64,000 bases of DNA. It comes from a virus. Taxonomy: Duplodnaviria > Heunggongvirae > Uroviricota > Caudoviricetes. The notes under the pieces were generated by a model. The model saw only the letters and a program-made list of their open reading frames with translations. It did no database searches and was not told the DNA's origin. Of this stretch, positions 1 through 64,000 are shown piece by piece. Position 1 is the stretch's first letter. Every line of letters starts with the position of its first letter. Made by a program: the position numbers and the translations under genes. Location of the stretch: the IMG/VR virus record IMGVR_UViG_3300045988_154997, positions 1-64,000 of that record; one strand, written 5' to 3'.

Positions 1-581
1 ATCGTTCTGCCTATAACGATATTCGCGACTGGCAGCGCCGTGAGAAAGAAGCTGACAAAAAAGAAAAATCAACCACCGACTGGGATGACGTGGTTTTTGA
101 GGTCGATTTGCTGAAGTCTCAGGAAATAAACCTGGATTATATCCTTGGACTGATTTTCGAACACAACAGACAAAATAAAGGCAAGGGCGAAATGATCGAA
201 GAGGTCAAACGCTTAATTCGTTCAAGCCTGGGGAACCGGGCGAAAGAGGGCCTGGTGGTCGATTTTATTCAGCAAACGAACCTGGATGATTTACCAGACA
301 AAGCCAGTATCATTGAGGCATTCTTTACGTTTGCTAAACGCGAACAGCAACGTGAAGCAGAAGCATTGATAAAAGAAGAAAATCTCAATGAAGATGCAGC
401 AAAACGCTATATTCGCACGTCTTTAAAACGCGAATACGCCACCGAAAATGGCACAGAATTAAACGAGACATTACCAAAACTTAGTCCGTTAAACCCGCAA
501 TATAAAACGAAAAAACAGACCGTTTTCCAGAAAATCGTCACGTTTATTGAAAAGTTCAAAGGAGTAGGTGGGCAGATATAG
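1..581 (+). CDS. hsdR: Type I restriction enzyme R subunit (HsdR), C-terminal fragment; 5' partial, ORF open from window start
   Basis: Reading frame open from nt 3 to the stop at 579-581 (ORF track begins at a GTG at 90). Tail sequence ...[28 protein letters not shown]...[17 protein letters not shown]...[14 protein letters not shown] resembles the C-terminal helical domain of type I R subunits as I recall it; no search run. Confidence 0.45.
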
Positions 582-639
582 TGTATTAATCTGAACCAGA
601 TCTGGCAGATATCTGTGCAAATTGCAGATAGCTGTCAGA

Positions 640-1116
640 TCAAGCCATCGTAGGGATGTCTGTATCCACTTTGAACTCAGGTACACCAACGAACTCTTTA
701 ACCTTCATCTGATAGCCAGTTCTGTCAGTCTTGATCGTTTCCTGCTTGCCCTCGATAAACTGCTCACGCCACTCGTCGCGACGGGAATCTGGCATAATCA
801 GCAGAACGTTAGTCATGTCCGTGACCTTCCTCCAGTACTCGGCCCAAATATTCTGTTTCACCCATTCCAGATCGACTTTATCCAACCAACCTCGATTTAA
901 ACGTGAGCGATCTTCATCTGGTCGATGGTTTAGTCTCAGCAGGCGATTAATCATGTTGTGGCGTTCGTCGCCATAAACGAAGTCGTGTACCTGATACATG
1001 AAGGCGATCTCTTTCTCGCACTCGGCCACGATTTCGTGGATGACATTCATTTCCTGACGATAGTCGATAGCCGTGTTTGAGCTGGCATCGTCGATGATGG
1101 AAAGGGCTGTATTCAT
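640..1116 (-). CDS. hypothetical protein
   Basis: 158-aa ORF, no motif recognised. Confidence 0.5.
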   Translation of the reverse strand: MNTALSIIDDASSNTAIDYRQEMNVIHEIVAECEKEIAFMYQVHDFVYGDERHNMINRLLRLNHRPDEDRSRLNRGWLDKVDLEWVKQNIWAEYWRKVTDMTNVLLIMPDSRRDEWREQFIEGKQETIKTDRTGYQMKVKEFVGVPEFKVDTDIPTMA

Positions 1117-1257
1117 AATTACACCATTAAATAATTTGTTTTCTGATTGGTGTAATTATCGCAAACTTGAAAAGGCATAAAAGCTGCATTCATAGGCGTT
1201 ACAGCAGATTTAAGGCGTAAAAATGGAGGCTGTCGCCCCCTGTCGACTGGTGCTGTA

Positions 1258-1824
1258 TTAGAGTGCGTATTGCGTTTTGTGCGGCTGCTTATTCAAGTCA
1301 TGGCGATGCGTGAGCTCCCGCATCATGTCTTCAAGGCGACTCTTTGTGTCGTCGAGCTGGTCGGCCATTGCACCTAAAAGCTGGCGAACGGCCATCGGAT
1401 CGTCGCTGTTTAGTGATGGCATTTTATAACCTGCTTTAGAAGACATAAGGTTGATTGCAGACATCAACATCGTTAGAGAGGATTTAAGCCCGGCAATTTC
1501 ACGATCTTTGCTGGCAATAATCGTCTCACTTTTGTTGCCGTCATCAGTTCCTTGAGTCTCGCTCACCATATCCAAAGTCGCTTGCAACTTATCAGCTCTC
1601 TCTTTTTCAGCAAGGTAATGAACACCGAAATGGTGTGCCAAAGCTACAATCTGAGTTGGCTCTTCAAAGGTGGAATTAAAATTAAGTATTGTAAACAGTC
1701 TCTCAAATATGGAAACGTCTTCTATTCCTCGAAGAATGGCTAACATTTTGACAAGTTCATTAGCATCCATTTCTTCGAATAGGGCGTTTTGTTCATCAGC
1801 TATTGCTTTGCATTTCTCGCACAT
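1258..1824 (-). CDS. hypothetical protein
   Basis: 188-aa ORF; start preceded by the shared initiation sequence (AAGGAAAACAC-ATG on coding strand) and the upstream palindrome 'TAAGAAAACAACTTGTTTAA' (1841..1860). Confidence 0.6.
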   Translation of the reverse strand: MCEKCKAIADEQNALFEEMDANELVKMLAILRGIEDVSIFERLFTILNFNSTFEEPTQIVALAHHFGVHYLAEKERADKLQATLDMVSETQGTDDGNKSETIIASKDREIAGLKSSLTMLMSAINLMSSKAGYKMPSLNSDDPMAVRQLLGAMADQLDDTKSRLEDMMRELTHRHDLNKQPHKTQYAL

Positions 1825-2121
1825 GTGTTTTCCTTAATGCTTAAACAAGTTGTTTTCTTATTGGCTTTATTGTGATGTGGCATATAAGGGGAGCAAGCTA
1901 AACGTAAAGGTGCAAACTCTCTATTTCGGTCAACGAAACACAAGGGCCAAATGGCCCTTGTCATTAACACTTTGCTTTACGAACTAACGGATAAGCGAAG
2001 TAGATCGCCAAACCAATGAGGACGCCATCAGAAATGACAGACATCATCTTTCCCGTAAAATCCACCAACACCGCCATCACCAGAAGAGCAATGACGATCA
2101 CAAGCCGGAATCTCTCAAGCA

Positions 2122-2547
2122 TTAGAGATAAGCATCCAGTGACAACTGAAGCGCCTGGGCGATCTTTTTCAGTGCCTGCTCTTCTTGTTCACCAATGCCA
2201 TCCTGATCGGCAATATCAAGGCACAGACACAGAACATCGACCGCCTCTGGAGTGCCCGCAATATCAGCCAGCTCACGCATAGCCTGCGCATTCGCAGAAC
2301 GAGGGGACGCTTCGTAACGAGCACGGATATTGGCGCTCATTTGGGCAATTTCACCAGCAAACGGAGAAAACGCAGGCAGAGCTGCAATTGTCTTCTCAAG
2401 AATGGCAATTTCTTTTGCGTCACATGTGCCGTCGGCATAGGAGATCATGTACGCGCCCCACACGGTGGCCTCAACCGCATCACGGTTCTCCATTTTTTTG
2501 ACTTCGATAACAGCTTTACGAGTTTTCTTTTTGAAGAAACCTAACAT
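2122..2547 (-). CDS. hypothetical protein (possibly TerB-like helical fold, weak)
   Basis: 141-aa ORF with shared initiation sequence and upstream palindrome at 2570..2587; acidic helical composition only. Confidence 0.5.
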   Translation of the reverse strand: MLGFFKKKTRKAVIEVKKMENRDAVEATVWGAYMISYADGTCDAKEIAILEKTIAALPAFSPFAGEIAQMSANIRARYEASPRSANAQAMRELADIAGTPEAVDVLCLCLDIADQDGIGEQEEQALKKIAQALQLSLDAYL

Positions 2548-2640
2548 GTGTTTTCCTTTTGTTATTTGTCAAAACAAGTTGTTTTTTAGTTTCATAAATT
2601 GCTTACGCAAAGATGGTCAATGCATATGCACTAACAGCCG

Positions 2641-2829
2641 TCAGAAATAACCAAGTACCGAACCGACTGGAAAAACAAAAATCCCAACTACACGAGCCAG
2701 AGTCATGCCAGCCTGAAACTTGAGATCACCTGAGCAAACGAGTTTTATAATGTTGGATACCCAACCGGCGGCCATGAGAGCCAGAATTGCCAGCCAAATT
2801 TTCCCAAAGTGATTTGAAAGCCAGTTCAT
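2641..2829 (-). CDS. small hydrophobic membrane protein
   Basis: 62-aa ORF, two hydrophobic segments (LAILALMAAGWV, VGIFVFPVGSVLGYF). Confidence 0.4.
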   Translation of the reverse strand: MNWLSNHFGKIWLAILALMAAGWVSNIIKLVCSGDLKFQAGMTLARVVGIFVFPVGSVLGYF

Positions 2830-3077
2830 ACAACCACCTTAGTCACAACATGATCCTGAGTAACTGGATGAACTTGAGGTATCGCATCCACCGTCATCCC
2901 ATCCAGAGTGACAGGACGCTCTACTGGAGTGGTGGTAATTGTCGTCGACGGAGGTGTGGTGATGGATGAATCCGGCATCAAAAGGCTCTGGCCGGCTGGA
3001 ACGGCTACCGTCGCCAGTGAAACTATAATGAGAACGTAGGCCATTGGTTTCAGCCTCTTTCTTTGAAAATTTTCCAT
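2826..3077 (-). CDS. small signal-peptide / Thr-Pro-rich protein (overlaps the alternative-frame ORF 2839..3333)
   Basis: 83-aa ORF; AAGGA RBS before ATG at 3077 and a second RBS (GAGG) before internal ATG; hydrophobic N-terminus MAYVLIIVSLATVAVPA. Confidence 0.35.
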   Translation of the reverse strand: MENFQRKRLKPMAYVLIIVSLATVAVPAGQSLLMPDSSITTPPSTTITTTPVERPVTLDGMTVDAIPQVHPVTQDHVVTKVVV

Positions 3078-3333
3078 TCGAACTGTCCTTGTTGTTTTTC
3101 TCCTTCACTAAAGGCCGTGCATTTTTCGCTTGGTGTGAAGAACCAGAGGTAACAATCGCCCCCACGTTCGCAACAACTGACGCTTGCTTATCTAAACGTT
3201 CATTCAGCAACCGAACGGTAGTCTCCAGTTCATCAAGACGTGACAGAACACGACCGCTAAATAATTCGGCCAAAATTTGACGTAGTGAACGAGGACGTTT
3301 AGTTGCAGAAGTGAAATAGGTTTGACGTGCCAT
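2839..3333 (-). CDS. hypothetical protein (C-terminal half overlaps 2826..3077 in another frame; one of the two is probably not real over the overlap)
   Basis: 164-aa ORF with GGAG RBS 5 nt before ATG at 3333; C-terminal part is Ser/His/Cys-rich and looks like an out-of-frame read. Confidence 0.35.
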   Translation of the reverse strand: MARQTYFTSATKRPRSLRQILAELFSGRVLSRLDELETTVRLLNERLDKQASVVANVGAIVTSGSSHQAKNARPLVKEKNNKDSSNGKFSKKEAETNGLRSHYSFTGDGSRSSRPEPFDAGFIHHHTSVDDNYHHSSRASCHSGWDDGGCDTSSSSSYSGSCCD

Positions 3334-3478
3334 GTGGACTCCATCCAGTGTCAGAAAGAGTTGCGGCTGGCGATCGCCAGCCGCCTTTCTCGTTCCATCC
3401 TGGAACTGTGTCTTACCGACACATTGTCATCCTGACGCTGATAAGATACATGATTTAATATGATAGGTAAACACTTAC

Positions 3479-4072
3479 TTACCACTTGTTGTAAATAAAA
3501 CCAATGTCTTTCTTGTGAGGCGTATCGGCTGCGGAAAAAGCTGCGATCTTCGCGAGTCGATCACATATTTCATTTTCACGATGCCCGGCGTGACCTTTAA
3601 CCCACTTCCAGCGAACATTATGTCGACTTGCGTCCTCATCCAGACGTTTCCACAGATCAACATTCTTTACCGGTTTTTTATCAGAAGTCATCCATCCATT
3701 ACGTTTCCACCATTTCATCCACTGTGTCATGCCGTTTTTCAGATACTGGCTATCAGAGTGCAAAATAACGTTGCATGGATATTTCAAACGCTCCAGCCCG
3801 ATAAGTGCCCCCATCATCTCCATGCGGTTATTGGTGGTGCTATGAAAACCATCTGAGAACTCGCGTTCCTCACCACGATACTGGAGAACTATACCGTAAC
3901 CGCCCGGGCCACCCGGATTTTTAAGGCAAGAGCCATCACTGTAGATTTTTACGGTTTTAAGCTGGGGATTGAACTCTACGACAGGCGTTGTGGGATTGGT
4001 GCGGGGAGAATTTTTGTTTTTGGCTTTTTTGCGAGTTTTTGCTTGCGATCGGGATGGTGTCTTCGTCGTCAT
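3479..4072 (-). CDS. rnhA: Ribonuclease H (RnhA-like)
   Basis: Core [17 protein letters not shown]...[11 protein letters not shown]...HSDSQY...KPVKNVDLW...[17 protein letters not shown] aligns closely with E. coli RNase HI; start moved to ATG at 4072 (AGGAG RBS) rather than the ORF-track start at 4126. Confidence 0.8.
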
Positions 4073-4656
4073 ATAAACTCCTGAATCAAGCGCCGCGCCG
4101 ATTTTTTTCCTCGCGCGTGCGCACACGCGTGCGTGTTAATAATTATTAAAATAAACAAATTACTTCCCAGAACAGGTTTTTATAAACCTGAACTGAACGA
4201 ACGAAGTGAGTGAAGTTCACCTCGAACGAAGTGAGAGGTTGTCTTTTCAGGTAATACTCTCCCAGGGAGGTGAGTATAAAAATCCCTCACCAACCTGGTC
4301 CTTTCATAACCTGAAAAGTTATGGTCTAAGTCTACTGCCAGCTTAGACTTGGGAAGTTATGGATGACAGCACCCCAGAACCGAGATCTTCCCACACTTTA
4401 TGAAGGGGAGTACTGGATTCAACCTCTCGAAACACCCCAGACTCGACAATCATAAAGTGACCCTTGTCTCCGCTCACTTTGGTTCCCCCTTCCCCGACAC
4501 CTAAACGGCACCGGTTCTACGCTGGTAGTGAGCTTTTTTAAACCTGACGCCAGTGACGCTTACCTCCACCCATCAGGTCGAGTCTCCAGTCTACGACTGG
4601 AAACTATCAGATCTTAGCACTTACAATTCATCTTATGAATAGTTTGTACTTATCTA

Positions 4657-4911
4657 TCATTTCGATTGATTATTTTCTCGACCATGTAGTTGAACATTCA
4701 AGGCAAACACCTCATTGATCAACTCACCTAAAAGCTGTTCAACAAGTTCGCGATGCTCGCCAAGATGCAAGCACTTAATTGCCCATTCGTACAAGTTGAA
4801 AGCCTGCTCACGATCTTTCATCATTTCACGAGCCTGGGCCAGAAAATCGCTCTCTACGAGCGCAACGACATTAGTCGGGTATGACATGTTGGTTTCCTTA
4901 AAGTGGTTCAT
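4657..4911 (-). CDS. hypothetical protein
   Basis: 84-aa ORF. Confidence 0.45.
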   Translation of the reverse strand: MNHFKETNMSYPTNVVALVESDFLAQAREMMKDREQAFNLYEWAIKCLHLGEHRELVEQLLGELINEVFALNVQLHGRENNQSK

Positions 4912-4992
4912 AAAATCGATTTTAAAGCGTCTGGGAAGGGGTTCTAGTGGATTCTGTAGTGATGTTCAGGTCTGGAGTCTCTGATACAAAAC

Positions 4993-5051
4993 AGCCTGCT
5001 TCCGTATAATAATAATTAATATGTAGTTATTTATATATACAGAAGCAGGCT
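4993..5051 (-). terminator. long-loop hairpin element (arms CCTGCTTC[C/T]GTATA, about 27-nt AT-rich loop) followed by a T-run on the minus strand; copy 1 of 2
   Basis: 16-bp inverted arms 4993..5008 and 5036..5051 with one mismatch; lies just 3' of the methyltransferase gene stop; near-identical copy at 53798..53852. Confidence 0.45.
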
Positions 5052-5072
5052 AATTACAGACGCCAGAACAAA

Positions 5073-5666
5073 CTAAGCAGCCTTCTTTGATGGTCTTTTT
5101 TTCCTGATCACATTCGCAGGATCATACCCTCCCAGACTTTTCATGACGTCCAAAGGGATCTTGCTTATAGAGTGCCCAGCGTCCTGACAGAATCCTCGAA
5201 AAACAACGAGCATACTGCCACCTGGGTTGATGTTTACTTCTACCTGACCCAGATTGACGTCAGGCTCGACAAACGCTACGCGGCCACCAGACAGAATAAT
5301 CGTCTCATTCGCACACTCTGTTGCACGCTCATACCACTTTGTATCTAGGGATTGAGGAATTAGCATCACTGTTGTAACTCCGCGAGCCTGCTCACGTATA
5401 GCCGCATCAATCCAGGGGGAGATTTTGGAGTAGGGTGGATTGAGGAAGGCAATTGTACCTGGCTGTCCCCATTCAGATTTCAAAGCATCACGCTCAACGC
5501 CTATGAAATTAGGCAGCTTTGCATTGTCCTTGTTGCAGGCAACGTCAACATCAAATGTCACTCCAAGATAACGTTGAATGGCAGAAAACAGCCAGTCAGG
5601 TGTTCTCCAGAGGTCACGAAGAGAGTTGTCGCGCTTTCGCTGTTTGATTTTTTCGGCTGCAATCAT
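5073..5666 (-). CDS. DNA N6-adenine methyltransferase (phage Dam-like)
   Basis: FLNPPYS catalytic motif (NPPY) and DVACNKDNAKLPNF region typical of phage N6-adenine MTases. Confidence 0.8.
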   Translation of the reverse strand: MIAAEKIKQRKRDNSLRDLWRTPDWLFSAIQRYLGVTFDVDVACNKDNAKLPNFIGVERDALKSEWGQPGTIAFLNPPYSKISPWIDAAIREQARGVTTVMLIPQSLDTKWYERATECANETIILSGGRVAFVEPDVNLGQVEVNINPGGSMLVVFRGFCQDAGHSISKIPLDVMKSLGGYDPANVIRKKRPSKKAA

Positions 5667-5676
5667 CTTCTTTCTC

Positions 5677-5697
5677 GATAGGTAAGTAAATACCTAT
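5677..5697. promoter_or_regulatory. recurrent roughly 21-bp palindromic element 'GATAGGTAAGTAAATACCTAT' (representative copy, 10 nt upstream of the methyltransferase start codon)
   Basis: Same element found by eye at about 3468, 10516, 15233, 19918, 23419, 28892, 35407, 41429, 45064, 47555, 53691, 59922. Confidence 0.4.
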
Positions 5698-5724
5698 TTT
5701 TGCATTTGATTTTATGTCTGGCAA

Positions 5725-5777
5725 TCAAATAAAACGCGCCAGAAATGCAAACGAGAAGCTCTCTGGCGCGTTTTTGT
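5725..5777. terminator. hairpin terminator (arms ACGCGCCAG / CTGGCGCGT) with T-runs on both sides; bidirectional
   Basis: aaaACGCGCCAGa...tCTGGCGCGTttttg read directly; downstream of the 5850..6659 gene. Confidence 0.5.
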
Positions 5778-5849
5778 GGTGCTGGGTATGTGATTGGCTT
5801 ACCCAGCACTATAAAGCTCTCTATGGGCTTTATTTTCAGTAGGGGAACG

Positions 5850-6659
5850 TCATCCAATAGTGTACTCCGCGACAAACTTCTTAACGATCGGTGATTCTTC
5901 GTTCAATGTTAGATTTCCACCGTCTCTAACGGCAATTCCTGTCGCTGGAAATACAGCCATCATTTGCCCAGCCTGAGTTGACGCAGTGTTAAGCGGATAC
6001 GGTTTTTCTGGATTGCTCATTAAAGCAATCTTAATACTATTACTTGTAGCCTTCTTTTCTGTGAGAAGGTGTCTCATGGAAATTACCGTGTAAACACTAA
6101 TATCTGGACCTCCGCTAAACCAATTAAGAAGGTTTAATATCTTATCCTTTGCTTTGACAGGCGCGTTATCGTAAGCGTCTAAGAAAATATCTTTTTCTAA
6201 GCCCGCTTTATTGAAAAACGAATCATCTTTATCACTTAAAGTAAAACGAGGACCTCTTGCAGTACGAGCTTTTTTATTTGTATTGCTATCATTTGACTGT
6301 TGAACTTTTAATTCATCATTAACCTCAACACACTCTTCAACCTCAATAAATCCCAATTGTTCTGGCTCGTTTTCGGCAGCTTCAACACTTTCAGCGTTAA
6401 TTACGTTTATAGGCTCATGCGCTAACTCCAACTCATTTAAAGCAGAGCTGAAATCACCTGCTTTTTCTTCATTGAACAGTTCTTCGGCAACATCATCAGA
6501 ACTCATGGCTACGCCAGCATCTAGGCCGAGCAGCAGATCGTCAATATCATCAGTATTTTCAACCTGTGCAGCTTTTTTTACTGGTTCATCAAGTGATTGC
6601 AACATGGCTGTCAGCTCGTCCAGATCATCATTTGTCATTACATTTTCAACCGAACTCAT
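5850..6659 (-). CDS. hypothetical acidic protein
   Basis: 269-aa ORF, strongly acidic N-terminal half. Confidence 0.5.
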   Translation of the reverse strand: MSSVENVMTNDDLDELTAMLQSLDEPVKKAAQVENTDDIDDLLLGLDAGVAMSSDDVAEELFNEEKAGDFSSALNELELAHEPINVINAESVEAAENEPEQLGFIEVEECVEVNDELKVQQSNDSNTNKKARTARGPRFTLSDKDDSFFNKAGLEKDIFLDAYDNAPVKAKDKILNLLNWFSGGPDISVYTVISMRHLLTEKKATSNSIKIALMSNPEKPYPLNTASTQAGQMMAVFPATGIAVRDGGNLTLNEESPIVKKFVAEYTIG

Positions 6660-6780
6660 GTAAGTCTCCTTCTGTTTGGTTACATTTGCGTTTCGATGGC
6701 TACATTTTGACTAAACCTATCAGGCGGAAAAGTATTAAATACAGGCAGGAAATGATTGAAAGGCGACTGTTCTTTAAAAG

Positions 6781-6820
6781 AAAGCCTACTTTAAACTTTT
6801 TAAAGTAGGCTTTTGTTTTA
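6781..6820. terminator. hairpin terminator (AAAGCCTACTTTAAA...TAAAGTAGGCTTT + TTTTGTTTT)
   Basis: Perfect 13-15 bp stem followed by T-run on plus strand and CTTTT on minus strand; immediately 3' of the exonuclease gene. Confidence 0.5.
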
Positions 6821-7375
6821 CACAATTTCAGAGGGTAATTTAAAAAATCCGTACTTATTACGTGCCTTAAAGAAGCATTGCATCATTAAGTTTGTGTCAT
6901 ATAAGGCACTATGTGCTTTGGCATGATCGTATATAAAGCCAAGAGAGAAGGCCAACTCTTCAAGGCGGGGACGTTTACCGTCTTCTGTGGCCCACAATCC
7001 CGATAACATAGTATCTATAACAGGAACTTCTGGCAGTCTTACTCCATACCCTGAAAACTCGTGTCGAATAAATGGTATATCAAATGCTTCGCCGTTATGA
7101 GCAACCCACACACTACATGCCCCCATATAAGCGCCAATTTCGCTGGCATGATTTGACAACAAAGGTTCAGCTGCGAGCTGTTCCAATGAAATGCCATGAA
7201 CGGCTTGAGCTTTCGGATCTATGTTTCTGCGAGGGTTAAAACGCATCTCCAGACTATCAACATGTCTCTGTGTCTCCAGTTCATAGCGGGTAATTGCGAT
7301 TTCAATAATTTTATGACCAGCAAGGAAATCCAGTCCCGTAGACTCGATATCGATGCCTGCAACAATCGTTGTCAT
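6818..7375 (-). CDS. DnaQ-like (DEDDh) 3'-5' exonuclease, epsilon-subunit-like
   Basis: Exo I motif GIDIESTGLD, Exo II HNGEAFDIPF, Exo III HSALYDT. Confidence 0.75.
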   Translation of the reverse strand: MTTIVAGIDIESTGLDFLAGHKIIEIAITRYELETQRHVDSLEMRFNPRRNIDPKAQAVHGISLEQLAAEPLLSNHASEIGAYMGACSVWVAHNGEAFDIPFIRHEFSGYGVRLPEVPVIDTMLSGLWATEDGKRPRLEELAFSLGFIYDHAKAHSALYDTNLMMQCFFKARNKYGFFKLPSEIV

Positions 7376-7384
7376 CAGAACTCC

Positions 7385-7804
7385 TTACAACTTCTTAGCG
7401 CCCTTAAGTAGTGCGCTACGTACAAATTGAGCCGCTTTTTTCAAAGTTTCTTCACTGGTTTCACAGACAATCGGATCTTTCCACTTACCTGACACAGTGT
7501 TGAGAATATTGATTTGGTTGCTATCCAGACAAACAGAGATATAAAGCACCGTGCCACCAGCCAGCATCAAATGCATAGGAAACAGAGGCTTTTTACTGCC
7601 TTCACTGAACTGAGACATGGCGATGTTAATGGCTTCACCTACTTGTGCGCCAACAAGCCCCTGCGCAGTTTCGAATATGGCACGAATAGCCAGACGAGCC
7701 TCTCGATCGCTCATAAGCGACCGGGAATGTTCGTCCGCTACACGAATCAAAGCCTCTGTTGTTTTCCGATCCAGTTCATCTTCAAGCAACATTTCACTAA
7801 ACAT
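7385..7804 (-). CDS. hypothetical protein
   Basis: 139-aa ORF. Confidence 0.5.
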   Translation of the reverse strand: MFSEMLLEDELDRKTTEALIRVADEHSRSLMSDREARLAIRAIFETAQGLVGAQVGEAINIAMSQFSEGSKKPLFPMHLMLAGGTVLYISVCLDSNQINILNTVSGKWKDPIVCETSEETLKKAAQFVRSALLKGAKKL

Positions 7805-7865
7805 TTTTTATCCTTAACCCATTTTGAGAGTTTTATTGTCGCAATGTCGAAGAGGCGAACAATTT

Positions 7866-8510
7866 CTAATGAACGGTCACTCGGCCACAGAACCGGTTTT
7901 CTATCTTTTCTACAGCGTTATCTAGCATTCTCATCACTGATCTGGCTCTTGCTTCAACCGTGCGATACCGGTTGGAAACGACGAAGGTTTGCAGATCTCC
8001 CCTTTGCGGATGCAGGTGAATTTTTGTCAGTTCCCCGCACATCAACGCATCAATACGAGCGACATACAGACGGTCTAATGATGCTCGTTGTGATCGCAAG
8101 TAATCTCGCTCTGAGAGAGCGACCCCCGGGCGTAAGCCAGCAATGGCGTTAAAGTTTGAAATAGCAGTTTTGTGGCAAAACTTTTCGATATCGAGGGCTA
8201 ACTCAATACACCGATCTTCATTTGTATGGCCGACCAAATCCAACGTGTAGGCCATAACATCAGCAGGTGTGCGATCGATAACAAAGCCTTCAACACCACG
8301 CGTAAGTAGCTCTATATGCTTTGCTATTTCCATTTGAATCTGAAGCCGCTCATATAGAGGCATAGAATCACCTACTCGAACACCGAGGCGGCTCATCAAA
8401 CTTCCGACACCAGCATCCACGTAAGGGATTCCGTAATGTTTGTCTATATATTTAGCCAGGGTTGTTTTCCCACTGCCCTGAGCACCAGTGATCCCAATCC
8501 GGTAATCCAT
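7866..8510 (-). CDS. P-loop nucleotide kinase (possible dNMP kinase)
   Basis: Walker A GITGAQGSGKTTLA at N-terminus; sits in the nucleotide-metabolism block, stop overlaps DHFR start. Confidence 0.5.
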   Translation of the reverse strand: MDYRIGITGAQGSGKTTLAKYIDKHYGIPYVDAGVGSLMSRLGVRVGDSMPLYERLQIQMEIAKHIELLTRGVEGFVIDRTPADVMAYTLDLVGHTNEDRCIELALDIEKFCHKTAISNFNAIAGLRPGVALSERDYLRSQRASLDRLYVARIDALMCGELTKIHLHPQRGDLQTFVVSNRYRTVEARARSVMRMLDNAVEKIENRFCGRVTVH

Positions 8511-8986
8511 TACGACCTTCTGTATACGATCTGCGAAAAGCCAGGCTCTTCCTCGCTGGCTCGTTGGGTATAAGCTGTTTCAACAGGCACAAAGCCTAAG
8601 TTACGCATCATGCTTGCCGGGAAGAATGCATCGGCGTTTGGTACATCAACGCCGATGTGGGAGAGCCAAATCTCTTCAACATGCGGCATGAATAGCGAGT
8701 AAATTTGTTCCCCGCCAATCACCCACACAGGCTCTGGTAATCGCAACACATCATCCACACCAGCAGGGTAGAATCCATTTGGTACAAAGCCATGAGAGCG
8801 CGTCAAAACGAGGTTATGACGCTCTGGAAGAGGGCGTTTGAGACTTTCCATCGTTTTACGCCCCATAACGACAGTGGCGTTTTTGGTGAGTCTCTTAAAT
8901 AGCTTCAGATCGGTAGAACAACGCCAGGGGAGTTCATTCGCTATGCCGATCTCATAGTTACGGCCAACAGCAGCGATCATCTTCAT
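8510..8986 (-). CDS. folA: Dihydrofolate reductase
   Basis: MIAAVGRNYEIG...LPW...DLKLFKRLT...VVMGRKTMESL...PLPERHNLVLTR aligns with E. coli FolA. Confidence 0.85.
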   Translation of the reverse strand: MKMIAAVGRNYEIGIANELPWRCSTDLKLFKRLTKNATVVMGRKTMESLKRPLPERHNLVLTRSHGFVPNGFYPAGVDDVLRLPEPVWVIGGEQIYSLFMPHVEEIWLSHIGVDVPNADAFFPASMMRNLGFVPVETAYTQRASEEEPGFSQIVYRRS

Positions 8987-9396
8987 TTGCTCACCTCATA
9001 GATGACCGGTCGATGGTGAGAGTCGGCTAAAGCGGCACGGAGTCGAGGATCGTGCACCAGCGCAGCGATAAGCAGATCGCCTTTATGCTCCGCTAATGTG
9101 CGCTTAATATGCTTCTCATAACTGGTGCCATTTGGTACGAGATGAAGCCAGTCATAATCAACGCCAAAATCTTTCAGCCATCGTTTAGTTGGCGCTTCAA
9201 GAGTTTCAGAGCGGCTACTGATAAGCACCACTTCAGCCCCTGAGCGAGCAAAACCACGCAACATACGGCTGGTGGGGAAAATGAGTTCATCACCGGCAAT
9301 GAGCTGGCCTGCATCCGCGTCAGATACTGATTTACGATGGCTGGCATTTGCCAGCACACCTTCAATTTCGCATAAGACATACATACCTCTTGCCAT
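8983..9396 (-). CDS. hypothetical protein (possible hydrolase/nucleotidase; not supported by catalytic motifs)
   Basis: ORF-track start 9444 overlaps the thyA 3' end; ATG at 9396 gives stop/start overlap TGA-T-ATG with thyA. N-terminal VLCEIEGVL is HAD-motif-like but has Glu where HAD enzymes have Asp. Confidence 0.4.
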   Translation of the reverse strand: MARGMYVLCEIEGVLANASHRKSVSDADAGQLIAGDELIFPTSRMLRGFARSGAEVVLISSRSETLEAPTKRWLKDFGVDYDWLHLVPNGTSYEKHIKRTLAEHKGDLLIAALVHDPRLRAALADSHHRPVIYEVSK

Positions 9397-9397
9397 A

Positions 9398-10528
9398 TCA
9401 CACCGCCACTGGAACCTTGATCCACGGTAGAGGGTCATAGCCAAGAATTAAAACTTCGTCCCATTTGAAATCATCCAACTCTGACCATTCATGAGGGAAA
9501 ATAACGACCGGATCTGAATGCTCTGGAGCCTGTCGTTTCATTAGCTCACACACACCTTCCATGTGGTTGTTGTACAAATGCACGTCAAAGCCAAAATGCA
9601 CAAATGCACCGGCCATGTGACCCGTAATCTTCGCGAGAAAATGAGTGAGAATGCCATAGCCAGCAATATTGAATGGCATACCAACAAAAGTGTCTACGCT
9701 ACGCTGTACGAGGCAGGAGTTGAGGATGCGTTTGGGGATTCCAAGTTCATCCAGTTCAGCTTCAGTAACACTGCCGTCCATCTCCAGATCGTATAGCATC
9801 TTGGTGTAGATAGACTCGTAACCGAGGCGACTGTGTTGAAGACCAATGTCAGTTGCCATCGTTAAACGGGTTTCAAAATCCAGCTCACGACTCCACAAAG
9901 AGAAGACAAAGTGGCAAGGTGGCAGTTTCATATCCTCAAGCTCGCCTACGTTCCATGCGTTAAGCATGATGCGACGATCGGTAGGGTTCGTGCGCAGTGT
10001 ATCGACAATACGCTGTAGCTGATCGATTTCACGGGACAGCACTACGCGATCTTCACTGATACCCAGGTATCCCTCGACTTTGTACCCGCGTTCACGGAAA
10101 GTAGCGATCTTGCTCAGATATTCACTATGGCTCACGATGCGGGTATCTTCCCATCGACGCCACTGCTTACCGTAAACCGGCCCCAAATCGCCATTCTCAT
10201 CGGCCCATGCATCCCAAATCTTAACGCCGTTATCCTTGAGAAATTGGATGTTGCCCGTGCCTTTCAGATACCACTCAAGTTCGACAAGCAGTGGCTTAAG
10301 ATTTACCGCCTTTCCAGAAATAAGCGGCACAGTCCCACCAGTAAGCATGTAGTAAGAGGGAACGTAGCAGGTGCTTAAAGTACCAGTGCCTGTGCGATCA
10401 TCAGCCTGCACGCCGCTTTTAAGCACCGTCTCAATAACTTTTGCATACGATGCGTTTGTTACCTGACCGTTCGTATGCTCACGATTCAAAAGGAGTGACA
10501 CAAAAACCTCACAAAGATAAGTAATCAC
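9398..10528 (-). CDS. thyA: Thymidylate synthase (ThyA)
   Basis: DRTGTGTLS, WADENGDLGPVYGKQWRRW and C-terminal IKVPVAV match ThyA; ORF begins with GTG at 10528, true start uncertain. Confidence 0.85.
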   Translation of the reverse strand: MITYLCEVFVSLLLNREHTNGQVTNASYAKVIETVLKSGVQADDRTGTGTLSTCYVPSYYMLTGGTVPLISGKAVNLKPLLVELEWYLKGTGNIQFLKDNGVKIWDAWADENGDLGPVYGKQWRRWEDTRIVSHSEYLSKIATFRERGYKVEGYLGISEDRVVLSREIDQLQRIVDTLRTNPTDRRIMLNAWNVGELEDMKLPPCHFVFSLWSRELDFETRLTMATDIGLQHSRLGYESIYTKMLYDLEMDGSVTEAELDELGIPKRILNSCLVQRSVDTFVGMPFNIAGYGILTHFLAKITGHMAGAFVHFGFDVHLYNNHMEGVCELMKRQAPEHSDPVVIFPHEWSELDDFKWDEVLILGYDPLPWIKVPVAV

Positions 10529-10578
10529 TTATTCATTAAGTGAGTTTACATTTATTGAGGAAACAAGGCCAGATAGAT

Positions 10579-10605
10579 AAAAAAAATGGTGGCCTATGGC
10601 CACCA
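10579..10605 (-). terminator. Rho-independent terminator (TGGTGGCC-tat-GGCCACCA followed by 8 T on minus strand)
   Basis: Read directly; 3' of the 10674..11543 gene. Confidence 0.65.
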
Positions 10606-10673
10606 AAAACGAATAGTTGCTTCAGGAATTTAACGCGCCAACACAATATACATAGATAGATAACTACCTACAA

Positions 10674-11543
10674 TTATTTTTTGATCATTCCGTACATTGC
10701 TGAGGCTTTAGCTTGCTCAACAAAGGAGGATAAATCGACATCACTATAGGTTGGAGACTTCAGAATCTTTCCATCGGAAATTCGAAAACCGATCATCTTA
10801 TCGGTACCATCAGCATGGCGAAATCCCAGGTCTGAAGAGTCGTATTTGCAGTTGGCCACAGCCTGGCGACGTTCCTCGACATCAGCAGGCCATAATTTTG
10901 TCATGTTAGACCGATGAATTTCGCCAACCAGCTCGACTACATTGATGCCGAGGAAATCAGCCAGTCGATAGGTCATCATGCACGCCACATAGATTTTGTT
11001 CATGACACGGCGCAGTTCCTGAATCAGCTCAGAATCCTTAACAGTCTTGTTCTCAAGTTTATCTGCCAGCTCTTCGAGCATACATGACGCCTCACGAGCT
11101 TCCTGAAATGGCATTGCCATATCATCGAAAACAGTGTTACCAGGCACAAAAATTGTCTGCATAAAGCGATCAATGCTCTGTTCCTGCGTGTAATAGGTCA
11201 TGCCGGTAGAAATACCACCTTTGATGGCGACCATCGTACCAACACCAACGTATAAAAAGTCGGCCATTGCATCCAGCAGTTGCTCAATATCCCCATTCAT
11301 TGCGGCTGGAATACCTTCCACTACAGCTTCTTCATGAATCAGGCTTGCACGGAGACGAAGCAGCTCTGGTGTCGGCATAACGCGTCTCGGATGCTGGAAG
11401 AGTTCATGAAACTGATCGACCATCTTGTAAATACTTTCAGTGGCTACACCATGGCCTTCATGCAACTCATATGGTTCTGGCTTAAATCCAATGAGTCGAT
11501 CGGTGGCAAGTTTCAGGTGGTCAGTCAGTTTGGTAAAGTTCAT
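10674..11543 (-). CDS. hypothetical protein; possibly all-alpha NTP pyrophosphohydrolase (MazG/dimeric dUTPase-like)
   Basis: 289-aa ORF; acidic helical motifs HEEAVVEG...DIEQLLDAMADFLYV are suggestive only. Confidence 0.35.
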   Translation of the reverse strand: MNFTKLTDHLKLATDRLIGFKPEPYELHEGHGVATESIYKMVDQFHELFQHPRRVMPTPELLRLRASLIHEEAVVEGIPAAMNGDIEQLLDAMADFLYVGVGTMVAIKGGISTGMTYYTQEQSIDRFMQTIFVPGNTVFDDMAMPFQEAREASCMLEELADKLENKTVKDSELIQELRRVMNKIYVACMMTYRLADFLGINVVELVGEIHRSNMTKLWPADVEERRQAVANCKYDSSDLGFRHADGTDKMIGFRISDGKILKSPTYSDVDLSSFVEQAKASAMYGMIKK

Positions 11544-11620
11544 GCTAGTTTTGTTCCTTCTTAATTCTTGTGATCCATTGTGGCCCAGCGTTGCCAGGCC
11601 ACATAATGCTTTGTATCGGT

Positions 11621-12763
11621 TTACAGGTCTGCAAACTGGCTTAGAGAAGCCTTATCCACGGTAGAATCGATCTGACCTACCAGATATGTGCTTTGCTCTG
11701 CCTCTTGTGGTGCAATTTGCAGTGTGTCGGTTAACAACCACTTGTTCATCCAGACCAGCGGATCAGTGGTAACTTCTGGAAATAAAGCCTTCAGGCCAAG
11801 ACGATTCATAGCCAGATTGGTTCGGTATTTTACATAGGTCTTCAGAATATCCGCGTTTAAACCAATCATCGAACCGTCTTTGAAGAGATAGTCTGCCCAG
11901 TTCATTTCTTGTTCGGCGACTGATTTCATGGTGTCGTAAATGACGTTTTCTTCATCAGCAGCAATCTCTTTCCACAATAAACCTTCGCGACCGGTACGCA
12001 TGAAGCGGATCATGCGTTCAGTTCCTTCGCAATGCAGAGCTTCATCACGGGCAATAAAGCGCATAATTTTGGTGTTACCCTCAAGCAACTTCCGTTCGCC
12101 AAAGGCAAACGTACATGCAAAACTTACATAGAAACGGATCGCCTCAAGCGCATTAATGGACACCAACGTGCGGAAAAGCTGACGGTGCAAAGGGTATGGC
12201 TCCCAGCCATATTCATTTACGTACAGACGTTCAAACTCTTTCTCACCTAACGACTGGCGCTCGCAGGTCATCCCATAAAGCCTGTCATATTCAGCAGAGA
12301 TACTGATCGCTCGGTTGATGATTTCTTCATCCGTAACAATACCGTCAAAAACAATGCTCGGATCGTCCACCATGCCACGAATAATGTGGGTGTAGCTGCG
12401 GCTATGGATAGTCTCAGAGAAAGACCATGTTTCAACCCACGTTTCCAGTTCAGGAATAGAGATAAGCGGCAGCAACGTTGCATTTGGGCTACGTCCCTGA
12501 ACTGAATCGAGTAACGTTTGATAACGGAGATTGCTCAGAAAAATGTGACGTTCGTGGTCCCGCAGCTTCGTGTTGAAGTCGATACGATCGCTCGAAATAT
12601 CAACTTCTTCCGGCCGCCAGAAGAAAGACAATTGACGTTCAATCAACTTTTCAAAATCACGGTATTTTTGCTGATCGTAACGTGCCACGTTGACAGATTG
12701 TCCGAGGAACATAGGCTCTTTGGTTGCATCATTAGCACCCAAACGGAACGTTGAATATGACAT
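11621..12763 (-). CDS. nrdB: Ribonucleotide reductase class Ia beta subunit (NrdB)
   Basis: [34 protein letters not shown]... near-identical in pattern to E. coli NrdB N-terminus; start set at ATG 12763 (shared initiation sequence), not 12799. Confidence 0.9.
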
Positions 12764-12790
12764 GTGTTTTTCCTTTTGCTTTTTGATATG

Positions 12791-12826
12791 TTTAAACAAG
12801 TTGTTATCTTATTTGTTTAAACAAGG
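12791..12826. promoter_or_regulatory. recurrent palindrome 'TTTAAACAAGTTGTTATCTTA' plus adjacent partial copy, upstream of nrdB (representative of 'TAAGAAAACAAnTTGTTTAA' family)
   Basis: Same element upstream of start codons at 1824, 2547, 24214, 52895, 56907 (read by eye). Confidence 0.4.
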
Positions 12827-12829
12827 CTT

Positions 12830-12863
12830 ACAAATCAAAGAGAAGGTGGGGATATACCCCACC
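12830..12863 (-). terminator. hairpin (GGTGGGG-atata-CCCCACC) with T-rich tail between nrdA and nrdB; terminator/attenuator
   Basis: Read directly, immediately 3' of nrdA stop. Confidence 0.45.
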
Positions 12864-12868
12864 ATATG

Positions 12869-15184
12869 TCAGATTTTGCAGGCTCCGTCGCACTCATCTT
12901 CTGGCTCGACGGCAACAGCTTGCGTAAGTGGATTCTTCGGTTCGTCGTCATCACGCTTTCCTGCCCCATCTCTGGTGTTGTGGTAGTAAAGCGTTTTAAC
13001 TCCCATCTTGTAGGCGAGAAGCAAATCTGACAGTAGCGTCATCATTGGGACTTTATCGCCTTCAAAGCGAGAAGGGTCATAGTTGGTATTGGCTGAAATA
13101 GCCTGGTCAAAGAACTTCTGGATGATCGCCACCTTTGTCAGATAGCCGCGGTTGTCCGGCATATCCCACAGGTATTCATACTGTTCCTTCAGTTTTTCAA
13201 ACTCAGGCACGACCATCTTAACGATGCCGTCCTTAGAAGATTTCACCGACACCGGGCCACGAGGCGGTTCGATGCCGTTGGTGGAATTAGTGATCTGGCT
13301 GGAAGTCTCGCATGGCATTTGTGCCGTCAGTGTGGAGTTGCGAAGGCCGTATTTTGCAATACGTTCACGCAGTTCTTCCCACGGCATCTTTAACTCAAAG
13401 TTGGTTTCGCCACTTTCGTCTAATGAAGAACGGTAATGGTCGATCGGCAACTGACCAATTGCGTACTTGGTCTGCTCAAACCAGTCACACTCACCTTTTG
13501 CTTCAGCAAGTCGGCAGCTGGCATCAAGAAGGTAATACTGGATAGCTTCGAACGTTTCATGCACCAGTTTATTGCCAGCGGTATCAGAATAACGAACGCC
13601 ATTCTTTGCCAGGTAATAAGCAAAGTTGGTTACACCAATTCCCAAGCTACGACGAGCTTTGGCAGGCACTTCGGCTGCCTCCATCGGATAGTCTTGATAA
13701 TCCAGTAACGAATCCAGTGCAGCAACGGCATAGAACGCCACCTCTTTAAGAGACTCCAGTGAACGGATGGCTCCGAGGTTAAAAGCGGATAAAGTGCATA
13801 GCGCGATCTCACCGTTCGGGTCGTCGGTAAATGCCAGTGGACGAGTGGGTAGAGTGATCTCCATGCACAGGTTTGACTGGCGGACAGGTGCAAGAGCAGG
13901 AATGAAAGCGCCATGCTCATTAATATGATCGACGTTCGCAATATAAATTCGGCCCGTGGACGCTCGTTCCTGCATCAGAGATGAGAACAGCTCAATGGCA
14001 GGTACTGACTTCTTGCGAATTGAATCATCGGCTTCGTATTTATGGTACAGCTTTTCAAACAGATCCTGGTCTGTGAAGAAGGCTTCGTACATATCAGGCA
14101 CATCATGCGGGCTGAACAGAGTGATGTTCTCGCTTCTGACGAGTCGACGGTACATTAGACGGTTACTCATGACGCCGTAATCAAGATGGCGAACGCGGTT
14201 TTCATCAATACCACGGTTATTTTTCACCACCAGCAGACTTTCAACTTCAAGATGCCAGATCGGGTAAAACGCTGTTGCTGCGCCACCACGAACACCACCT
14301 TGCGAACAAGATTTAACAGCCGTCTGGAAATGCTTCAGGAATGGAATAACTCCGGTATGGGTGGCTTCACCATTGCGGATCTTGCTGCCCAGCGCACGGA
14401 TACGGCCAAAACCAATACCAATTCCAGCACGACGTGAAACGTAGTCGATAATTGCGGCTGAAGCTGCACTAATCCCTTTCAGACTATCGCCAGACTCAAT
14501 CAGCACACAACTGGAGAACTGACGGGTTGGAGTACGGACGCCGGCCATGATTGGTGTGGGCAGAGACAGTTTGAACGTACTTGTAACGTCATAGAAACCT
14601 TTGACCATCTCCATACGTGTTTTGCCAGCGCAGTCGTCTTCCCAATTCTGGAACAGACACATGCCTACCAGCATATAGATATGTTGCGGCCCCTCATGAA
14701 TCTCACCAGTAACACGGTTTTGAACGAGGTATTTGCTTTGCAACTGCACCGTAGCTGCATAGCCAAAAAGATCGTCACGTTTCGGCTTAATGTAATTGCC
14801 GAGTTCTTCGATCTCTTCAAACGAATAATGTGTCAGCAAATCCTTGTCATAAACGCCCTTGTTAACGTTCTTGACAATGTGTTGGTAGAAGTTCGGATAG
14901 TCGTAACGACCGAAGGCATCTTTGCGGATTTTAAAAATGTTCAGGAGGGCAGCCACCTGTGAGTAATTTGGTGCTTCTGGTGAGATCAAATCAGCGGCAG
15001 ATTTAACCAAAGCCTCATGCAACTGGCTGGTGGTAATCCCATCAAAAATGCTGGCCGCAGCTCCCATTGCTACAGCGGATGCGCTTACACCACGAATGCC
15101 TTCTACGCCATACATTACGACGCGGTTGTATTTTTCTTCGGATAACGGCTCTGTTTGGCCGTTACGTTTTACGATGCTTATCAT
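12869..15184 (-). CDS. nrdA: Ribonucleotide reductase class Ia alpha subunit (NrdA)
   Basis: 771-aa ORF collinear with E. coli NrdA (e.g. VTGEI..., SLPTPIMAGVRTPTRQFSSCVLIE, NLCMEI, C-terminal DGACKI). Confidence 0.9.
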   Translation of the reverse strand: MISIVKRNGQTEPLSEEKYNRVVMYGVEGIRGVSASAVAMGAAASIFDGITTSQLHEALVKSAADLISPEAPNYSQVAALLNIFKIRKDAFGRYDYPNFYQHIVKNVNKGVYDKDLLTHYSFEEIEELGNYIKPKRDDLFGYAATVQLQSKYLVQNRVTGEIHEGPQHIYMLVGMCLFQNWEDDCAGKTRMEMVKGFYDVTSTFKLSLPTPIMAGVRTPTRQFSSCVLIESGDSLKGISAASAAIIDYVSRRAGIGIGFGRIRALGSKIRNGEATHTGVIPFLKHFQTAVKSCSQGGVRGGAATAFYPIWHLEVESLLVVKNNRGIDENRVRHLDYGVMSNRLMYRRLVRSENITLFSPHDVPDMYEAFFTDQDLFEKLYHKYEADDSIRKKSVPAIELFSSLMQERASTGRIYIANVDHINEHGAFIPALAPVRQSNLCMEITLPTRPLAFTDDPNGEIALCTLSAFNLGAIRSLESLKEVAFYAVAALDSLLDYQDYPMEAAEVPAKARRSLGIGVTNFAYYLAKNGVRYSDTAGNKLVHETFEAIQYYLLDASCRLAEAKGECDWFEQTKYAIGQLPIDHYRSSLDESGETNFELKMPWEELRERIAKYGLRNSTLTAQMPCETSSQITNSTNGIEPPRGPVSVKSSKDGIVKMVVPEFEKLKEQYEYLWDMPDNRGYLTKVAIIQKFFDQAISANTNYDPSRFEGDKVPMMTLLSDLLLAYKMGVKTLYYHNTRDGAGKRDDDEPKNPLTQAVAVEPEDECDGACKI

Positions 15185-15192
15185 GTATCACC

Positions 15193-15223
15193 AAATAAAG
15201 AGGGCCACTAAATATAGTGGCCC
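15193..15223 (-). terminator. hairpin (GGGCCACTA-aata-TAGTGGCCC) with T-rich tail on minus strand
   Basis: Read directly; 3' of the RuvC-like gene, 5' of nrdA. Confidence 0.45.
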
Positions 15224-15257
15224 ATGTTAATAGATAAGCACTTACCTATCAATGAAA

Positions 15258-15827
15258 TCAAATGAGAGACTTAAGAACATCGCGCACCTGGCGGAACTGA
15301 TCTGTTTGCATACCGGTATGGATGGCAGCCACCGCATCAGCCAAATGTTCGTTTTTGTTCACGAGAACATCCTGTCCAGATTGCTTACGACGCAGCCACG
15401 GTGCTTTAGGGTGTTTTTTCGTAGCCCACTGGATAATCTCTTCTTTCGATGTAGTAAGTTTATTGCCGACAAAATGCTTGATTTCGTTTGGAGTAACCTG
15501 GATCAATGGCTTATCCACACACGCAAGTACACCGATACAAATACCGTAAGACGTCTGCGAACGAGAGTTTTGGCTCCCAACCGGTAGCTCACAAAAAACC
15601 ATATTTGCCTTATCAATGATTGGCTTCGCAACACGCCATATTTCACTGGCGCGGCGCAGATCGTCACTGTTCACACGAACGGTCTTTTTGTTACTCCCCG
15701 CTTTAGTCTCAACAAGAGTAAGGCCGTGAATCTCAAGTTCGTCCGTCTCAAGGTCTAAAGTGCCCACAGCAAGCCCAAAGTTGCTCATTGAGGGATCAAC
15801 ACCAACTACGCTGATTTTTTTACTCAT
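15258..15827 (-). CDS. RuvC-like Holliday junction resolvase
   Basis: N-terminal VVGVDPSMSNFGLAVG and C-terminal HLADAVAAIHTG resemble RuvC catalytic and ADAxDALAIA motifs. Confidence 0.6.
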   Translation of the reverse strand: MSKKISVVGVDPSMSNFGLAVGTLDLETDELEIHGLTLVETKAGSNKKTVRVNSDDLRRASEIWRVAKPIIDKANMVFCELPVGSQNSRSQTSYGICIGVLACVDKPLIQVTPNEIKHFVGNKLTTSKEEIIQWATKKHPKAPWLRRKQSGQDVLVNKNEHLADAVAAIHTGMQTDQFRQVRDVLKSLI

Positions 15828-15836
15828 ATAGTCTCC

Positions 15837-16580
15837 TTACCATGTTCCCCATATAGGGTTTTCCAATAATCTCGCCTCCAACGAATTGGCTACTATTGCC
15901 GTTTGCAACGTTGGTTGGGGATAGTTTGCAAAGTCTGAATACTCATTTTCCTGCGTGACACGTTTATCTGCGGCATGTTTAACACCACTTGCTATGAAAT
16001 GACGCATGATGCCCAACAGCCTCCGACTGTCTGCACTATCGTTTGCTAAAACATGAGGGAGCTGAAGTTCGATTTCTACCATTTCTCCATACTTACCAAC
16101 AAACTGTAGTTTGTCCGCACTGTACTTTTTATCCCTCCTTTGGATAAGGAAACCAGTAAAAGCATCACCTGGCGATGCCAAACTATCCACCCGCTTATTG
16201 GCAAGTCGAATAAGGTTCGTGAAAGCCATACAGTGATGCGCACCCATTCCCCCAAAGAACCCTTCGCTATTAATGTTAAGATCTTCAGTTTCATGGGATG
16301 CAATAAACCCAGGCCCGACGTTGGGAAGATATCCCCCCTCAACAAAAGGATTAATCAGGATCGGCGCAATACATCCAGGTGGTAGTGATTTCAAACTTTG
16401 CATCAATGGCGTCTCGGATATTAGACCAAGCAACGCGGCGAATTGTACTCCGTCAATATTGTTGCTGCCCCACAGAATACGTGGAGCCGCACCATTGGAA
16501 GTATGCCCATTGATCAGTTTTATCGACTGCATCACTGCAAATACCTGCAAAAACTGCGAGCGGCTTAATTTAAACGACAT
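15837..16580 (-). CDS. hypothetical protein
   Basis: 247-aa ORF, overlaps the 3' end of the SbcC-like gene by 11 nt. Confidence 0.5.
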   Translation of the reverse strand: MSFKLSRSQFLQVFAVMQSIKLINGHTSNGAAPRILWGSNNIDGVQFAALLGLISETPLMQSLKSLPPGCIAPILINPFVEGGYLPNVGPGFIASHETEDLNINSEGFFGGMGAHHCMAFTNLIRLANKRVDSLASPGDAFTGFLIQRRDKKYSADKLQFVGKYGEMVEIELQLPHVLANDSADSRRLLGIMRHFIASGVKHAADKRVTQENEYSDFANYPQPTLQTAIVANSLEARLLENPIWGTW

Positions 16581-18486
16581 AGCTGCGCCCCTCTTTAACT
16601 TCCAGCGTAATAGTTTCCCGGAACCATGACTTCATCTCTTTATGGGAGATAATCAGCACAGTACCTCGCTCGCGAGCTTTGGACTCCAGAATACCCATGA
16701 GGCGTTCAAGACCGGCTGTATCGAGTGCATCGTCAATTTCGTCGCCGATAAACAAATCGATGTTTTTACTCGCCCGGTTACTAACCAGATCCTGCAATGC
16801 CAAAGAACACGCAATGCGAACCTTCCGCTTCTCACCACCAGAGAGGGTCTGGAACGACTTACTTGAACCTTTCTTCTGCACACTAATGTTGAATTTGTCG
16901 CGATACTCACCTTTTTTAGTGACATCCATCGTCGACCACTCAGCAGTAATATTCCCGTCAGACAACGTATTGAGATACTCGGCAGTGCGTGTATTCAGGA
17001 AAGGCGTAACAGACGTCAAAATATGAGAACGCACCCCGGCAGGAGAGTAGACCTGACGAGCTTTTTCCAATAGCAACGTTTGTTCCTGAATAGCCTTCAA
17101 CTCATCTTTTAAGGACTTGAAGGTAGACTTACTGGATACCAAGTTATCTTCGTGTCTGGCGATAAGAGCAATAAACGGATTAATCTCTTTTGATATACGA
17201 TCGACCTCAGTACGAGCACGAGTCACAAGAGACTCAATAGCAACAACCTCCTTCTCACGATGACGCAAAGATGAGAGTTGTTTCGTAAGCTCTTCAATCC
17301 GGGCAATGATAGCCGTTACATCAGGTGTCGTTTTAACAAGGGCAGACTCAATGCTTAACGCTTTCTCAAGATTCGTTTTGTGTTTAGCCATTGCCTCTGC
17401 AAGTGTCTTTGCCTGACCAATTTCCTGACGTGCTTGTTCAATGAAATTCTCCTTCACCGTTGATAGATCTTCTTCGCAGTAGGCTTTGCCACAAGTAGGG
17501 CATGGTGATCCCACTTTAGTACCAACCTCTTCTGCTTTGGTCTTAAAATTACGCGCGCGGTTCATTGCATCAGCCTGACTATTTTCTGTAGCTTTGATGC
17601 TTGCCCGAATATCAGTTATCGCACCACGAACTTTGAGCAACTTGGCGTCATGTTCTTCTTTTGAGGCTAACTTTTTGCGCTCACTTTCGATTGCCTTCTC
17701 GGTATCACGTATCTGTTCGGGAAGAGTGCGGATCTCAAGTTCAACTTCCGTTAACTCAACTTCGGCACTGGCCAGCCCAGCCAGGGCATCGTCATAACGT
17801 TTAGAACGCTCTTGCTCCCATGATTCAGAGGAGGCTTTCGCTGACTCAATTTCTGACTGTGTTGCCTCAATGGTCGAGATTGTCGACTCCAATTTGGTTT
17901 TAACCACATCCATACGTGCGGCAGCTGCATTAGCTCGCTCACGAGCAATAGCGTAGGCGCGTGTCAGTCTGTCAACGCCAGCGGCTTCTTCTACGATGGT
18001 TTTGAGGTTTTTGTCGGACATTCCAGGTAAATCTGGCATAGCTTCTTGGCTCGCATAGATGGAAGCCATGAAAACCTCTTTAGATGCACCGATCAGACGC
18101 TCGACGAACTCCTGCGTCAGCGCATCTTTGCCTTTCGTCATATCGCCATCTTCACCACGAACGATAAGACGATTTTTGAACTCTTTGTGTTTACGGTGAC
18201 GAATGATTGCGTATCTCTTGCCTTCATCCTCGATGGTTACTGCAACACGACAGTTCTTTTCATGGTCGGTAGACAACACATCGTCACCCTTCACACCATG
18301 AGCTGTTTCGCCATAAAGACACCACATCAGGCTATTCATTAGAGTTGACTTTCCAGAGCCATTACTTGATGCGGAACTATCATCACTATTAACACCCTGA
18401 ATAAGCACTAAACCACGCTGATCTAACTCGACCTCCGCGCTGGCGATAGCCATAAAATTCTCAACCTGGAGCTTTAAAAACTTCAT
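16570..18486 (-). CDS. sbcC: SbcC/Rad50-like recombination ATPase
   Basis: N-terminal LKLQVENFMAIASAEVELD...GVNSDDSSASSNGSGKSTLMNSLMWCLYGE (Walker A), long coiled-coil middle, C-terminal signature/Walker B region (LSGGEKRKVRIACSLAL...LFIGDEIDDALD). Confidence 0.75.
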   Translation of the reverse strand: MKFLKLQVENFMAIASAEVELDQRGLVLIQGVNSDDSSASSNGSGKSTLMNSLMWCLYGETAHGVKGDDVLSTDHEKNCRVAVTIEDEGKRYAIIRHRKHKEFKNRLIVRGEDGDMTKGKDALTQEFVERLIGASKEVFMASIYASQEAMPDLPGMSDKNLKTIVEEAAGVDRLTRAYAIARERANAAAARMDVVKTKLESTISTIEATQSEIESAKASSESWEQERSKRYDDALAGLASAEVELTEVELEIRTLPEQIRDTEKAIESERKKLASKEEHDAKLLKVRGAITDIRASIKATENSQADAMNRARNFKTKAEEVGTKVGSPCPTCGKAYCEEDLSTVKENFIEQARQEIGQAKTLAEAMAKHKTNLEKALSIESALVKTTPDVTAIIARIEELTKQLSSLRHREKEVVAIESLVTRARTEVDRISKEINPFIALIARHEDNLVSSKSTFKSLKDELKAIQEQTLLLEKARQVYSPAGVRSHILTSVTPFLNTRTAEYLNTLSDGNITAEWSTMDVTKKGEYRDKFNISVQKKGSSKSFQTLSGGEKRKVRIACSLALQDLVSNRASKNIDLFIGDEIDDALDTAGLERLMGILESKARERGTVLIISHKEMKSWFRETITLEVKEGRSYVV

Positions 18487-18761
18487 ATAACACCTTTGAT
18501 ACCGTGTGTTAGCTTTTGACCTTCTTTCAATCTGAACTCCGTATGCGCCGGGAAGGATCTGCGCCTCAATACGCCTTTTCTTGTTAACCTTCCAAGATAA
18601 AACGCTACGGGATTTCCTTGTGGCGGGTAGGGCTTGTGAAACATCACCGTCTGGCCTCGTTCAAGTCTTTTCATCGTGATGGCAAAGTCTCGAAAGCTCC
18701 CATAACGACTTTGCTTCACACAGCCTCCGAACTCTCCGCTTCGGTGAGGATTTCCTGACAC
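18483..18761 (-). CDS. hypothetical small protein between SbcD-like and SbcC-like genes
   Basis: 92-aa ORF overlapping both neighbours; may be spurious. Confidence 0.3.
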   Translation of the reverse strand: MSGNPHRSGEFGGCVKQSRYGSFRDFAITMKRLERGQTVMFHKPYPPQGNPVAFYLGRLTRKGVLRRRSFPAHTEFRLKEGQKLTHGIKGVI

Positions 18762-19801
18762 AAAATATCCAATTTGCTCAGATCAAATCCGCCGTCAGTA
18801 TCGTGGACAATCTTGCAATAAGCAGATACCGACTCTCCCAGGCTATCGATTTTGCTGGTTTCAGTTGTGCTGGCTGTACCTTCCATCATTGATGACTTAC
18901 GGATGAAGTTGCACACGACACCTTTTGCACCGATTGTTTTGAGGATGTTCTGGTACTTAATGCCTTCTTCATCGTTCTCAATTACGGCGCGGAAACGCAC
19001 GTAGTTGCCGCGAATTTGGTCATCAGCAACATCATCTTCCAGGTTAATGAATTTAGGCGCACTGGTTTCGTAGTGACTGAAACTGCCGTCCGGGTTTACG
19101 ATCATGTAGCCAGCCAGAGATCCAACATCTCCCCAATTTTGATGAGTCAGTGCACCGACACTGATAACTCCAGGAATGACCTCTTTGTGGTTGTGGTAAT
19201 GCCCACTAAGCACGAGACGAAAGCCGATATCCTTTAACTCCTGCGCATCGATACCGACGTCAGGCATTGTTGGAATGGCTTTGTTAATGGATGTATGGAT
19301 AACAACGTCATGATTATCACCTTCTACGCTCTTACGTAATGCTTTCAGATCGCTGATAAGCTCCGCATGATTGTTACGCCAGCTAATCAGGTGGACAGTC
19401 ACATCACCAATTTTTATTGAGTGTGGGCGCTTGCCACATACGATTACCACGCCGATAGAACTCAGCGATGCTGCTGCGTTGGCGCTATATACTGAATCGT
19501 TGGTTTCAAGATCGTGATTACCGGCCAGCATTACTACTGTCAGATCAAGCTCGTTGATAATCCACTTGTACGTTTCAGTTACGTAATGCAAAACAGAAGG
19601 GGACACAGTTCCTCGGACGTGAAATGTATCACCGGCAACCAACATGTACTTACAACCGGCCTTCTTCATGGCGATGGCTGCTTCTTTCGTTGCTTCCAAC
19701 TGTATTTCAAGTCTGGAGTTAAGCCCCTCAGCGTTCGTCGTGGAGAACGCATCCCATTTGTGGTAGTGGCAGTCAGAAATGACGCCGTATGGCAAAGTCA
19801 T
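18716..19801 (-). CDS. sbcD: SbcD/Mre11-like nuclease
   Basis: Calcineurin-like phosphoesterase motifs DCHYH, GDTFH, AGNHD, GHYH. Confidence 0.8.
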   Translation of the reverse strand: MTLPYGVISDCHYHKWDAFSTTNAEGLNSRLEIQLEATKEAAIAMKKAGCKYMLVAGDTFHVRGTVSPSVLHYVTETYKWIINELDLTVVMLAGNHDLETNDSVYSANAAASLSSIGVVIVCGKRPHSIKIGDVTVHLISWRNNHAELISDLKALRKSVEGDNHDVVIHTSINKAIPTMPDVGIDAQELKDIGFRLVLSGHYHNHKEVIPGVISVGALTHQNWGDVGSLAGYMIVNPDGSFSHYETSAPKFINLEDDVADDQIRGNYVRFRAVIENDEEGIKYQNILKTIGAKGVVCNFIRKSSMMEGTASTTETSKIDSLGESVSAYCKIVHDTDGGFDLSKLDILCQEILTEAESSEAV

Positions 19802-20055
19802 GTGTTTTTCCTTTGTGGTTATTTTGATACAAATTCTAAGAGCAATGAGGAGGTAAACAACTATGCATAACGGTATGTTAGGAATGAAACGAGCGCCTTA
19901 ATATACAAAATTTATAAGTAAGTATATACCTATTTATCGTGGCGCAACTTTGCTTGTCTGTATGACTAAAAATAAGACAGGATCACTGTAGAACGCTATG
20001 AGAGCTATTTTGAGGGGGCGTAGATTCTATCTACGCCAATATACGATCTGGAGGG

Positions 20056-20700
20056 TTACAGCGCGTCAGTGGGCTTTTTACGCGCTGCATTTATGCTTAT
20101 GACGCCAGCTTTTGGACGTGGGTCAACAAGGTTAAGCTCTTCTTCACTGTGGTATTCGAGGTCGAACTCACGTTTTACATGTCTGATGTAGATTGCGGTG
20201 AGCAGGCTATCTTTGGTCAGAAAGTGTCCGTAGGATTTGCGGATCACTTCTTCTACCTTCTCGATTTTCTCACCACCCATACAGAGATGATTAAACCGGC
20301 TGTGTTTCCGCAACATTTCGTCTACTGGGCCTGAGTAAACCTTGTCTACTTTCCCAAAACGGATGATTTTCCCTGTGTCTGCGGATACGAGGCAAATCAG
20401 CTTGTCTGGTGATAAACGATCTCGCCACGTCACACCTGAACGGAGTGTGTTGAAGTAGGGAGCATCCAATCCGATGATCGGTTTACGAAATGCGAGCAAT
20501 GGAACGTACCTGATGCAACTGTTTAAATGAAAATTCACACCAGCCTTATCAAGTTTAATTCTGGTTTCGTAGATCGGGCACTTCGCCGCTATACCGCAGA
20601 TGTCACAAAGCAACTTCTGCTTATTCAGGTTGGAATTTGATTCAATAGTGTAGGAGCCGTCTTCAAGACGACGAACCCAGCGCGTGCGTTTTAGATCCAT
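20056..20700 (-). CDS. hypothetical protein
   Basis: 214-aa ORF adjacent to the origin region; no motif recognised. Confidence 0.5.
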   Translation of the reverse strand: MDLKRTRWVRRLEDGSYTIESNSNLNKQKLLCDICGIAAKCPIYETRIKLDKAGVNFHLNSCIRYVPLLAFRKPIIGLDAPYFNTLRSGVTWRDRLSPDKLICLVSADTGKIIRFGKVDKVYSGPVDEMLRKHSRFNHLCMGGEKIEKVEEVIRKSYGHFLTKDSLLTAIYIRHVKREFDLEYHSEEELNLVDPRPKAGVISINAARKKPTDAL

Positions 20701-20778
20701 ATGTCATTTTTCTGTGATTGTTAGCCGAGGCAACGATAACCCACCAGGTGCGCCGAAGGTAGTAAATGCCTGTTTTAA

Positions 20779-20795
20779 TTATTCACATATCCACA
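20779..20795. promoter_or_regulatory. two tandem DnaA-box-like sequences (TTATTCACA, ATATCCACA)
   Basis: Match the TTATNCACA consensus; positioned at the outer edge of the iteron/GATC origin region. Confidence 0.5.
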
Positions 20796-20800
20796 GGATA

Positions 20801-20859
20801 GATCCTAATAAAGAGATCCATAGATAGATCCTTGTATAGATCAAATAAGATCCCCGATC
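20801..20859. promoter_or_regulatory. cluster of six GATC sites in heptamer-like repeats (AGATCC/TAGATCC) - candidate Dam-methylation-sensitive origin element
   Basis: GATC at 20801, 20815, 20827, 20839, 20849, 20856, read directly. Confidence 0.6.
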
Positions 20860-20899
20860 GCTGTAAGCCGCGCCACGACTGGTCTGAAGCCATGTTCAT

Positions 20900-21001
20900 G
20901 TATGCTGCCAGCGGTAATTGATAGTCTGTCAACGGTTCGCCGTATGCTACCAACTGTTTTTGGTATGCTGCCAGCGGCAAATCAAGTATGCTGTCAGCGG
21001 T
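20900..21001. repeat. iteron cluster upstream of rep: 4 copies of 'GTATGCTG(C/T)CAGCGG(T/C)' (one degenerate)
   Basis: Copies at 20900, 20942, 20963, 20986. Confidence 0.8.
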
Positions 21002-21021
21002 TGAATGACAAAGGTGTCCAC

Positions 21022-22116
21022 ATGTCCACAAAAAATAAAAAAGGTAAAAATAACAAAGAAGTAGAAGATAATCTCGACAACTTTGAAGAAGGTTCCCTTG
21101 AATTGTACACAGGGGAACTTGTCCCTAATAGCAACAATACAGTCCAACCAATTGCGTTGATGCGACTGGGGTTGTTCGTCCCCACGCTTAAGGGAACAAA
21201 ATACAGTAAACGTAACAAGCCAAATGAGATCGATGCTTCAAAGGAGCTTGTCCAGCTCGAAGTAGCCCGTTCTGAAGGCTATTCCGATATCAAGATAACC
21301 GGTCCTCGCCTGGACATGGATCATGATTTCAAAACGTGGGTGGGCGTTGTGCGTTCGCTGGCAGAATACGGCGAACCTAACGGTCGTGTCGAGTTAAGCA
21401 TCACGAAATTTGCGAAGTTTTGTGGCTATCCATCGTCACAGATCCGCAAAACACTCCGCGACCGGCTTACAAACAGTCTTTTGAAGATCATGCGTACAAC
21501 TCTGTCTTTCCAGAGAACGTATGAAGAAAAGAACGTCGACGGCTCTAACAAGATCTCGCTTCTGATGGTGCACCTCATCAATAGCGTGGACTACAACGAG
21601 CAGAAAGATACGGTGGTGTTCTATGCAGAACCGAAGCTGGCCGAACTATATCGCTTTGACCATAAGGTTCTTTTGCAGTTAAAGGTTATCAATAAGCTAC
21701 CACGCAAAGAAACAGCACAGGCTCTGTACACCTTCATCGAAAGTCTTCCAACCAAGCCTGCGCCGGTATCGCTTGCTCGATTGCGTGCGCGACTCAATTT
21801 GAGTAGCAGGAATGTCAGCTCGCAGAATCAGACTATACGCAACGGCTTAAAAGCTCTCCAAGATTTGGGTTATCTCGAATACAGCGAGATTAAGCGAGGG
21901 CGGTCGATCTATATCCAGATTCACAGCCGCAATCCAAAACTCAAAGTCGCACCGCCAAAACCTGAAGACATCGAACCCAAAAAACTAGATGAGAAAGCCG
22001 GGGAAATTGATGCCAAACAGAACATTATCAATAAGATAACCGAACTTTCGCAGAATTTGACGCCTGAAAATATCAAGATGATTGAGATCCTTTCCAATAG
22101 TCTCAAACTACTTTGA
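21022..22116 (+). CDS. repA: Iteron-type replication initiator (RepA-like)
   Basis: ORF flanked on both sides by iteron arrays; start set at ATG 21022 (AAAGG RBS) because the ORF-track start 20902 lies inside the iterons; Lys-rich N-terminus. Confidence 0.6.
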   Translation: MSTKNKKGKNNKEVEDNLDNFEEGSLELYTGELVPNSNNTVQPIALMRLGLFVPTLKGTKYSKRNKPNEIDASKELVQLEVARSEGYSDIKITGPRLDMDHDFKTWVGVVRSLAEYGEPNGRVELSITKFAKFCGYPSSQIRKTLRDRLTNSLLKIMRTTLSFQRTYEEKNVDGSNKISLLMVHLINSVDYNEQKDTVVFYAEPKLAELYRFDHKVLLQLKVINKLPRKETAQALYTFIESLPTKPAPVSLARLRARLNLSSRNVSSQNQTIRNGLKALQDLGYLEYSEIKRGRSIYIQIHSRNPKLKVAPPKPEDIEPKKLDEKAGEIDAKQNIINKITELSQNLTPENIKMIEILSNSLKLL

Positions 22117-22233
22117 TATGCTGTCAGCGGTGAAATGTATGCTATCAGCGGCTATTTTTCTGAAAAGTATGCTGTGAACGGTTAAAGATATGCTACCAGC
22201 GGTATAGTGAGATAAACGTATGCTGTGAGCGGT
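22116..22233. repeat. iteron cluster downstream of rep, 5 copies
   Basis: Copies at 22116, 22137, 22167, 22188, 22218 (about 21-30 bp spacing). Confidence 0.8.
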
Positions 22234-22393
22234 AAATCATCTATCACCACTCAATGCTCTTTTAAACCTCCCCAGTGGTTACTAACCTCGAAGAGTGCAT
22301 TCCATATAGGTTTGCGCTCACTAACATTCTATTCCCATTGCGTTGATTACTTGTAGTGAAAGGTATTTATTGCCTGCTGCCCCCTGATAGAAC

Positions 22394-22648
22394 GTATGCT
22401 GTCAGCGGTGTTTTATTGAGGAATTTTTGTTTGGATATGCTATCAGCGGTAATTAATGGCATATGTCAGACCTTCGTATGCTGCCAGCGGTAATTTTGTT
22501 CTGGTTATACCCATACCGGTACACATTATTCATGCAATGTCTTAAGTATGCTGTCAGCGGTAAAAAATCGAGTAAAGTATGCTGTGAGCGGTGAGATAGA
22601 CTCTCGATATGCTATCAGCGGCAGTTGATTGTGTATGCTGTCAGCGGT
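22394..22648. repeat. second downstream iteron cluster, 7 copies (incA-like copy-control array?)
   Basis: Copies at 22394, 22435, 22476, 22546, 22577, 22607, 22633. Confidence 0.8.
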
Positions 22649-22906
22649 GACGACTATGAAATATGACTGCGGAACGTGCCGCAGTCAGTTTGCATTTAGT
22701 GTATTTTCTTCAACAGACCCCAAAGTGTTCCGGCTTTTGTAGTCAGTTTTCCTGTTTCTGGATCGTACATACGCCATTCACGCCGCTGGTGGACGATATA
22801 CCCATCTTCACGTTCCAGACGCTCAAGAATGCCAGGCTGCTTGAACCCTTAGCACGCCAGTAGCCGCTTGTTTTCTCGATTTCCAGACCTGCCAGTGTTA
22901 ATGCCA

Positions 22907-23242
22907 TTATCCAACCTCCTTGCAGTCATCGAAAAGGTAGCTTTGCTGAGAAGCGTGAACGCCATAGAAGCCCTTGTATTTGTTGTATACGAAGTGGTCT
23001 TCTCCGACGCCGGTTAATTTGCCATTACGATTTGTGAGATATGGGGATGACAACACTCGATCGTCACGCACAACATAGAACTGGTCGCCGCTGTCTACGA
23101 CCATCGCTCCATATGGTGCTTTTATGACGTCGGTAAGAGCGCCATTCTTAACGTCGGCTACAGACATTTCACACTGATAAACAGTGGTGTCGGCCACAAC
23201 GATCGAAGAAAGGAACAACAGCGCGAATGGGATGGCCTTCAT
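22907..23242 (-). CDS. secreted protein (signal peptide), unknown function
   Basis: 111-aa ORF with N-terminal MKAIPFALLFLSSIVVA. Confidence 0.5.
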   Translation of the reverse strand: MKAIPFALLFLSSIVVADTTVYQCEMSVADVKNGALTDVIKAPYGAMVVDSGDQFYVVRDDRVLSSPYLTNRNGKLTGVGEDHFVYNKYKGFYGVHASQQSYLFDDCKEVG

Positions 23243-23418
23243 GCTGCCACCTCTTTGATTACATCAAATGCTGAATTAAATACGAGCACGATAGCCAAAG
23301 CGTTTATGACTACGTCGTGCACCGGGGAAAAGACTTTACGAATGACACCAGTGAAAATGCAGTCGATGACAAAAGCTATTGAAACGATGAGTAACAAGTA
23401 TTCAATAAAAATCTTCAT
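23239..23418 (-). CDS. small hydrophobic protein (59 aa), uncertain
   Basis: Unlisted ORF MKIFIEYLLLIVSIAFVIDCIFTG...; stop overlaps the start of 22907..23242; no obvious RBS. Confidence 0.25.
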   Translation of the reverse strand: MKIFIEYLLLIVSIAFVIDCIFTGVIRKVFSPVHDVVINALAIVLVFNSAFDVIKEVAA

Positions 23419-23457
23419 GATAGGTAGATACTAACTTATATAAATTTTACTGTAAAC

Positions 23458-23733
23458 TCACTCAAAAGTGCTGATGCTTAAAATACGCTCAAGATGTTCG
23501 GCATCTTCATCACTGATTTGTTGAGTCTCTTCTACGTACCAACAGTTGCCGTTATGCCAACAAACACCATCATCATCAACCATCACTGAATCAGCGTCAT
23601 GACCTGTATATTCAACGAGAATACGCTGGATCAGCGCGTCAGTTTCTTCGTCGTTAAGGCCATCGGCTTTGACCATAAAAAGCGGAAACACGTCATAGAC
23701 AGTGCTGGTAACGATTCGAACTAAAACTCTCAT
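23458..23733 (-). CDS. hypothetical protein
   Basis: 91-aa ORF with the shared initiation sequence. Confidence 0.5.
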   Translation of the reverse strand: MRVLVRIVTSTVYDVFPLFMVKADGLNDEETDALIQRILVEYTGHDADSVMVDDDGVCWHNGNCWYVEETQQISDEDAEHLERILSISTFE

Positions 23734-23788
23734 GTGTTTTTCCTTTTGTGGTTAGTGTTTACTTATTTTGTTAGTTATGAATAGGCGA

Positions 23789-24214
23789 TCAATCTTCTTG
23801 TTTAGGGAAAAACTGTTCAATAACTCTGTCAACGGCTGTGTCTATATGGAGTAGATGCCACACAACCATATCTTTGCTTCCCATGCCTTGTGTGAATATC
23901 ACGTCATACTTACGCCATGCGCAGTGGAACCAATATGCTGAGTCATCAATTGGTAAATCCTCTCCCGCCTCTTTGAAGTATTTCAGCAGCATTGCCTGCT
24001 CTGCCGTTGGCGTTGGACCTATTTCCTGAGCGTACATACGGATGAATCGCTGCCAGTCTGTCTCCTCGGTGGTCGGATCTGGTGGATTCATTTCGGCGAT
24101 AGCGTTTCGTAGCTGATGCGCCCAATCAGGTTCAGGAAAGCCTTTTGATACTTCATCATCAATAACATCCAGAGCCGCGTTTGCGGCATCGTAGAGTTTC
24201 TTAATAGCTGTCAT
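23789..24214 (-). CDS. hypothetical protein
   Basis: 141-aa ORF; upstream palindrome at 24228..24249. Confidence 0.5.
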   Translation of the reverse strand: MTAIKKLYDAANAALDVIDDEVSKGFPEPDWAHQLRNAIAEMNPPDPTTEETDWQRFIRMYAQEIGPTPTAEQAMLLKYFKEAGEDLPIDDSAYWFHCAWRKYDVIFTQGMGSKDMVVWHLLHIDTAVDRVIEQFFPKQED

Positions 24215-24262
24215 ATTTTCTTAACCCTTTAAACAAATTGTTTTCTTAATAAGATAATTGCG

Positions 24263-24288
24263 ATAAAAAAGGCGTCCAACTGGACGCC
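24263..24288 (-). terminator. Rho-independent terminator (GGCGTCCA-gtt-GGACGCC + TTTTTT on minus strand)
   Basis: Read directly; 3' of the SPFH lipoprotein gene. Confidence 0.65.
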
Positions 24289-24305
24289 TGAACTTTTAAG
24301 GGGAG

Positions 24306-25136
24306 TTATTTCACTGTAATGAAAGGAGTGTTAGCCCCTTGAGTCATGTACTGCGGTAACTGGCCATTCCATTTATTGATGGCTTCCAGCTCCATAACGT
24401 TCGGGTTTTGACGCAGAGCTTCACCGCGCAGACGAATGGCGTCGGCTTCTGCTTGCGCACGAGCACGGATAGCATCAGCTTCACCATTAGCCTGTTCACG
24501 TAGCATATTCGCCTCAGCTTTACGCTGTTCAACTTCCTGCTGACGTTGCAGAGTACGCTGGTTAGCCGTTACTTTGGCGTTGATAGATTCAATGACGGTT
24601 TTTGGGTAATCAGGCTTTCCAACCCATGACAGGCTCAGTACCTCAATACCAACCGGAGACATCTCTTTCTGAATATCTTTCAGTGCGTTGTCCAGCAATT
24701 GTGCCTTACCACCGTCGATAAATGAGTCGGTGGTCATACGGCTGGCCAAACGGTTTAGAGAGTCGGCAATTTTCTGACGCAGATCTGATTCGGTGATATC
24801 GTCTACGCCTTTGCGATAGGTCTGGAACACCGTCGTTACCTTGTCACGATTAACCAGATACGCAACGCCAATTTTGTGACCAATAGCAGTACCGTCACTC
24901 ATCTGGAATGTGAACGGCTCGTCGTAGGTCTTCATTTGTTTGAAGGTCGGGAATACGTAAAGTTCGGTGTTAAGACCTGTCCATTGGCGACCAACGCCAA
25001 CCACTTCACCAATCCCTTTGTCTTCACCTAATTTGTTTACTTTGATGCCAACGTATCCAGGCTCCACGCGATCACAGCCAGTAAGACCCATTGTGCAAAT
25101 AGCCGCCAGAGCAACTGCAAGTAAACCTTTCTTCAT
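24306..25136 (-). CDS. SPFH/band-7 domain lipoprotein
   Basis: Lipobox LTGC after signal peptide; Ala/Glu/Arg-rich coiled C-terminal region typical of stomatin/prohibitin-like proteins (assignment by pattern, moderate). Confidence 0.6.
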   Translation of the reverse strand: MKKGLLAVALAAICTMGLTGCDRVEPGYVGIKVNKLGEDKGIGEVVGVGRQWTGLNTELYVFPTFKQMKTYDEPFTFQMSDGTAIGHKIGVAYLVNRDKVTTVFQTYRKGVDDITESDLRQKIADSLNRLASRMTTDSFIDGGKAQLLDNALKDIQKEMSPVGIEVLSLSWVGKPDYPKTVIESINAKVTANQRTLQRQQEVEQRKAEANMLREQANGEADAIRARAQAEADAIRLRGEALRQNPNVMELEAINKWNGQLPQYMTQGANTPFITVK

Positions 25137-25139
25137 TAC

Positions 25140-25340
25140 TTATTTCCCCTTTGCTTTGATTAATGAGTTGATAAACTTACGACCAGCAATAAGACCGATT
25201 ACAGGAGCACCAAAACCAACGATAACTCCAAACATGACGGCTAAATCACTCTTGGTAGAAATCAGCGACGGAACCAGTAAACCGTAGATGAGAGCCACTG
25301 AAAGGCCTGTGGCTACTGCCAATAGATAGATTTTGATCAT
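25140..25340 (-). CDS. small two-TM membrane protein upstream of SPFH gene (NfeD-like partner?)
   Basis: 66-aa ORF with the shared initiation sequence. Confidence 0.45.
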   Translation of the reverse strand: MIKIYLLAVATGLSVALIYGLLVPSLISTKSDLAVMFGVIVGFGAPVIGLIAGRKFINSLIKAKGK

Positions 25341-25402
25341 GTGTTTTCCTATGTGGTTGTTATGCGAAAATAATAAGTAAGTGCTTATATATTTTCAAGA
25401 GA

Positions 25403-25426
25403 TAAAAAAGGCGTCCTGTGGACGCC
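25403..25426 (-). terminator. Rho-independent terminator (GGCGTCC-tgt-GGACGCC + TTTTTT on minus strand)
   Basis: Read directly; 3' of the RecA-like gene. Confidence 0.65.
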
Positions 25427-25432
25427 TTGTGT

Positions 25433-26506
25433 TTACTCTTCTACTGACTCGGTGGGGTTGTCTTTTGCTCTTCGGTCGTCGATTGCCTGCAAAGCCGCAA
25501 TGATTTCAGCCAGTGGCTTCTCCCGATACATCTCAACGATCTGCGATTTGGTGTATTTCTTGTCACCAATTTCAACTCGCCCGCTGGCGTTCTTTGGCAG
25601 GTATCCTTCTTCCAGCATGTACTCGACGAGCGATTCGATAACGTCGAGGCCACGAGTAGGATCGAAGTAGAATTTCCAGGTGCATTTGCCATACGGTGGT
25701 GCAACTTTGTTTTTGATGCATTCTGCGCCTACGTCCTGGCCGATCTTCTCTTTACCATCCTTCATCACCGATGCACCAAGACGGATACGTACAGAAGCGT
25801 AGAACTTCGGTGAATCTCCACCTGGCGACGTAGTAGGGTCGCCAAACATTACACCGATTTTTGTGCGAACCTGATTCAAGAAGATGATGCAGGCGTTGTA
25901 TTTGCGTGCCCACAAAGCCAGAGTAGGGAAGTTCGCACTCGTCGCACGAGCCAGTGCCGTATTGTCGTTCATGTTTAGCTGATCTTTGTCTTTGGCAGTG
26001 CCTTCAGCCATCTTTTCGAACTTCTCGGCTTTGGAGTTCGGAACCATAGACGCAAGAGAGTCAGCCACGATACAGATAGGTGCTGATTCGGGGATAAGCT
26101 CTTCATCACGAACCAATTTAAGTATTGTGCCGATCAACTCTACAGAGTCTTCGAAGGTATCTGGCTGCTTGTATACCCACTGACCGTCATCCTCATCTGC
26201 GTTCAGGCCATTGGCTACAGCCAGGCCAACGTCAAAACTGTTTTCATGATCGAGGAATACCGCCAGACCATCTTGTTTCTGTGCGGAGATCATTGCTGCT
26301 GTTGCAAGGAACGTTTTCCCTGCACTTGGAGGGCCGAATACTTCGACGATACGACCACATGGGAAGCCGCCATCGTAACGACCAGAAATAGCTTTGTTTA
26401 ACGGTGGAAAGCCTGTATCAATCCAATGAGTTACTTTCTGAATTTCGTCGTTGCTACCGATTTTCTTTTTCAGAGCAAGTGCCAGTGCGGATTTTCCTTT
26501 TGCCAT
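25433..26506 (-). CDS. RecA/UvsX-like recombinase
   Basis: GRIVEVFGPPSAGKTFLA Walker A in RecA-like context (compare E. coli RecA GRIVEIYGPESSGKTTL). Confidence 0.75.
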   Translation of the reverse strand: MAKGKSALALALKKKIGSNDEIQKVTHWIDTGFPPLNKAISGRYDGGFPCGRIVEVFGPPSAGKTFLATAAMISAQKQDGLAVFLDHENSFDVGLAVANGLNADEDDGQWVYKQPDTFEDSVELIGTILKLVRDEELIPESAPICIVADSLASMVPNSKAEKFEKMAEGTAKDKDQLNMNDNTALARATSANFPTLALWARKYNACIIFLNQVRTKIGVMFGDPTTSPGGDSPKFYASVRIRLGASVMKDGKEKIGQDVGAECIKNKVAPPYGKCTWKFYFDPTRGLDVIESLVEYMLEEGYLPKNASGRVEIGDKKYTKSQIVEMYREKPLAEIIAALQAIDDRRAKDNPTESVEE

Positions 26507-26508
26507 GA

Positions 26509-26781
26509 TCAGGCTCCTTTTGTTTCGTTGATTCGTTTTAAAGCGGCGGATTCGTCGAATACAATCGCATCGTGATTAAGGAGTCTGGATACACGAGCGA
26601 GGATTTTTACGACCTGCTCGCTGACTAATCCAAACTCGCGATCTGTCGCTTTCATTCCGGCAGCGCCCAGAATTGACGGCAGTGCGATGACAGCGTACTC
26701 ACCGTGATAAAAGACAATCTCTTTTGCCAGTTGGGTGGGGGTGGTTGTAGCGCCATTAATAATCGATTTAAGCATTAGCAA
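26509..26781 (-). CDS. hypothetical protein
   Basis: 90-aa ORF. Confidence 0.45.
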   Translation of the reverse strand: MLMLKSIINGATTTPTQLAKEIVFYHGEYAVIALPSILGAAGMKATDREFGLVSEQVVKILARVSRLLNHDAIVFDESAALKRINETKGA

Positions 26782-27719
26782 TACCTTTCGAATGGAAGAA
26801 CAAACACTTCAAGGTCTTCAAGGAACGAACGGAAATTCAGCTCGTAGCACAGTTGCTCGAATGCTTTCACGTCACGATTGCCTTTGATTGTTTCGATTTC
26901 GGTAGGCGGAAACTTCGTCTCAATCAGGTTCATTAGCGTGATGTTTCTCTTGAACGCTTCGAGCATTCGACAGCCTGTTTTCTCGTTGAAGGCATTCTTC
27001 GCTAGTTTGTTGAAGGCGGTCTTATGGCGTCCTTTGTCAACCACGATTGAGCCGTCGTTGATGCCGCGTACCATCGTTGCGACACTTCCCCATTCATGCA
27101 GCAGCTCTTTCGCACCGCCAGCACCAATGCCACCAACACCGCTAATGTTGTCCGATTTATCGCCTTGTAATGCTTTTGCTTCCAAAAATGCGCGAGGAGT
27201 AGCGAATCCTGTCAGCTCCGCAAATTGCTCAAAATTAACCTGCTTGTTTTTGGCGTCTTCACGCAGGCTTACCCAGCTTACGTTTTCACGAACTAACTGA
27301 AGCCAGTCGCTATCGCCTGTTAACAGATAGATGTGTTCAACGGTTGGCTGCGGTGCCATGCGGGATACCAGCAGCCCGGCCAGATCATCCGCTTCTGCAT
27401 CTTTTGCAATGAGTTGGGTAACTCCAAGCGCGGTCATCATTTTGAGGATGTATGGCTTCTGGATAGCAAAGCCTTCCTTCATCTTTTTCATATCAGGATC
27501 GTCGTCGCGATTTGCTTTGTAGTCCGGGTAAAAGTCGCGACGCTTGTCACTAAATCCATCCCAAAGAATCATAGGTCGGGCATGGAGGATGGAGGCATAA
27601 CGACGGACGTTCTTAACAAAGCCGAAAGCAGCCTGTACTTCCATTTCGCCGTTGTGCAATTTGTCAGATTGTTGGTGGTAATAACCCAGGCTATTGCCAT
27701 CTACGAAGAGATAATTCAC
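26775..27719 (-). CDS. 5'-3' exonuclease / flap endonuclease (FEN, T5 D15-like)
   Basis: YLFVDGNSLGYY N-terminal motif plus GDKSDNISGVGGIG helix-hairpin-helix region; start moved to GTG at 27719 (GGAAGG RBS). Confidence 0.8.
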   Translation of the reverse strand: MNYLFVDGNSLGYYHQQSDKLHNGEMEVQAAFGFVKNVRRYASILHARPMILWDGFSDKRRDFYPDYKANRDDDPDMKKMKEGFAIQKPYILKMMTALGVTQLIAKDAEADDLAGLLVSRMAPQPTVEHIYLLTGDSDWLQLVRENVSWVSLREDAKNKQVNFEQFAELTGFATPRAFLEAKALQGDKSDNISGVGGIGAGGAKELLHEWGSVATMVRGINDGSIVVDKGRHKTAFNKLAKNAFNEKTGCRMLEAFKRNITLMNLIETKFPPTEIETIKGNRDVKAFEQLCYELNFRSFLEDLEVFVLPFERYC

Positions 27720-27732
27720 CGGTACATTCCTT

Positions 27733-27764
27733 CCAAAAAGTAAGGCGTCCGTAGACGCCTTACT
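27733..27764 (-). terminator. hairpin (TAAGGCGTC-cgta-GACGCCTTA + TTTTT) between SSB-like and FEN genes
   Basis: Read directly. Confidence 0.5.
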
Positions 27765-27779
27765 GGTCACGTAATGGGA

Positions 27780-28808
27780 TTACAGAGAGTCCAGCTCTCT
27801 CAGTAGCTCATCCAGACCTTCATCTTCCGTCGCAGATGCGGTTGCTACAGATGTCGCTGCGACTGCTTCAGACTCTTTGACTGATACGGCAACGGCAGCG
27901 GAACTTGCCTCTGGTTTAAATTCAGTTTCAACGGCACGGAGGATTTCTTCATCAACCAGACTGGTTGGTTCAGAAGCCGGTGTGTGCGCGGTTGCTACAG
28001 CCGTCGCTCCTTCTGTATGACCAGTGACAGAGCCAAATCCAGGTAGTGCCGCAGCCGATGTTTTCGCGGTTGAGGAAATTGCTGGTGCAGATGCTGCGGC
28101 AGTTGGTGCAGCGATGCCAATCAGACGACCCATAGTGCGAACTGTCGACAGAAGACGAGTTTCATCAGCCTGATTTGCGTATGCGATCAGATCATGCTGG
28201 GTGTTCCAGAATTTATCTTCGATATCGCCTTTGTAGACTTTACGCTTAGGCGAGACGTCATATTTGGTATCGCGACCAGAGCCAGTACGTTTAATCAGGA
28301 ATGCGTAGCCTTCCTCTTTGCTCAGTGGATTGCCGATATCATCAGCGATGTCTTCGGTGATTGCTTTGCAGATATCATCGAATACAGTAGACGGCAGCTC
28401 GATTAACTGGCATTTCTCAGCATCTGCGAAATCCTCACGAGCAGAAAGAATGCCGTTGACCAGGTAGCGAGGAGTGGCACGCATTTGACCGATGCGTTCT
28501 TCCATTGCTTTGTTACCCTTGTGACGAGCGCGACCTTCCATCACCATTTCGCATAGCTGACAAGCGCGACCGTGAGTATGTTGCTCACAAATATAAGCGT
28601 TGGTTGCTTCTTTACCTTCCTCGTTCTGATACTTAACGTAGTGCATACCGAAAGTCTGGAAGAACTTACCGTTTGGGTCGTCTTTATTCGGGAAGATGCG
28701 GATATAGTTGACGCCGTCTTTTAAGCGAGTCAGATCAACGTTGTTACCACGTTTGGCGGCAATGTCTTCACGAGTTTTGTTAAGCAAATCAAGTAATGTC
28801 TTAGACAT
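27780..28808 (-). CDS. putative ssDNA-binding protein (gp32-like?)
   Basis: Cys/His cluster CEQHTHGRACQLC, Ala/Ser/Thr-rich linker and acidic C-terminal tail DEGLDELLRELDSL; function inferred from architecture and neighbourhood. Confidence 0.4.
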   Translation of the reverse strand: MSKTLLDLLNKTREDIAAKRGNNVDLTRLKDGVNYIRIFPNKDDPNGKFFQTFGMHYVKYQNEEGKEATNAYICEQHTHGRACQLCEMVMEGRARHKGNKAMEERIGQMRATPRYLVNGILSAREDFADAEKCQLIELPSTVFDDICKAITEDIADDIGNPLSKEEGYAFLIKRTGSGRDTKYDVSPKRKVYKGDIEDKFWNTQHDLIAYANQADETRLLSTVRTMGRLIGIAAPTAAASAPAISSTAKTSAAALPGFGSVTGHTEGATAVATAHTPASEPTSLVDEEILRAVETEFKPEASSAAVAVSVKESEAVAATSVATASATEDEGLDELLRELDSL

Positions 28809-28925
28809 GTGTTTCTCCTTGTTGTGATTTGGCCGATGGCGCTATGCGCGTTGGGCTTTCGTTCATTCGTGGCTCTTTCGAGCTGTTAAATGATAGATCA
28901 GTACTTACTTATTATCTATCAAAAA

Positions 28926-29357
28926 TCAACGGGGAGTAATAAAGCGTTCAGAGCCTAATCGCTCTAATTCAACGATGGCCATCTTTGACGCCTGAACGAT
29001 CATGTCTCGGCGATGCGAAAAGGCGGCGACAGCATGTTTGTATATGTCTGCGATGTGCCGTGCTTCATCCAACTTCTGCCGTTTAGACAGATACTGTGGG
29101 TTTGTTTTAACCTTAGCGTCCAGTACAGATTCGTTGAACTTAATGCCGTTCATACTCAAGTTCTTACGCTCTGTGTCGTATAGCTTTGCTTCAACAGCTT
29201 CAAGGTTAAGTTTTGCTTCTGCGACACTTCTTTCTGCATGGGCGAGTTTTGAGCCATATTCCATCAACAGGCGGGGTTGTCTACGCCAGACTTCTTCCAG
29301 ATTGTCTCGGTCAAACTCGAGATCGGACATGATTTTTTCGTATATATTGGTGCTCAT
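28926..29357 (-). CDS. hypothetical coiled-coil protein
   Basis: 143-aa ORF. Confidence 0.5.
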   Translation of the reverse strand: MSTNIYEKIMSDLEFDRDNLEEVWRRQPRLLMEYGSKLAHAERSVAEAKLNLEAVEAKLYDTERKNLSMNGIKFNESVLDAKVKTNPQYLSKRQKLDEARHIADIYKHAVAAFSHRRDMIVQASKMAIVELERLGSERFITPR

Positions 29358-29601
29358 TTTGATAGATTCTCACTTATCATGATGTATTGATTATAGAGCT
29401 TAAATTAACGCTAATCCAAGATAGACCGTTATGCTATCTGCTCGAACAACCATTTCTTAGGGCTTGTTAATTGCAGGAGTTTCTCCTATTGTGTTCGTGG
29501 ATTTAATCGAAAGAAATATGGGTTTTGAAAAGGATAGAATCTTCATGTTTCCGCACAGCATTTATCATTAATTATTCAAATTAAAAGGAAATATTATCCT
29601 C

Positions 29602-30192
29602 ATGTTTGATATTTATAATTTATTAAAGCAAATAGCAGAGAACACGAAACCTGACCATTCTGCTATTTGGATTGCTGTAATATCTTCAATATCAGCTATT
29701 GCAGGCGCTGCTATTGGTGCATATTTGTTATATCGAGGCACAAACGAACAAATTAATTCTGCTGCTGCTATTGAAGATAAAAAATTAAAAGCAACTATAA
29801 TTACCGCAGAAAGACTTCGTTGGCTTCAAGAGCTAAGGTCAAGAAGTAGTGAGTTTTATGCGAATCTCGATATGAATTACAACTTATTAAAACGACCGAT
29901 AAATCCGCAGGCAATCCCGACATATCAACAAGCTGGGGACGAACTGGCGAAAATTGTAATGATTCAATGCAATCAGATAATTGTATTGCTTAATCCTAAA
30001 AAAACTCATCAGCAAACTATTTTTAATAAATGTAATGATGCACTTAAATTTTTCATGGAATGCGTCGAAGAAAAAAATAATGGTAATCTGAACTTTGATG
30101 ATTCCAAGTATGCGGAAATAAAAAACGATTACTTTAATGCTTTAACTGAAATAGGTATTGAAACTTGGAAGCAGATAAAAGAGTTAAGTTGA
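29602..30192 (+). CDS. AT-rich membrane-anchored protein, unknown function (accessory)
   Basis: 196-aa plus-strand ORF with N-terminal TM segment AIWIAVISSISAIAGAAIGAYLLY; visibly low GC; own terminator. Confidence 0.5.
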   Translation: MFDIYNLLKQIAENTKPDHSAIWIAVISSISAIAGAAIGAYLLYRGTNEQINSAAAIEDKKLKATIITAERLRWLQELRSRSSEFYANLDMNYNLLKRPINPQAIPTYQQAGDELAKIVMIQCNQIIVLLNPKKTHQQTIFNKCNDALKFFMECVEEKNNGNLNFDDSKYAEIKNDYFNALTEIGIETWKQIKELS

Positions 30193-30253
30193 TGTCTTAT
30201 TGGCGGAAGATAATTAATAACTATCACTACACGGAATCTGCAATTAATAAATG

Positions 30254-30280
30254 AAACCCGCGATTGGCGGGTTTTTTATT
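30254..30280 (+). terminator. Rho-independent terminator (CCCGC-gattg-GCGGG + TTTTTT)
   Basis: Read directly, 60 nt after the 29602..30192 stop. Confidence 0.7.
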
Positions 30281-30410
30281 TATGCGACTTTCTTACCCAA
30301 GATGTTGGATAGAGTGACTCTGGTCTAGCGTTTCAGCCTGTACTATCTCACATCGCCAATCTTGTTTACTTTCATAAACTCTTTGGCCTCCTTTATGGTG
30401 TTTTCTTTAT

Positions 30411-33400
30411 TCATTTGCTAATAGTCTCCGCTACCTCTGCCAGAATTGCTTCCAGCTTTTCGCCTTCCTCTGGGCGAAAGTACAAAATATTCGGGTTAAA
30501 TCCGTAGAAAACAGTCACATCCAGCTCCGGCAGATACTCTTTGCGTCCAACCAGGTCGGATGGTTTGATCTTGTTGTTGAAGAGCGACGTTGCCCGGCTG
30601 CCACACGTCAGCACATAGGTCGGACGCACCAGATTGATCTCTTCACGCATAAAGTCGGTGAACTGGCCGATCTCGTCTTTGGTGTAGTCTTTTTCTTTGT
30701 CTTTAACCTTCTTGCAAACGCCTGTGACATAGAGATCGCCCATGCGTAAATCTCCAGCCGTCAATAGCTTGGCCTTAAAATCGTCGTATCCGTTCTCCAT
30801 AAAGTAACCGGTTCGAGCATCATTGCCGTTCGCATTGTCCAGAATGATCATGATTTTCGGCTTAATACCAATGCTGGGGCGGATTAGTTCATCACCTAAG
30901 CCCATTTCAGCCGCCATCCGTGTCATGAGCACGTTAATCTCAGCCGAACGTTTGGGGTTCATCTCAAACGGACGTGAGGCTTTAACTGCATCTATGACAA
31001 GGTTTCCCATCAATTCAGCCTGGTCGCGGAGGCGCTCTGGATCAGTTGCTGGCAGACTACCTGGCTCGATGGATGCAAACGCCCCTACTTTTTGCAGCGA
31101 TTCGCGCACTCGACTATTACAGGCACGTTTCTCGACAGCTTCTTCGAATTGCGCAAGTGACTCGAATTTGCCGCCAACCTTTTCTCGCGCTCTCATGATG
31201 GCCTGGCAGCCATTCTCAGAACACCCCTTCACAGCAGAGAAGGGCGCATACAGCACCTGGCTGCCATCTTCAAGCGTGCGGATCTCGATTCGGTTAGATG
31301 ACATGTTAACGTCTGGTGGCAATACGCGAATACCATAGGTCAGCGCATCTTTAACCAGCCCCTGGTGTTTATCTTCGCCAAGAATAGTGAGAGCAGCAGC
31401 GAAAAACTCTGCGGGATAATGAGTTTTCAACCACATAGATTGATAACTGATTAAGGAGTAAGCAACAGAGTGTGATTTGTTGAACTGGTAGGCACCATTC
31501 TTTTCGAATGCGGTCCAGATCTCCTTCGCTTTCATCTCTGATAGCCCTGGATGTGACGCTGTAACGCGTACTGCGTTTATAGGTAGTTTTGCACCGAACT
31601 CAAGTGCCTCTTCGACAGTTTTCAGAGTTCCGTCTTCGCATTTAAAATGTTCCGCACGGTGAATGCGCTGTGTAGTGCCATCTTCCAGCTCAACGTCGAT
31701 CCAGCCAGCTTGAGCCTGAACGATGAACTTCTCACCCATGCTCTTCATTTTCTCCATGTCTTTTTTGCCGATCGCTTTACGAACGCCGTCAGCTTCAGCC
31801 ATTGTGAAGCCGGCAAGCAATCGAGTCGCGTTCATCGTCTGTTCCTGATAGAGAATCACGCCATTTGTTTCTGCGGTAAGTTCATCAAGAACGGGGTGTA
31901 ATGATTCCGGCGTCATAAAGCCTTTGGCGACAGAAACATAATCATCCAACATGCCTGACTGAATTGGCCCCGGCCGGAAGAGCGCAGTCGTAGCAACGAC
32001 CGTTTTAAAGCTCATTGGCTCAATTCCACCACCTAAATCTTTAAGCAGCTTGCGCATTGGGCCTGATTCAAGCTGGAAAACACCTTGAGTGTACCCAGCA
32101 GCAAAACCATCCAGCACCTTGCGATCTTCAAGAGAAATGGCATCAAGATTGATATCCTCACCTGTGTTCTCTTTAATGTAGCGTTTTGCACTATCGAGCA
32201 AATCGAGAGTCGCCAGGCCAAGTACGTCCAGCTTAATTAGGCCCATAGCCTCGCAGTAACGCTTGTCAAATGCGATACAACGCGCGTCACCACGTCGTTC
32301 AACCGGTGTTCGTTCTGTCAGAGGAACACCTGCTACGATCATCCCTGCCGCATGTCTACCATAGCCACGCATAAGGCTTTGTAACTTGCAGGCTGCATTG
32401 AATGCATCAGGATATTTTGTCGCGTATTTGTCGAGGCTTGCCAGTTGTTCGCGCAGCTCTTCCAATGGAAGGCTATCATCCTCGACGTTCTTCAGTTCTT
32501 TTGATACCGCCATATCTGCGGACTCCACACCATAAATACGAGCGGTGTCACGTAGTGCAGAGGCCGCGCCCAGGTAGGTGAAGTTCGGAATGCCTGCAAC
32601 GTAATCTTCGCCGTAGCGTTCATTCAGATACTCGATCACCTCATGGCGACGTGCCTGGCTGAAGTCCAAGTCCGCATCTGGCAAGTCGAGACGCTCAGGG
32701 TTGATGAAACGTTCAAACAGAAGACCGTGACGGATAGGGTCGACGTTGGTTATGCCTATGCACCATGCCACCAAAGAGCCAGCGGAGGAACCACGACCAG
32801 GCCCGACAGGAATGCCAGTTTCACGGCTGTGATTCATCAGATCGCGTACCATCAGGAAGTAACCACAAAATCCCAGGCGAGTAAGCGTGTCCATTTCGTA
32901 CTTAAGTCGCTCAACATAAACCCTGTTCTCAGAAGCCGGTGGTGTGTAGCCAAACTCTTTTGTGGTAAGACGTTTACGCAGCCCAGCAACGGCCAGTTTC
33001 ATCAGCGTTGCAGGCTCGTCGTCTGCCATCTTTGGCAGTGCTGGTGGCAATTCATGCCAGCGCCATGTGCAGGCATCGATAATGGTATCCTGCGTTGTTG
33101 AGGCCATTGCGGCTGTTACCGGCACATCCATGCGAACGGAGAAGGCTTTCAGCGCCTCAAGGAGATGGCGGCGACCATTGACGGCGTTATCTCGCTGGTG
33201 GGGGATACGCAGACGATGCGGCTGGTCGATTTTGATGTTGTTCGTAACCATGTGCGCAATGTCTTTAATGTCTGCATCGTCGATCGATTCGTAATAAGCG
33301 GGATAGAACGCTACTGGCTCTATTTTCAGTGCGCTGGCGACTTTCATCGCCCGGACGTTAATCTGGTCGTAGAATGGGGTAGGGTGCGGATAAACCACAC

Positions 33401-33929
33401 TATAGAAGTTGTTTTTTCCACCCGCTGTAATCAGTGAGCTTATGATTTTTGCAAAATCGTTGCGTTGGTACACGCTACCGATGTCGGCAGTGAGCAGGAT
33501 GATGTTGCCTTTGGCATATGTAGAAACCAACTGTTCGAGCGAGAGACGCGGTACAAAGTAGAACTGTTCTCGTGTGTTGGCCGCCGTCATTAGTTCGCAG
33601 ATGTCTCGATATCCCTGCTCATTTTTAATTAGAGCGGTAAAGGAGTAGTTCCGCCCACGCTCTAATGATTCCATACATCCCATAGACTCTTTAGCAAGTT
33701 TAGCCCGGTGCTCGTATGTGGGATCATCAACAATGTTTAGTTTCACACCACAAATAACCGCCATGTCGTCACCAGCGGCACGTTGTAGTGGAATAACACT
33801 CGCAATATTCATGCTATCTGCCGAAATTACAGCGGTGTAGCCAGCTTCTCTGGCAATCTTCACCGCGTTTTCTGCTTTTAGAGCCGACTCCCCAAGAGAG
33901 AAGTCAGTTCGAACCATCAGAGCCTTCAT
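30411..33929 (-). CDS. dnaE: DNA polymerase III alpha-type (DnaE-family) replicative polymerase
   Basis: 1172-aa ORF; N-terminal PHP-like region (VRTDFSLGES...), central regions GxGRGS...SLV and C-terminal regions typical of DnaE. Confidence 0.85.
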   Translation of the reverse strand: MKALMVRTDFSLGESALKAENAVKIAREAGYTAVISADSMNIASVIPLQRAAGDDMAVICGVKLNIVDDPTYEHRAKLAKESMGCMESLERGRNYSFTALIKNEQGYRDICELMTAANTREQFYFVPRLSLEQLVSTYAKGNIILLTADIGSVYQRNDFAKIISSLITAGGKNNFYSVVYPHPTPFYDQINVRAMKVASALKIEPVAFYPAYYESIDDADIKDIAHMVTNNIKIDQPHRLRIPHQRDNAVNGRRHLLEALKAFSVRMDVPVTAAMASTTQDTIIDACTWRWHELPPALPKMADDEPATLMKLAVAGLRKRLTTKEFGYTPPASENRVYVERLKYEMDTLTRLGFCGYFLMVRDLMNHSRETGIPVGPGRGSSAGSLVAWCIGITNVDPIRHGLLFERFINPERLDLPDADLDFSQARRHEVIEYLNERYGEDYVAGIPNFTYLGAASALRDTARIYGVESADMAVSKELKNVEDDSLPLEELREQLASLDKYATKYPDAFNAACKLQSLMRGYGRHAAGMIVAGVPLTERTPVERRGDARCIAFDKRYCEAMGLIKLDVLGLATLDLLDSAKRYIKENTGEDINLDAISLEDRKVLDGFAAGYTQGVFQLESGPMRKLLKDLGGGIEPMSFKTVVATTALFRPGPIQSGMLDDYVSVAKGFMTPESLHPVLDELTAETNGVILYQEQTMNATRLLAGFTMAEADGVRKAIGKKDMEKMKSMGEKFIVQAQAGWIDVELEDGTTQRIHRAEHFKCEDGTLKTVEEALEFGAKLPINAVRVTASHPGLSEMKAKEIWTAFEKNGAYQFNKSHSVAYSLISYQSMWLKTHYPAEFFAAALTILGEDKHQGLVKDALTYGIRVLPPDVNMSSNRIEIRTLEDGSQVLYAPFSAVKGCSENGCQAIMRAREKVGGKFESLAQFEEAVEKRACNSRVRESLQKVGAFASIEPGSLPATDPERLRDQAELMGNLVIDAVKASRPFEMNPKRSAEINVLMTRMAAEMGLGDELIRPSIGIKPKIMIILDNANGNDARTGYFMENGYDDFKAKLLTAGDLRMGDLYVTGVCKKVKDKEKDYTKDEIGQFTDFMREEINLVRPTYVLTCGSRATSLFNNKIKPSDLVGRKEYLPELDVTVFYGFNPNILYFRPEEGEKLEAILAEVAETISK

Positions 33930-34107
33930 GTGTTTTTACCTTTCTGGTTTTTTTGATTTTGTCATTGGGGAAGCCTACGAATTTCCCATACATCGAAATC
34001 GCAACTTCTTTTGCTGATTGGTGACAATCGGGCTTGTCTGGACACACCAGACAAGCCTTGCCAGTTTCAGAAGCAGCGATAAGAGAGCCGAAACATCCTT
34101 TACGCAC
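33904..34107 (-). CDS. small Cys-rich protein, uncertain
   Basis: 67-aa ORF with CLVCPDKPDCH; overlaps dnaE start by 26 nt. Confidence 0.3.
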   Translation of the reverse strand: MRKGCFGSLIAASETGKACLVCPDKPDCHQSAKEVAISMYGKFVGFPNDKIKKTRKVKTHEGSDGSN

Positions 34108-34109
34108 GA

Positions 34110-35345
34110 TTAACCAAATATTTTTTGAACAACTTCACGTGCCGCTTGCGCAGAAGCTGAAGGGAGTTTGTTAATGAAAGAACGCTCAATACCTGTCACA
34201 AAGTCGCCTCGCATCATTCCAATCTTGGCCGACAACAAAAGTTCACGAGGGCCAATCGGCTGACTGATCAGGTGTTCTTCGTATCCATCGCGAACGATAC
34301 CGGCAAACTTAACCATCTTTTCAGCGTATTCATCCACGATGCCAGCATTTATCAACATGTTGATCTCTGCCTCTTTGCTCATGTATTTCACATTCGAAAC
34401 GATGCCAAAACGCGAAAAGTTAGCGGCGTTCTGGATGTTTGTACCCTGGTACAAGCCGGTTTCATCACCAGATCCGTTCGTGTTGCCAGTGCCAATGAAA
34501 GCAAACCGTTCATGCGGAGTAATGCGACGCCATTCTTGAGTCGCCTCTTTGATGACCAACGCTTCACCTTCCAGCACTGGCTGATACACGCCAAGAATCT
34601 GTGGAAACGCAAAGTCGTATTCATCCGCGAGGTAAACCCAGCCATGCTTCATTGCGAGCGCAAGCAAGCCAGGCTCGAAATACGTAGAGCCATCACGCGC
34701 CAGAATTTGTCCCGTAACATGAGCCTCTTCCATTGATGCTGTATGTTGGGCACGGATTAACGGACGATTGAGCAAAGCACATAGTTGTGTAGGCAATGAA
34801 GATTTGCCTGTTCCTGCATGACCCCACAAATAGCCTGGTATGCCAAGTTCAAGCATCATGAAAATGTCTTTGATCAGTTCGAAGTCGCCATATACGTATC
34901 CCTTCTTCACTTCTGGAACGAACTCTGGAAACGGCGTATTGACGTTGACGCTAACCATGAGCGGCGTCCCACGTTTTGTTCCGAGTTCTTTCACCGTTAC
35001 ATTTAGCAGTTCGTGAGCTGCGACCAGATCTGTCTTGTACTCAACTGTGCCTGTATAGCCTGGGCTATTGGTCACGCCAGATGATTTGGCCATTTCGCTT
35101 ATTTGCTCGGCACGTTTAGCTTGAATTGCATCAAGTGCCTTTTTCGATAGCGTTGGCTCATCTGGAAACTGCGTTGTGTACATTTTCAGTACGGTGTCAG
35201 GATCGGCATCTTTTACTGACTCAGGAATGCCCTCGCAATTACCATTGGCTACATGGGACTTAAAATAGTGAAATGATTTTCCGCACCACTTGCAAACAAG
35301 GTAATCAGAAGGATTTTTTTCATTTTGCAGTGCAGTAGTAGTCAT
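34110..35345 (-). CDS. MoxR/CobS-like AAA+ ATPase
   Basis: Walker A GHAGTGKSSL, Walker B-like WVYLADEYD; N-terminal Cys/His (CKWCGKSFHYFKSH) zinc-finger-like segment. Confidence 0.75.
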   Translation of the reverse strand: MTTTALQNEKNPSDYLVCKWCGKSFHYFKSHVANGNCEGIPESVKDADPDTVLKMYTTQFPDEPTLSKKALDAIQAKRAEQISEMAKSSGVTNSPGYTGTVEYKTDLVAAHELLNVTVKELGTKRGTPLMVSVNVNTPFPEFVPEVKKGYVYGDFELIKDIFMMLELGIPGYLWGHAGTGKSSLPTQLCALLNRPLIRAQHTASMEEAHVTGQILARDGSTYFEPGLLALAMKHGWVYLADEYDFAFPQILGVYQPVLEGEALVIKEATQEWRRITPHERFAFIGTGNTNGSGDETGLYQGTNIQNAANFSRFGIVSNVKYMSKEAEINMLINAGIVDEYAEKMVKFAGIVRDGYEEHLISQPIGPRELLLSAKIGMMRGDFVTGIERSFINKLPSASAQAAREVVQKIFG

Positions 35346-35440
35346 GCGTTTTTCCTTTGTTTTCTAATGAGCTTTCAACTTCTTATATAAATATACCATC
35401 AAATATCGTAAGTGATTACTTATCATTAAGGCTATTCTAA

Positions 35441-37549
35441 TCACTTCAAAATGATACGAGATAGTTCAGTAACTACAGATGAACCAAGACTATCAACGCT
35501 CGTTACCAGGGCATGGTTTGCGTAAAATCTCTCCGGTGCGTCAGTCATGATGCCAATTGCCATCAAATCAATGTCAGTCTGCGTTTCAATTTGCTTCGCA
35601 ACCGAACGCAAATGAGCGTCAAAACCTCTCCCAACAGCCCACGGCGCGCCATCGCTTAGAACAAGCATGATCTTCTTGTCCTCCATGCGACCAGAAAATA
35701 ACGATGCAAGGCTGGCTATGCTTTCACCATCCACGTTATTAAGAAGTGGGAATGTGTAGCCTACGCACCCCATACGTGAGCGAACTTCGCGAGAATTGGC
35801 CTTTTCATTCCAATTTTTGATGATAGGTAGCATTAAAGATTCAAAGCGAGAGAACTCATACTTGATTGCCTTAAGCTCTCCTGCTGCCATATGACTACCA
35901 AATGTTGTGAAGCCGGTGATAATGTTGGGAACATTTATTCGATCAAGCGCATCGGCGATGGTATATGCACTTGCAAGAGCCAGTTTAATCGTTTCGCCGC
36001 TCATTGAACCTGATAAATCAATCACTTGTTGAACACAGGCGTTAACGGCCTTAGATTCTTCTTTTTTACGAAACACGCGATCATCATTCATTGCTAATCT
36101 GTAGATACTAGAACCATGAATGCGCCCCCGACGCTGGCCCGGTATAAACTGAACTCTGTTTCTGCTTGCAATTGCACGCTCCAGGTCTTTTGCCAGCGTC
36201 GACGAAACACCTGACGAAAGATGCTTTTCAATATATTTGTCGAAGAGTTGGTTGCCTTCAGGAACGATGCGATAACGGCTGATTGGATATCCACCTAAAT
36301 CAATATCGGAGAATGTTTTAATAAGCCGTTTGATATGGGCTTCTGCCTGATCAATCGAACCGATGAAGTCGTATGAGCGATTGTATGGCCTGTATTCGCT
36401 TTTCGAGCTTTCTGTTAACTCGCTTTTAATCGTTTCGGATAGTGCATCTTCTGTCATGCCTCCGACTTCATCTTCCATGCTATCAAGCTCCTCTAAAGCC
36501 TCTTCCAGACTCATTTTGGACGGAGTGGGAATGTCTGAAGAGCCGTCTTCTGCCGTTTTTCTTTTTTCGTGATCCGAGGTAGTTGCTTCTGTCGTCGCGC
36601 TATTGGAAGTATCAGAATCTAATACCTCTTTATCATTTTTTGTATCATCGAATATTGTTTCTGATGATTCAGAATTATCTGAATCATCACTATCGTTATT
36701 ATCATGTATGTACTTACCTTGTGACTCATCATCTATAGATATGTGGTTATCTAGCATCTCATGTGTCTTGTGATCTTCATTGTCTTCATTACTTTCTCCA
36801 GAGGAATCCGCTTGGTCAGCGTCTGAAGGATCGGGAGTTTTTCCCGGAGCTGACTCCTTACCTTTGCTTTCACTTTCAGTGTCTTTGAGGATCTTAGCTA
36901 TGGTCGCAGCCACCTTTACACAATCCTCGGTGCAGGACATGTTACGCGCGGCCACATCGATACCATGTTTTTTTAATAATGAAATTGGTTTCTCAATGAC
37001 AGGCCAGTATTCATCCATGAAATCTACGAACGGTGCTTGGCCATCCCAGGCTCTTACAACCGGACAGAGAAAGAAGTTTAGAAAAAGCGCGCGCTGATCT
37101 TTGCCACAATAAGCAATAGCCTCTGAAGCCTTTGGTTTAAAGACTTTTTCGATTATAAGGCGCTGAGTTGCCATCAGATTACGTCTTGTTCCGTTAAAGA
37201 CCTGACCCATTTTTCGCTCGATGAACACGTCTTCTAAGGCATTCCATAGCGACCAGGAAGGAACGCGTCCTTTTTCTCTCATTTTGTTGGACACACGAAT
37301 ATCGGTAAACAAAATGTGAGCAACCTCATGATCGAGAAATCCGCGCACAGCATTCATCAATGCCGGTGTTGCGTTATCCGGGATTGATGGGATGTTTACG
37401 AGAATTGGCTCTCCATCATCGTTATAGCGTACATAAGCGTCGTCCCCTCGTTCTGCAACAGGGATGTTTTTACCTGAAAGGAGAGCGACTACTCGTTTTA
37501 CACTGTCACGGAAGTCCTGAACCTCTTTGATGGAACGTTTTTTAGACAT
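35441..37549 (-). CDS. von Willebrand factor A (VWA) domain protein, CobT-like partner of the AAA+ ATPase
   Basis: MIDAS motif VIDLSGSMSG; long Asp/Glu/Ser-rich low-complexity central region. Confidence 0.7.
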   Translation of the reverse strand: MSKKRSIKEVQDFRDSVKRVVALLSGKNIPVAERGDDAYVRYNDDGEPILVNIPSIPDNATPALMNAVRGFLDHEVAHILFTDIRVSNKMREKGRVPSWSLWNALEDVFIERKMGQVFNGTRRNLMATQRLIIEKVFKPKASEAIAYCGKDQRALFLNFFLCPVVRAWDGQAPFVDFMDEYWPVIEKPISLLKKHGIDVAARNMSCTEDCVKVAATIAKILKDTESESKGKESAPGKTPDPSDADQADSSGESNEDNEDHKTHEMLDNHISIDDESQGKYIHDNNDSDDSDNSESSETIFDDTKNDKEVLDSDTSNSATTEATTSDHEKRKTAEDGSSDIPTPSKMSLEEALEELDSMEDEVGGMTEDALSETIKSELTESSKSEYRPYNRSYDFIGSIDQAEAHIKRLIKTFSDIDLGGYPISRYRIVPEGNQLFDKYIEKHLSSGVSSTLAKDLERAIASRNRVQFIPGQRRGRIHGSSIYRLAMNDDRVFRKKEESKAVNACVQQVIDLSGSMSGETIKLALASAYTIADALDRINVPNIITGFTTFGSHMAAGELKAIKYEFSRFESLMLPIIKNWNEKANSREVRSRMGCVGYTFPLLNNVDGESIASLASLFSGRMEDKKIMLVLSDGAPWAVGRGFDAHLRSVAKQIETQTDIDLMAIGIMTDAPERFYANHALVTSVDSLGSSVVTELSRIILK

Positions 37550-37647
37550 GGCTAATCCTTTGTTATGAAAACAAATTATTTACTAGTGTGTTTAATGTAG
37601 CACTGCGCGAACAGGGAACTAAGCCATTCGCGCAGGGAGAAGAGGGG

Positions 37648-37860
37648 TTAACAGATTCTGACGGCTAAAGACCCGGAGCCGGTATTGAGAAGCGTGAAGC
37701 GTTTGTTGTTAAGTTCGAATATAAAGCCAGTGGTGTCATTCACACCAACCTGAATCTGCTCATTCGGTAGATCGGTAAGGATGTCTGTTACACACTCAAC
37801 AGCTAATTTTTGTACGTGTCCGATCTCAAGAGCGATTAGGCTGGAAATAGTGGTGTTCAT
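37648..37860 (-). CDS. hypothetical small protein
   Basis: 70-aa ORF. Confidence 0.35.
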   Translation of the reverse strand: MNTTISSLIALEIGHVQKLAVECVTDILTDLPNEQIQVGVNDTTGFIFELNNKRFTLLNTGSGSLAVRIC

Positions 37861-38105
37861 TCAATCAATCCATTCTAACTTATACTATGGTAAGGAATAC
37901 TACTAAAATTTGTATCAATACTGAATACATTCATATCATATGCAAGTTACTTTTCTTACCTATTTTGGGCTAATTTTTCTCCGTGCAATGGCCTTTAACC
38001 GGTCTTTTAAGTGCCTATCGAAAAAAATGATAATAGCTTTACAACCCTAACCTTTGATGTAATATCGGTAAGCACTTACCAGAGAGAATTGAACGCGCAA
38101 AGGTT

Positions 38106-38498
38106 GTGACCATGTCTGATAACAAGATTGAATTTATAGAAAGTCGCTACGCTGCTTTTATCGCAGGGTTGATTGAATCCTCACCTATGAGCCAGGCCCA
38201 GATAGCCAAAACAATTGGGTATAAAAACGCCAACAACCTTTCTTTAATTAAAAGCGGCAAAATTCCTTTGCCTATCGATAAGGTTCGTCCGCTGGCGCTG
38301 GCACTGGGTATTGAGCCAAGTCGTCTTATGATGATGGTGCTGGAAGAACGCCAACCCGAACTCGCAGCATTTTTATACAAAGAAGGCACTGCTCCTCTTA
38401 ACGAGGACGAAAAACAGGTTCTTGCTGCATATAACGAGCGATTCGGTAAAGAGAAAGGCGCATCACAAAAGGTTGTTGAGGCCATAAAGTCTCTATGA
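38106..38498 (+). CDS. XRE/Cro-type helix-turn-helix transcriptional regulator
   Basis: MSQAQIAKTIGYKNANNLSLIKSG...ALALGIEPSRL HTH pattern. Confidence 0.6.
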   Translation: MTMSDNKIEFIESRYAAFIAGLIESSPMSQAQIAKTIGYKNANNLSLIKSGKIPLPIDKVRPLALALGIEPSRLMMMVLEERQPELAAFLYKEGTAPLNEDEKQVLAAYNERFGKEKGASQKVVEAIKSL

Positions 38499-39596
38499 AA
38501 AATTTACACGAATAAGCTCTGTTGATAGACGATCTCCCTTAAATTTGTGGTCAATTTCGTCTAAATCCGGTTGCTCTACGATTGATGCGATGTACGTCGA
38601 GAAACTTTCTAAGGCGTCTCGCATCTCGTCCATATAATCGTGCCGGTCGTAGACCCGATCTATCCCCTCAAGACTGTGGTTCATGATTTTACGTGATACC
38701 TCCTGGCTTATGCCTAATGCTGGGAAGTAACTACGCGCAGTACGGCGCAAATCTCGGGGTGTAAATGGCTCAAGCTCCATCAGTTCTGGTCGTTCCAGAA
38801 TACGACGTAATGCCTGGGCTATTGCCACTTTAGACATAGGAAGGTCTTTCCCGATTTTTTTATTCGAAGGCACGAGCCACTGGCTGTCTTTACCATATTC
38901 GAACAACTCTTCAATACATGTGCGCATTAATGAGCTTAAAGGCAGAGAATGCTCACGGGCAGATTTGTTCCTCTTGCCTTGATTCCAAACCCCACGCTTA
39001 AGATTGAACTCACTTTTTTTAGCCCGCAGTACTTCGTCAGGTCGTCTTGCGGATACAAGACATAGCCTGGCCGCCCATTTTGTACCAGCACACACATTGA
39101 AGTAGTCCCATATATTCCAGAACACCCATACCTCTGCGTCGGTCAGCTTCCGCTCGCGAGGTGTGGGCTTTGCGCCACCGGCAACTTTGTTAAGTGACAT
39201 ATCGTTTAACGGTGACACGTCGATCATCCCCTGGAAGGCGCACCAGCTGAGGAACTGCTTCATCAGAGAGAAAACGCGGCGACCCATAACAATTTTGCCA
39301 TCCAGTATTAGTGGGTTGACCAGTTGGTTCACCATGAACCTATTAATATCACTTACTTTTACATCGGCAATGTGCGGCAAAACATGTATCAAAATACAAT
39401 GAACAGCGATCTCTGGCCGACGTCTTGTTATCAGCAGAGATAAGCGAGTGAATAACATGAATGCGTCCGAGAATCTCATGTCATTGCTGACCTGGGAGAT
39501 CATAACGGCCTGCATTTGAGATGCTCTTTCGAGATACTCAATCGCCTCTTTTGAGGTGTTCTCCGCAGCGCGTGCTCTGTCAAAGCTATTTTTCAT
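38493..39596 (-). CDS. tyrosine recombinase / phage integrase family protein
   Basis: C-terminal catalytic region ...RDLRRTARSY...HSLEGIDRVYDRHDY (R, H-x-x-R, Y pattern). Confidence 0.7.
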   Translation of the reverse strand: MKNSFDRARAAENTSKEAIEYLERASQMQAVMISQVSNDMRFSDAFMLFTRLSLLITRRRPEIAVHCILIHVLPHIADVKVSDINRFMVNQLVNPLILDGKIVMGRRVFSLMKQFLSWCAFQGMIDVSPLNDMSLNKVAGGAKPTPRERKLTDAEVWVFWNIWDYFNVCAGTKWAARLCLVSARRPDEVLRAKKSEFNLKRGVWNQGKRNKSAREHSLPLSSLMRTCIEELFEYGKDSQWLVPSNKKIGKDLPMSKVAIAQALRRILERPELMELEPFTPRDLRRTARSYFPALGISQEVSRKIMNHSLEGIDRVYDRHDYMDEMRDALESFSTYIASIVEQPDLDEIDHKFKGDRLSTELIRVNFS

Positions 39597-39804
39597 ATGA
39601 CAATCACCGAGTTACGCCGATGCACTGTATAAGTAAACAGTATATTAGGCATAGATTCTTATAGGATCAAGAGTAAAAGTAACTCATTTTCAGTAATGAT
39701 TCCATACATAGTAGGTATGGAATCATTGGGGGGCGATTTTTTTGAATCTATCTTTTCGAACGGAGGGGTTGGCTTCACTTTTATCTTCATCACCTAAAAG
39801 GTAA

Positions 39805-40794
39805 TTGATTTACTTGAAAATGGCTGGTTTTATAGTATTGTCATGCGATCGCTGCAACAGGATAAGAAAAATGATAAAAGAGACACCGGAAGTCAACACG
39901 CTATCTGAGTTATTAGGGGCTACGCCTCCCAAACCTCAGCTAGTAGTGACGACTAAAGGTATTGATTTAGGTCTGGATATCTCCCTCGGAGATTGGAATA
40001 ACTCTTCATTATTATCACGACCTTCAGCTTTGTTAGCAATTGAGCATGGGGAAAATTTATTTGAACTCATGGATAAAGAGTTAGGTCTTGTTGGTATTAA
40101 TGAAGAAGGAGTGATCAAGTCAAACATCATTATCGAACTAGATCCCCATAAAACAACTATGAGAATATTAGGTAAAATTGCGGAAGCACTCATTGTTGAA
40201 GAATGTGAAAAAAACGCGAAACAAAATGAAAACTGGGCATTATTAGCAAAGAGATATACCCCTTTCACAGATAGTTTGTCTAATTATAAAGCTGTTGGGA
40301 CTGGACTCAACTATACGAAAATTAACTATCCTACTAAATATCAACCTAATGATACTCAACGGGACATTGTGTGGATAGACAAACGAGACCCACTTTCTCA
40401 ATTACTTATTTCTGCTCCAACGTCGAATTCAGGTATACAGGCTGGAATTCAAGTGAAGGTCAGTGCAAATGGTCTTAACTATCTATCACCAATGGATTTT
40501 TCTAGCAGAAGATATGAGGTCCCTATTGTTTACTTTGATTTAAATAATGATTTTTTTGAAATTCAGATGAAGATAGTGAACTCAGGAATTGATTCGGTTT
40601 ATGGAATGGATTATCACCGTGGTAGAAACATTTCTCCTGAAATACATGAAAAACTATGTGCATATTATAACCTTATATACTCCATTATCATTGGTGATAT
40701 GAAATTAGAGGCTCTGTTACTAAATGAAGAGGCACTGAAAGGGTATGTGACTGAGATTAAAGATAGACAAGGTAAAAGAATAATCGTGACGTGA
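39805..40794 (+). CDS. AT-rich hypothetical protein (accessory, unknown function)
   Basis: 329-aa plus-strand ORF immediately after the integrase; no motif recognised; true start may be an internal ATG. Confidence 0.45.
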   Translation: MIYLKMAGFIVLSCDRCNRIRKMIKETPEVNTLSELLGATPPKPQLVVTTKGIDLGLDISLGDWNNSSLLSRPSALLAIEHGENLFELMDKELGLVGINEEGVIKSNIIIELDPHKTTMRILGKIAEALIVEECEKNAKQNENWALLAKRYTPFTDSLSNYKAVGTGLNYTKINYPTKYQPNDTQRDIVWIDKRDPLSQLLISAPTSNSGIQAGIQVKVSANGLNYLSPMDFSSRRYEVPIVYFDLNNDFFEIQMKIVNSGIDSVYGMDYHRGRNISPEIHEKLCAYYNLIYSIIIGDMKLEALLLNEEALKGYVTEIKDRQGKRIIVT

Positions 40795-40986
40795 AAACCT
40801 AAACTGTAAAGGCAACAAAAGGTGAAATAATAACTCATTAAAAGCACATTGTGTGAAATTTTAATCTGATAATTCATATATCGGAAGGGATTTTAGATAT
40901 TTTTAATATTTATAACTGTCCTTTTCATAGATATAGTTGATTTGAGCGCACACTTTCATGTAAAAAGCCGCCTAAGCGGCTCTTAA

Positions 40987-41232
40987 TTATAATGTACTCA
41001 CCAGAGCGGCGAATTCCGTATAGCCACCGATAGATTCGCCATTTACGAACACCTGCGGTATGGTCTCCACCGGCTTGCCAACCAGGGCGCTCAATTTCTC
41101 TTTGTCTATCCCAGCAGACACAATATCGATGTATTCGTAATCGCCAAAACCGTGACCGTGAAGCTGCTTCGCCAGCTCGACCGCACGTTTGCAGTATGAG
41201 CAGTTATCTCGTCCATAGATAGTGATCGTCAT
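40987..41232 (-). CDS. Glutaredoxin (NrdH/Grx-like)
   Basis: 81 aa, active-site CSYC, thioredoxin-fold length. Confidence 0.75.
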   Translation of the reverse strand: MTITIYGRDNCSYCKRAVELAKQLHGHGFGDYEYIDIVSAGIDKEKLSALVGKPVETIPQVFVNGESIGGYTEFAALVSTL

Positions 41233-41521
41233 TGCTTTGCCTCGTTATGCGCTTCGCTGGGGAACGTGTAGCGGTTAGTGAAAGAGCTGAGGTGGTAGTG
41301 CTCGTGAATGTATGGATTTGACTTCTGCACCTGACGAGATGCGCGACGCGCATGTTTACATTTATTTCCCATATTGAGTCCTTTCAAGTGAGTATCCGAA
41401 AGAACTATACAGTTAACGTGCGTAAAAAGTAAGTGCTTACCTATCATTTATTGATAGAAGAATAGCCGCCTGTCGTGTGATACTATTTACAGAACTAAAC
41501 TGGCTTTCCACAAGGTGTAAA

Positions 41522-42343
41522 ATGACTATCCTTGAAAATCCTGATGCGAATGTTGAATCTGTTTATAGTCTTCATCCAACCACGTTGTTTCATTTTACAA
41601 AAAACGAAGATGCTTTCTATAGCATATTGGCTGAGAAATATTTTAAACCATTTCTTGCTCGCGAGGAAATAAGAGGAGTCGGGGGACGCAGGAGGTTTGC
41701 AGTACCAATGGTATCGTTTTGTGACATAAAACTATCACAAATCAGAGATCATAGCGGAAAATATGGAGAATTCGGTCTTGGGCTAACTAAGTCTTGGGCG
41801 GAAAAGAAAGGTCTACACCCAGTTCTATATATGAATAAGAGTAGTGAAATATTTTCTAAATACAATGCCAGAATTCGACTTATTAAAAATAAGTTGGTGC
41901 CGCTTTGGAAGGCTAGAGGAAATTTAGATACCAAAAACAGAATAGAGTTTGAGAAATTGAAAGCAGAATATTCTGATCTATATAATTTACTGCGTTATAT
42001 GAAAAATTACAGAGGCAAGCTAGAGCGAAAAGATAATAAAACAATAGAGAATTATATATATGCAGACGAGAAAGAGTGGCGTTATGTGCCAGCTCCTTTT
42101 ATTGGTGATTTATGGCCTAGTCTGAGTTTGGAGCGTGTTATCACTTCTGATGACAAAGCAAAAATTAGCTCAAAATTTTCAAAGTTTGGCATTGATTTTG
42201 AGTTCAATGATATAAAATATATACTTATACCTAAAGAACAACATATCCAAAAGCTAATTAACTTTCTCTCAGGTTTAGATGGATTTGAATCTTCAATTAT
42301 TAGCAAAATTCTGACCATGGATAAAGTAAAGCAAGATTTTTAA
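41522..42343 (+). CDS. DUF2971-like protein (candidate defence cassette, gene 1)
   Basis: RBS AAGGTG-N4-ATG at 41522; motifs LFHFTKNEDAFYSIL and HSGKYGEFGLGL resemble the LYKY.../...HKG.C.GF signatures seen in the clearer DUF2971 protein at 55116..55835; AT-rich. Confidence 0.45.
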   Translation: MTILENPDANVESVYSLHPTTLFHFTKNEDAFYSILAEKYFKPFLAREEIRGVGGRRRFAVPMVSFCDIKLSQIRDHSGKYGEFGLGLTKSWAEKKGLHPVLYMNKSSEIFSKYNARIRLIKNKLVPLWKARGNLDTKNRIEFEKLKAEYSDLYNLLRYMKNYRGKLERKDNKTIENYIYADEKEWRYVPAPFIGDLWPSLSLERVITSDDKAKISSKFSKFGIDFEFNDIKYILIPKEQHIQKLINFLSGLDGFESSIISKILTMDKVKQDF

Positions 42344-42369
42344 TTTTTGGTTTAACGGGAGCCTAATTA

Positions 42370-43581
42370 GTGTCAATATTTTTAAGCGAAAAGGAAATGC
42401 AAAATTGGATAATTGACAAATTATCTGATCAAGATGGATTATATAATTCAATCATCAATATTGATAAATTAAATGAATTTAATCCGAAAAGACCCGAAGA
42501 GAAAAAAATTAAGGAGAGTTATCAGTTTTGTTTAAAGAACATAACATTGTTACATTTAATGACAGATGATGAGAATATCTCAGCAACAAAATCTGAGATA
42601 TTAAGACCTGATGTCGTTGCTTATTCAACAGAGAATGAATCCTTAGTTCTTATTGAGTTAAAAAATTTTTCAACACCAACAAGGGAAGCTGGAACTGAGC
42701 TAGTGGCATATGCTGCGGAACTAAAAAGTTACTTGTCATACTTGTCTGATGGAGATATTACCAATGTACTTATATCACCTGACTGGCCACCTTTGGTTAG
42801 ACACTTTATTTTTAATATGATCGTGTGGCAGAAGAAAAACTTTCTATGTTTAGAACCTTGCTATGATTTACAAGGTAACGTATCACTTACTCCTTTAGAT
42901 ATTAATAAATTAGTTATTGCGGAAGAAGCACTCAAGTTCTCATTTCGTCATCTTGGCGGGTTTCATATATGTTTGTATGATGATGAAATGTATAATCAAC
43001 CGACTTCCACTTCTCGTTTACATTCGAAATTGAATGTTATTAAAGCCAGCATGGCAAAAATGTCCTCAGACGGTGAAAAGACTAATAGCCATGGGTTTGC
43101 TATTTTATGTAGAAATTTGAACGAGAGAACTTTAGCACCATATACGATTACTCTAGTTAATGTTTCTGCGTTTTCTTCCATAGAGCGATACTTTCATTCG
43201 CCACAAATATCCAATGCTTCTCAACTCCCTAGAATAGGACAAAAAATTTATGACATTTACACTCATTACCAACCATCAGGTTTTGGGGCATCAATGTCGA
43301 AAATTTACAATTCTGGGAGGGCATATTTAGAAAAAATTAATTGCAAGCCGCGGATCGAGGTTATAGACACCTGGGATGTATTGCAAGTACATACACATGC
43401 GCCTTATATGGAAATGGTTCATATTGAAACGTGGGGAGTTTTTAAAGAAAAATTGATTGAAGGTCTAAATGAATGTTATGAGGATGAATATTACACACCT
43501 GATTTTAACGATGTAGATTTTTGCATGGTGTGTATTGAATCCTTAATTGACCAGAATTATGAATTTATAAAACTTTTTTGA
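42370..43581 (+). CDS. PD-(D/E)xK nuclease-like protein (candidate defence cassette, gene 2)
   Basis: GTG start with GGGAG RBS; N-proximal RPDVVAYSTENESLVLIELK fits D...E-x-K restriction-endonuclease-like motif; rest unrecognised. Confidence 0.45.
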   Translation: MSIFLSEKEMQNWIIDKLSDQDGLYNSIINIDKLNEFNPKRPEEKKIKESYQFCLKNITLLHLMTDDENISATKSEILRPDVVAYSTENESLVLIELKNFSTPTREAGTELVAYAAELKSYLSYLSDGDITNVLISPDWPPLVRHFIFNMIVWQKKNFLCLEPCYDLQGNVSLTPLDINKLVIAEEALKFSFRHLGGFHICLYDDEMYNQPTSTSRLHSKLNVIKASMAKMSSDGEKTNSHGFAILCRNLNERTLAPYTITLVNVSAFSSIERYFHSPQISNASQLPRIGQKIYDIYTHYQPSGFGASMSKIYNSGRAYLEKINCKPRIEVIDTWDVLQVHTHAPYMEMVHIETWGVFKEKLIEGLNECYEDEYYTPDFNDVDFCMVCIESLIDQNYEFIKLF

Positions 43582-43584
43582 AGA

Positions 43585-43608
43585 AAAGGGGCCGAAGCCC
43601 CTTTGAAT
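43585..43608. terminator. bidirectional hairpin terminator (GGGGC-cgaa-GCCCC) closing both the plus-strand cassette and the minus-strand tRNA operon
   Basis: Read directly; T-run TTTTCTTCAAAAAA on minus strand, weaker T-run on plus. Confidence 0.6.
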
Positions 43609-43679
43609 ATTGCGCTGAAAAAAAGTGTTGCTAGGATGTTAGCAAGCTATGGTTAAGAACGTCTGCCGTAATTGTCAAT

Positions 43680-43757
43680 CACAGCGTTGAGCGGTCTGGT
43701 TTATGTTAGCGGAGTCTTAATCGAGTTGATTAAAAGGCCAAACCGCTCAACGCTGTG
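43680..43757. repeat. perfect 16-bp inverted repeat (CACAGCGTTGAGCGGT / ACCGCTCAACGCTGTG) with 46-nt loop, abutting the tRNA-Ser 3' end
   Basis: Read directly. Confidence 0.6.
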
Positions 43758-43759
43758 TC

Positions 43760-43846
43760 TGGCGGAGAGTAATGGAATCGAACCATCATCGTTTGCACAA
43801 TGGGACGATTTTCAAGACCGCTTGAGCACCATGCTCCCTACTCTCC
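43760..43846 (-). tRNA. tRNA-Ser (anticodon UGA), type II (long variable arm)
   Basis: Acceptor GGAGAGT/ACTCTCC, discriminator G, encoded CCA; anticodon loop CTTGAAA; T-arm GATGG-TTCGATT-CCATT; D-arm non-canonical (A8), so needs tRNAscan confirmation. Confidence 0.6.
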
Positions 43847-44070
43847 GGCCGTTGTGGTGGCCGGTACTGAATCTCCGGCATACGGTGCAGCCAATTAGGA
43901 CTACGGACGATCACCGCTCGCGAAAGGGAAGATTTGCGGCCGCATTTCCCTAACATCCAAGAAAGCTATCGCATCAGTCTGCGAATCCACCACAACGGTA
44001 AGATCACTACCTTTCGACCAGTCATTGTGCACATGAACGACGATTAACCGTAATGATCTTATCGTTGTAT

Positions 44071-44146
44071 TGGTGCCGGTTAACGGACTCGAACCGCTGA
44101 CATCCTGCTTACAAGGCAGGCGCTCTACCAACTGAGCTAAACCGGC
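44071..44146 (-). tRNA. tRNA-Thr (anticodon UGU)
   Basis: GCCGGTT-TA-GCTC-AGTTGGTA-GAGC-G-CCTGC-CTTGTAA-GCAGG-ATGTC-AGCGG-TTCGAGT-CCGTT-AACCGGC-A-CCA; canonical cloverleaf, 76 nt. Confidence 0.85.
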
Positions 44147-44150
44147 AATT

Positions 44151-44237
44151 TGGTGGGGAGTGATGGAGTCGAACCACCCGAGTCGCAATGACAGTAGATT
44201 TACAGTCTGTCCCGCTACCTCTACGGACTAACTCCCC
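44151..44237 (-). tRNA. tRNA-Tyr (anticodon GUA), type II
   Basis: Acceptor GGGGAGT/ACTCCCC, discriminator A, CCA; D-stem GTCC/GGAC; anticodon loop CTGTAAA; T-arm GGTGG-TTCGACT-CCATC; overall similar to E. coli tRNA-Tyr. Confidence 0.75.
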
Positions 44238-44242
44238 TAAAT

Positions 44243-44317
44243 TGGCGATGGTGGGTGGATTCGAACCACCGACCAGTTGGTTAACAGCCAACTGCTCTAC
44301 CGCTGAGCTACACCATC
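44243..44317 (-). tRNA. tRNA-Asn (anticodon GUU)
   Basis: GATGGTG-TA-GCTC-AGCGGTA-GAGC-A-GTTGG-CTGTTAA-CCAAC-TGGTC-GGTGG-TTCGAAT-CCACC-CACCATC-G-CCA; canonical, 75 nt. Confidence 0.85.
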
Positions 44318-44581
44318 AATTCAGCACTGCCAGTATTTATTACTCAACAGTGCCAATCGCGGCGGTGTTAGTTTCTGCCAGGAAACACACCGCTACTGGC
44401 ACTTTCCGTTAGTGCCAGACGTTTTCGACTTCGCTCAATAGAAGGCAAAATCTTTAAGTAGATGATGTTTCTGAGGACAGCACCTACTTTGTAATTTATA
44501 CAATGTGATGTATGGAATCATTTGTTGTGAAAACAGGCACTAATGGCAACAGTGGTTAAACCTATACAACAATCCTGTCTT

Positions 44582-44705
44582 CACAACGTTGAGGCCACTA
44601 CTCCGATTGAATGTTTGCCCAACATGTTACATATCAACGCTCGCCGGTATCTCTGTGAATAGAACCTTAGAATTGATAAAAATGTAATGGCCTCAACGTT
44701 GTGTG
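44582..44705. repeat. perfect 16-bp inverted repeat (CACAACGTTGAGGCCA) with about 92-nt loop, upstream of the tRNA cluster; arms similar to the repeat at 43680..43757
   Basis: Read directly. Confidence 0.6.
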
Positions 44706-44781
44706 CTGGCTAACCATACCAGCCGGGCTACGTCGCCGCTTTTTAACCCAGTATAAACGACATAATTGAACAAAATGACGT

Positions 44782-44857
44782 AACAGGATGGGCGGTCATT
44801 GGCTAAGAATCCGGGAGTCGTATATGAGTTGAAAATATACTGACCGCCCATTCTGTT
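44782..44857. repeat. 17-bp inverted repeat (AACAGGATGGGCGGTCA / TGACCGCCCATTCTGTT, 1 mismatch) with about 42-nt loop
   Basis: Read directly; followed by a 9-bp hairpin GGAGGGAAC-tctcat-GTTCCCTCC at 44866..44889. Confidence 0.55.
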
Positions 44858-45094
44858 ACTTCATCGGAGGGAACTCTCATGTTCCCTCCTGCGTTCTGCA
44901 ATCACACTCGCTCAGTGTGTCCCATTTCGGTAACGAGGCTGGAAACTGACCTCGCTGGTGTTTGGCTTATTAGGCTACTGCCAGATAGACTTCTTCGTTT
45001 GCACTTGTATTTAAGTTCAAACAGTCGCGTCTCAACGAAAACAAAGTCATCTTATACATAAAAGATAGGTAAGTAAATACTTATTATTGTATTT

Positions 45095-45385
45095 TTATTC
45101 GGTTGTGACTTTTTTGATCAAGGCCACTCTACGACTAGGTGTTCTTGTGATGGTGGCAGTGAATTGTTTCGCTTGGATAGTAATGGTTTCGTTCTCCTTA
45201 AGTTGCCCGTAGCGAGTTTCCACCAGGGTGCCAAGACGCCACAGACCATCATCGATACGTTTATGACTAGCAAATTTAATCAGCAACAGTTTTACGACTA
45301 ACTGACCTACGTAAAAGGCGAATGCGACTCCGGCCGCTAAGAAATAGGTGACCAACCACCATTCCCAAGAAGTTAACTTGCTCAT
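45095..45385 (-). CDS. small membrane protein
   Basis: 96-aa ORF, N-terminal TM WWLVTYFLAAGVAFAFYVGQLVV. Confidence 0.45.
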   Translation of the reverse strand: MSKLTSWEWWLVTYFLAAGVAFAFYVGQLVVKLLLIKFASHKRIDDGLWRLGTLVETRYGQLKENETITIQAKQFTATITRTPSRRVALIKKVTTE

Positions 45386-45530
45386 TTTTTCACCTTTGTT
45401 TCATGAACTACTCGATACACGCGCTTTCCGATGCACAGTGTTTTGGTTTTAAGTTCCTGCTTAATCAAATCATGACAGATGCCGAAGCCGATAAGGAAGC
45501 CAGCCATAAAAGCCAATGAGATGTATGGAA

Positions 45531-45746
45531 TCATTTAAAGGCTCCTGATTCTACTAATTGCTGTAGCAATAATTTCCCTTTATCAGTTAACTGGTAGTTG
45601 GCCGAGCGCCACGTTTCAGAAACGTTTGCAACCAACCCTAAACGCTCTAACTTAGCTCGCGTTTTAGGCTTCCAGTACTCAGGGAACTCCGGCCACTTAC
45701 TTATTTCATGAAGCGTTTCTTTCTCCCGTTTACTTAATACGATCAT
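45531..45746 (-). CDS. hypothetical small protein
   Basis: 71-aa ORF overlapping ligase stop (ATGA-type coupling). Confidence 0.4.
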   Translation of the reverse strand: MIVLSKREKETLHEISKWPEFPEYWKPKTRAKLERLGLVANVSETWRSANYQLTDKGKLLLQQLVESGAFK

Positions 45747-47065
45747 TCTTTATCTCCGATTCGATCTTCGGTATCGCGTAAGCAACGCGGCCATTTCAGT
45801 CGTGGGTGGCGTAAGCTGCCATCAGGTGTTTTCTCGTGACAATGAACCTCGACAATACGACCACGGTACTTCTCTTTGTTGTTCCAGATCTCGTCCAGAT
45901 ATTTATGCTTAATGCCGCTCGCACGAACGATGACGCCGTTTTCAAGACGAATAACAATTTTCCCAAGCGTGTTGGCAAAACCAGAGTCCGGGTCGCCCGG
46001 CTCAAAATCGATAATTTCACCATCTTCTGAATCTTCGTCTTTTAACTTCCACCAGCTGCGGGTACGTTTAAACTCGTAAACAGAGTTCGGATCTTTGCCC
46101 ATCTCCCCTTCTTCGTTATCGTCCAGGCGTTTCATGAAGCGTTCGATGAAGTCTTCGTGGCTATGGATGATGTAGAACGGATGCAGGTGAATGTCTTGTG
46201 CGTAGCCTTCACTGCGATCGTTTTTGAACAACGCCACGAGCATAGCCAGGCGCTCTTTCAGCTTCATACCTGTCTTTGCATACTCTTTGGATTTAGCCTG
46301 TGCTCGCCATTCCGGTAGGAAGAAGTCGAAAACATGATAAATAGCGCCAATTGCCTGCACGTTCTTTTTGCGCAATGCAGATACGGACTGGTTAAATGAA
46401 CCGGCTGTGCCTTCACCATCGAAGAAGATGTGTTTGTGGCCTGAAAGTTTGCCTAATTCGAGCATGGCTGGCTTTAGGTGATCGAGAGACGTGATTGGAT
46501 TACCAGTACGAGAAAGGAAGTTAACCTCTTCTTCGTCAACAATAACCTCGCAAATTACTCGCAAACCATCGAGCTTAAGGCTGCCAATCATCGGCCATTT
46601 TGCTTTAGGGTTTGGCTTGAAGGGGTATTTGTCGCCTTTTTCTTTATACGGTGACGCCAGCTGCACCTCGAATTTCGGAATGGGATTTTCAAAAACCTTG
46701 TTGCATAGGCTAATCCCAACGCCAGCTTTCGGATCTTTTAAGAGGAAACGACGGAAGACGTCCTGCCCATCGGCGCACATTGACGCCACGATAGACTCAA
46801 CAGCAGCTATTGCTGCGTTCCCCGTCAGCTCGCGAGAGGCCAGCTTATTCAGTACATCAATGGCTTTTTCGTCACTTGGGACGGACTCACTAAGCGGCTC
46901 TGCCACTTTGTATTTCTTTACCCCAAAACGGATGAAAGGGTTGAGCATCAATGAAACCATGCTTTGTTCAAAGTCATCCATGTTGGCCAATGCCTCTTTT
47001 TTTGCATTGGTTCCCATAGCTTTCATTTCGTCCAGCTTATGCTTAAGTGCGATCAACTTTTTCAT
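45743..47065 (-). CDS. ATP-dependent DNA ligase
   Basis: Adenylation motif I SLKLDGLRV (K-x-D-G-x-R) and downstream nucleotidyltransferase/OB pattern. Confidence 0.8.
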   Translation of the reverse strand: MKKLIALKHKLDEMKAMGTNAKKEALANMDDFEQSMVSLMLNPFIRFGVKKYKVAEPLSESVPSDEKAIDVLNKLASRELTGNAAIAAVESIVASMCADGQDVFRRFLLKDPKAGVGISLCNKVFENPIPKFEVQLASPYKEKGDKYPFKPNPKAKWPMIGSLKLDGLRVICEVIVDEEEVNFLSRTGNPITSLDHLKPAMLELGKLSGHKHIFFDGEGTAGSFNQSVSALRKKNVQAIGAIYHVFDFFLPEWRAQAKSKEYAKTGMKLKERLAMLVALFKNDRSEGYAQDIHLHPFYIIHSHEDFIERFMKRLDDNEEGEMGKDPNSVYEFKRTRSWWKLKDEDSEDGEIIDFEPGDPDSGFANTLGKIVIRLENGVIVRASGIKHKYLDEIWNNKEKYRGRIVEVHCHEKTPDGSLRHPRLKWPRCLRDTEDRIGDKE

Positions 47066-47532
47066 TGTTGTTTTGCCTCCATATGTTGATCGATTTGCTC
47101 ATGTGTTTCTTTTGTTGTTTCTTCAATCAACGCCGCATACACGTCAGTGATCGCTGTTTGTGATGTGGCGCTCTTCTTAACCATGCTATTAATCGTTACA
47201 CTGTCACGTTTTCGTTTTATAGTTCTGGCTTGTTTATTCCGTTCTTCAACCTCCTTAATGAGTGCGGTCATATCTTCGTAATACAGAGATTCTCCTTTAC
47301 GAATCTCTTCAACCATCATTTTTAACGCCTTGCATTTGCCTGCTTTAATAGCGGTTGCGCACGACTGGAAAGACGTTCGAGGAAGACGGTTTTCTTTGAA
47401 GGCAAGAATGGTGTGCTGGCAAACGGAGTAGCTGCAATATGCCGACTCACCGTTTATCTTTACTTCCTCACAACGAAGTGAATAACCGTTATTTCCTGAA
47501 ATAGAAGGGATTTTTGACAAATCAGCTTTCAC
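47062..47532 (-). CDS. hypothetical protein
   Basis: 156-aa ORF, GTG start. Confidence 0.45.
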   Translation of the reverse strand: MKADLSKIPSISGNNGYSLRCEEVKINGESAYCSYSVCQHTILAFKENRLPRTSFQSCATAIKAGKCKALKMMVEEIRKGESLYYEDMTALIKEVEERNKQARTIKRKRDSVTINSMVKKSATSQTAITDVYAALIEETTKETHEQIDQHMEAKQQ

Positions 47533-47599
47533 AATTACCGCCAGAAATAATCTTGTGCTTACCTATCATTATTTGCGTAAAAAACGACACACAGAGAGC

Positions 47600-48382
47600 T
47601 TACCAACTTCCCCAGCTAATCATCTTGCGCTGATCGCTTTCTAAGCGATAGGGGGCAAGAAGCTCTGTGACATGATTGGTGGCGTATGATTTGGCCTCTT
47701 GCTCTATCATCGGTAATTCGTTAGCAATCCTGACCATCTTCCCAGCAAATTCCGCCATTACGCCATCACACGCCTTACCCGCATCAACAATGATATGCAC
47801 AAGATCCAACTGGCTTTTGCACATGTCCCAAAGAGTCGAATATTCGCTCTCCCTGATTAGATTTACAGCATCATTAGCCCCTTTATTAATCAAAACCTCC
47901 AACAGATTTGTCGGGGTGACGAAATCGGCTTTCAGAGACAATGTTGGTTCAGCTTTTACCGACAGCAAGTAATCTTCAAAGTTTTGCTTGTCTTCCAGCA
48001 AAGCTAAACTACGCATAGCTCGAATTGATTCTCGAATAACGGCTTCAATATGTTCGTCACCTGGAGGACAGATAATGGTATCTGTATAGATGACTCTGCC
48101 ATCAAACCACGTCCCAACCTGCACTTTTAGAGTTCGTAAGTTTTCTTTGCGTACAAAAACAACTAATGCAGAACGTCGTGCATGTGCAGGTTCGCCCCAT
48201 ACGCACAACTTAACCTTCAGATAAGGTAGCCCCGGTAGCGGGATCTCGACCAAACGAGTGGCGATATGATCCATTGCCGTATTGACGGCTTTTCCAATGA
48301 TGTCTAGCCGATTGCTCTCGCTGATTTCTAAACCAGTTTTATCAATGATGTTGCAGGCTAATCTCTTAATTTCTTCTTTCAT
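47600..48382 (-). CDS. hypothetical protein
   Basis: 260-aa ORF. Confidence 0.5.
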   Translation of the reverse strand: MKEEIKRLACNIIDKTGLEISESNRLDIIGKAVNTAMDHIATRLVEIPLPGLPYLKVKLCVWGEPAHARRSALVVFVRKENLRTLKVQVGTWFDGRVIYTDTIICPPGDEHIEAVIRESIRAMRSLALLEDKQNFEDYLLSVKAEPTLSLKADFVTPTNLLEVLINKGANDAVNLIRESEYSTLWDMCKSQLDLVHIIVDAGKACDGVMAEFAGKMVRIANELPMIEQEAKSYATNHVTELLAPYRLESDQRKMISWGSW

Positions 48383-48507
48383 ACCAACTCCTAGCTAACG
48401 GATGAAAGTATTCTTACAAAAACTTAAGTATGTATATACTTATCATTTTAGGTGCAATAGTTCTTTATACTAAGATGCCGGGCGTATCCGCAGCCCAGCA
48501 TTCACCT

Positions 48508-48921
48508 TTAATGAGCTACAGCCTCACTGTTGCACATCTTTCTGTAGACCTGCTTATAACGCTGTAAATCATGAGGATCATTAGGTGCCAACGACTTCGA
48601 TAGGATTTTGTATACCACCCCTTTTGAAAACATGCCCTTTGGCTTCATTTCGAGTTCAACAACATATGAGTGATAGCCCACGTATGCACCAAAGCCATTT
48701 TTGGCGTTTAATTCACCACACACAAAGCCTGTCACACTCCCATCATCATGATCAGTCCTGACAAACTTATCTTTCCTAAACATCACCGACGTGGGATCTT
48801 TCATATCATCCGCAATTGCCTGTTGGCCCAGAGTAATAGCCTTCTCGTCTGTAGGCTTACACCCAACTAATGCAAACAAAGACAATAAAGCACCTGTTAA
48901 AATCAACTTCTTTTTGCTCAT
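48508..48921 (-). CDS. lipoprotein, unknown function
   Basis: Signal peptide + lipobox LVGC (MSKKKLILTGALLSLFALVGCKP). Confidence 0.5.
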   Translation of the reverse strand: MSKKKLILTGALLSLFALVGCKPTDEKAITLGQQAIADDMKDPTSVMFRKDKFVRTDHDDGSVTGFVCGELNAKNGFGAYVGYHSYVVELEMKPKGMFSKGVVYKILSKSLAPNDPHDLQRYKQVYRKMCNSEAVAH

Positions 48922-49154
48922 TTTGACTTCCCTTTATTTATATTTATCGTAGGTATTAGTTAACCAAAACACGAGCCGTGTCACAATAATTCCATAGCTC
49001 ATTATTTCCATCGGTGATTAATATCACATCAACTTTACAGTTCATAAATTAAATTATCAAAGCTGACAGATTAACTAAATTTAAGTACCCTTTTCGCACA
49101 CTTGACGCTTGCCGCGTCTAAACTGTTCATCCTATATCAACAGAACAAAAAAAC

Positions 49155-50300
49155 ATGAAATACATAAAATCTTCATCGTTGCTGGCATTAACTTTGCTTT
49201 TTAACTCTGGATTCGTTAACGCAGACAATAAACAAACGCTGATAGAAGCCGCTACCGCAGGGGATACCGCAGCACAAAGTGAGTTAGGTACAAATTATTT
49301 TGATGGTGTCAATGGTTTTGATAAGGATGTAGTTGAGGCCAAGAAGTGGATTGATCTAGCTGCAGAAAAGGGAGATAAAGTAGCATATTATGCACTTGGA
49401 GTTATGTACACATTTGGCGAGGGTGTAGATAAAGACCTAAATAAAGCTGTTGAGTACTACAAACTTGCGGGGGATGCTCGTGAAGGTAGAGCCTACAACA
49501 ATCTTGGTGCTATTTATCAAAAGGGGATGCTTGGTAAAGTAGATCATGCACTCGCCATTAAATACTTCAAACTAGCCTCTGATGCCGGGTATGTTAAAGC
49601 AACTTCAGTTCTTGGGGCGTATTACCAATATGGTAAAGGCGTTAAAAAGAATTATAAAAAGGCTTTTACTTATTACAAAAAGGCGGCAGACCAAGGCAGT
49701 TCAGAAGCTATGATAGGATTAGGAATACTATACGATGATGGGTTAGGCGTTAAACGCAATGATGCAGAAGCAGTTAAGTGGTATAAAAAGGCAGCGGAAC
49801 TTGGAAACGCCGACGCCATAACCAATCTTGGCATTATGTATGAGAATGGGGAAGGTGTAAAAAAGGACTATAAAAAAGCAGCCGACCTTTATCAGACTGC
49901 TTGCGATAAAGGAGAAAAAAGAGGCTGCGATTACATTGCAGAACTGAAAGAAAGCGGCAAATATCGAGCGCCGGCTTCCAAAGCCAAAACAAAATCCGCC
50001 ACCCAGCGACTTATTGCTAAATCCATTGATAAGGGCGTTAACGCTACATTTACCTGGCAGGGTGATGATGCTACCTTCACCGCTAATGATGGCAAAGTTG
50101 ACTGCACCTTCCTGAAGGATTTTTCAGAGAAAGGAGGCAATCTGGCTACCTCGTTTGTTTGCACCGACAACGTTCAAATCATCCTGAAGCAATTCAGAGA
50201 TACCAAGAATGCCTACCTCGCGGTAATGACTGACAACTTCAACACAGAAGTTAAATCATTTTCGGTCAATGTGTACGTGACTAATACTGGTTCAAACTAA
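49155..50300 (+). CDS. secreted Sel1-repeat (TPR-like) protein
   Basis: Signal peptide; at least 6 tandem Sel1-type repeats (G.GV.KD..KA..WY.KAAE.G); non-repeat C-terminal domain. Confidence 0.7.
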   Translation: MKYIKSSSLLALTLLFNSGFVNADNKQTLIEAATAGDTAAQSELGTNYFDGVNGFDKDVVEAKKWIDLAAEKGDKVAYYALGVMYTFGEGVDKDLNKAVEYYKLAGDAREGRAYNNLGAIYQKGMLGKVDHALAIKYFKLASDAGYVKATSVLGAYYQYGKGVKKNYKKAFTYYKKAADQGSSEAMIGLGILYDDGLGVKRNDAEAVKWYKKAAELGNADAITNLGIMYENGEGVKKDYKKAADLYQTACDKGEKRGCDYIAELKESGKYRAPASKAKTKSATQRLIAKSIDKGVNATFTWQGDDATFTANDGKVDCTFLKDFSEKGGNLATSFVCTDNVQIILKQFRDTKNAYLAVMTDNFNTEVKSFSVNVYVTNTGSN

Positions 50301-51473
50301 TGCTGCTATGCCTTTTACCTTGCTTAAAAGTTCAAGCTGTCGTGAGTAAGGTTTTGCGCAATAGTAGGCTTTGATAATCTGCCCCGGGGTCGCATCGCCG
50401 GGGTCGAGTCCTTCCTCGCCCAAACATGCAATTTTCACATTAAGACCGATACTGGTCAGTCGCCTGGCTGCGGCCATAGTGTTTCGTATAGCTTGCTTTT
50501 CACTATCCCACATCATGATCACATTACGTAATCCACGCGCCTTGAGCGTCAGGAACGCGCCCAACTGATCTTCTGCATCCTGAGTGGTGTTACCAGATAG
50601 ATGCATCCCGAACGTTCCTATTGGTTCCACGTAATCGCGTAATGTTTCTTCGTCAAAAATAGCTCGTTTGACCCCCATAACATCGAACGCCCCCTCACAG
50701 ACAACTACAGTCTGTTTGCCGACTGCATTGTGGCCGTTGTAGAGAAACTTACCTGAAGCTGGAAGCTGCATAGGAAAGAGGTAGCGGCGTTCTGCTGTAC
50801 CGGTAATGTCTCGTCCTTGAAATGTCTTCATTACCCCATCCAGATCGTAAACCGGTATCAGTATTCGCATATCGAAAATCTGTCCTTTAACCTGATCTGT
50901 ATACGGATCTACATAAGCGTGCTTGCCTTCGACGCAGTATCGTAGGTCAAAATACTTTGCCATTTCAGGCGATATATTTCGTTCAACCAGATAGTCTGGA
51001 AGATGGCCATCTATAGGAAGATCGTAATGACGAGGGAGTGCAACTGGTCCCTCTAACTCGACTGTGCTTGCAAGCACTATCTCTTCTTTCTTTGGTGCCC
51101 ACCCCTGGGAAAGAAGAGCGTTCTGCACATATTCCTCGAACTGTCGTCGTGATTTACCGCTGTAGTGCTTGAGGAAGACCAGCTTATTGAACTGAATCTC
51201 TTCGGGATGATCACCAGCGAAGCATTTACCGACGCCACTGGTCAGATTGAAATATACCTTCCAGTTGGAGCTGCCGCATACCGGACACTCCTTGATATTC
51301 ACTTCACGACCGCGAGTACTCACGCCTCCACGTCGATAAACGATACCTTCAGTATCCAACCATTGTTCAAAATCTAATTCGGTAATTAGCTCTTTCAGCT
51401 CGCTCACGATAATTCCACTTTTAACAGGCAATATTGTGACCAACCTAAATGTTGATATAACATAAAGGCTCAT
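50292..51473 (-). CDS. DNA primase (zinc-ribbon + TOPRIM, T7 gp4/DnaG-like)
   Basis: Zinc ribbon CPVCGSS...GKCFAGDH and TOPRIM VVVCEGAFDVMG; start set at ATG 51473 (shared initiation sequence) rather than 51545. Confidence 0.75.
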   Translation of the reverse strand: MSLYVISTFRLVTILPVKSGIIVSELKELITELDFEQWLDTEGIVYRRGGVSTRGREVNIKECPVCGSSNWKVYFNLTSGVGKCFAGDHPEEIQFNKLVFLKHYSGKSRRQFEEYVQNALLSQGWAPKKEEIVLASTVELEGPVALPRHYDLPIDGHLPDYLVERNISPEMAKYFDLRYCVEGKHAYVDPYTDQVKGQIFDMRILIPVYDLDGVMKTFQGRDITGTAERRYLFPMQLPASGKFLYNGHNAVGKQTVVVCEGAFDVMGVKRAIFDEETLRDYVEPIGTFGMHLSGNTTQDAEDQLGAFLTLKARGLRNVIMMWDSEKQAIRNTMAAARRLTSIGLNVKIACLGEEGLDPGDATPGQIIKAYYCAKPYSRQLELLSKVKGIAALV

Positions 51474-51554
51474 GTGTTTTTCTTTTGTGGTTTGGCAAAA
51501 GAAAAGTTGTTTCACCAATGAATCAAGCGTGGAGGTGTTCTCCACGCTTATTTT

Positions 51555-52895
51555 TTAGGTAACGTCTAAGATTCGCTCAATGAAGCGCATTTGTTCGAGG
51601 TTTTGTTTAACGCGAATGCTGATCCCTCCCTGCTGGTTACGCGAACCAGCAAAGTAGAGACGAGCCTCTCCTTTCGCTTCTTCTTCTTCGGTTTTGTTGA
51701 TCGTTATTACCAGGTCAGCAATACGTACTTTTTCGATGTTGTCGGCAGCGTGCATCATTGTGGCAACTTCTGACGCGCCACCTTCACGGTTTGTTTGCGA
51801 CGCCGTGATACCAGCAACGTTATGCTTGTCATAAAGAGCACGTAAATCGGTGTAGATACTACGAATGTTGGCGCGATCATCACGAAGGTCATAACTGGCA
51901 CGCATCAAATCTGCGTAGTCGACAACAACCATGTCAGGCACCATGCCGTTGGCTTTCATGCTGTTAAGCATACGGTCCAGATCTGCCGGTGACATACTTC
52001 CTGACGGACGCTCAACCACCCACAAACTACCAATCCCCTTCGTGGCTCCCAACTCTGCCAACTTACGATGAACCTCATCGCGCCGTTCCACCAGCTTGGA
52101 CATTTCTGTCTCCGACAATCTTGCATCAAAACGGTCGGATAAAATGGTGGTGTGAACCTCCAGCGAGAGATACAGAACATTGTAGCCAGCAAGCGTTGCG
52201 TTTATGGAAAACTCACCCATTGCGGTCGATTTGCCGGATTTAGCGAACCCCATGAAGAGCACCATTTCACGCTTCGCCCAGCCTTTTTGGTACAGCAACC
52301 TATCGAGCAGAGGGAGTCCAGTTGTAATGCTGTTTGGCACATACTCCTCTGAAGCCTCATATTCACGCGCTTTCAATCGCTCACTTGCGGAGGTGTAGTA
52401 GTCATAGATTCCGGTCGCTTCGTTCGAGCCTATCTGCTGAACCTTGGCCATGATTGCCATCGCCCCCTGAAAGTCGCCCTTCTCTTTCAGTTCAGCAGCT
52501 TTAATCAGAGCATCATCAAACGCTACACTTTTTGCGAATGTGGATACCTGGTCAACCATGTACGAGGTATCAGACAATTTTTCTGCAAGGATGCGCTTAA
52601 ACGCAGCAACAACATCCGGGAAGAGTTCCTCACGGATGGTCTTATCGCGTTTCGCGCGCTTAAGCATATCCAGAATCGCAGATGAAGAAGGCGCGCTCTT
52701 GTACATACGGTAATAGCCCGAAACCATATTAACCAATATGGCATTGGCCGCATTGGCAAATTGGCTAGGCACAACCAGATCTCCCGCACGAGTAAGAAAC
52801 TCGTGATCACGACAAAAATATGCCGTCAGTCTGTTCTGGAAATCTTCATCAAACTCTTCGGACAGCCCGCGTCCTGTATGGCAAAGTTCGGTCAT
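51555..52895 (-). CDS. DnaB-like replicative helicase
   Basis: Walker A GFAKSGKST, Walker B-like VVVDYADLM in RecA-fold C-terminal domain; upstream palindrome at 52911..52931. Confidence 0.8.
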   Translation of the reverse strand: MTELCHTGRGLSEEFDEDFQNRLTAYFCRDHEFLTRAGDLVVPSQFANAANAILVNMVSGYYRMYKSAPSSSAILDMLKRAKRDKTIREELFPDVVAAFKRILAEKLSDTSYMVDQVSTFAKSVAFDDALIKAAELKEKGDFQGAMAIMAKVQQIGSNEATGIYDYYTSASERLKAREYEASEEYVPNSITTGLPLLDRLLYQKGWAKREMVLFMGFAKSGKSTAMGEFSINATLAGYNVLYLSLEVHTTILSDRFDARLSETEMSKLVERRDEVHRKLAELGATKGIGSLWVVERPSGSMSPADLDRMLNSMKANGMVPDMVVVDYADLMRASYDLRDDRANIRSIYTDLRALYDKHNVAGITASQTNREGGASEVATMMHAADNIEKVRIADLVITINKTEEEEAKGEARLYFAGSRNQQGGISIRVKQNLEQMRFIERILDVT

Positions 52896-52938
52896 GTGCT
52901 TTCCTTTGTTTTTTAAACAAATTGTTTTCTAGTATTAG

Positions 52939-53679
52939 TTAATTAGATAGGGGATCAATAAACCGCCGTGCTTCTTCCAGTTCTTCTGGAAAGTGGGCGG
53001 AAATAAGGCGCTCTGGAACGATTTCCATTAGCCAGATAGCAGAGAAAATTGCGCGTATGCGCTTGCTGCGGGGGATGATGCGCAAACGCTCCAGAATCCA
53101 CTCAAAATAGCTTTCCTGAATCGGGTTGAACTGCATGTCTCCCATATGCTTAAAGCTAACCAGAGAGTCATCCAGACGGGTTGTTGCGCGTCTGGATAAT
53201 TTCTCTTCGAATATCTCAATCAGTTCTGGCTGCCATAAATGCTGTGGGCGCGGCAACTTGTCCCACAGACGCCGTGCAGCTGCGGAAAGAACCGTGGAGA
53301 TAAAGTAGTCGTATGAACAGCAATAGCGATCAGCAAACTGGCGTGCTTTCCATAGCGACGTTTTATTGGCAGTCGACAACTCCTGATAAGGCAGGCGTTT
53401 TAACCCGGTGGTGAACGGAGCTGTTTCAAAGTGTTCGCGACCGTGCGTCAGCATGATATTTGAGTACTGACGTTTGTATGCCTCCGTAAAAAGACAGGTG
53501 GCCATGAGAGGATGCATGTCGCGGTAATCAAACCACTTCGTCTCGAAGAGTTCAGCCTCGTCATTGCAGCGCGACAAACCAATGTTTTCAGCGACCCACT
53601 TGTCCATAACAGCGGTATTCCACTCTGTCATGAAGTCGTACTGGTCGTTGTCAATGGTATCAAAAAAGATTTGGCTCAT
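52939..53679 (-). CDS. hypothetical protein
   Basis: ORF-track start is GTG 53688; ATG at 53679 has AGGTGA RBS and the 21-bp palindromic element directly upstream (53691..53711). Confidence 0.5.
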   Translation of the reverse strand: MSQIFFDTIDNDQYDFMTEWNTAVMDKWVAENIGLSRCNDEAELFETKWFDYRDMHPLMATCLFTEAYKRQYSNIMLTHGREHFETAPFTTGLKRLPYQELSTANKTSLWKARQFADRYCCSYDYFISTVLSAAARRLWDKLPRPQHLWQPELIEIFEEKLSRRATTRLDDSLVSFKHMGDMQFNPIQESYFEWILERLRIIPRSKRIRAIFSAIWLMEIVPERLISAHFPEELEEARRFIDPLSN

Positions 53680-53797
53680 GTGGCTCACCTGATAGGTAGT
53701 TACTTACTTATTGCAATGAGCGGATGATAGCGACTGGTGGCAGTTTTTGGAAGTGGAAACGGAAGGGAATGTGTCTGGGAAGTTGGCATAGAAAAAG

Positions 53798-53852
53798 ACC
53801 TGCTTCCGTATAAATAATAATAAGTAACTTAGTATTTATATACAGAAGCAGG
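53798..53852 (-). terminator. long-loop hairpin element, copy 2 (arms ACCTGCTTC[C/T]GTATA) followed by CTTTTTCT on minus strand
   Basis: Near-identical arms to 4993..5051; immediately 3' of the 53877..55073 gene. Confidence 0.45.
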
Positions 53853-53876
53853 TTCCAAATTCAACCAGCAGGATGC

Positions 53877-55073
53877 TTAAACATCTTTTAGAAAGCCTGG
53901 AAACCAATGTTTCATGATATACCTAAAATGTGCTCTAGTTGGTTCAAAAACCTGTCTAGATACCAGCGCTCCATCAGGATGATTCTGAACAGACTGTTCT
54001 TTTTCCATATCGTAAAAATTATGAGTTATCTCTGGGGGGAAGAAAATATTTCTGTCCAGTGGCACTGTCGCAAAAGGATTGTAGTAAATATGAAGGCCGT
54101 CAAAGTGCGTCTCTTCATGAGCAGTGGAATGGCAAACTACAATATCCGCACCAGTGACTTCGTTATTTAAAAAATGCCGATATGTAGTGATGAAATGATC
54201 AGGACCTATCCTTTGTGTGTGCTTTCCCTCGTTTTTCATCCCTTCATTGGCGATGAAATCATTCACATCAATGGCTCGATATCGTGTTGACCTTACATAT
54301 CTACCGATACCGCTTTGAACCACGGCTTTTCCAAAAGTGCCGGTGGTGGAGAAAATAACCGCACTTATTTCTTTATATGAGTCGTTAGTAAATATACCTA
54401 ATGGAATTTCAACGTCTTCATTCTTTTTGATTGAGGTAACTTTAGTTTGGCTGCCAGTCACCAAATTTCTGGTGGTAGGTTCCTCAATGCCAAACAACAC
54501 TCGATTGATGATTGTGTTATTTTGAGACAATGATAAATCGGAGTCAAAGGGTGCAAGCGCCAGAACAAACGGCTTATTAACTACATGAGACATCGTAGAG
54601 TACGGGAATTTTTTGCCATTAACTCCTGTAAAAAGATCATGTTTGTCTTTGATTTTTCCGATTAATTTTAGCGTTGATTGATGTTTGAATTTTGATTCGC
54701 TAAAAAGAGCACCTGCAGGTGGATTATGTGGCCGATCTGATATCACAGCTTCGACGTTAAACTGGTAGCCTGACGGTGTAGTAACACAGAAATCGGGACT
54801 GTCTTTTGTGTAGTCGACAGAATAATCGAGACGAATAAACATTTCGTTCAGATACAATTCCCATAAGGCGGAATTGAAGGTTGTCTGAAACTCTTTAACG
54901 AATTTAGTCTGCTCACCGCTACGCTCCAGTAACCCACGCCCCCACGACTGTATCACTTCTCTTACTGGAGCATATGTATTATCTTGATAAATCTGTTTAA
55001 AAGATTCGTGCAGCTTGTTTTTTGCTATTTTGGTTGAGAACAAATCCATTATTAGCCTCACTAACCAGTTCAA
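53877..55073 (-). CDS. hypothetical protein, possible degenerate PD-(D/E)xK fold (partner of DUF2971 protein; candidate defence cassette)
   Basis: 398-aa AT-rich ORF directly downstream of the DUF2971 gene; SPDFCVTTPSGYQFNVEAVIS loosely fits a D...E-x-x nuclease core (weak). Confidence 0.45.
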   Translation of the reverse strand: MNWLVRLIMDLFSTKIAKNKLHESFKQIYQDNTYAPVREVIQSWGRGLLERSGEQTKFVKEFQTTFNSALWELYLNEMFIRLDYSVDYTKDSPDFCVTTPSGYQFNVEAVISDRPHNPPAGALFSESKFKHQSTLKLIGKIKDKHDLFTGVNGKKFPYSTMSHVVNKPFVLALAPFDSDLSLSQNNTIINRVLFGIEEPTTRNLVTGSQTKVTSIKKNEDVEIPLGIFTNDSYKEISAVIFSTTGTFGKAVVQSGIGRYVRSTRYRAIDVNDFIANEGMKNEGKHTQRIGPDHFITTYRHFLNNEVTGADIVVCHSTAHEETHFDGLHIYYNPFATVPLDRNIFFPPEITHNFYDMEKEQSVQNHPDGALVSRQVFEPTRAHFRYIMKHWFPGFLKDV

Positions 55074-55115
55074 TAAGAAAAGCGCCCAACATAATCATTT
55101 GAGGAAAGTCTGGAG

Positions 55116-55835
55116 CTACTTCAGCTTTTCTTTGACAAGAAGATAACCATCATCAGGTGTACTCATTTTGTAAACCTCGATGCTCGTGTCTAGCTGTGTC
55201 CGGGCATATTCTTCTACTTCAGGAGAAACGTTATACCCAAGAATGATCTCTCTAATATATTTCTTATCAAATGCCTGAGCGCCTATTTTTTTAGTAATAA
55301 CCCTTTGTTCTTCCTCATATTTCCAGCATTCGTGCTTGTAGAAAAAGAGCTTATCAAAAAGTACCTTAAACTCATCTGTAACTTCATCGAACACGGGAAC
55401 AGAAGGTATATATTTCACATTATCAAAGCTGTGATACCCCTCAATAGAGGTAACAAAATCATCATCAAAGCCTATGCAGAAACCTTTATGCGACACTGAG
55501 TAATGTGACCACATCAAGATGTTATCTTCGTTTGGTGACAAGCACACCACACCAAAAGCCCCTAATGATTCTTTCCGCAAATCCACAGCCAACGATTTTG
55601 CAGCTTCAGGAGCTACAGCATCCCAGTCTTCAAAGGAAAAATCCTTACATCCATTGTCTTCAAAGTGTTTCCGGCGCTCCACTTCTGTACCTCCCATCGT
55701 TATCGAAACTTTGAACTCTGATGGGTCGTTGAATGAAGAAGGTGCGCTAGCAGAGATAGTGCCGTCCTCTACAAACCGTTTGAGGTTACGTAACACTTTT
55801 TGCGAATCTTCACTTCCAATATATTTGTAGAGCAT
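55116..55835 (-). CDS. DUF2971 family protein
   Basis: N-terminal MLYKYIGSEDSQKVLRNL...SSFNDPSEF and central LMWSHYSVSHKGFCIGF match the DUF2971 signatures as I recall them; start may instead be the upstream TTG at 55874. Confidence 0.55.
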   Translation of the reverse strand: MLYKYIGSEDSQKVLRNLKRFVEDGTISASAPSSFNDPSEFKVSITMGGTEVERRKHFEDNGCKDFSFEDWDAVAPEAAKSLAVDLRKESLGAFGVVCLSPNEDNILMWSHYSVSHKGFCIGFDDDFVTSIEGYHSFDNVKYIPSVPVFDEVTDEFKVLFDKLFFYKHECWKYEEEQRVITKKIGAQAFDKKYIREIILGYNVSPEVEEYARTQLDTSIEVYKMSTPDDGYLLVKEKLK

Positions 55836-55879
55836 TAGGGAACCTATAGAAAGAGGTGCCAAGCAGCACCTCAATAAAA

Positions 55880-56239
55880 TTAACCTTTCTTCATCAACTC
55901 GCGTTTGATTTCATCGGTACGCATCGTGACGTCGGCAGCAGTGATCGCCTCGTTAAGTTTCACGATATCCTCGATTTCCTGCGGCGACTTCTCTGCCAGA
56001 TGGAAAATAGCAGCACGAATCACATCAGAGCGGGTGAATTTCTCGAAGCGAGGGATGAACTTCATCATCTCCAGCAGTTCGAAGTATTCGTCTTCCAGTG
56101 ACATTGTGCGGCTTTTAATTTTCTCTTTGCCACGAGTCGGGCGTCCCTGTGGTCTGACTGGTTGGCGCAAAGGAGTTGTGTTCTTAGCCGGTGCATCAGG
56201 CTCTTTGCGCTTTGCTAGGTCACCCATTTTCATGGACAT
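55880..56239 (-). CDS. ribbon-helix-helix centromere-binding protein (ParG-like partner of ParA)
   Basis: Basic/Pro-rich N-terminal tail then RHH-like SRTMSLEDEYFELLEMM...RSDVIRAAIFHLAEK; directly downstream of parA. Confidence 0.5.
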   Translation of the reverse strand: MSMKMGDLAKRKEPDAPAKNTTPLRQPVRPQGRPTRGKEKIKSRTMSLEDEYFELLEMMKFIPRFEKFTRSDVIRAAIFHLAEKSPQEIEDIVKLNEAITAADVTMRTDEIKRELMKKG

Positions 56240-56907
56240 TATTCTTCTTCCTCCAGACTCAACAGATAATCTACAAATTCTTCAAACTCGGCTTCCGCCT
56301 TTTTGTCGCGCTCGCTACCGGTCATTTCAAAGATAGAACGACCAGACTCTTCCGCATCATCGTAGACGTTGCGGTTATATAGATTGACAGGCGCAGACTC
56401 GATGCCAAACGTCTCGACAATCTCTTTAGCCGCCAGAATGCGAGACACTTGTGATGGCAAAGCCGGGCACTGGTTCATGACCGCGCGGACCTTCACTTTA
56501 TCGTTTACATTGCGAACATTGTCGATAATAGGATCGATGTCACGTAAAGATTTCAAATCACGACGCTTAGGACGCAGCGGGATAATGATAACGTCAGCCA
56601 TCAGCATCGCTTGTCGCTGAATTTCGGAGTCGAAGCCACCAGCATCTACCACTACATACTCAGCTCTACCCTGAAGCGATTTTAGGTGCTTAATGATGTC
56701 ATCCTGAACGTATGCAAAAGGAATCAGCTCAAGGTCTTCGTTCTGTCGACGGTCTTCACACCAGCTCGTTGTCGTGCGCTGAATATCTATATCGGTGATA
56801 TAAACCTTCTTCTTCTTTTTGACTTTCAGGCAAACGGCAATTTGCTGGGCAACGGTGGATTTGCCAGGCCCGCCCTTTGTGCCGCCAACCACAAAGATCT
56901 TGGTCAT
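56239..56907 (-). CDS. parA: ParA-family partition ATPase (small, type Ib-like)
   Basis: Deviant Walker A KIFVVGGTKGGPGKST; 222 aa. Confidence 0.8.
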   Translation of the reverse strand: MTKIFVVGGTKGGPGKSTVAQQIAVCLKVKKKKKVYITDIDIQRTTTSWCEDRRQNEDLELIPFAYVQDDIIKHLKSLQGRAEYVVVDAGGFDSEIQRQAMLMADVIIIPLRPKRRDLKSLRDIDPIIDNVRNVNDKVKVRAVMNQCPALPSQVSRILAAKEIVETFGIESAPVNLYNRNVYDDAEESGRSIFEMTGSERDKKAEAEFEEFVDYLLSLEEEE

Positions 56908-57041
56908 TGGAGAGTTCCCTTTGCGTATATAATTATCGTCTGAAACAACTTGTTTTCTTATATGTGATATAGCCTAAATGCCTACGGCTGTGGTGTAAAG
57001 GTTTAATGATAGGTACATAGATTTGGTAAGGACTTAATAAC

Positions 57042-57065
57042 AAAAAACCCGCCGTAGCGGGTTTA
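57042..57065 (-). terminator. Rho-independent terminator (CCCGC-tacg-GCGGG + TTTTTTG on minus strand)
   Basis: Read directly; 3' of gene 57070..57846. Confidence 0.7.
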
Positions 57066-57069
57066 GGAA

Positions 57070-57846
57070 TTAGTGGTTGGTAGACCTGGCATCAAATGTT
57101 GTAACGCCCACTTCAATGTGGCGGTCTTCTTTGGAGATGATGGTGAGAATCTGACTAGATGGGTCTATGCTGACAGCCATAGGGTTCCAGTGACGTAACT
57201 GAGCCTCGCTGTTCAATAGCAGCGCATCCCACGGTTTGACGCCATTCTGCCCAATACCACCTTCAACAAGGACATCTATAAATTCTTTATTTAAATTGTC
57301 ATAGATTTGGACACGCCCGACCAGAAGCATACCGACCGCCCAAATTCTGGCACCGTAAACCGTCTGATGGTCATCACATACCACATGGTCATGCCAATTG
57401 AGAAGGAAATTGTAAACTCTTCTAGCAAGTCCCTTTTGTTCCTTTGAAGGGGTTACAAATGCCCCTTTGATCTGGACACCAAGGTGAGAGCCTTTTTGTG
57501 AGCGAAACTGGAAACGTTTGTAGACGAACCTGGCAATCTGAATGCCGTCATCATCTTCTTGTTCATCACCAACTAACTCACGAACACTATGAACTATCTC
57601 TGCTTCTGAATACCCCTGCTCGTCAAGATCCATTGCATGTTCTTGAAGCCAATCTGCATCAGGGTCGCCTACAAATGATACTGTCAAACAGTAATCATAA
57701 TTAGATCCCGTCAAGGACCATTCTGTGAGCCGTAAAACAGAAAAATCAGAGTTAACCATGTAGCCAACTCTGATTTTCTCTCTTGCTTCACATTCAGGGA
57801 AATCAGACAGAACTTTTGAATACTCTGCTATGAATGATGGTGACAT
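57070..57846 (-). CDS. hypothetical protein
   Basis: 258-aa ORF, start adjacent to stop of 57847..58245. Confidence 0.5.
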   Translation of the reverse strand: MSPSFIAEYSKVLSDFPECEAREKIRVGYMVNSDFSVLRLTEWSLTGSNYDYCLTVSFVGDPDADWLQEHAMDLDEQGYSEAEIVHSVRELVGDEQEDDDGIQIARFVYKRFQFRSQKGSHLGVQIKGAFVTPSKEQKGLARRVYNFLLNWHDHVVCDDHQTVYGARIWAVGMLLVGRVQIYDNLNKEFIDVLVEGGIGQNGVKPWDALLLNSEAQLRHWNPMAVSIDPSSQILTIISKEDRHIEVGVTTFDARSTNH

Positions 57847-58245
57847 TTAGTTCGCAAGCCGCATATCCGTAGATGAATCCAGTTTCGCTATTTTAACATC
57901 TACGCGGTATTTATCTTTGATAAATTTAGCTATTTTGCTTTCAATCTCATAGAAAGCATCCTGTTCACAACGCACAACATCGGGAAACTGTTTTTCTGGC
58001 TTAACAAGAAAACGTAACCGATTGTTGAGCACCATCATTTCTGCAAACAATTTGATGGTAAACTTGCCTTCTTCAACGTCACTTTTAAGGTTAACGATGA
58101 AACGCTGATCCTTAAGCATACCCGGTTTGTTCATTTCACGAATTTGGAGCGAGTCATTCCAATGCCGCAACGGAACCGATGCGATCATCTTGGTACAGTC
58201 TCTTATCGTCTGAATAGAACGAGATGCGTTAAGTGCAGTATGCAT
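57847..58245 (-). CDS. hypothetical protein
   Basis: 132-aa ORF. Confidence 0.5.
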   Translation of the reverse strand: MHTALNASRSIQTIRDCTKMIASVPLRHWNDSLQIREMNKPGMLKDQRFIVNLKSDVEEGKFTIKLFAEMMVLNNRLRFLVKPEKQFPDVVRCEQDAFYEIESKIAKFIKDKYRVDVKIAKLDSSTDMRLAN

Positions 58246-58419
58246 GTTTCCACCTTAGCCGGTAATAACTTTATGTCATAGCGGCGACCTTGTCGGTTTA
58301 GAGGCTACGAGTATGCGTCGATTTATTAAAACAAGGTATGATTTACTTGACATCCATGCTTCAAATCTACCTTGTGCTCTAATAATATGCAAATTTTATG
58401 TTAGAAAATTCCGCTTTTA

Positions 58420-58650
58420 TTATGGCACTTTTCTGCCCCATCCACACAATCGCTCCCCTATCATATTGTGAAAAAGTACTTCCCTTTCAGTCTCTTCGGT
58501 CATGAGATCATCACGGCTGATGTATAGCGGTGTAGCCGCATCGCAGAAAAGCACACCAGAGGATTGAGGCTTAATCACGCAACCACTTATTGTGCAACTC
58601 ATGATGAACAGTAGAAGCATCTTTGCGCCGTAACTCATCAAGTGTTTCAT
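58420..58650 (-). CDS. o-spanin (Rz1-like outer-membrane lipoprotein), partly embedded in the i-spanin gene in another frame
   Basis: Signal peptide + lipobox MLLLFIMSCTISGC; overlaps 58571..58822 out of frame; exact start uncertain. Confidence 0.4.
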   Translation of the reverse strand: MKHLMSYGAKMLLLFIMSCTISGCVIKPQSSGVLFCDAATPLYISRDDLMTEETEREVLFHNMIGERLCGWGRKVP

Positions 58651-58822
58651 TTTTGACATCCACTGTGCTTTGAAGTCGTTTCCTGTCTTCCTGTTTTGCC
58701 TTCTCTTCCATTGCTCGTCGCGCCGCATTTCCGCCCATCGTGTAAGCGCCGACCAGAACGAAAAGAACGGCAGCCAGCGTAATCAAAGCAACTTTTAGCT
58801 TTGTCATCAGGCTGCCTAGCAT
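58571..58822 (-). CDS. i-spanin (Rz-like)
   Basis: N-terminal TM anchor LKVALITLAAVLFVLVGAY followed by charged coiled region. Confidence 0.5.
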   Translation of the reverse strand: MLGSLMTKLKVALITLAAVLFVLVGAYTMGGNAARRAMEEKAKQEDRKRLQSTVDVKNETLDELRRKDASTVHHELHNKWLRD

Positions 58823-58823
58823 A

Positions 58824-59543
58824 TTAGACCATCCCTTTCTGGTGTCTTCTTACCTGCGACCAGGCGATAAATCCAGCCACAACAATAGTGGCAATACCGA
58901 AGATGATGCGTACTGTATCCCCACTAGAGATATGACCTTGTGCTTTATCCATAGCAGCGGAAACCTGCGGCATAACATCGGCCAGCTGCGCCAGACCAAT
59001 ACCTGCTGTAACAGTTGCGCCTGCTGTTTCTTTAGTTACAGGAACAGCCTTCACGGTTTTCACCGGCTTAACGACGCCAGCTCGACGCAGACCTTCCTCA
59101 ATAACTTCTGCCGCATACCAGGTGTTCAGCGTTTTTAGCGGACCTCGCCCATTCTCATGGCGAATGATTGCCTCAACCAAAGGTCGAAGAATGTCGTAAT
59201 CATGCAGATCGATGATCATGTCTGCGGTTACACCAACGGCTTTAGACACCTCATTAATGTAGGCGTCAGTGTTGTTTTCATTCGGCGGTGCCCAACGTTC
59301 AATAACTTCACGAATGGTATCGATACTTGAGCCGTCTTTTGCGCGACGTTTGTCGTGGTAGGTAATTAGAGTCACCGCCAGCGCACGAATCCCCCAAACA
59401 GGGTCTTTAAACGTGCAAAAGCGCGGTTCGTCTGGATTCGCAACCAGACCTTGCCACGGTGATCCTTTATCAAGATTACCGGGGTTATTATTACGAATGC
59501 CTCTCGGAGTCTTCATCCTTGATCTCCTGTTATTGCAGTCCAT
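58824..59543 (-). CDS. putative endolysin / peptidoglycan hydrolase
   Basis: Position between holin-like gene and spanins; N-terminal GIRNNNPGNL motif which I associate with phage cell-wall hydrolases (unverified); C-terminal hydrophobic segment IIFGIATIVVAGFIAW. Confidence 0.4.
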   Translation of the reverse strand: MDCNNRRSRMKTPRGIRNNNPGNLDKGSPWQGLVANPDEPRFCTFKDPVWGIRALAVTLITYHDKRRAKDGSSIDTIREVIERWAPPNENNTDAYINEVSKAVGVTADMIIDLHDYDILRPLVEAIIRHENGRGPLKTLNTWYAAEVIEEGLRRAGVVKPVKTVKAVPVTKETAGATVTAGIGLAQLADVMPQVSAAMDKAQGHISSGDTVRIIFGIATIVVAGFIAWSQVRRHQKGMV

Positions 59544-59853
59544 TTTTTACGCCATACGCGGCTAACCCCAAAAGCAGTGCAGTAATAAAGAACGACGTTA
59601 TTTTAGAAACAATGCCGCCAAAGAACCCACTGGAGATGGAATCTAACCGGTTAAGGAGTTTGTCCAGATTGGAGTGTTGAATACTATGTTGCGCCGGGGT
59701 CATATCACCAAAGTAGGTTTTCAGCTGATCATTGACCTCCTGGCCAATTTCTTCACGTAGCTCTTTACCTAATTTGCCAACAACCTCCCGAGCAACGATC
59801 GCGGCAATACGCTCAACTTGCTCTGTTGTAACGCTCGCCATCTCGTTCGACAT
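59530..59853 (-). CDS. holin-like small membrane protein
   Basis: Start set at ATG 59853 (GGAGG RBS); single C-terminal hydrophobic segment; first gene of lysis cluster. Confidence 0.3.
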   Translation of the reverse strand: MSNEMASVTTEQVERIAAIVAREVVGKLGKELREEIGQEVNDQLKTYFGDMTPAQHSIQHSNLDKLLNRLDSISSGFFGGIVSKITSFFITALLLGLAAYGVKNGLQ

Positions 59854-59934
59854 GTTTTCCTCCATGAAAAGTCAAATCGGGATGGCGGATTTATATCACA
59901 TTTCACCCTTTTGTTGTAGGTGTGTACTTACCTA

Positions 59935-60168
59935 TCATTCAGCATTGCAACGAACTGATGAGAAAGCACCTACTCCTACCCATCGCCAGTTATAGATGCT
60001 ACCCGCTTTGTATAAGGTATAGTCGTTCACTTTTTTAACAGCATATATGGGTATGACTGTCTCCTGTCCACCAATGATAGCCTCACCGTAACATATAGGT
60101 GTCGGCAATTTCTGGCAGCCAGTAAGAGAGAGAACAACAGCTATTGTTAGAAATAATCTTTTCATCAT
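59935..60168 (-). CDS. small lipoprotein (candidate superinfection-exclusion/receptor-masking protein)
   Basis: 77 aa, signal peptide + lipobox LTGC; located directly downstream of tail-fibre genes. Confidence 0.5.
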   Translation of the reverse strand: MMKRLFLTIAVVLSLTGCQKLPTPICYGEAIIGGQETVIPIYAVKKVNDYTLYKAGSIYNWRWVGVGAFSSVRCNAE

Positions 60169-60175
60169 TTACTCA

Positions 60176-60784
60176 TCAGTTATACAGATTTCTATTTATT
60201 ACCGGTACTCTGCCATTTACGCTAAAACTATGGCCGCCATTAAGTTGGTTTACGAATATCGAGCTAACAGTATTTCCATATGCCGCATATCCATAAACCA
60301 TTGTCATGGCCCCGCCCGGTACTGGAACCGCGAACACATTTGCATATGTTGGGATTATCGCTGGCGGGTAATCAAAAACATGCCCTCCAGAACTGTTCCA
60401 CTCCGTATTATTAAGAAAGGTAAATGAAAGTGGGATATTTGCCGTATTATAGATCTCCTCTCCTCGCGCATTGAAAAAACTCATGCCCCAAGTTTCTTTT
60501 TTGGCTATACCTTTCGAAAATACGTATATCGTGGCACTAGAATCGCTACCCTGACCTCCGAAACTGTAAATCACCTGGTTGTTACGCACTATTCTGTTGG
60601 CTATTAATGAAACAGCTTTCGAATAGGCAACAAAAATCATCGGTGAACGATCTGGAGATATTTGGGTGTTAAACTCTGTCCCGCCAGACAAAGAAACAAC
60701 CTGCTTTCTCTGAAAAACGATAGGAGACAAAGAAGGAGACATCCAGACCTTCCCGTCAGATCGATATATCTTGCTTCCGTACAT
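60176..60784 (-). CDS. hypothetical protein, possibly tail-fibre-associated
   Basis: 202-aa Gly/Ser/Asn-rich ORF downstream of tail fibre. Confidence 0.45.
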   Translation of the reverse strand: MYGSKIYRSDGKVWMSPSLSPIVFQRKQVVSLSGGTEFNTQISPDRSPMIFVAYSKAVSLIANRIVRNNQVIYSFGGQGSDSSATIYVFSKGIAKKETWGMSFFNARGEEIYNTANIPLSFTFLNNTEWNSSGGHVFDYPPAIIPTYANVFAVPVPGGAMTMVYGYAAYGNTVSSIFVNQLNGGHSFSVNGRVPVINRNLYN

Positions 60785-61038
60785 TATTTTTGAAAAACCA
60801 ATATGTTTAAATTGCCACTAGCTCCAGACCATGAAATGGTATTTCCAGAAACCGTAAGACTTGTGTATTTCCCATTGGTTACGTCCATTATGTAATAGTC
60901 GATTCCCAATCCCGCCTCAACCTCATATGTTCTACTTCCTGAACCAGAGGGAGTAAAATAATCGAGGTAATAAACAGGGGCCAACGCATCGACCATCTCC
61001 TGTCTTGATGGCGACCAAACCTGTGCACCATAGCTCAT
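60784..61038 (-). CDS. hypothetical protein, possibly tail-fibre-associated
   Basis: 84-aa ORF, stop/start overlap with 60176..60784. Confidence 0.4.
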   Translation of the reverse strand: MSYGAQVWSPSRQEMVDALAPVYYLDYFTPSGSGSRTYEVEAGLGIDYYIMDVTNGKYTSLTVSGNTISWSGASGNLNILVFQK

Positions 61039-61098
61039 AAATATATCCTTATACTTTTAAGCAGGGGCTGGTTTAGTTCCAGCCCCGATTGAAGTTGT

Positions 61099-63909
61099 TT
61101 ATTCTTTAGGTGAATTTAACTTCGTTTCAAGCTCCTCAACCCTTTTGGTCAATTGCTGAATATGATGAATGAGTGGTACAACCAAACGCTCATACATCAC
61201 TCCTTCAGCGACCATACCATTTGAGGAAATATCTCCTGGAGAATCATTATTTGTTGGTTCACGCCAATGGACATATTGCGGGGCAATCTCACCAACCTCT
61301 TCAGCAATAAGGCCGTAATACCCCCAATCCTTTCGGTCACCTCGACAAATTGAACGATACCAAACAGGTCTTAATGACAAAAGTTCATCAGCATATCGAT
61401 CTTGTAATGTTTCAATATCCTTTTTATAGCGCCTTGAAGATGTTGAACGCCAAACTGTATTGATACCTGGGTTTGGATCAATGTACATATTGGCACCGCT
61501 AGTAGTTGTGCCAATATCCCATATAGCAAACCCTCCACTACCGCCTGATTTGACAACCAGTGTTTCAGCAATAATATCCAGGTTGCCACTATAGCCTGTC
61601 AGTGATGATCTGCTTGCATAGGAACTTAGAAGGTTTGTTACCTCTGTTTTCGTATAAGCATTAAGGTTAGCCGCAGTCAAAGTAATATCGGCAGAGCCAT
61701 CAAACGCCACACCAGCAATTTTCCTTGCTGTCTGCAATTTTGTGGCTGTTGCGGCATTACCAGTAGTATTCTGATTACCGGTTGTATTCACACCAGGGAT
61801 TGAATCCTTAGCGGTATATACCTGCGCCCACGCTGACCATGCCGCATCAGTGGTATCTCTTCTGGAGCGAATGAAAACCGGCGCATGTGCACCGCTCGTA
61901 CCACTCCAGCCAATAAGCAACTCGCCCTCACCAGCAGCACTCGCACCTTTCATGTGCAATACGTTGCCATACGTGGTCGGGTAGCTATTGTTGTACGCCT
62001 CGTACATTTGAATGCCAGCAGTACCTTGAGTAGAACCGCTTAAAGCCGTAACTCGACCACGAGAAACCAATGTATTAATATTGATATCACCTGAACCATC
62101 AAACTTAACACCATTGATGTTTCTCGCTGTTTGCAACTTCGTAGCTGTTGAAGCATTGCCATTCAAGCTACCATTTACGCCACCAGTAACATTTAGTCCA
62201 TTACCAATAGACACAACACCGCTGCTATTATTAATTATAATCGGTCGCAAACTGTTCCATGAACCTAACGTATCTCCTGATGCTGTTAGCATGAAATATG
62301 TGCTGCCGCCGTCATTACGGATAAAGAACCCGTAGTTACCGTAAGCAATGCGGAAACCATTTGCATATTTTGAAACGATCTCACCAGAAGACGTTAACCC
62401 TCCAGATAATGTGCCACCTGAAAGCGGTAATGCTCCTACATCAGAAGCTGTTGGTTTGTTTCTAGTGTTATAAGAACGACGCCAGCCTGGTGCATAATCA
62501 CTTCCATTGTACACATAAATAAATTCCGCATTGTTAACACCACCATGACCCGATGTTGTTGTCGTTGTAACACGAATAGTGTAGTGGCTTGTTGCCTTAT
62601 TACTAAACACCTCAATCACGGAACCAGATAGATCGATCCTACCGCAACCAGTGTCGTCTATATAATTATTGTTGGCGTAAGTCCATGAGCACCGTGCGAT
62701 CCAATGTTTGTTTGTAAATGCCCCCTGATTATTTAGCCAAGTTATAAATTGAGCAGTCGTAAATGCCGTTCCGTTACCACTATTTAACCATCCAGCGGCA
62801 GCGGTTGGCGCGTTTATATCAGCCGGCTGAGGCATAAATCCAGTCGTGTAAACCTGCTCCCAACCACTTTCAAAACCATAGCCATCTCTTGAGGAACGGT
62901 AGAACAGACCACCATTTTTATAGTGAGCTTTAATTTGAAGCGTACGGCAACTACCTACACCGGTATAAAAGTTGGCAAGAATATAACTGTCGCCTGTTCT
63001 AGTTACATTGTAAGCACCAGATTCAGCATTCCACGGCACGCCACCATCAGCATCCGCATATGACCCTGTTGCCCTTCTTGCGAAAGCGGCAACATGCGCA
63101 GCGGTTAAAGTGATATCAGTAGAACCATCAAATGGAACACCGGATATTTTTCTTGCAGTCTGAAGTTTTGTAGCAGTTGCAGCATTACCAGTGGTGTTCT
63201 GATTACCCGTAGTGTTTACACCTGGAAGGTTGATATTTGCAGAACCGTCGAAACCAACTCCACCGATAGATCTTGCCGTCTGCAATTTCGTTGCTGTACT
63301 TGCATTACCATTTAATGTTCCGGTGATCCCACCAGTAACAGACAACGGACCTGAAACTGTTCCTCCGGTTGTTGGCAGTGCTCCAATATCTAACGGCGTC
63401 GGTTTCTGATGTGTGCTATACATCGTATAAACAACACCATCGGTAACGCTGGAAGGCTTACTCGCTGAATATGTTGGCGATGTATAAATAGAAACTGACG
63501 CATTTGCAGTACAATCCCAATGGATATTTACACTCGTCGCATAATTGCCAATTTCAACGTAAATATCATATGTATCGCCGGATGTGTTGATCCAGGCGAA
63601 ATTCGTTAATCCGACAGCTGTACGCTTCCACAAAGCACCTGTAATCCCTTTGGGGTTTCCATTGCCTGCTCGTAGAACCAGTTCTGAAATGCCTGCCTGA
63701 TGTGGGGAGCCGACGTTGTAACCAGCGCCACCAATCAATGCGATGTAAACGATGGAACTCGCTTGTGGCATTGTAACAGTAGCCAGTTTGAACCACCCGG
63801 CCCCGCCAGAGAAAGACATCGTTATTGAATTTAAAGTACCAATATCTTTCGGCGTTAATGTGATATCCGCAGTCAGTGCTTTCCCGTTAATTTTTCGGTT
63901 AGATGGCAC
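61099..63909 (-). CDS. tail fibre protein with phage tail-fibre repeats and C-terminal intramolecular chaperone (S74-like) domain
   Basis: At least 4 copies of GNASTATKLQTAR.I.GV.FDGS.DI.L; C-terminal ...SSRRYKKDIETL... autoproteolysis-type motif; N-terminus may extend beyond the ORF-track start. Confidence 0.8.
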   Translation of the reverse strand: MPSNRKINGKALTADITLTPKDIGTLNSITMSFSGGAGWFKLATVTMPQASSIVYIALIGGAGYNVGSPHQAGISELVLRAGNGNPKGITGALWKRTAVGLTNFAWINTSGDTYDIYVEIGNYATSVNIHWDCTANASVSIYTSPTYSASKPSSVTDGVVYTMYSTHQKPTPLDIGALPTTGGTVSGPLSVTGGITGTLNGNASTATKLQTARSIGGVGFDGSANINLPGVNTTGNQNTTGNAATATKLQTARKISGVPFDGSTDITLTAAHVAAFARRATGSYADADGGVPWNAESGAYNVTRTGDSYILANFYTGVGSCRTLQIKAHYKNGGLFYRSSRDGYGFESGWEQVYTTGFMPQPADINAPTAAAGWLNSGNGTAFTTAQFITWLNNQGAFTNKHWIARCSWTYANNNYIDDTGCGRIDLSGSVIEVFSNKATSHYTIRVTTTTTSGHGGVNNAEFIYVYNGSDYAPGWRRSYNTRNKPTASDVGALPLSGGTLSGGLTSSGEIVSKYANGFRIAYGNYGFFIRNDGGSTYFMLTASGDTLGSWNSLRPIIINNSSGVVSIGNGLNVTGGVNGSLNGNASTATKLQTARNINGVKFDGSGDININTLVSRGRVTALSGSTQGTAGIQMYEAYNNSYPTTYGNVLHMKGASAAGEGELLIGWSGTSGAHAPVFIRSRRDTTDAAWSAWAQVYTAKDSIPGVNTTGNQNTTGNAATATKLQTARKIAGVAFDGSADITLTAANLNAYTKTEVTNLLSSYASRSSLTGYSGNLDIIAETLVVKSGGSGGFAIWDIGTTTSGANMYIDPNPGINTVWRSTSSRRYKKDIETLQDRYADELLSLRPVWYRSICRGDRKDWGYYGLIAEEVGEIAPQYVHWREPTNNDSPGDISSNGMVAEGVMYERLVVPLIHHIQQLTKRVEELETKLNSPKE

Positions 63910-64000
63910 CCTGCTGTTCGCATTGTCATTGACTACTTTAACTGCTTTTGGCGTTGCGGCCAGCGATTCACTGGTGCTGTCGACAGCACTGCTAAGTTTC

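Follow-up and report, generated by a model that had tools for sequence, protein, structure and literature searches.

The locus and its ORF-free interval

The window analysed here, that is, the whole stretch of 64,000 nucleotides from a virus (IMGVR_UViG_3300045988_154997:1-64000), is, as judged by its sequence, an SSU5-like phage-plasmid; the complete plasmid was rebuilt at 112,588 bp (112.6 kb). An ORF-free gap of 583 bp separates the gene for RNase HI (rnhA) from a small ORF of 76 codons (Table 1). Every gene around this interval lies on the minus strand, and the order of transcription is dam methylase, the small ORF, the gap, RNase HI, and then small hypothetical genes together with TerB-like genes. 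The module around the element encodes functions in phage replication and nucleotide metabolism (nrdAB, thyX, DHFR, an exonuclease, and dam); comparison of the neighboring proteins with Pfam and PHROGs gave no hint of an RNA-binding protein or a partner. The gap and its flanks match SSU5-like phage-plasmids: they are 100% identical to a single plasmid (NZ_CP073997.1, from E. coli), 97–99% identical to the phages CMS-2020a, PhiR41_1, and Cyrano, and 88–92% identical to SSU5 and Klebsiella phage-plasmids.

The earlier note, made from the window alone, described positions 4127–4656 as having no ORF of at least 60 aa on either strand and as unusually rich in short repeats, palindromes, and hairpins. 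Both descriptions hold: the longest ORF on either strand is 46 aa, and all of the repeats, palindromes, and hairpins that it listed are found where it placed them (Table 1). The overlapping GC-rich palindromes are also present, but they (4112–4136) lie outside the RNA described below, in the spacer before the RNase H gene. An exact 13-mer pair such as that formed by CGAACGAAGTGAG is expected ~0.002 times in 530 bp (an arithmetic estimate); AAGTTATGG is near chance as a bare 9-mer, and its extended match covers 13 of 16 bases. The density of structure is indeed above chance, with folding-energy z-scores of −5.2 (minus strand) and −5.5 (plus strand); none of 100 dinucleotide shuffles folded as well as the interval.

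Table 1. Coordinates of the features at and near the interval (window positions; a dot marks features without a strand).
Feature	Position	Strand	Remarks
RNase HI gene, 197 aa	3479..4072	-	Downstream neighbor; Pfam RNase_H, E = 2e-44
GC-rich block separating the RNA from the RNase H ribosome-binding site	4087..4136	.	
GC-rich palindrome GTGCGCAC	4117-4124		
GC-rich palindrome CACGCGTG	4124-4131		
A/T-rich spacer, U-rich on the RNA strand	4137..4161	-	Likely region of 3′-end formation
Predicted non-coding RNA, type A, about 450 nt	about 4150..4604	-	Conservation, covariation, G-U strand signal, RNA-seq
3′ domain, P16–P18	4162..4232	-	4202-4241 invariant in 62 relatives
Direct repeat CGAACGAAGTGAG	4198-4210 and 4223-4235		
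Palindrome GTGAAgTTCAC	4209-4219		
Central multi-branch domain, P6–P15	4233..4470	-	P8 and P13 with compensatory changes
Palindrome CTCCCaGGGAG	4259-4269		
Hairpin GGTGAG...CTCACC	4269-4291		
Direct repeat AAGTTATGG	4316-4324 and 4354-4362		
Hairpin AAGTCTA...TAGACTT	4330-4351		
CYRAN_81, 44-aa ORF annotated in phage Cyrano (OV696614)	4343..4477	-	Judged not to be a real gene
P3–P5, three-way domain with G-rich strand GGGGAAGGGGGAACC	4472..4533	-	
P2, 15-bp hairpin with conserved G-U pairs	4541..4579	-	3 pairs compensatory, 4 invariant G-U
P1, 5′-terminal hairpin	4582..4604	-	Sequence differs by lineage, pairing kept; 3 of 6 pairs with double compensatory changes
Putative extended −10, TGcTAAGAT	4611..4619	-	Hexamer TAAGAT at 4616..4611
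Putative −35 hexamer of the RNA promoter, TTCATA	4634..4639	-	17 nt upstream of the −10
GATAAGTACAAACTA, degenerate copy of the dispersed palindrome GTAAGTA-NN-TACTTAC	4639..4653	.	Abuts the −35
Small ORF, 76 aa, phrog_5343, function unknown	4657..4887	-	Upstream neighbor, syntenic anchor
Plasmid replicon, Rep3-type RepA	20902-22116		Two adjacent DnaA boxes at 20779-20795

Conservation, covariation, and strand of the RNA

Our comparison of relatives rests on 80 loci gathered via the RNase H protein, with nucleotide identities compared for the same genome pairs. The ORF-free core (4104–4582) is 86–93% identical in relatives (86–94% for 4154–4582); the corresponding values are 75–82% for the RNase H gene and 75–81% for the upstream ORF. 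Because the non-coding stretch evolves more slowly than both of the genes that flank it, we conclude that it is under purifying selection. Positions 4202–4241, which hold both GAACGAAGTGAG repeats, are 100% invariant in 62 non-redundant relatives.

The element is present in 687 PLSDB plasmids (from Klebsiella, Escherichia, Enterobacter, and Salmonella), in 12 phage records, and in 232 of 5426 complete E. coli genomes (about 4%); that it is a core feature of SSU5-type phage-plasmids is strongly supported. In searches of phages and plasmids with blastn, nothing was found under about 84–86% identity except two plasmid matches at 60–80%; an exact-block scan of one genome per species returned two Kluyvera genomes only, and an exact-block scan of IMG/VR returned mostly contigs already known via the RNase H search. 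E. coli chromosomes, which were searched in case the element mimics a host RNA, have no partial similarity to it. Because the element is without a homologue outside the plasmid family, a function cannot be transferred to it from any known RNA. PGAP places no feature beneath the match in the E. coli records shown, and our literature search found no description of an SSU5-type RNA of ~450 nt.

There is strong support for a single RNA of about 450 nt, made from the minus strand, whose helices are the repeats and hairpins of the interval. RNAalifold folds 17 representatives into 135 pairs, 12 of them with compensatory double changes; in 55 distinct sequences, the fold comprises 134 pairs in 18 helices, 99.8% of the cells are canonical, and 11 pairs have compensatory changes on both sides. 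When the partners are slid by 1–3 columns as a control, only 35–48% are canonical, and the observed covariation score was reached by none of 500 shuffles. The pairing differs between the strands: it is 99.8% canonical on the minus strand versus 88.9% on the mirrored plus strand (99.1% versus 81.9% when only the variable pairs are counted), nine G-U pairs are conserved, and the alifold energy is −146 kcal/mol for the minus strand versus −116 kcal/mol for the plus strand. Because neither duplex DNA nor a plus-strand transcript would yield this asymmetry, we assign the RNA to the minus strand.

The helices that bear covariation are P1, P2, P3, P8, P13, and P18; P6, P7, P11, and P14–P17 are invariant or nearly so, so covariation neither supports nor contradicts them. 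In the P3–P5 domain, the G-rich strand is invariant and mostly unpaired, the P3 pair 90:148 changes from UA to CG in 17 sequences, and the variation in P4 is restricted to G-U, G-C, and A-U. Two of the hairpins in Table 1 are helices of the central domain (AAGTCTA/TAGACTT is P13, and GGTGAG/CTCACC is P15); in the 3′ domain, the two GAACGAAGTGAG repeats together with the palindrome GTGAAgTTCAC form P16 and P17, and eight sequences show a covarying change from UA to GC at the apex of P18.

A covariance-model search against Rfam 15 (4227 models), performed with spans of 3 kb and 561 nt and permissive thresholds, matched no family at E-values up to 10. The best scores within the RNA are 15–17 bits, versus thresholds of 45–55 bits; a 21-bit match to an HCV model falls in the GC-rich spacer (4087–4141). 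A tRNA/tmRNA scan of the interval found none.

Promoter, RNA ends, and expression in lysogens

Sequence comparison strongly supports a conserved sigma-70 promoter for the RNA. The putative −35 hexamer varies by lineage (TTCATA, TTTAAA, TTCAAA, TTTACG, and TTTACT) and its position is fixed; the 17-nt spacing to the −10 is kept across lineages, with a spacer sequence that varies freely; the −10 hexamer is TAAGAT, TAAAAT, TACAAT, or TAGAAT, mostly with GTG before it; and the distance from the end of the −10 to the base of P1 is always 6–7 nt. In every lineage, the promoter sits directly past the stop codon of the small 76-aa ORF. A promoter scan called the counterpart of this promoter both in SSU5 and in a relative from Klebsiella; in this window, the score was 8/12, below the threshold of the tool. 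The 5′ end of the RNA is predicted at 4604/4605, at the base of the 5′ hairpin.

The 3′ end is approximate because no canonical intrinsic terminator was found after the RNA in this window; it probably lies at 4150–4160, in a U-rich tract just past the last helix. The conserved core stops at about 4154–4162, and the A/T-rich spacer shows free substitution and indels of 0–25 nt in the alignment. The adjoining GC-rich block contains a perfectly alternating purine-pyrimidine tract (4112–4136, Z-DNA-prone), a run of seven A/T (4102–4108), and a GC inverted repeat; in relatives, substitutions in this block preserve the alternation, and the length of the A-run varies from 5 to 9.

Transcription within the element is seen in the published transcriptome of LF82, which carries the plasmid Cyrano with an element 96.7% identical to that in this window. 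In that study, CYRAN_81 is listed among the ‘morons’, at 12 times the prophage background in overnight LB (PMC9928086). Its log2 values are 6.8/6.9 (LB), 9.3/9.0 (B1), 6.9/6.9 (B6), 9.0/8.2 (MB1), and 10.35/10.3 (MB6), the macrophage samples at 6 h being the highest (PMC9928086 S1 Table); across the same five conditions, its neighbors are at 3.1–5.8 (CYRAN_80) and 2.6–5.0 (CYRAN_82, the RNase H gene) (PMC9928086). In all five conditions the segment is at 12–40 times the level of both flanking genes, in counts that span only the annotated 135-bp ORF, which is central in the element, and that may derive from either read strand. From this level relative to its neighbors, we conclude that the element is a discrete, abundant, and regulated transcript that is made when the neighbors are silent; however, an identical read pattern would arise if a longer transcript were processed to a stable fragment.

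CYRAN_81 is annotated in OV696614 as an ORF, and the reported transcription at 12 times background could be taken as that of a small protein gene, that is, a 44-aa ‘moron’ with ordinary untranslated flanks. This explanation is next to untenable. The ORF has a GTG start codon and contains a frameshift or stop in 9 of 26 distinct variants, and the nucleotides beyond these lesions are nearly invariant; the conserved stretch is ~430 nt, not 135; and the substitutions track base-pairing, not codon positions. Coding by the interval was rejected on these broken variants and on the absence of longer ORFs.

Type B RNA and possible functions

In 30 Klebsiella plasmids of a pCAV-like group, the order dam, small ORF, gap, and rnhA is the same, and the flanking proteins, including the counterpart of the 76-aa ORF, are 50% identical to those here. 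The gap in these plasmids (~560 nt; type B) has no similarity to type A by alignment or nhmmer (E above 7), and the two share k-mers only at the chance level; it is free of long ORFs on the gene strand (41 aa at most), matches no Rfam family, and folds with z = −7.8. Eight type B sequences share 148 pairs, of which 98.3% are canonical and 15 are compensatory, versus 88.6% canonical on the mirrored strand; the strand of the fold is the same as that of type A. The type B core is 89.5% identical versus 77–83% for its flanks in a comparison with K. oxytoca; a second comparison (L162) gives 86% for the core and 95% for dam, a pattern that we read as mosaic recombination. A promoter of the form TTTACT-17-TATCAT is followed at once by a covarying hairpin, and this 5′ hairpin doubles as a terminator for upstream transcription. 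Three type B plasmids have a gene of opposite orientation in place of rnhA and still carry the RNA. Because the slot is occupied in the pCAV-like plasmids by an unrelated RNA that shares this layout, we consider, with low certainty, that the RNA is lineage-specific; such a pattern is characteristic of immunity or compatibility-type specificity determinants. A candidate ‘type C’ RNA in Moellerella, a more distant relative, was rejected: the slot there holds a protein-coding ORF.

We think it very probable that the interval is an expressed, stand-alone gene for a structured minus-strand RNA of about 450 nt. The earlier note had offered three readings, of which the structured non-coding RNA is backed by conservation, strand-specific covariation, the conserved promoter, and published RNA-seq; a DNA-level packaging signal and a multi-operator region are not supported. 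The promoter (4639–4634 and 4619–4611) would start transcription at the base of the 5′ hairpin, about 4604. The fold has ~18 helices in all: a pair of hairpins at the 5′ end is followed by the three-way domain, in which the G-rich strand is exposed, then by a large multi-branch core, and finally by the 3′ domain; the RNA appears to end in the U-rich spacer near 4150–4160, before the RNase H gene. It is made in the lysogenic (plasmid) state, when the genes around it for lytic replication and nucleotide metabolism are silent. In the mechanism that we propose, with low certainty, the RNA would act in trans as a stable RNA, not as a DNA site and not as an RNase H leader. Its complex fold, strong constraint, lysogenic expression, lineage-specific alleles, and lack of a long antisense target are best fit by a trans-acting function, so we tentatively suggest that it may be a trans-acting regulator of lysogeny or the RNA of an RNP of the dormant state. 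Searches for antisense targets or extra copies of the element in the window and the 112.6-kb plasmid returned only chance-level 11–16-mers, and no target, partner protein, or complementary site of the RNA was found in the 112.6-kb plasmid.

The genome contexts suggest that the RNA works as an RNA, independently of rnhA. In one Klebsiella sub-lineage, a two-gene cassette is found in place of the 5′ part of rnhA and the RNA is intact; conversely, a mosaic relative has an rnhA that is 81% identical, but it is without the RNA and without the nrd-to-dam block, and distant RNase H loci in other phages have no upstream gap. From B1 to B6, the RNA goes down by ~2.3 log2 units and rnhA goes up by ~0.5. 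Because the RNA is kept without an intact rnhA and the two levels do not co-vary, the RNA is not simply an rnhA leader. A cis-acting leader or attenuator of the rnhA block, comparable to the P4 immunity leader or P1 c4-icd-ant, would have a constitutive promoter and a structured leader that ends before rnhA in lysogeny, and on induction there would be read-through or a small immunity RNA. Such an arrangement would explain why the promoter and RNA are located directly upstream of rnhA on the same strand, and the 12–40-fold excess of the RNA over rnhA would then reflect efficient termination or processing between them; in addition, the SSU5 anti-repressor gene (ant) is ~1.5 kb further down the same strand, and heterotypic alleles are typical of immunity regions. 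We nevertheless consider a leader very unlikely: beyond the lack of co-variation across conditions, some lineages that have the RNA carry a truncated downstream gene or, in its place, a gene of opposite orientation, the relative with the 81%-identical rnhA is without the RNA, C4 and all other Rfam families are unmatched, and complementarity between the RNA and the rnhA leader is within shuffled controls (RNAduplex, applied to the rnhA leader and the upstream mRNA, found pairing no better than that of shuffles). The P4 CI RNA and the P1/P7 c4 RNA (Rfam C4, RF01695) are small, about 70–80 nt, and have loops complementary to downstream mRNA. Like these, the SSU5-type RNA has a lysogenic, constitutive-type promoter that heads an early gene block in a phage living as a plasmid, a sharp drop in downstream transcript, and heterotypic versions in related phages; unlike these, it is about six times larger and has neither a match to RF01695 nor complementary targets above chance, and the downstream genes here are not regulators.

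Replication is the other function suggested by the neighborhood. At an RNA-primed origin, either lytic or that of a second plasmid replicon, the transcript would be a pre-primer, as with ColE1 RNA II, mitochondrial LSP, and the non-RepA mycobacteriophage prophages; a persistent RNA-template hybrid would be processed by RNase H (of the phage or the host) to start the leading strand. The size and complexity of the fold are like those of RNA II, and both RNA II and the origins of extrachromosomal mycobacteriophage prophages, which are a precedent for RNA-expressing, ORF-free prophage origins (PMC7157519), invite comparison with this element: a promoter-driven structured RNA of about 450–550 nt on a plasmid-like replicon, with no ORF, expression in the prophage, sequences that are unrelated between lineages, and an adjacent RNase H gene. 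The element lies within the replication module and, in type A as in type B, immediately precedes rnhA, and it has an exposed, invariant G-rich strand, several G-runs, and an A/T-rich stretch past the RNA; the unrelated alleles in one slot recall ColE1-type incompatibility groups, and the plasmid encodes elsewhere its own DnaE, primase, helicase, ligase, and 5′-3′ exonuclease. Even so, an RNA-primed origin is unlikely. At a distance of 16.5 kb, the plasmid already has a separate Rep3/iteron-type replicon, which comprises a Rep3-type RepA and DnaA boxes; no antisense promoter of the RNA I type was found within the 5′ part of the RNA (the sole plus-strand promoter-like site, 4598–4627, is directed away from the RNA); the locus shows neither an enrichment of DnaA boxes nor an inflection in GC skew; steady expression in non-induced lysogens is a poor fit to a lytic origin; unlike RNA II, the RNA outlasts the loss of rnhA, being kept where that gene is truncated or replaced; and the distant Moellerella relative has its protein-coding ORF in the slot. 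An element that acts only as DNA, that is, an iteron-type lytic origin, a pac/cos site, or an operator cluster, is barely credible. It would account for the two exact 13-bp direct repeats around an inverted repeat (100% invariant), the A/T-rich stretch that adjoins the GC-rich block, and the operator-like palindrome at the upstream edge; however, it would not favor G-U wobbles on one strand (99.8% versus 88.9%) or produce 11 compensatory pairs, and transcription of the region yields an abundant, discrete RNA. The packaging signal considered in the earlier note would lie ~30 kb from the terminase genes (the large subunit is at 64.8–66.1 kb and the element at 95.7 kb in plasmid positions), and the ends of records and contigs near the element occur at differing positions, so they are probably arbitrary. 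An array of iterons or operators is also not supported, with the 13-mer found in two copies only and nowhere else in the 112.6-kb plasmid; an iteron-type origin was rejected on this count (at least three iterons are required) and on the location of the Rep3 gene and paired DnaA boxes at 20779–22116.

Large (over 400 nt) structured RNAs of bacteria and phages are rare, and most of the known classes are ribozymes, RNP scaffolds, or unsolved puzzles; GOLLD and ROOL are large ‘ornate’ structured non-coding RNAs of phages and prophages. The SSU5-type RNA resembles GOLLD and ROOL in being longer than 400 nt, in its many helices, multi-way junctions, and conserved junction strands, in its location on a temperate phage element, and in its unknown function. 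Unlike GOLLD and ROOL, it matches no family (cmscan of 561 nt with permissive filters, E up to 10), its hosts are Enterobacteriaceae, the tRNA cluster is ~40 kb off rather than adjoining, and there is published expression in lysogeny. Large phage-associated non-coding RNAs of unknown function are already known as a kind; what is new is one or two families of large structured RNA that are widespread and unannotated.

A more speculative possibility, and a somewhat doubtful one, is that the SSU5-type and pCAV-type RNAs, each about 450 nt long and as complex as a ribozyme, together represent a new class of large RNA, one that determines some property of the dormant phage-plasmid that is specific to its lineage. 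If so, the RNAs could control or prime replication, or they could govern how co-resident phage-plasmids tolerate one another, through immunity or compatibility. SSU5-type phage-plasmids are known as carriers of resistance genes; with an RNA of this kind, the biology of lysis-lysogeny and copy number in these vehicles of resistance among Enterobacteriaceae would gain an RNA layer. The RNA sits in some of the best-sequenced pathogens yet is unannotated, and the only transcriptome to detect the element took it for a 44-aa ‘moron’ gene. The second, unrelated RNA in the same slot provides a natural swap experiment on the dormancy, replication, and compatibility of phage-plasmids.

Each RNA type appears to be served by a promoter of its own, with a dispersed palindrome (a copy or a variant) ahead of it. 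The copy that abuts the −35 in this window is degenerate (Table 1); better-preserved forms occupy this place in SSU5 (GGTAAGTACTTACC) and Klebsiella (GTAAGTAAGTAGTTAC), and another precedes the type B RNA. The motif GTAAGTA-NN-TACTTAC occurs in eight copies in the window, versus 0.09 expected.

An unrelated RNA in the same slot

In 30 pCAV-like Klebsiella plasmids, the gap between the small ORF that follows dam and rnhA, the gene for RNase HI, is occupied by a different structured RNA (type B), which shares its slot, but not its sequence, with the predicted structured RNA of the window (type A). A comparison of eight type B sequences gave 15 compensatory pairs; the RNA has its own promoter, and its 5' hairpin is terminator-like. 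Neither RNA was detected in the corresponding interval of the distant Moellerella wisconsensis plasmid, where a clear terminator comes directly after the small ORF, and then a 113-aa ORF and ~970 bp without a listed gene.

The rnhA side also varies: at four loci (L072, L073, L074, and L082), a two-gene cassette replaces the first ~92 codons of rnhA. By eye, this cassette was judged not to be IS-like; it may have been inserted as a defence or accessory module. An SSU5-related mosaic element (L063 and L064) retains an rnhA that is 81% identical and lacks the entire nrd-thyX-DHFR-exo-dam-smallORF-RNA block. Two public annotations are affected: the RNase H call in SSU5 (SSU5_090) is 57 codons too long, its surplus part crossing the GC-rich tract in the direction of the RNA, and in Cyrano CYRAN_81 is an ORF called within the RNA.

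Sequence elements near and far from the RNA

The GC-rich block beside the type A RNA contains an alternating purine-pyrimidine tract, the alternation of which is kept in relatives despite substitutions; the tract adjoins an A/T run whose length ranges between 5 and 9 across relatives. The tract is absent from the type B loci.

An A/T-rich palindrome, GTAAGTA-NN-TACTTAC (frequent form ATAAGTAAGTAnnTACTTACTTAT), is scattered over the phage-plasmid; the window has 8 copies, against an expectation of 0.09. All copies that were checked are located in short gaps separating co-directional genes, and some coincide with or adjoin a stop codon. Upstream of the promoters of type A and type B RNAs alike, there is a copy or variant of the palindrome. 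It is a candidate for a dispersed site through which the phage-plasmid's genes would be repressed (operator) or activated.

Replication-related sites and tRNA genes

Two adjacent DnaA boxes are located upstream of the Rep3-type initiator gene. A separate cluster of DnaA-box-like 9-mers, within or adjoining a gene that neighbours the primase and helicase genes, could be a chance occurrence or a pointer to a lytic origin. In addition to its tRNA cluster, the plasmid encodes a methionyl-tRNA synthetase.

Coordinates of the features (L-numbers, collected loci of relatives, with positions within the locus)
Feature	Location	Details
Type B RNA	L158:3385-3900 (NZ_CP125183.1); also L159-L165	~450-500 nt
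Two-gene cassette	L072:1217-2829; also L073, L074, L082	222 aa + 315 aa; some Klebsiella phage-plasmids
M. wisconsensis plasmid interval	L166:2725-4150	
SSU5_090	L001:5387-6151	
CYRAN_81	L002:6269-6403	
Alternating purine-pyrimidine tract	within window 4087-4136	25 bp, no breaks, Z-DNA-prone
GTAAGTA-NN-TACTTAC	window 3467, 5682, 19918, 35408, 45069, 48428, 53692, 59916	
Further copies	NZ_CP073997.1 (E. coli plasmid) 57820, 77165	
Plasmid replicon	window 20779-22116	Rep3-type initiator, 404 aa, Pfam Rep3_N
DnaA-box-like 9-mers	window 49388-49432	3 in 45 bp, one mismatch each
tRNA cluster	window 43760-44317 (minus strand)	Ser, Thr, Tyr, Asn

Follow-up and report, generated by a model that had tools for sequence, protein, structure and literature searches.

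A terminator-like palindrome in three copies at gene-block junctions of SSU5-like phage-plasmids

Two distant loci in a 64,000-nucleotide stretch of viral DNA (positions 1 to 64,000 of IMG/VR record IMGVR_UViG_3300045988_154997, Caudoviricetes; hereafter the window) carry inverted repeats with the same arms, and the question that they raise is why one particular hairpin sequence should recur at two separate gene ends. A sequence-only reading had described the pair as a repeated, terminator-like element with an unusually large loop, possibly serving two functions (for example terminator plus protein-binding site) or derived from a mobile repeat. Comparison with related genomes indicates that they are two of three copies of a conserved palindrome at fixed gene-block junctions of SSU5-like phage-plasmids. 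These junctions lie between the Dam methylase gene and orf84 (site 1), between parA/parB plus cargo and the replication genes (site 2), and upstream of terS (site 3).

The window itself belongs to an Escherichia (E. coli) SSU5-like phage-plasmid. The region around copy 1 is 97.7-99% identical to the Escherichia phages CMS-2020a, Cyrano and PhiR41_1, and 77-84% identical to Salmonella phage SSU5 and its Klebsiella relatives. Genes around the hairpin copies are essentially all co-directional, and the GC skew of the window is monotonic. E. coli, Shigella, Salmonella Typhi and Klebsiella often harbour SSU5-like phage-plasmids, which carry defence, anti-defence and resistance genes; the regulatory architecture of these elements is essentially undescribed. 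The palindrome offers three precise landmarks that divide the ~105-kb co-directional genome into blocks, one for packaging, structure, lysis and partition, one for replication, recombination and nucleotide metabolism, and one holding the remaining accessory genes. The two window copies and their closest neighbours are listed here.

4995..5049, minus strand: copy 1 of the palindrome (site 1), arms 4995-5008 and 5036-5049, extendable to 4993-5051; interior AT-rich and partly self-paired
4986..4994, minus strand: U-rich tract after copy 1 (CUGUUUUGU on the coding strand); T-run kept in relatives, in several sequence contexts
4970..4975, minus strand: motif CCAGAC (coding strand), ~20 nt downstream of copy 1; second occurrence at 4929-4934
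5063-5067, minus strand: TCTGG (coding strand), inverted partner of CCAGAC, upstream of copy 1
5073..5666, minus strand: Dam-family N6-adenine methyltransferase gene, upstream of copy 1 (PF05869, E = 2.5e-38)
4657..4911, minus strand: 84-aa ORF (orf84), first gene downstream of copy 1, conserved in relatives
53799..53852, minus strand: copy 2 of the palindrome (site 2), arms 53799-53812 and 53839-53852
53790..53798, minus strand: U-rich tract after copy 2 (UCUUUUUCU on the coding strand)
53773..53778, minus strand: CCCAGAC motif, ~20 nt downstream of copy 2
52939..53688, minus strand: 249-aa conserved gene, first of the helicase-primase block downstream of copy 2

The two copies with identical 14-bp arms are present as first described. 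With flanking pairs included, the arms of copy 1 (4993-5008 / 5036-5051) are 16 nt long, 94% complementary and 27 nt apart, and those of copy 2 (53798-53812 / 53839-53853) are 15 nt long, 93% complementary and 26 nt apart. The arms read (G)CCTGCTTCYGTATA / TATACRGAAGCAGG(C), and their 14-bp core, CCTGCTTC[C]GTATA / TATAC[A]GAAGCAGG, is identical in copies 1 and 2 and has no other exact occurrence in the window. The 14-mer CCTGCTTCYGTATA occurs exactly four times in the window, once per arm; allowing up to two mismatches yields seven matches against 0.6 expected, a number reached by none of 100 shuffles. A lone arm-like 14-mer with two mismatches (CCTGCTCACGTATA) lies at 5387-5400 inside the methyltransferase gene and is kept in Cyrano; it is probably there by chance.

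RNA of the minus strand is predicted to fold more stably (-29.0 and -27.5 kcal/mol for copies 1 and 2; z = -5.6 and -7.3) than RNA of the plus strand (-25.6 and -23.0 kcal/mol), the sole C.A mismatch of the plus strand being a G-U pair in minus-strand RNA. The base of the minus-strand stem is CCUGC/GCAGG. Because the loop sequence is AT-rich and partly self-complementary, the predicted RNA forms an irregular stem of considerable length, 17-19 bp plus 4-7 bp (~25 bp), with internal loops, and the apical loop of this composite stem measures 5-8 nt. The AT-rich loop of about 27 nt that had been reported is therefore correct as a spacing and a composition, but it does not stay open, as its interior is partly self-paired around a small apical loop.

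Both copies are located 24-25 nt downstream of a minus-strand stop codon and ahead of the next minus-strand gene. The stop codon is that of the Dam-like methyltransferase gene at copy 1 (5073-5075) and that of a 398-aa ORF at copy 2 (53877-53879); beyond copy 2, the 249-aa gene is followed by a DnaB-like helicase and a primase. Directly after the hairpin, the minus strand reads CTGTTTTGT at copy 1 and TCTTTTTCT at copy 2, in agreement with the T-run noted earlier. The placement just past a minus-strand stop and the methyltransferase before copy 1 had also been read correctly, but the DUF2971 gene named as direct neighbour of copy 2 is not adjacent to it. A PD-T7-5-like gene intervenes, and DUF2971 lies one gene further up.

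The conserved sequence extends beyond the hairpin. The E. coli, Salmonella and Klebsiella lineages all keep an outer inverted repeat, GGTCTGGGAG ... CTCCCAGACC, at each of the three sites, with the layout GGTCTGGGAG-N~12-[hairpin]-N14-25-CTCCCAGACC in the common type, and at sites 1 and 3 a second CCCAGAA is found ~20 nt beyond it (loci L237, L346, L187 and others). The repeated unit flanking and including the hairpin thus spans ~110-150 nt. The outer helix GUCUGGGAG/CUCCCAGAC is absent as an RNA structure from the RNAalifold prediction, and sequence conservation of this motif is too high for covariation to show.

A scan of IMG/VR with the exact pattern returned at least 116 loci, and the 120 instances among the matches listed fall into three flank classes, except for a handful with one unclustered or missing flank. 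Both flanks are conserved at site 1; at site 2 the downstream flank is conserved and the upstream flank occurs in at least 13 unrelated versions. A second retrieval through flanking protein genes, independent of the hairpin sequence, found the hairpin in 67/80, 78/80 and 73/75 loci at the three sites. Cyrano holds exactly three copies in the ~103 kb scanned, which leaves out 100001-105379. Across more than 300 instances, no context other than the three orthologous junctions was encountered, and the genes on either side of each site are co-directional. Scanning IMG/VR for the lone 14-mer gave chance matches only, a megablast of a distant locus against plasmids gave no match, and in papers on SSU5-like elements we found no description of the hairpin.

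When one genome per species was scanned for 185,579 prokaryotic species, only seven matches to the element were obtained, none of them chromosomal. Six can be assigned to site 2 or site 3 on phage-plasmid-like contigs from Kluyvera, Buttiauxella, Yersinia pestis and one metagenome-assembled genome (MAG), and the seventh (L490) shows only a 39-nt match to the downstream flank of site 2. Since every instance sits at one of three orthologous junctions and none in a chromosome, the palindrome is a backbone feature and not a dispersed mobile repeat, which leaves the proposed mobile-repeat origin unsupported. Nor is the element limited to two copies that related genomes lack: a third copy was found, and the element is conserved in relatives.

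This third copy lies outside the window, between an 88-aa gene and terS/terL. In the common type, site 3 has the same hairpin without a U-tract (CTTAGTAAGACATG, TTCTGAATAC), and a separate canonical terminator is located ~80 nt past the hairpin, just before terS. The terS leaders of Cyrano (L121:60-135) and SSU5 (L119:60-135) hold two direct repeats of AAACAAGTTG(G)TT(T)TAG, and their terminator (AGAGCGC-loop-GCGCTCT followed by GTGTGTTTT) immediately precedes the terS ribosome-binding site. Repeat and terminator together suggest attenuation or antitermination control of the late genes. The GenBank record of SSU5 (JQ965645.1) starts and ends inside the site-3 loop (L119:1-20; L120:2960-3000). 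The Cyrano record likewise has its start and end in this loop, shifted by 1 nt (L121:1-17; L122:2960-3000), and was probably re-oriented on SSU5; another related record begins at a gene ATG. The ends of the SSU5 record could mark a physical genome end, such as a cos or pac site, an assembly break at the palindrome or an arbitrary choice. Two of the species-representative matches also concern this site: the site-3 element recurs unchanged, between SSU5-like flanks, on a 108-kb contig of Yersinia pestis NCTC5923 (L487), and again in a MAG labelled Bacillota (L486), whose label likely reflects mis-binning or contamination.

Variation in the arms offers a view of the form in which the element may act. 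Arms of the E. coli/Salmonella/Klebsiella type hardly vary at positions 1-3, 7 and 10-14. Changes fall at positions 4-6, 8 and 9, among them a compensated change from C-G to U-A at position 8 in 10 loci, and C-G, U-A and U-G are all seen at position 9. L277, L278 and a Providencia plasmid share the arm form GCC(G/T)TGCTCCCATA / TATGGGAGCA(C/A)GGC, in which several changes and indels are compensated in both arms; proteins of this plasmid show 33-82% identity to proteins of the window. The arms read GCCTTGCTCCCATA / TATGGGAGCAAGGC in L277 and GCCGTGCTCCCATA / TATGGGAGCACGGC at sites 1 and 2 of the Providencia plasmid, with a derivative of the same at its site 3. Arms of the E. coli/Salmonella/Klebsiella type stand 21-29 nt apart. 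The distance rises to 36 nt in pFF979_1 and to 51, 118 and ~125 nt in the Providencia plasmid, where the interiors are AT-rich. Compensated changes and indels, combined with a five-fold variation in spacing, point to an intramolecular fold-back of RNA or single-stranded DNA and argue against a dimer site on duplex DNA. Pairing of the arms is under selection. A duplex palindromic binding site, such as an operator or a parS centromere, was rejected, as it needs a fixed half-site spacing and the spacing here runs from 21 to ~125 bp.

With moderate confidence, we consider the two window copies to be intrinsic (Rho-independent) terminators, which is their most likely role. The coding-strand transcript would fold into a GC-containing base of 14-19 bp and an AU-rich, partly paired top, and then enter a U-rich tract. 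Copy 1 would in this way end the nucleotide-metabolism/Dam methylase block, and copy 2 the parA-parB-defence-cargo block ahead of the helicase-primase block. That transcription stops at both copies we infer from features shared with known terminators. A stable stem with a G-C base is found on the transcribed strand, and a U-rich tract directly 3' of the stem is found at both window copies and not at site 3. Among unique flanks, the first 8 nt after the hairpin on the coding strand contain on average 4.2 T (site 1) and 5.3 T (site 2), versus 2.9-3.5 on the other strand. The tract occurs at these sites in the contexts CTGTTTTG, CTTTTTAAG, CTTTTCC, TCTTTTAAAAG and TCTTTTTCT, and it persists in relatives with otherwise changed flanks. 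Of 35 unique site-2 sequences, 29 have the more stable fold in the coding-strand RNA, and G-U takes up 97 cells there against 4 for C.A.

A diverged lineage, the pFF979_1 type, adds to this picture. Its long hairpin is degenerate at sites 1 and 2, where nothing but the 3'-arm remnant TATAG(G)AGCCAGGC survives. This remnant precedes a canonical terminator of GC stem and T-run that takes the place of the hairpin, and the two terminators are homologous to each other. At site 3 of this lineage the long hairpin is kept and is followed by TCTCTTTTTAGTGTTTTTTG. With canonical terminators at the decayed sites and a retained hairpin at site 3, a terminator-like structure is always present at all three junctions. 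In relatives of this type (L493:26476-26700; L494:3340-3460), CCCAGA/TCTGGG motifs flank the terminator in the opposite arrangement.

Other observations fit canonical termination less well. The Providencia plasmid lacks the U-tract at site 1 and has a weak one at site 2, yet it keeps the hairpin at all three sites. As neither site 3 nor Providencia has a consistent U-tract, the feature common to all copies is the hairpin and not the terminator signature, and conservation of the hairpin itself points to a role that goes past canonical termination or differs from it. The additional function raised in the first reading may therefore exist. The terminator-like character originally assigned to the element is supported at sites 1 and 2, where the U-tract survives in changed flanks and the same junctions carry canonical terminators in the diverged lineage, but it does not extend evenly to site 3 and to Providencia. 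Klebsiella-type site 1 has two mismatches in the coding-strand hairpin, and there the antisense RNA is more stable in 15/24 unique sequences; a hand tally of distinct changes, including two distant-lineage site-3 hairpins, gave ~13 G-U versus 7 C.A, which is not significant. A typical intrinsic terminator is a compact hairpin with a stem of 5-14 bp and a loop of 3-8 nt. By this standard the present stem has an unusual length and a high AU content, and neither window copy was called by a simple consensus terminator scan (loops of 3-8 nt). A simple consensus scan also detected no sigma-70 promoter in the minus-strand interval from either hairpin to the next gene, so that complete termination would leave the downstream genes unexpressed unless termination is regulated or a non-consensus promoter serves them. 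Termination may thus be incomplete or under regulation, or the main task of the hairpin may be to process or stabilise long transcripts.

The copies at the three sites evolve in concert, converting each other in either orientation. Cross-site edit distances were compared within versus between genomes by a permutation test on 24 unique genome triples. Within-genome distances are smaller than between-genome distances for sites 1 and 3 (p = 0.00015) and for sites 2 and 3 (p = 0.011); for sites 1 and 2 the difference is not significant in the same 24 triples. Some genomes show no difference between sites 2 and 3 at any of the 55 positions. The loop variant TTAAATAATAAAT is common to all three sites in one lineage, as is the arm variant of Providencia. 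Inversion is seen in Klebsiella-type site-1 arms, which are the exact reverse complement of Klebsiella-type site-3 arms, and in the loop of copy 2, which is inverted in Cyrano relative to the window. Conversion between copies suffices to explain the likeness of the two window copies without a factor that reads their sequence. With three copies evolving in concert, sometimes inverted, the element is a compact and clear instance of gene conversion among dispersed palindromes of one phage genome.

The variable upstream flank of site 2 corresponds to a slot for exchangeable genes, which is occupied in the window by the following features.

53877..55073, minus strand: PD-T7-5-like anti-phage defence gene (398 aa), directly upstream of copy 2 (PDLC04110, E = 1.5e-139)
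55116..55835, minus strand: DUF2971 / PDC-S31 candidate defence gene, cargo
55853..55872, minus strand: small hairpin resembling a canonical terminator (GAGGTGCTGCTTGGCACCTC + TTTCT), after the parB-like stop codon and before the DUF2971 cargo
55880..56907, minus strand: partition operon that forms the conserved upstream border of the slot, encoding a ParA-type ATPase (56239-56907) plus a 119-aa partner (55880-56239)

The slot extends from the stop codon of the 119-aa partition gene to the site-2 element, and its content differs between genomes. In some it is empty, the stop codon being followed by 8 nt, GGTCTGGCAG, 12 nt and the hairpin; elsewhere it holds PD-T4-3 (GIY-YIG), PDC-S49 (KAP NTPase), unknown genes, or DUF2971 genes in one orientation or the other. 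Cargo in the window has a lower GC content (0.407). Judged by this gene content, the slot looks like a defence hotspot of SSU5-like phage-plasmids. Being part of the conserved backbone, copy 2 forms the fixed downstream border of the slot, within which defence genes would be exchanged by recombination. A preprint has reported PD-T7-5 and PD-T4-3 in SSU5-group elements of E. coli and Shigella, and describes neither slot nor hairpin. The copy-2 border is a practical guide in the search for new defence genes and in the engineering of cargo into SSU5-like elements.

The closest known thing in function is the intrinsic terminator. The palindrome shares with it a G-C stem base and a U-rich tract on the transcribed strand, a position after a stop codon between co-directional genes, and the canonical terminators that a diverged lineage has at the same junctions. 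It departs from it in a far longer stem (~25 bp) whose upper half is AU-rich and imperfect, in a sequence common to three distant sites that evolve in concert, and in the missing U-tract of one of the three copies and of some Providencia copies. We rate the element as a family-specific, three-copy, concertedly evolving terminator-like palindrome. Known RNA families, antitermination and phage regulatory RNAs among them, give no match: at the gathering score, only tRNAs pass the Rfam 15 covariance models in the window, and a local E-value Rfam search gave only sub-threshold matches to miRNA-like hairpins.

Several repeated elements of phages and bacteria resemble the palindrome in part. In a proposal attributed to Arbiol, Comeau and Krisch (2010), the PeSL (promoter-early stem-loop) cassettes of T4-type phages are said to mediate modular shuffling. 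The palindrome is likewise a repeated, conserved intergenic stem-loop bordering a hypervariable phage slot, and such repeats could be portable homology for exchange. Unlike PeSL cassettes, it is not followed by a consensus early sigma-70 promoter in a simple consensus scan, has only three copies at fixed sites, and occurs on one side of the slot only, the other border being the parB-like stop codon. REP/BIME and ERIC sequences of enterobacteria are also imperfect palindromes in transcribed intergenic 3' gene ends and could stabilise upstream mRNA; the palindrome, however, is not dispersed, with three orthologous sites per element and none in a chromosome, and neither a transposase nor target-site duplications were seen in association with it. 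A REP/MITE-type mobile repeat was rejected on the same grounds and because 185,579 species-representative genomes gave just seven matches. In phage T7, the RNase III sites between genes are similar in that several long hairpins with shared sequence lie between co-directional phage genes. They differ in having a characteristic internal loop, whereas the palindrome has U-tracts at two of its three sites and its processing is putative. Integron attC sites share imperfect inverted repeats, a centre of variable length and a place at the 3' end of exchangeable genes. In contrast to attC sites, the arms lack the core sites RYYYAAC ... GTTRRRY, no integron integrase is found near the palindrome, a single palindrome serves the slot even with two-gene cargo, and copies also occur at non-variable junctions, so that this candidate was rejected.

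Further candidates were discarded as well. The window copies are not attL and attR of a 49-kb island, since the same copies and the third are backbone features of every related circular element. A dimer-resolution or tyrosine-recombinase site is rejected by reasoning alone, as the spacer is too long and too variable and three direct copies would delete the genome. Read by eye, the CTGT...ACAG spacing is wrong for a LexA box, and there is no WATCAA motif for an IHF site. Sigma-54 or sigma-70 promoters in the flanks or loop are represented by weak, non-conserved matches only, and no GC-skew switch marks a replication origin or terminus at the copies.

Three readings other than termination deserve to be weighed. 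The coding-strand hairpin (~25 bp) might be an RNA processing or stability element, acting as an exonuclease barrier and/or an RNase III-type site between gene blocks, which is possible, if unlikely, and could coexist with termination at sites 1 and 2. All three copies are found just after a stop codon between co-directional genes, the hairpin is kept where the U-tract is absent (site 3 and Providencia site 1), and the lack of a consensus promoter after the hairpins fits read-through, polycistronic RNA. E. coli RNase III has a minimum stem-length requirement, which the predicted stems of 17-19 bp plus 4-7 bp would reach. The conserved U-tract at sites 1 and 2 would, however, be superfluous for processing, and Klebsiella-type site-1 copies tolerate their two coding-strand mismatches. 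The same strand-specific U-tract is left unexplained if the palindrome works at the DNA level, as a hairpin or cruciform whose AT-rich centre aids extrusion and which is cut or bound by the element's own recombination machinery. It would then be a recombination hotspot or a start of recombination-dependent replication or genome processing, and would drive cargo exchange beside copy 2. We regard this as rather unlikely. It agrees with the mutual homogenisation of the copies (significant for sites 1-3 and 2-3), including full identity of sites 2 and 3 in some genomes and the inverted Klebsiella arms and Cyrano loop, although short repeats can homogenise without being specialised sites. It is also in line with the inconsistent strand asymmetry of the fold, the at least 13 unrelated cargo variants abutting copy 2, and the SbcC/SbcD-like, RuvC-like, RecA-like, UvsY-like and gp32-like proteins in the annotation by the depositors of Cyrano. 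The SSU5 record that begins and ends in the site-3 loop would fit, but its start may be arbitrary or an assembly break. Replacement of the hairpin by canonical terminators at the same junctions in one lineage and the absence of a GC-skew switch at either copy speak against a DNA-level role. In its furthest form, the three palindromes would not primarily be terminators but extruded hairpins or cruciforms, processed by SbcCD/Mre11-Rad50-like, RuvC-like and RecA/UvsY/gp32-like machinery of the element itself, seeding recombination-dependent replication or genome processing, homogenising each other and docking defence-cassette swaps beside parA/parB; this combination is distinctly unlikely.

Highly doubtful, in our estimate, is a hairpin that serves as recognition site of a lineage-specific trans-acting factor and co-ordinates expression or segregation from three dispersed sites. 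Such a factor could be an RNA-binding protein that counteracts or enhances termination, comparable to the lambda N/boxB and HK022 put systems, a duplex-DNA repressor, or a centromere protein of parA/parB. In a variant related to the furthest form given above, a lineage-specific factor would read the hairpin at the three junctions and switch the whole co-directional genome between plasmid and lytic expression. The arms are nearly invariant across E. coli, Salmonella and Klebsiella even though neighbouring proteins are 61-90% identical, the Providencia arm change affects all three sites together, and the sites precede the three main blocks (packaging/structural, replication and post-methylase). 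The conserved flanking motifs GTCTGGGAG / CTCCCAGAC resemble binding sites, and copy 2 adjoins parA/parB; dispersed palindromic centromeres occur in the plasmid prophage N15. Visible gene conversion between the copies nevertheless suffices for a common arm sequence, and arm spacing from 21 to ~125 bp excludes a simple dimer on duplex DNA. There is also neither a candidate factor nor an Rfam match. Intrinsic termination at sites 1 and 2 accounts for the strand-specific U-tract, and it remains our preferred reading.

Other inverted repeats of the window have a different setting. Four long inverted repeats, at 43680-43757, 43987-44073, 44524-44587 and 44775-44864, are interspersed among the tRNA genes (Ser, Thr, Tyr, Asn) of the cluster at 43680-44864 and have arms of 14-24 nt with 36-42 nt between them. 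They may be further structured RNAs or decayed tRNA genes.

Follow-up and report, generated by a model that had tools for sequence, protein, structure and literature searches.

Phage repressors that act from dispersed operators are already known, through the C1 operators of P1 and the stoperators of L5, and the regulon proposed here would be a new example of this kind. C1 is the immunity repressor of the phage-plasmid P1, with many operators placed round a genome of ~100 kb, one of which is carried by the repressor gene. The P1 operators are asymmetric 17-bp sites, some of them paired, C1 itself consists of 283 aa, and late genes are reached indirectly via Lpa. The Lpa-dependent late promoters of P1 combine a dyad near -22 with a -10 element and require the activator. 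KorB of RK2 is a ParB-family protein with 13 bp sites. The gp71-type stoperators of L5 and Bxb1 are 13–14 bp sites that lack dyad symmetry, are bound by a monomer and lie in one orientation with respect to transcription (PMC6550527).

The window analysed here, a stretch of 64,000 nt from the IMG/VR record IMGVR_UViG_3300045988_154997, has a coding share of 89% and represents an SSU5/pHCM2-type phage-plasmid with 98.7% identity to Escherichia phage Cyrano (pLF82). Clinical Enterobacteriaceae commonly harbour SSU5-like phage-plasmids, some of which carry resistance genes. The window contains a recurrent palindrome whose occurrences are genuine. This 22-bp dyad probably serves as operator for a dimeric repressor that the phage-plasmid itself encodes, with an XRE-type regulator at 38112–38498 as its most probable binder; we infer the sign of regulation as well as which protein binds. 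A literature search with the motif strings and for SSU5/pHCM2 regulation returned no account of this regulon or of lysis-lysogeny control. The mechanism itself would be conventional, while the operator motif and the candidate repressor together would give a testable map of the whole lytic regulon of ~28 transcription units.

A sequence-only reading had placed a palindrome of roughly 21 bp with a central N at 13 positions, every one of which holds a copy within a few bases. The palindrome stood but the central N did not, as the unit is a 22-bp dyad built from the arms RATARGTAAGT and ACTTACYTATY (11+11). The copies are listed below as putative operators with their scores, beside two predicted promoters; "new" marks those absent from the earlier list.

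3462–3483: putative operator, 23.8 bits; over the stop of the RNase H-like gene, 128 nt ahead of the next gene on the minus strand; orthologues at Cyrano 79650, SSU5 79903 and Kpn 16841
4637–4658: putative operator (new), 18.0 bits; orthologues at Cyrano 78476 and SSU5 78708
5677–5698: putative operator, 26.2 bits; 10 nt ahead of the start of Dam methylase (5666)
5724–5696, minus strand: predicted, conserved Dam promoter; -35 TTGCCA at 5724–5719, extended -10 TGcAAAAAT ending at 5696
10516–10537: putative operator, 19.8 bits; downstream of a terminator, 14 nt before the GTG start of ThyX
15229–15250: putative operator, 27.0 bits; interval between the RuvC stop and nrdA
15252–15224, minus strand: predicted nrdA promoter, TTGATA-17-TAACAT, its spacer filled by the copy at 15229–15250
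19913–19934: putative operator, 25.2 bits; 111 nt before sbcD
23419–23440: putative operator, 22.2 bits; abuts the annotated ATG of a small gene (CYRAN_60 homologue)
25372–25393: putative operator (new), 22.2 bits; past a terminator, 31 nt before a membrane-protein gene
28892–28913: putative operator, 23.4 bits; 83 nt before the gp32-like SSB gene
35403–35424: weak putative operator, 13.3 bits; 57 nt before cobS; orthologues at SSU5 45123 and Kpn 93367
36734–36755: intragenic copy in cobT (new), 15.9 bits
41424–41445: putative operator, 25.1 bits; between the glutaredoxin operon (minus strand) and the AbiGi-like gene (plus strand), which diverge from each other
45064–45085: putative operator, 26.0 bits; after the ligase operon and before the tRNA region
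47546–47567: weak copy, 14.5 bits, with only the half GATAGGTAAGC good; directly before a hypothetical gene; orthologues at Cyrano 35606 and Kpn 80737
48423–48444: putative operator (new), 19.0 bits; 40 nt before a hypothetical gene
53691–53712: putative operator, 25.6 bits; followed directly by the SD AGGTGA and then the ATG at 53679
59915–59936: putative operator, 22.7 bits; before the holin/lysis operon

The enrichment that the earlier reading had asked to be checked was borne out by motif search. A symmetric 22-bp PWM finds 16 sites in the window at ≥15 bits against 0.14 expected, and 25 at ≥12 bits against 0.7 expected, of which 20 are intergenic (binomial P = 3e-15). The half-site GATAGGTAAGT alone, with at most two mismatches, gives 31 matches in the window compared to 12.2 ± 3.3 in shuffles. 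In the enteric motif, the mirror symmetry of base frequencies reaches 3 positions past the 22 bp on either side, where weak symmetric flanks (aaw...wtt) lengthen the dyad to ~28 bp, and a TA step recurs every 4 bp of this 22–28 bp site. The two arms match the consensus independently, with arm pairing at 348 observed against 351 expected from the consensus, and show no compensatory covariation. Outright mismatches occur in 76 of 528 arm pairs, and G·U and A·C combinations are equal (52 vs. 52), hence there is no sense-strand bias. The site thus has the form of an XRE/CI-type dimer operator, symmetric as double-stranded DNA and with independent halves. The main family is AT-rich and lacks a T-run, and so does not have the GC-rich stem plus T-run of an intrinsic terminator; a true terminator-like hairpin surrounds only the low-scoring variants at 5014 and 53819.

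Orthologous positions in Cyrano, SSU5, Klebsiella pJN2-26 and Yersinia pMT1 carry the same motif. In a three-way comparison the element is 76% identical and its flanks 36% (P = 2e-7), with one row of this and of the promoter comparison affected by a Cyrano "CobS" site (45279) that lies off the true orthologue (~45262). The intragenic cobT copy is kept in all lineages examined (Cyrano 43931, SSU5 43660, Kpn 91931, pMT1 18496). In the complete Cyrano genome 27 of 29 sites are intergenic, and all lie ahead of lytic operons on the gene strand, both early and late; no site of ≥11 bits was found there at repA, parA, the toxin-antitoxin genes or the accessory block at 85–105 kb. Scans of Cyrano, SSU5 and pJN2-26 likewise place 20–30 intergenic sites genome-wide at early and late operons. 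Matches from a scan of viral contigs with the 18-mer core fall mostly on contigs of SSU5 size.

A distant but syntenic phage-plasmid of Acinetobacter carries 24 copies of a different palindrome, ATCAGTCAGTACTGACTGAT, with 0 expected. This differs from the enteric palindrome at the symmetric pairs 4/19, 5/18 and 8/15, and its copies occupy equivalent places: before the portal gene, after the major capsid gene (then followed by a hairpin), and before nrdB. The Acinetobacter XRE homologue has KRPNVLSMIKSG at the place of the enteric KNANNLSLIKSG. Motif and regulator therefore vary together, over two specificity groups only, as motif and repressor do between lineages of L5/Bxb1-type phages (PMC6550527). 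The pJN2-26 regulator has a slightly different helix (NPNILSLIKKGR) with an unchanged motif.

The candidate binding protein and its predicted control region are as follows.

38112–38498, plus strand: 128-aa XRE-type helix-turn-helix regulator, CYRAN_45 homologue
38038–38043 and 38060–38065: predicted -35 TTTACA and -10 TAATAT of the regulator promoter (TTTACA-16-TAATAT)
38063–38084: core-only variant (new), 6.8 bits; perfect 14-bp core GGTAAGCACTTACC at 38067–38080, outer flanks non-consensus

The core lies immediately downstream of the predicted -10, at about +1, and is a putative autoregulatory operator. Promoter and perfect core form the best-conserved block of the regulator upstream region in four lineages (E. 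coli, pHCM2, pJN2-26 and pMT1), where the chance expectation of such cores is ~6e-5. The recognition helix YKNxNNLSLIKSGKIPLP is invariant in 17 homologues with an overall identity of 55–79%. As both motif and helix are invariant, cross-immunity is predicted between elements of different genera. The AF2 model of the regulator has a pLDDT of ~87 over residues 11–80, and Foldseek gives target-normalised TM-scores of ~0.8 to 434 Cro, P22 c2 and C.AhdI with weak E-values; the model also resembles SPC32H Rep. Pfam HTH_19 scores 19.7 bits, below its cut-off of 30.2, and a PDB sequence search returned no matches to the regulator. The helix-turn-helix fold of the protein is thus found in its predicted structure. 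Published expression data for LF82 lysogens (PMC9928086) put the regulator 10-fold above background. Of the 14 Cyrano genes expressed there, 13 do not have the consensus element.

The regulator gene is convergent with an integrase gene and overlaps its 3' end. It occurs on 865 PLSDB plasmids, including S. Typhi pHCM2 and Y. pestis pMT1, and the integrase gene adjoins it in nearly all of the PLSDB matches listed. The family is essentially confined to contigs of ~100–116 kb. A distant homologue is carried by a Thauera plasmid, which is conjugative and added no information on the motif. SSU5 lacks exactly the block of integrase, regulator and small gene. Among the matches listed, plasmid relatives that are ~91–93% identical have an extra ~3 kb with the integrase at this locus and, where annotated, the same insert also holds the regulator. 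SSU5 has been reported as virulent (PMC5427195), which the loss of the regulator would explain.

Conserved -35- and -10-like hexamers are predicted beside or within many sites from consensus matches, and conserved sigma70-type elements adjoin several copies. These putative promoters, identified by consensus and conservation, do not have a constant geometry. At the Dam gene the element occupies -9 to +13, covering the predicted -10 and start site, with -35 and extended -10 conserved and the spacer diverged. At the portal gene, the gene starting at 53679 and the regulator gene, the element lies downstream of the predicted -10; a conserved TATCAT/TATGAT hexamer stands ~10–13 nt upstream of the copy at 53691–53712. 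At four other promoters it lies upstream of a conserved extended -10, which starts at element position 29–31. A conserved extended -10, TGtAAGAAT, follows the copy at 48423–48444 by 4 nt, and at sbcD a conserved TGnCATAAT is found 8–9 nt downstream in SSU5 and Klebsiella (TATATT in E. coli). At holin a conserved TGaTATAAA lies 16 nt downstream of the copy, which is 49 nt from the start by the window ORF call and 61 nt by the Cyrano annotation. A -35 or -10 at constant offset from the element was searched for and not found. Because the element precedes the -10 at some promoters and follows the start site at others, this geometry suits a repressor and not an activator. The short distances to start codons given in the sequence-only reading were confirmed for Dam (10 nt), the gene at 53679 (11 nt) and ThyX (14 nt), as was overlap with a stop codon (3479–3481). 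The "fixed position relative to RBSs" that it gave does not hold as a general rule. Distances to start codons run from 0 to ~130 nt.

An operator for a dimeric regulator was one of the options raised earlier, and it is favoured by the mirror symmetry, the independent arms, the variable -10/-35 geometry and the core at the XRE promoter. In the lysogenic plasmid state, repressor dimers would occupy ~25–30 sites genome-wide, ~20 of them within the window. Each site would overlie or abut a promoter of the host sigma70 type, often with an extended -10, heading a lytic operon, whether for replication, recombination or nucleotide metabolism or for head, tail or lysis functions. The part covered would vary with the promoter, from the -35 and spacer to the -10 and start site or the first ~25 transcribed bases, suggesting repression by occlusion or by a promoter-proximal roadblock. 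A few copies with no promoter nearby, in cobT and between a stop codon and a terminator, may be pure roadblocks. The weaker core-only site at about +1 of the regulator promoter would provide negative autoregulation.

The proposed regulon resembles that of P1 C1 in having dispersed operators before replication, recombination and methylase operons and a site at the regulator itself. It differs in that the site is a 22-bp dyad of plainly different sequence and not a 17-bp ATTGCTCTAATAAATTT-type site, that the candidate is a 128-aa XRE-type protein whereas C1 has 283 aa and is not XRE-type, and that sites are also found inside the head, tail and lysis clusters. It shares with the L5/Bxb1 stoperators a set of 20–30 sites in short intergenic spaces at early and late operons, many not obviously associated with promoters (PMC6550527), but the present element is a symmetric 22-bp dyad. 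The dyad operator, the five-helix helix-turn-helix candidate predicted by the fold model and the putative autoregulatory site are reminiscent of the CI/Cro proteins of 434, P22 and lambda. In contrast to the ~6 operators in one immunity region of these classical systems, there are ~28 dispersed and longer (22–28 bp) sites here, and the regulator has no LexA-like S24 cleavage domain. Several points count against this reading, among them the slightly different pJN2-26 helix with the same motif and the small number of specificity groups. The 28 good sites that SSU5 has despite the absence of the regulator would be expected only if the deletion is recent or the sites serve a double purpose, and direct control of structural-gene promoters by a repressor is unusual.

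The strongest competitor, itself unlikely, is that an activator binds the element, or that the element forms the core of a class of lytic promoters independent of a -35, served by a conserved factor also present in SSU5. The outer TATC followed by "at" would then form the -10, comparable to P1 Lpa-dependent late promoters or to MerR-type spacer binding. A TAnnnT hexamer does begin at element position 19 in 59% of 71 sites, and the 2 nt after the element complete TATCAT in ~59% of enteric sites. In the Acinetobacter palindrome the right arm, read in the gene direction, decays systematically to TATACT. An activator would also fit the lack of a conserved -35 at a fixed offset, the depletion of sigma70-like promoters in the window (15 found vs. 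29.5 expected), the retention of all sites in SSU5 without the XRE regulator, and the hairpins that come after several elements and begin where the start of such a promoter would fall. However, the T at +2 has its mirror counterpart in an A of equal frequency at the opposite edge, and so belongs to the symmetric site. An Lpa-type geometry, with the dyad at about -22, fits 5–6 sites with a -10-like hexamer starting at position 19–22, and in a subset of sites the dyad centre would lie ~20 bp upstream of the start predicted from the right-edge TATCAT. The geometry fails at Dam, portal, the gene at 53679 and the four promoters with an extended -10 at 29–31, and the predicted start coincides with or precedes many of the copies. 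An SD 0–5 nt after the element, or a conserved -10/-35 upstream of it, is seen at Dam, portal, the 53679 gene, ThyX and the regulator, where an activator at -20 would yield transcripts without an SD. The conserved extended -10 lies 6–9 nt further downstream at four promoters and 19 nt further at holin, showing that the geometry is not fixed. Finally, no candidate activator, Lpa-like or other, was found among the annotations and the proteins tested against Pfam and PHROGs.

The Acinetobacter right-arm decay and the ~59% TATCAT also suggest that the element may be an integral part of the promoter. It is conceivable, if rather doubtful, that the dyad has both roles, being the obligatory core of a -35-independent promoter class that is clamped by the repressor in lysogeny. 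The outer arms would supply a -35-like TTGATA and a -10-like TATCAT, and the TA step every 4 bp would make the site deformable. Starts would fall inside the 5' arm of the next hairpin, such that one unit ends incoming transcripts and begins new ones. At nrdA the predicted start lies inside the 5' arm of the hairpin at 15223–15202 that comes next. Such a module would be common to hundreds of SSU5/pHCM2/pMT1-type plasmids, and the single repressor that clamps it would have kept its specificity unchanged from Escherichia to Yersinia. If true, this would be a symmetric "stoperator-promoter-terminator" cassette that modularises a whole phage genome.

A global regulator other than the XRE-type protein might bind the same sites, which is more doubtful again. 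The sites would form a network for silencing or partition, as KorB-OB does on RK2. The candidates considered are a FljA-like protein and the following.

Outside the window: ParB/KorB-like candidates, CYRAN_119/120 homologues
37648–37860: 70-aa gene divergent from the regulator

As with KorB-OB, a dozen or more identical palindromes are spread over the plasmid and variably placed with respect to promoters, and they would give co-ordinate silencing. In three lineages the ParB-like gene has a site 16 nt ahead of it, and SSU5 keeps the ParB-like and FljA-like genes along with its sites. However, the evidence found does not tie the ParB-like genes to the motif; they are not among the genes expressed in lysogens (PMC9928086) and are themselves behind the element. 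None of these candidates has a link to the motif as specific as the conserved core at the XRE promoter. The FljA-like protein was dropped. The 5'UTR of Salmonella fliC, a known target of FljA, has no similarity to the element, and the protein has no homology to the Acinetobacter Hfq-like protein, the one candidate compared.

An RNA-level element, with the hairpin acting as an RNase III site, translational operator or antitermination signal, is very improbable. Copies do lie near SDs and between cistrons, the palindrome would fold as an RNA hairpin, and these phage-plasmids encode a homologue of the RNA-binding repressor FljA. Conversely, the equality of G·U and A·C, pairing no better than the consensus predicts and the mismatched arm pairs do not point to selection on RNA structure, the symmetry reaches flanks that would not pair usefully, and several copies, being upstream of the predicted start site, would be left out of the transcript of the gene. 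The RNA processing or translational operator proposed earlier is not supported by the tests of strand bias and covariation or by an Rfam scan, in which no family overlapped the element. A promoter for a phage-encoded single-subunit RNA polymerase or alternative sigma, also suggested initially, would account for a self-contained conserved block of ~22 bp at many operon starts but is scarcely credible, since promoters are polar while the enteric element is mirror-symmetric, the distance to start codons varies, and the annotations of four related genomes contain neither a polymerase nor a sigma gene. Pfam and PHROGs detected none among the proteins tested, and on 20 unknown proteins they gave no activator either.

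Two further palindromes in the window are doubtful members of the family.

5014–5035: AT-rich palindrome forming part of the loop of a long terminator hairpin, CCTGCTTCTGTATA...TATACGGAAGCAGG followed by a T-run
53819–53840: second terminator-loop copy

Both score low and form a separate sub-family, and the same structure is found in SSU5 and Kpn.

The palindromic element dispersed through the window is a genuine regulatory site with strong conservation, and its copies most likely serve as the operators of the phage-plasmid's own XRE-type candidate repressor. A copy is present at 13/13 positions listed by the sequence-only reading. The central N proposed there is not part of the dyad, which consists of two 11-bp arms, RATARGTAAGT-ACTTACYTATY. 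The intergenic placement is borne out: with 89% of the window coding, 20 of 25 sites scoring ≥12 bits against a symmetric 22-bp PWM, itself refined on the window, fall between genes (P = 3e-15). Sixteen PWM sites reach ≥15 bits vs. 0.14 in shuffles, and the half-site with ≤2 mismatches is found 31 times vs. 12.2 expected. Further copies lie at 4637, 25372, 48423, and, intragenically, 36734. Conservation covers the 22 bp and a weak symmetric aaw/wtt flank, with nothing wider, and a TA step occurs at every fourth base of the motif (gaTAggTAagTActTAccTAtc).

Megablast assigns the window to Escherichia phage Cyrano (98.7% identity, reverse orientation), the phage-plasmid pLF82 carried by E. coli LF82; matches to SSU5-like elements from Salmonella and Klebsiella are at ~76%. 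Nearly all window genes lie on the minus strand and, compared with the Cyrano annotation, run from tail fibre and lysis genes to partition, replication, recombination, and nucleotide-metabolism genes. Complete Cyrano, SSU5, and Klebsiella pJN2-26, put together from annotated records, contain 29, 28, and 29 sites of ≥11 bits, with 27/29 intergenic in Cyrano. Y. pestis pMT1 carries dyad sites too. Sites head replication, recombination, and nucleotide-metabolism operons, with further sites ahead of genes for portal, tail, tail fibre, and holin, and also behind the major capsid gene. No site of ≥11 bits is associated with repA, parA, the toxin-antitoxin pairs, or the 85–105 kb accessory block of Cyrano. 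Orthologous site positions are kept in Cyrano, SSU5, and pJN2-26 even where flanks are unalignable, and three-way identity is 76% for the element vs. 36% for the adjoining 22 bp. One dyad within the cobT coding sequence (36734-36755), kept in E. coli, SSU5, pJN2-26, and pMT1, may serve as a roadblock or as a promoter/operator internal to the gene.

The candidate repressor and its neighbourhood comprise:
38112-38498, plus strand: CYRAN_45 homologue, annotated putative repressor (128 aa)
39596, minus strand: integrase start
39624-39642: near-consensus LexA (SOS) box ACTGTATAAGTAAACAGTA, ~28 nt upstream of the integrase start

The regulator matches Pfam HTH_19 below threshold. In its AlphaFold model, five helices form an N-terminal domain (pLDDT ~87) that superposes on 434 Cro, P22 c2, C.AhdI, and the SPC32H repressor. 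PLSDB holds homologues in 865 plasmids, with the integrase adjoining in nearly all matches listed, and protein-database homologues occur essentially only on contigs of 100–116 kb. The turn and recognition helix, YKNxNNLSLIKSGKIPLP, is invariant in 17 homologues of 55–79% overall identity. NANNISLIKSG is retained in a second Klebsiella lineage, whose motif is very similar. In A. baumannii plasmids of ~107 kb, syntenic with SSU5, the homologue is 48% identical and carries KRPNVLSMIKSG in place of this stretch. De novo k-mer counting on one of these plasmids found a different dyad, ATCAGTCAGTACTGACTGAT, 24 times vs. 0 expected. It retains the central AGTACT and the 4-bp rhythm and differs from the enteric dyad at symmetric position pairs 4/19, 5/18, and 8/15; such symmetric change in both arms is predicted by co-evolution with a dimeric protein. 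The Acinetobacter copies occupy equivalent places: 12 nt before the portal gene, before nrdB, and after the capsid gene, there followed by a hairpin.

When regions upstream of the regulator from E. coli, pHCM2, and pJN2-26 are aligned, the best-conserved block is TTTACA-16-TAATAT followed directly by GGTAAG(C/T)ACTTACC. pMT1 shares TTTACA-16-TAATAT, with AGTAAGCACTTACC as the core. The perfect 14-bp core at 38067-38080, one of two window matches to RGTAAGNNCTTACY, scores only 6.8 bits because its outer flanks are non-consensus in every lineage. Located at ~+1 of the regulator promoter, it is read as a putative low-affinity autoregulatory operator. The integrase gene is convergent with the regulator gene and overlaps its 3' end, and equivalent LexA boxes (TACTGTAT...ACAGTA) are found upstream of the integrase in pHCM2, pJN2-26, pMT1, and the Klebsiella lineage with NANNISLIKSG. 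An induction route is thereby suggested in which SOS-driven transcription from the integrase side runs convergently into the repressor gene.

In LF82 lysogens, CYRAN_45 transcription is 10-fold over the prophage background, and ciprofloxacin induces Cyrano (PMC9928086). When those expression data are combined with the site map, the consensus element lies upstream of 1 of the 14 Cyrano genes expressed ≥5-fold, 159 nt off. SSU5, a virion isolate described as virulent (PMC5427195), is without the block of integrase, regulator, and small divergent gene. At this position, plasmid relatives among the matches listed (closest 93% identical) are ~3 kb longer, the additional DNA containing the integrase and, where annotated, the regulator. 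The missing block fits loss of the lysogeny repressor, and the 28 good sites that persist in SSU5 count as neutral evidence only on the condition of a recent deletion.

Promoters were called by phylogenetic footprinting of sigma70-type elements and are all predictions; their offset from the dyad differs between sites. At Dam, a predicted -35 (TTGCYA) and extended -10 (TGnAAAAAT) are kept in Cyrano, SSU5, and pJN2-26 with a diverged spacer, and the window promoter is the same. As this predicted -10 ends inside the element, the element would span ~-9 to +13. Upstream of the element lie a predicted extended -10 (TGtTATTCT) at the portal gene and a TATCAT/TATGAT hexamer at the gene starting at 53679, both with SD and start codon directly after the element. 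At nrdA, the element is bracketed by a predicted TTGATA-17-TAACAT. Four predicted promoters (sbcD, ead, cobS, and the gene at 47600-48382) have a conserved -10-like hexamer 6–9 nt downstream of the element, with TGn in front of it in most sequences; the holin gene has a predicted one 19 nt downstream. Element-to-start distances of 0–16 nt accompany a predicted -10 upstream of or overlapping the element, and long distances a predicted -10 downstream. Activators require a fixed upstream position, whereas repressors tolerate a variable one; the varied predicted offsets suit a repressor. Sigma70 consensus matches at window positions 1-20000 number about half those in shuffled sequence (15 vs. 29.5 ± 6).

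That the dyad is instead an activator site or promoter core is unlikely. A TATCAT edge at 59% of sites favours it, as do SSU5 and the Acinetobacter right arm, which has lower conservation than the left one and in many copies shows the -10-like hexamer TATACT. However, this explanation fails at promoters with the SD directly after the element, and the T of the TATCAT edge has a mirror counterpart across the dyad. It is more doubtful still that another protein (ParB/KorB-like, FljA-like, or the 70-aa divergent gene product) binds the dyad, for which a site ahead of a ParB-like gene in three lineages speaks. A comparison with the Salmonella fliC leader found no link of the element to FljA. FljA, the Salmonella phase-1 flagellin repressor, has homologues annotated in SSU5 and pJN2-26 and in Cyrano:
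Cyrano 100780-101301, outside the window: full-length FljA homologue (Pfam Flag1_repress, 1e-80)

The sequence-only reading had also offered an RNA-level site. A hairpin function would be expected to produce arm covariation and a sense-strand G·U preference among mismatches, and neither is observed: G·U and A·C mismatches number 52 each, and complementary arm pairs 348 vs. 351 ± 7 with right arms shuffled among sites. As an Rfam scan also returned tRNAs only, action as an RNA element is very improbable. Base frequencies on the left and right sides mirror each other, flanks included, the pattern characteristic of a symmetric protein dimer that recognises two half-sites in double-stranded DNA. 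Mirror symmetry without covariation or strand bias further argues against an inherently polar promoter, and with sigma70-type elements at varied offsets, the suggested element-specific promoter for a phage polymerase or sigma is the least credible alternative. The mirror symmetry, independent arms, and variable predicted promoter geometry favour the remaining proposal, an operator for a dimeric regulator.

As an operator set, the dyads would function in the manner of the C1 operators of the phage-plasmid P1 and of the stoperators of L5, which are 20–30 sites over early and late operons (PMC6550527). L5 stoperators are asymmetric and oriented (PMC6550527), whereas the dyad is neither, and it is therefore not a stoperator in the strict sense. 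434 and P22 have the same type of protein and dyad. Systems of these kinds are already known; for the motif and regulon themselves, no description was found in the searchable literature.

Several copies (at nrdA, after the capsid gene, and before tailL) have a stop codon on one side and, on the other, a terminator-like hairpin abutting the next gene. Hairpins of this kind, and those of a separate repeat family, lie at:
Window 15202-15223: terminator-like hairpin at nrdA (15223-15202)
Cyrano 5470-5495 and 15555-15585: terminator-like hairpins
Window 4985-5060 and 53790-53860, minus strand: second repeat family, long hairpin with arms CCTGCTTCTGTATA / TATACGGAAGCAGG

The terminator-like hairpins start ~5 nt past some operator copies and finish only ~9–20 nt ahead of the next start codon, so expression of the downstream gene must pass through the hairpin or begin inside it. 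If the right-edge -10 of the element were used, the start site would fall inside the 5' arm, and such transcripts would escape the terminator that stops incoming ones. The low-scoring sites at 5014 and 53819 lie in the AT-rich loop of the long hairpin (CCTGCTTCTGTATA...TATACGGAAGCAGG and a T-run), which holds a degenerate copy of the dyad centre. This family also has 2–3 copies per genome in SSU5 and pJN2-26.

Other features of the window include:
20902-22116, plus strand: repA
41477-43581, plus strand: gene pair without Cyrano counterpart
43760-44317, minus strand: four-tRNA cluster (Ser-tga, Thr-tgt, Tyr-gta, Asn-gtt)

Twelve GTATGCTGTC iteron-like repeats (≤1 mismatch, 20900-22642) flank repA on both sides, an iteron replicon in the P1/IncFIB style. 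Copies of the Chi sequence GCTGGTGG number 10 in the window vs. 1.4 expected (e.g. 7554, 9268, 33040, 33194) and 25 vs. 2.4 in full Cyrano, on both strands. By comparison with the four tRNA genes here, three are annotated in Cyrano and Asn alone in SSU5. An AT-rich block spans ~40–44 kb (GC 0.37). The 41477-43581 pair opens with a gene for an AbiGi-like abortive-infection protein (Pfam 4.8e-25); the 403-aa product of the second gene gave no Pfam match and may be AbiGii-like. Beside the tRNA cluster, the pair looks like a defence island, and operator copy 41424 sits upstream of it.

Follow-up and report, generated by a model that had tools for sequence, protein, structure and literature searches.

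The stretch of DNA analysed here (64,000 nucleotides, referred to throughout as the window) is part of an SSU5-like phage-plasmid. In a 3.6-kb comparison it showed 99% identity with Cyrano, the phage of E. coli LF82. For the segment carrying nrdAB, identity is 99.4% to Escherichia phage Cyrano (accession OV696614; pLF82, the phage-plasmid that LF82 carries) and about 77% to Salmonella phage SSU5 and Klebsiella phage-plasmids. Comparison of the whole window showed that the Cyrano-like backbone is broken up by non-homologous blocks, and the minus strand carries nearly all of the backbone genes. Three tRNAs were the only Rfam matches in the window.

Short sequences recur immediately upstream of many of these backbone genes, including nrdB. 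The string AACAANTTGTT has six exact matches in the window (1844-1854, 2573-2583, 12795-12805, 24232-24242, 52916-52926 and 56944-56954) against 0.18 expected, and none of 100 shuffles reached six, confirming the recurrent upstream palindrome that the initial annotation had described. Allowing one mismatch in the 13-bp core adds two further copies, at 1129-1141 and 37569-37581. All eight sites precede minus-strand ATG codons, at core-to-ATG distances of 12-35 nt, a wider range than the 15-25 nt first proposed. The description as a palindrome stands for the 13-bp core (AAACAA-n-TTGTTT), to which the symmetry is limited, but not for the unit as a whole, as the flanks are directional (AGA...A) and the recurrent element is an oriented 17-mer, AGAAAACAAnTTGTTTA. 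The sites in the window, with the features that accompany them, are as follows.

1128..1144, minus strand: putative operator 17-mer AGAAAACAAATTATTTA; core 1129-1141, one mismatch; 12 nt 5' of the ATG at 1116, where a homologue of the start of CYRAN_90 begins
1155-1163: extended -10 TGCGATAAT, belonging to the 1128..1144 site
1842..1858, minus strand: putative operator 17-mer AGAAAACAACTTGTTTA; core 1843-1855; 18 nt 5' of the ATG at 1824 (CYRAN_87 homologue); CACAAT (1869-1874) occupies the -10 position of the family
2571..2587, minus strand: putative operator variant AAAAAACAACTTGTTTT; core 2572-2584; 24 nt 5' of the ATG at 2547 (TciA-like gene)
12793..12809, minus strand: putative operator 17-mer AGATAACAACTTGTTTA; core 12794-12806, one mismatch; 30 nt 5' of the nrdB ATG at 12763
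12813..12824, minus strand: everted half-site pair TTGTTTAAACAA, its centre about 20 bp upstream of the nrdB operator
24230..24246, minus strand: putative operator 17-mer AGAAAACAATTTGTTTA; core 24231-24243; 16 nt 5' of the ATG at 24214 (CYRAN_58 homologue); preceded by a terminator hairpin
37568..37584, minus strand: degenerate or flipped copy with core AAATAATTTGTTT; core 37569-37581; 19 nt 5' of the ATG at 37549 (CobT-like); the SSU5 orthologue is a perfect forward copy
52914..52930, minus strand: putative operator 17-mer AGAAAACAATTTGTTTA; core 52915-52927; 19 nt 5' of the ATG at 52895 (DnaB-like helicase); kept in the SSU5, K. pneumoniae and K. oxytoca elements
56942..56958, minus strand: putative operator 17-mer AGAAAACAAGTTGTTTC; core 56943-56955; 35 nt 5' of the parA ATG at 56907

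Two copies had been counted at nrdB. There is one canonical site, whose single mismatch creates a TAACAA half, and beside it the everted pair, a different feature that is kept in Cyrano and SSU5 and whose arrangement is unlike that of the operator. The nrdB site follows nrdA, the terminator hairpin of which (12845-12863) lies upstream of the operator.

A second shared sequence in the window ends at the start codons themselves. The exact 16-mer AAAGGAAAAACACATG occurs three times, and eight copies are found with up to two mismatches, against 0.14 expected.

12761..12776, minus strand: exact leader AAAGGAAAAACAC-ATG of nrdB
2545-2560, 19799-19814, 23731-23746 and 28806-28821: leader members, each the 16 nt ending at the start codon
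33927-33942, 35343-35358 and 51471-51486: further leader members, delimited in the same way

The 11 starts originally listed for this sequence are all ATG codons with a leader of the same kind, and the shared initiation region is real; "almost invariant" overstated it, with the starts at 1824, 25340 and 52895 fitting only with a one-base deletion or extra mismatches. In Cyrano, 12 genes lie within three mismatches of AAAGGAAAAACAC-ATG, separated by a clear gap from all others. These 12 are found among the 40 first-in-unit genes of the DNA-metabolism module (genes of the replication, recombination and nucleotide module with an upstream spacer of at least 40 nt) and none elsewhere, the structural, lysis and small-early-gene regions of Cyrano having no leader genes. 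As the initial annotation had held, the leader is independent of the palindrome, occurring behind AAACAAnTTGTTT sites, behind another palindrome (GGTAAGnnCTTACC, discussed below) and behind neither. SSU5 orthologues keep AAACAC-ATG even where the remaining leader has diverged. Leaders are 62% A and 6% T, and their folding energies (-2.3 kcal/mol, vs -4.8 for other genes, P = 0.0009) point to a structure-poor, A/C-rich leader that probably serves translation efficiency and would give the first gene of each unit efficient, independent initiation without translational coupling. Near-identical short sequences just before the start codons of a subset of genes also occur as the SAS of Cluster K mycobacteriophages and as the operators of T4 RegA, the RegA subset being enriched in replication genes. 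The SSU5-like leader differs from these in sequence and contains a Shine-Dalgarno motif with an A/C-rich spacer; its low structure may explain it fully, and a dedicated translational regulator of the leader has a low probability.

The occurrence of the 17-mer was followed through related genomes. The complete genomes of Cyrano and SSU5 hold 18 and 22 core sites, respectively. In Cyrano, 15 of the 18 are fully intergenic, compared with 13.2% non-coding DNA (P = 3e-11), and the remaining three overlap annotated starts that are doubtful. When IMG/VR was scanned for exact matches to the 18 specified bases, at least 116 viral loci were found. Of the 116 matches listed, 102 could be aligned with Cyrano along more than 20% of the contig, three further contigs are SSU5-like variable regions with 5-8 sites each, and the others are single hits, mostly in low-GC contigs; apart from these single hits, the motif is, among the matches listed, confined to the SSU5-like lineage. 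Orthologous promoters of Cyrano, SSU5 and the K. oxytoca and K. pneumoniae elements (parA, helicase, nrdB, cobT and polIII) keep the site while their flanks diverge. In the K. oxytoca element, whose helicase is no more than 68% identical, parA and the helicase still have the site upstream, and two sites precede a shared-leader gene, taken for polIII; in the K. pneumoniae element, too, the site precedes both parA and the helicase. In the parA promoter, the 17-mer is the sole block common to the E. coli/Salmonella/Klebsiella pneumoniae group and the K. oxytoca group. Six sites are retained in Y. pestis pMT1, and no copy of the palindrome was found in the 41 kb examined of an Acinetobacter relative.

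The position of the sites relative to promoter elements was derived from 124 non-redundant oriented contexts. A -10-like hexamer with the consensus gATAAT lies at -16 to -11 from the AGA flank, its final T being conserved in 112 of the 124; as for the extended -10, T is found at -19 in 66 contexts and G at -18 in 55, and A occupies the predicted start in 82. There is no recognisable -35 in this promoter family. Within the window, a strong extended -10 accompanies the site at 1129-1141 only, a TG motif upstream of the -10 is present at one of the eight sites, the other sites have weak hexamers (CACAAT, AGCAAT, CGCAAT, GGCTAT and similar), and a generic -35/-10 scan returned no promoter at the window sites. 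Some sites, that of nrdB especially, may work on read-through transcripts rather than on promoters of their own. As the spacing to the hexamer is fixed, the centre of the palindrome would fall near +14 of the predicted transcript, and as the gap between site and ATG can be as small as 9-12 nt, Shine-Dalgarno included, the transcript is not expected to start downstream of the palindrome.

Outside the window, an array of small genes (93-98.5 kb in Cyrano, 82-95 kb in SSU5) contains many textbook TGnGATAAT promoters, several of which carry a second, inverted 17-mer. Spacing between neighbouring sites is quantised: 15 distinct contexts have a distance of 51 bp and six a distance of 25 bp, and the 51-bp upstream copy is centred near -37 on the same helix face. 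In the inverted upstream copies the AGA flank is present too, on the opposite strand, which indicates that the entire 17-mer is recognised and that the flank is not a feature of the promoter strand. Some promoters, for example those at Cyrano 85818 and 97190, have only the upstream inverted copy, in a class-II-like position. The same two-operator promoter also stands before non-homologous first genes, encoding DUF5983 in Cyrano and DUF1380 in SSU5, evidence that cassettes have been exchanged at these units. In total, enrichment, intergenic placement, fixed position relative to the -10-like hexamer and conservation bear out the initial proposal of an operator-like cis element belonging to a co-regulated set of genes.

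The same proposal held these genes to be highly expressed. In RNA-seq of the LF82 lysogen, with a background median of 9.8, the genes behind the sites are near background, at 5.7-25.5, with parA at 50 (PMC9928086 supplement), so that high expression is not what the Cyrano lysogen displays. Normalised expression values from the same supplement (PMC9928086) are listed below.

nrdB: 12.9
Helicase: 21
cobT: 7.8
CYRAN_58: 5.7
CYRAN_85: 7.0
CYRAN_87: 7.1
CYRAN_101: 7.5
CYRAN_105: 12.8
CYRAN_106: 12.2
CYRAN_110: 6.7
CYRAN_111: 25.5
parA: 50

With sigma-70-like promoters, silent genes and a site at +14 that is sometimes bracketed by another at -37, repression is the simplest interpretation, and silence in the lysogen would fit an absent activator as well as a bound repressor. 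On balance, we consider it probable that the 17-mer is the dispersed operator of a phage-encoded repressor acting at sigma-70-type promoters, and that the leader is a separate feature; here we infer the transcription start, repression rather than activation, and the identity of the binder. An SSU5-like genome would thus contain about 16-22 copies of the 17-bp operator AGAAAACAAnTTGTTTA. Transcription is predicted to start about 4 nt before the AGA, placing the operator at roughly +5 to +21, centred near +14, with a Shine-Dalgarno motif and ATG within the 12-35 nt after it. A subset of promoters would have an inverted copy exactly 51 bp upstream, near -37, the two sites bracketing the polymerase-binding site. 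A phage-encoded, oligomeric DNA-binding protein may occupy these sites and block initiation or promoter escape, such that small accessory early genes and genes for replication and nucleotide metabolism would be kept silent in the plasmid-prophage state, and parA held down more weakly. Alternatively in timing, the same genes may be shut off after early expression.

Other explanations of the same pattern were weighed against this one. Were the palindrome an operator in the mRNA 5'UTR, an FljA-family protein (CYRAN_114, encoded outside the window) could bind the palindrome leader, the AAAGGAAAAACAC-AUG sequence or both, in the manner of T4 RegA. The palindrome is indeed predicted to lie inside the 5'UTR, the leader, like the RegA regulon, is associated with replication genes, and a full-length Flag1_repress (FljA) homologue is encoded (E = 1e-80) and also kept in SSU5 and pMT1. 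The family has a precedent in that its members prevent fliC mRNA from being translated (PMC2652032), but the homologue may simply target host flagellin. The substitution pattern also speaks against an RNA structure, with departures of the core from consensus comprising 51 one-sided substitutions and no compensatory ones, a free central base (A 39, C 28, G 28, T 29) and a best RNA hairpin of only -0.7 kcal/mol; whole leaders fold no better than shuffles (z-scores positive), and Rfam gave no family match for the element. The -37 copies, which fall outside the transcript in antisense orientation, nonetheless retain the full 17-mer. From one-sided variation, a negligible hairpin and copies outside the transcript, we read the palindrome as a protein-binding DNA site. 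An RNA acting at the palindrome, which the initial annotation had also allowed, is disfavoured, and with palindrome and leader occurring independently of each other, translational control by the FljA-family protein seems very improbable. Activation fares slightly better. An activator, or a dual-function switch that activates from -37 and represses from +14 to bring about an early-to-middle transition, would account for promoters that lack a -35, for the upstream-only inverted copies at the class-II-like position in Cyrano (85818 and 97190) and for genes that are silent without induction. Most sites, however, including all eight in the window, are downstream of the predicted start, where activation is not expected, and the two-copy promoters with their strict 51-bp spacing resemble bracketing operators; we regard this reading as unlikely.

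The recurrence could also reflect a copied promoter cassette or recombination boundary with no dedicated trans-acting factor, or one served by a host architectural protein such as IHF. The shared two-operator promoter before the DUF5983 and DUF1380 genes is what such copying would produce, and the core differs at only two positions from the IHF consensus WATCAANNNNTTR. Conservation, however, is sharply concentrated on the 17-mer, next to which the promoter sequence varies; inverted copies and a strict spacing of 51 bp indicate the geometry of a bound protein; and positions that IHF does not require are invariant. All of this leaves the explanation highly improbable. Likenesses to rrn/lambda boxA, IHF sites, KdgR boxes and N4-type hairpin promoters were too weak to be retained. 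For the repressor reading, the question becomes which phage protein binds, and three genes in the window are relevant.

38106..38498, plus strand: XRE-type HTH regulator, CYRAN_45 family, annotated as a putative repressor
56239..56907, minus strand: parA, small Walker-type ParA of 222 aa (Pfam AAA_31, MipZ, CbiA)
55880..56239, minus strand: ParA partner of 119 aa, candidate ribbon-helix-helix centromere-binding protein

The XRE-type protein, put forward initially as a regulator to be examined for binding, has its annotation in its favour as the repressor at the AAACAAnTTGTTT sites, along with expression about tenfold over background in the lysogen (PMC9928086 supplement). Plasmid records with a homologue number 865 in this supercommunity, and the regulator is nearly universal in plasmid-state relatives. 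It is missing from phage SSU5, which would fit SSU5 being a derepressed derivative that has kept its operators; because the regulator is present in those 865 plasmid records and SSU5 may be a deletion derivative, this absence is uninformative as an argument against the XRE protein. Its own control region, however, contains a perfect GGTAAGCACTTACC at 38067-38080, 31 nt before the XRE ATG, and no AAACAAnTTGTTT copy between 37540 and 38130. Sites related to GGTAAGCACTTACC, with a consensus of about TAGGTAAGyrCTTACCTA, are dispersed in the window, Cyrano and SSU5. The XRE homologues of K. oxytoca and Acinetobacter likewise lie behind lineage-specific versions of this other palindrome, with no AAACAAnTTGTTT motif in either control region, and the Acinetobacter relative keeps the regulator while having no AAACAAnTTGTTT in 41 kb. 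Half-sites 7 bp apart would, moreover, be unusually close for a classical HTH dimer. Given the other palindrome at these control regions, the XRE protein more likely pairs with GGTAAGnnCTTACC; it is not the favoured binder, and the chance that it is the repressor at the 17-mers appears slim.

The leading candidate is instead the ParA partner, which may be both the autorepressor of its own operon and a global repressor, an assignment that we put forward tentatively and that is possible rather than probable. It is encoded in an operon whose promoter bears the 17-mer, and it is expressed in the lysogen (89; PMC9928086 supplement). Its sequence KSRTMSLEDEY...TRSDVIRAAI fits the ribbon-helix-helix pattern, the match to the ribbon-helix-helix family aCcr1 being sub-threshold (E = 2e-4, 21 bits vs a 60-bit cutoff), and there was no Pfam hit. 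AlphaFold gave a poor model (pLDDT 67) in which residues 48-59 and 70-82 form helices, and a Foldseek search with it found nothing. The predicted DNA-contacting strand, KSRTMS, is identical in all four motif-bearing lineages (E. coli, Salmonella, K. pneumoniae and K. oxytoca), and the Acinetobacter partner has a different strand and its own local boxes before parA. These are four clustered 8-bp boxes (GTATTACC) and not dispersed, and were rejected as a parallel for that reason. Half-sites 7 bp apart would suit adjacent ribbon-helix-helix dimers. The result from pMT1 is ambiguous, since this decayed plasmid is without the partner yet keeps its six sites. In Cyrano, the homologue of the partner is annotated as a RelE/ParE toxin.

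The neighbouring ParA scores 115 bits against NF041546 (ParA_partition), under the 180-bit cutoff, and is without an N-terminal HTH domain, as expected of the small Walker-type proteins of type Ib partition. The parA promoter, however, holds a single palindrome and not the contiguous repeat array of a type Ib centromere. A scan of genome contigs for distant homologues of the ParA partner, intended for a covariation comparison, returned close relatives only. CYRAN_37, 46, 101-111, 113, 117 and 123 were also considered as binders and set aside, with no DNA-binding assignment in Pfam, PHROGs, NCBIfam or PDB sequences; CYRAN_113 is not expressed in the lysogen (PMC9928086 supplement). It is a more speculative idea that the ParA partner may use the roughly 16-22 dispersed 17-mers as a scattered centromere as well as operators, and we give it a modest chance.

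Several well-studied replicons offer comparisons for the repressor reading. Phage P1 is a plasmid prophage that carries asymmetric 17-bp C1 operators at many promoters, including that of a DnaB-like helicase, and its C1 sites together make up a single repressor regulon, which stays silent in the lysogen. Both the C1 operators and the SSU5-like 17-mer are asymmetric, 17 bp long and dispersed over the promoters of a plasmid prophage; the C1 site, ATTGCTCTAATAAATTT, is unrelated in sequence, and the SSU5-like site has an internal 13-bp palindrome. Operators of the lac O1 type likewise have their centre at about +11 to +14 and an auxiliary site some five turns away on the same face of the DNA, but the SSU5-like start is predicted, and the SSU5-like auxiliary site is not far upstream but overlaps the -35 region. 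In pSM19035, RK2 and N15, partition-operon proteins (omega, a ribbon-helix-helix protein, KorB and SopB, respectively) act on short repeats at several promoters or other sites of the replicon, and sites of a dispersed, centromere-like kind are reported for all three (PMC3235114, PMC9499535). Similarly, the SSU5-like parA promoter shares its site with about 15 others, and the candidate ParA partner looks ribbon-helix-helix-like. The omega centromere of pSM19035 requires at least four contiguous heptads, and the ribbon-helix-helix centromeres known so far are made of repeats in contiguous arrays rather than of single palindromes (PMC9499535); unlike the heptad array, the SSU5-like locus has one palindrome, or two placed 51 or 25 bp apart. 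The Acinetobacter relative, with local boxes only, is also unlike the dispersed SSU5-like arrangement. By analogy, the architecture is like that of the dispersed C1 operators of P1 or that of the operators of omega and KorB, which are global plasmid regulators.

Searching the literature for the motif string gave no match, and nothing was found on the regulation of SSU5 or pHCM2; papers on SSU5-like elements do not discuss regulation, and no description was found of how these elements decide between persisting as plasmids and growing lytically. Both the sequence and its regulon therefore appear to be undescribed. Among clinical Enterobacteriaceae, the SSU5-like phage-plasmids form a very large family, and the helicase query alone returned 930 plasmid records. 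For this family, the motif would define a regulon of about 16-22 promoters per genome, predict transcription units and a two-site operator geometry, and leave a few testable proteins as candidates for the regulator. The 17-mer is also a lineage-specific marker and offers a handle for reporter, ChIP and derepression work. Should the ParA partner prove to be the binder, plasmid segregation would be tied directly to the repression of lytic genes. The partition protein itself would then keep the phage promoters for early functions, replication and nucleotide metabolism silent, with the XRE regulator and its separate GGTAAGnnCTTACC sites governing another tier of genes, and a single protein would enforce both stable inheritance and maintenance of the prophage state.

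A second dispersed palindrome, with a consensus of about TAGGTAAGyrCTTACCTA, gave 9 matches in the window at up to two mismatches, against 1.5 expected, and is probably the element that the initial annotation had counted as its "first" palindrome. Copies in the window include:

38067-38080, palindrome copy
about 3467-3478, further copy
about 15234-15245, further copy
about 25377-25388, further copy
about 35408-35419, further copy
about 41429-41440, further copy
about 57026-57037, further copy

Palindromes of this type are also carried by Escherichia phage Cyrano and Salmonella phage SSU5, where some copies precede structural and lysis genes, and the counterpart in an Acinetobacter relative is TCAGTCAGTACTGACTGA. 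The XRE regulator, the HTH protein encoded at 38106-38498 (+), has a copy in its control region in three lineages. Comparison of SSU5 (NC_018843) around 42.5-42.8 kb with window 37850-39600 showed that the pair formed by the integrase and this regulator, which 865 plasmid records from this family contain, is missing from phage SSU5, which may be a deletion derivative without a lysogeny regulator that it once had.

At about 87.9-88.05 kb in SSU5, in a divergent control region separating two small genes, a perfect LexA box, CTGTATATATAAACAG, adjoins a promoter bearing the motif (the dispersed 17-mer regarded as a putative operator). The same arrangement of LexA box and motif-bearing promoter recurs in related viral contigs (for example L021, L029 and L053), and this juxtaposition of sites suggests an SOS-controlled input into the circuit. 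Ciprofloxacin induces Cyrano. Cyrano and SSU5 also carry, at about 56-134 and outside the window, two motif copies spaced by 25 bp, then a GC-rich hairpin and T-run directly 5' of the small terminase gene; this region may serve late-operon control or antitermination.

Regions in which the window differs from Cyrano, listed with their genes and neighbouring features:

39751-44240, opposite strand, low-GC block (about 37%) absent from Cyrano
41477-42343, AbiGi-like abortive-infection protein within this block
44074-44317, three tRNA genes, which with an integrase flank the block
20889-22695, replication-initiator region unlike that of Cyrano
20902-22116 (+), 404-aa protein with a Rep3_N domain

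The low-GC block is probably defence cargo, and the domain assignment of the Rep3_N protein points to a swapped replicon module. RecA is 357 aa in the window; the 2340-nt Cyrano recA gene holds about 1.26 kb of extra sequence (Cyrano 55256-56520) without counterpart at window 26315-26317, which may be an intein or other insertion.

Two reference annotations are likely in error. The 119-aa partner of ParA (55880-56239, -), labeled a RelE/ParE toxin in Cyrano, resembles instead an RHH centromere-binding protein. For the primase, the probable start codon is the ATG at 51473, after the A/C-rich leader shared by DNA-metabolism genes, rather than the upstream GTG at 51545.

Finally, a full-length member of the FljA family (Pfam Flag1_repress, E = 1e-80) is encoded by SSU5-like phage-plasmids, its gene lying outside the window:

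Cyrano 100780-101301, CYRAN_114
SSU5, SSU5_121
Y. pestis plasmid pMT1, 34531-35058

To this family belongs the repressor that acts post-transcriptionally on phase-1 flagellin. In SSU5-like phage-plasmids, the protein could target host flagellin, silencing it, or the phage leaders.
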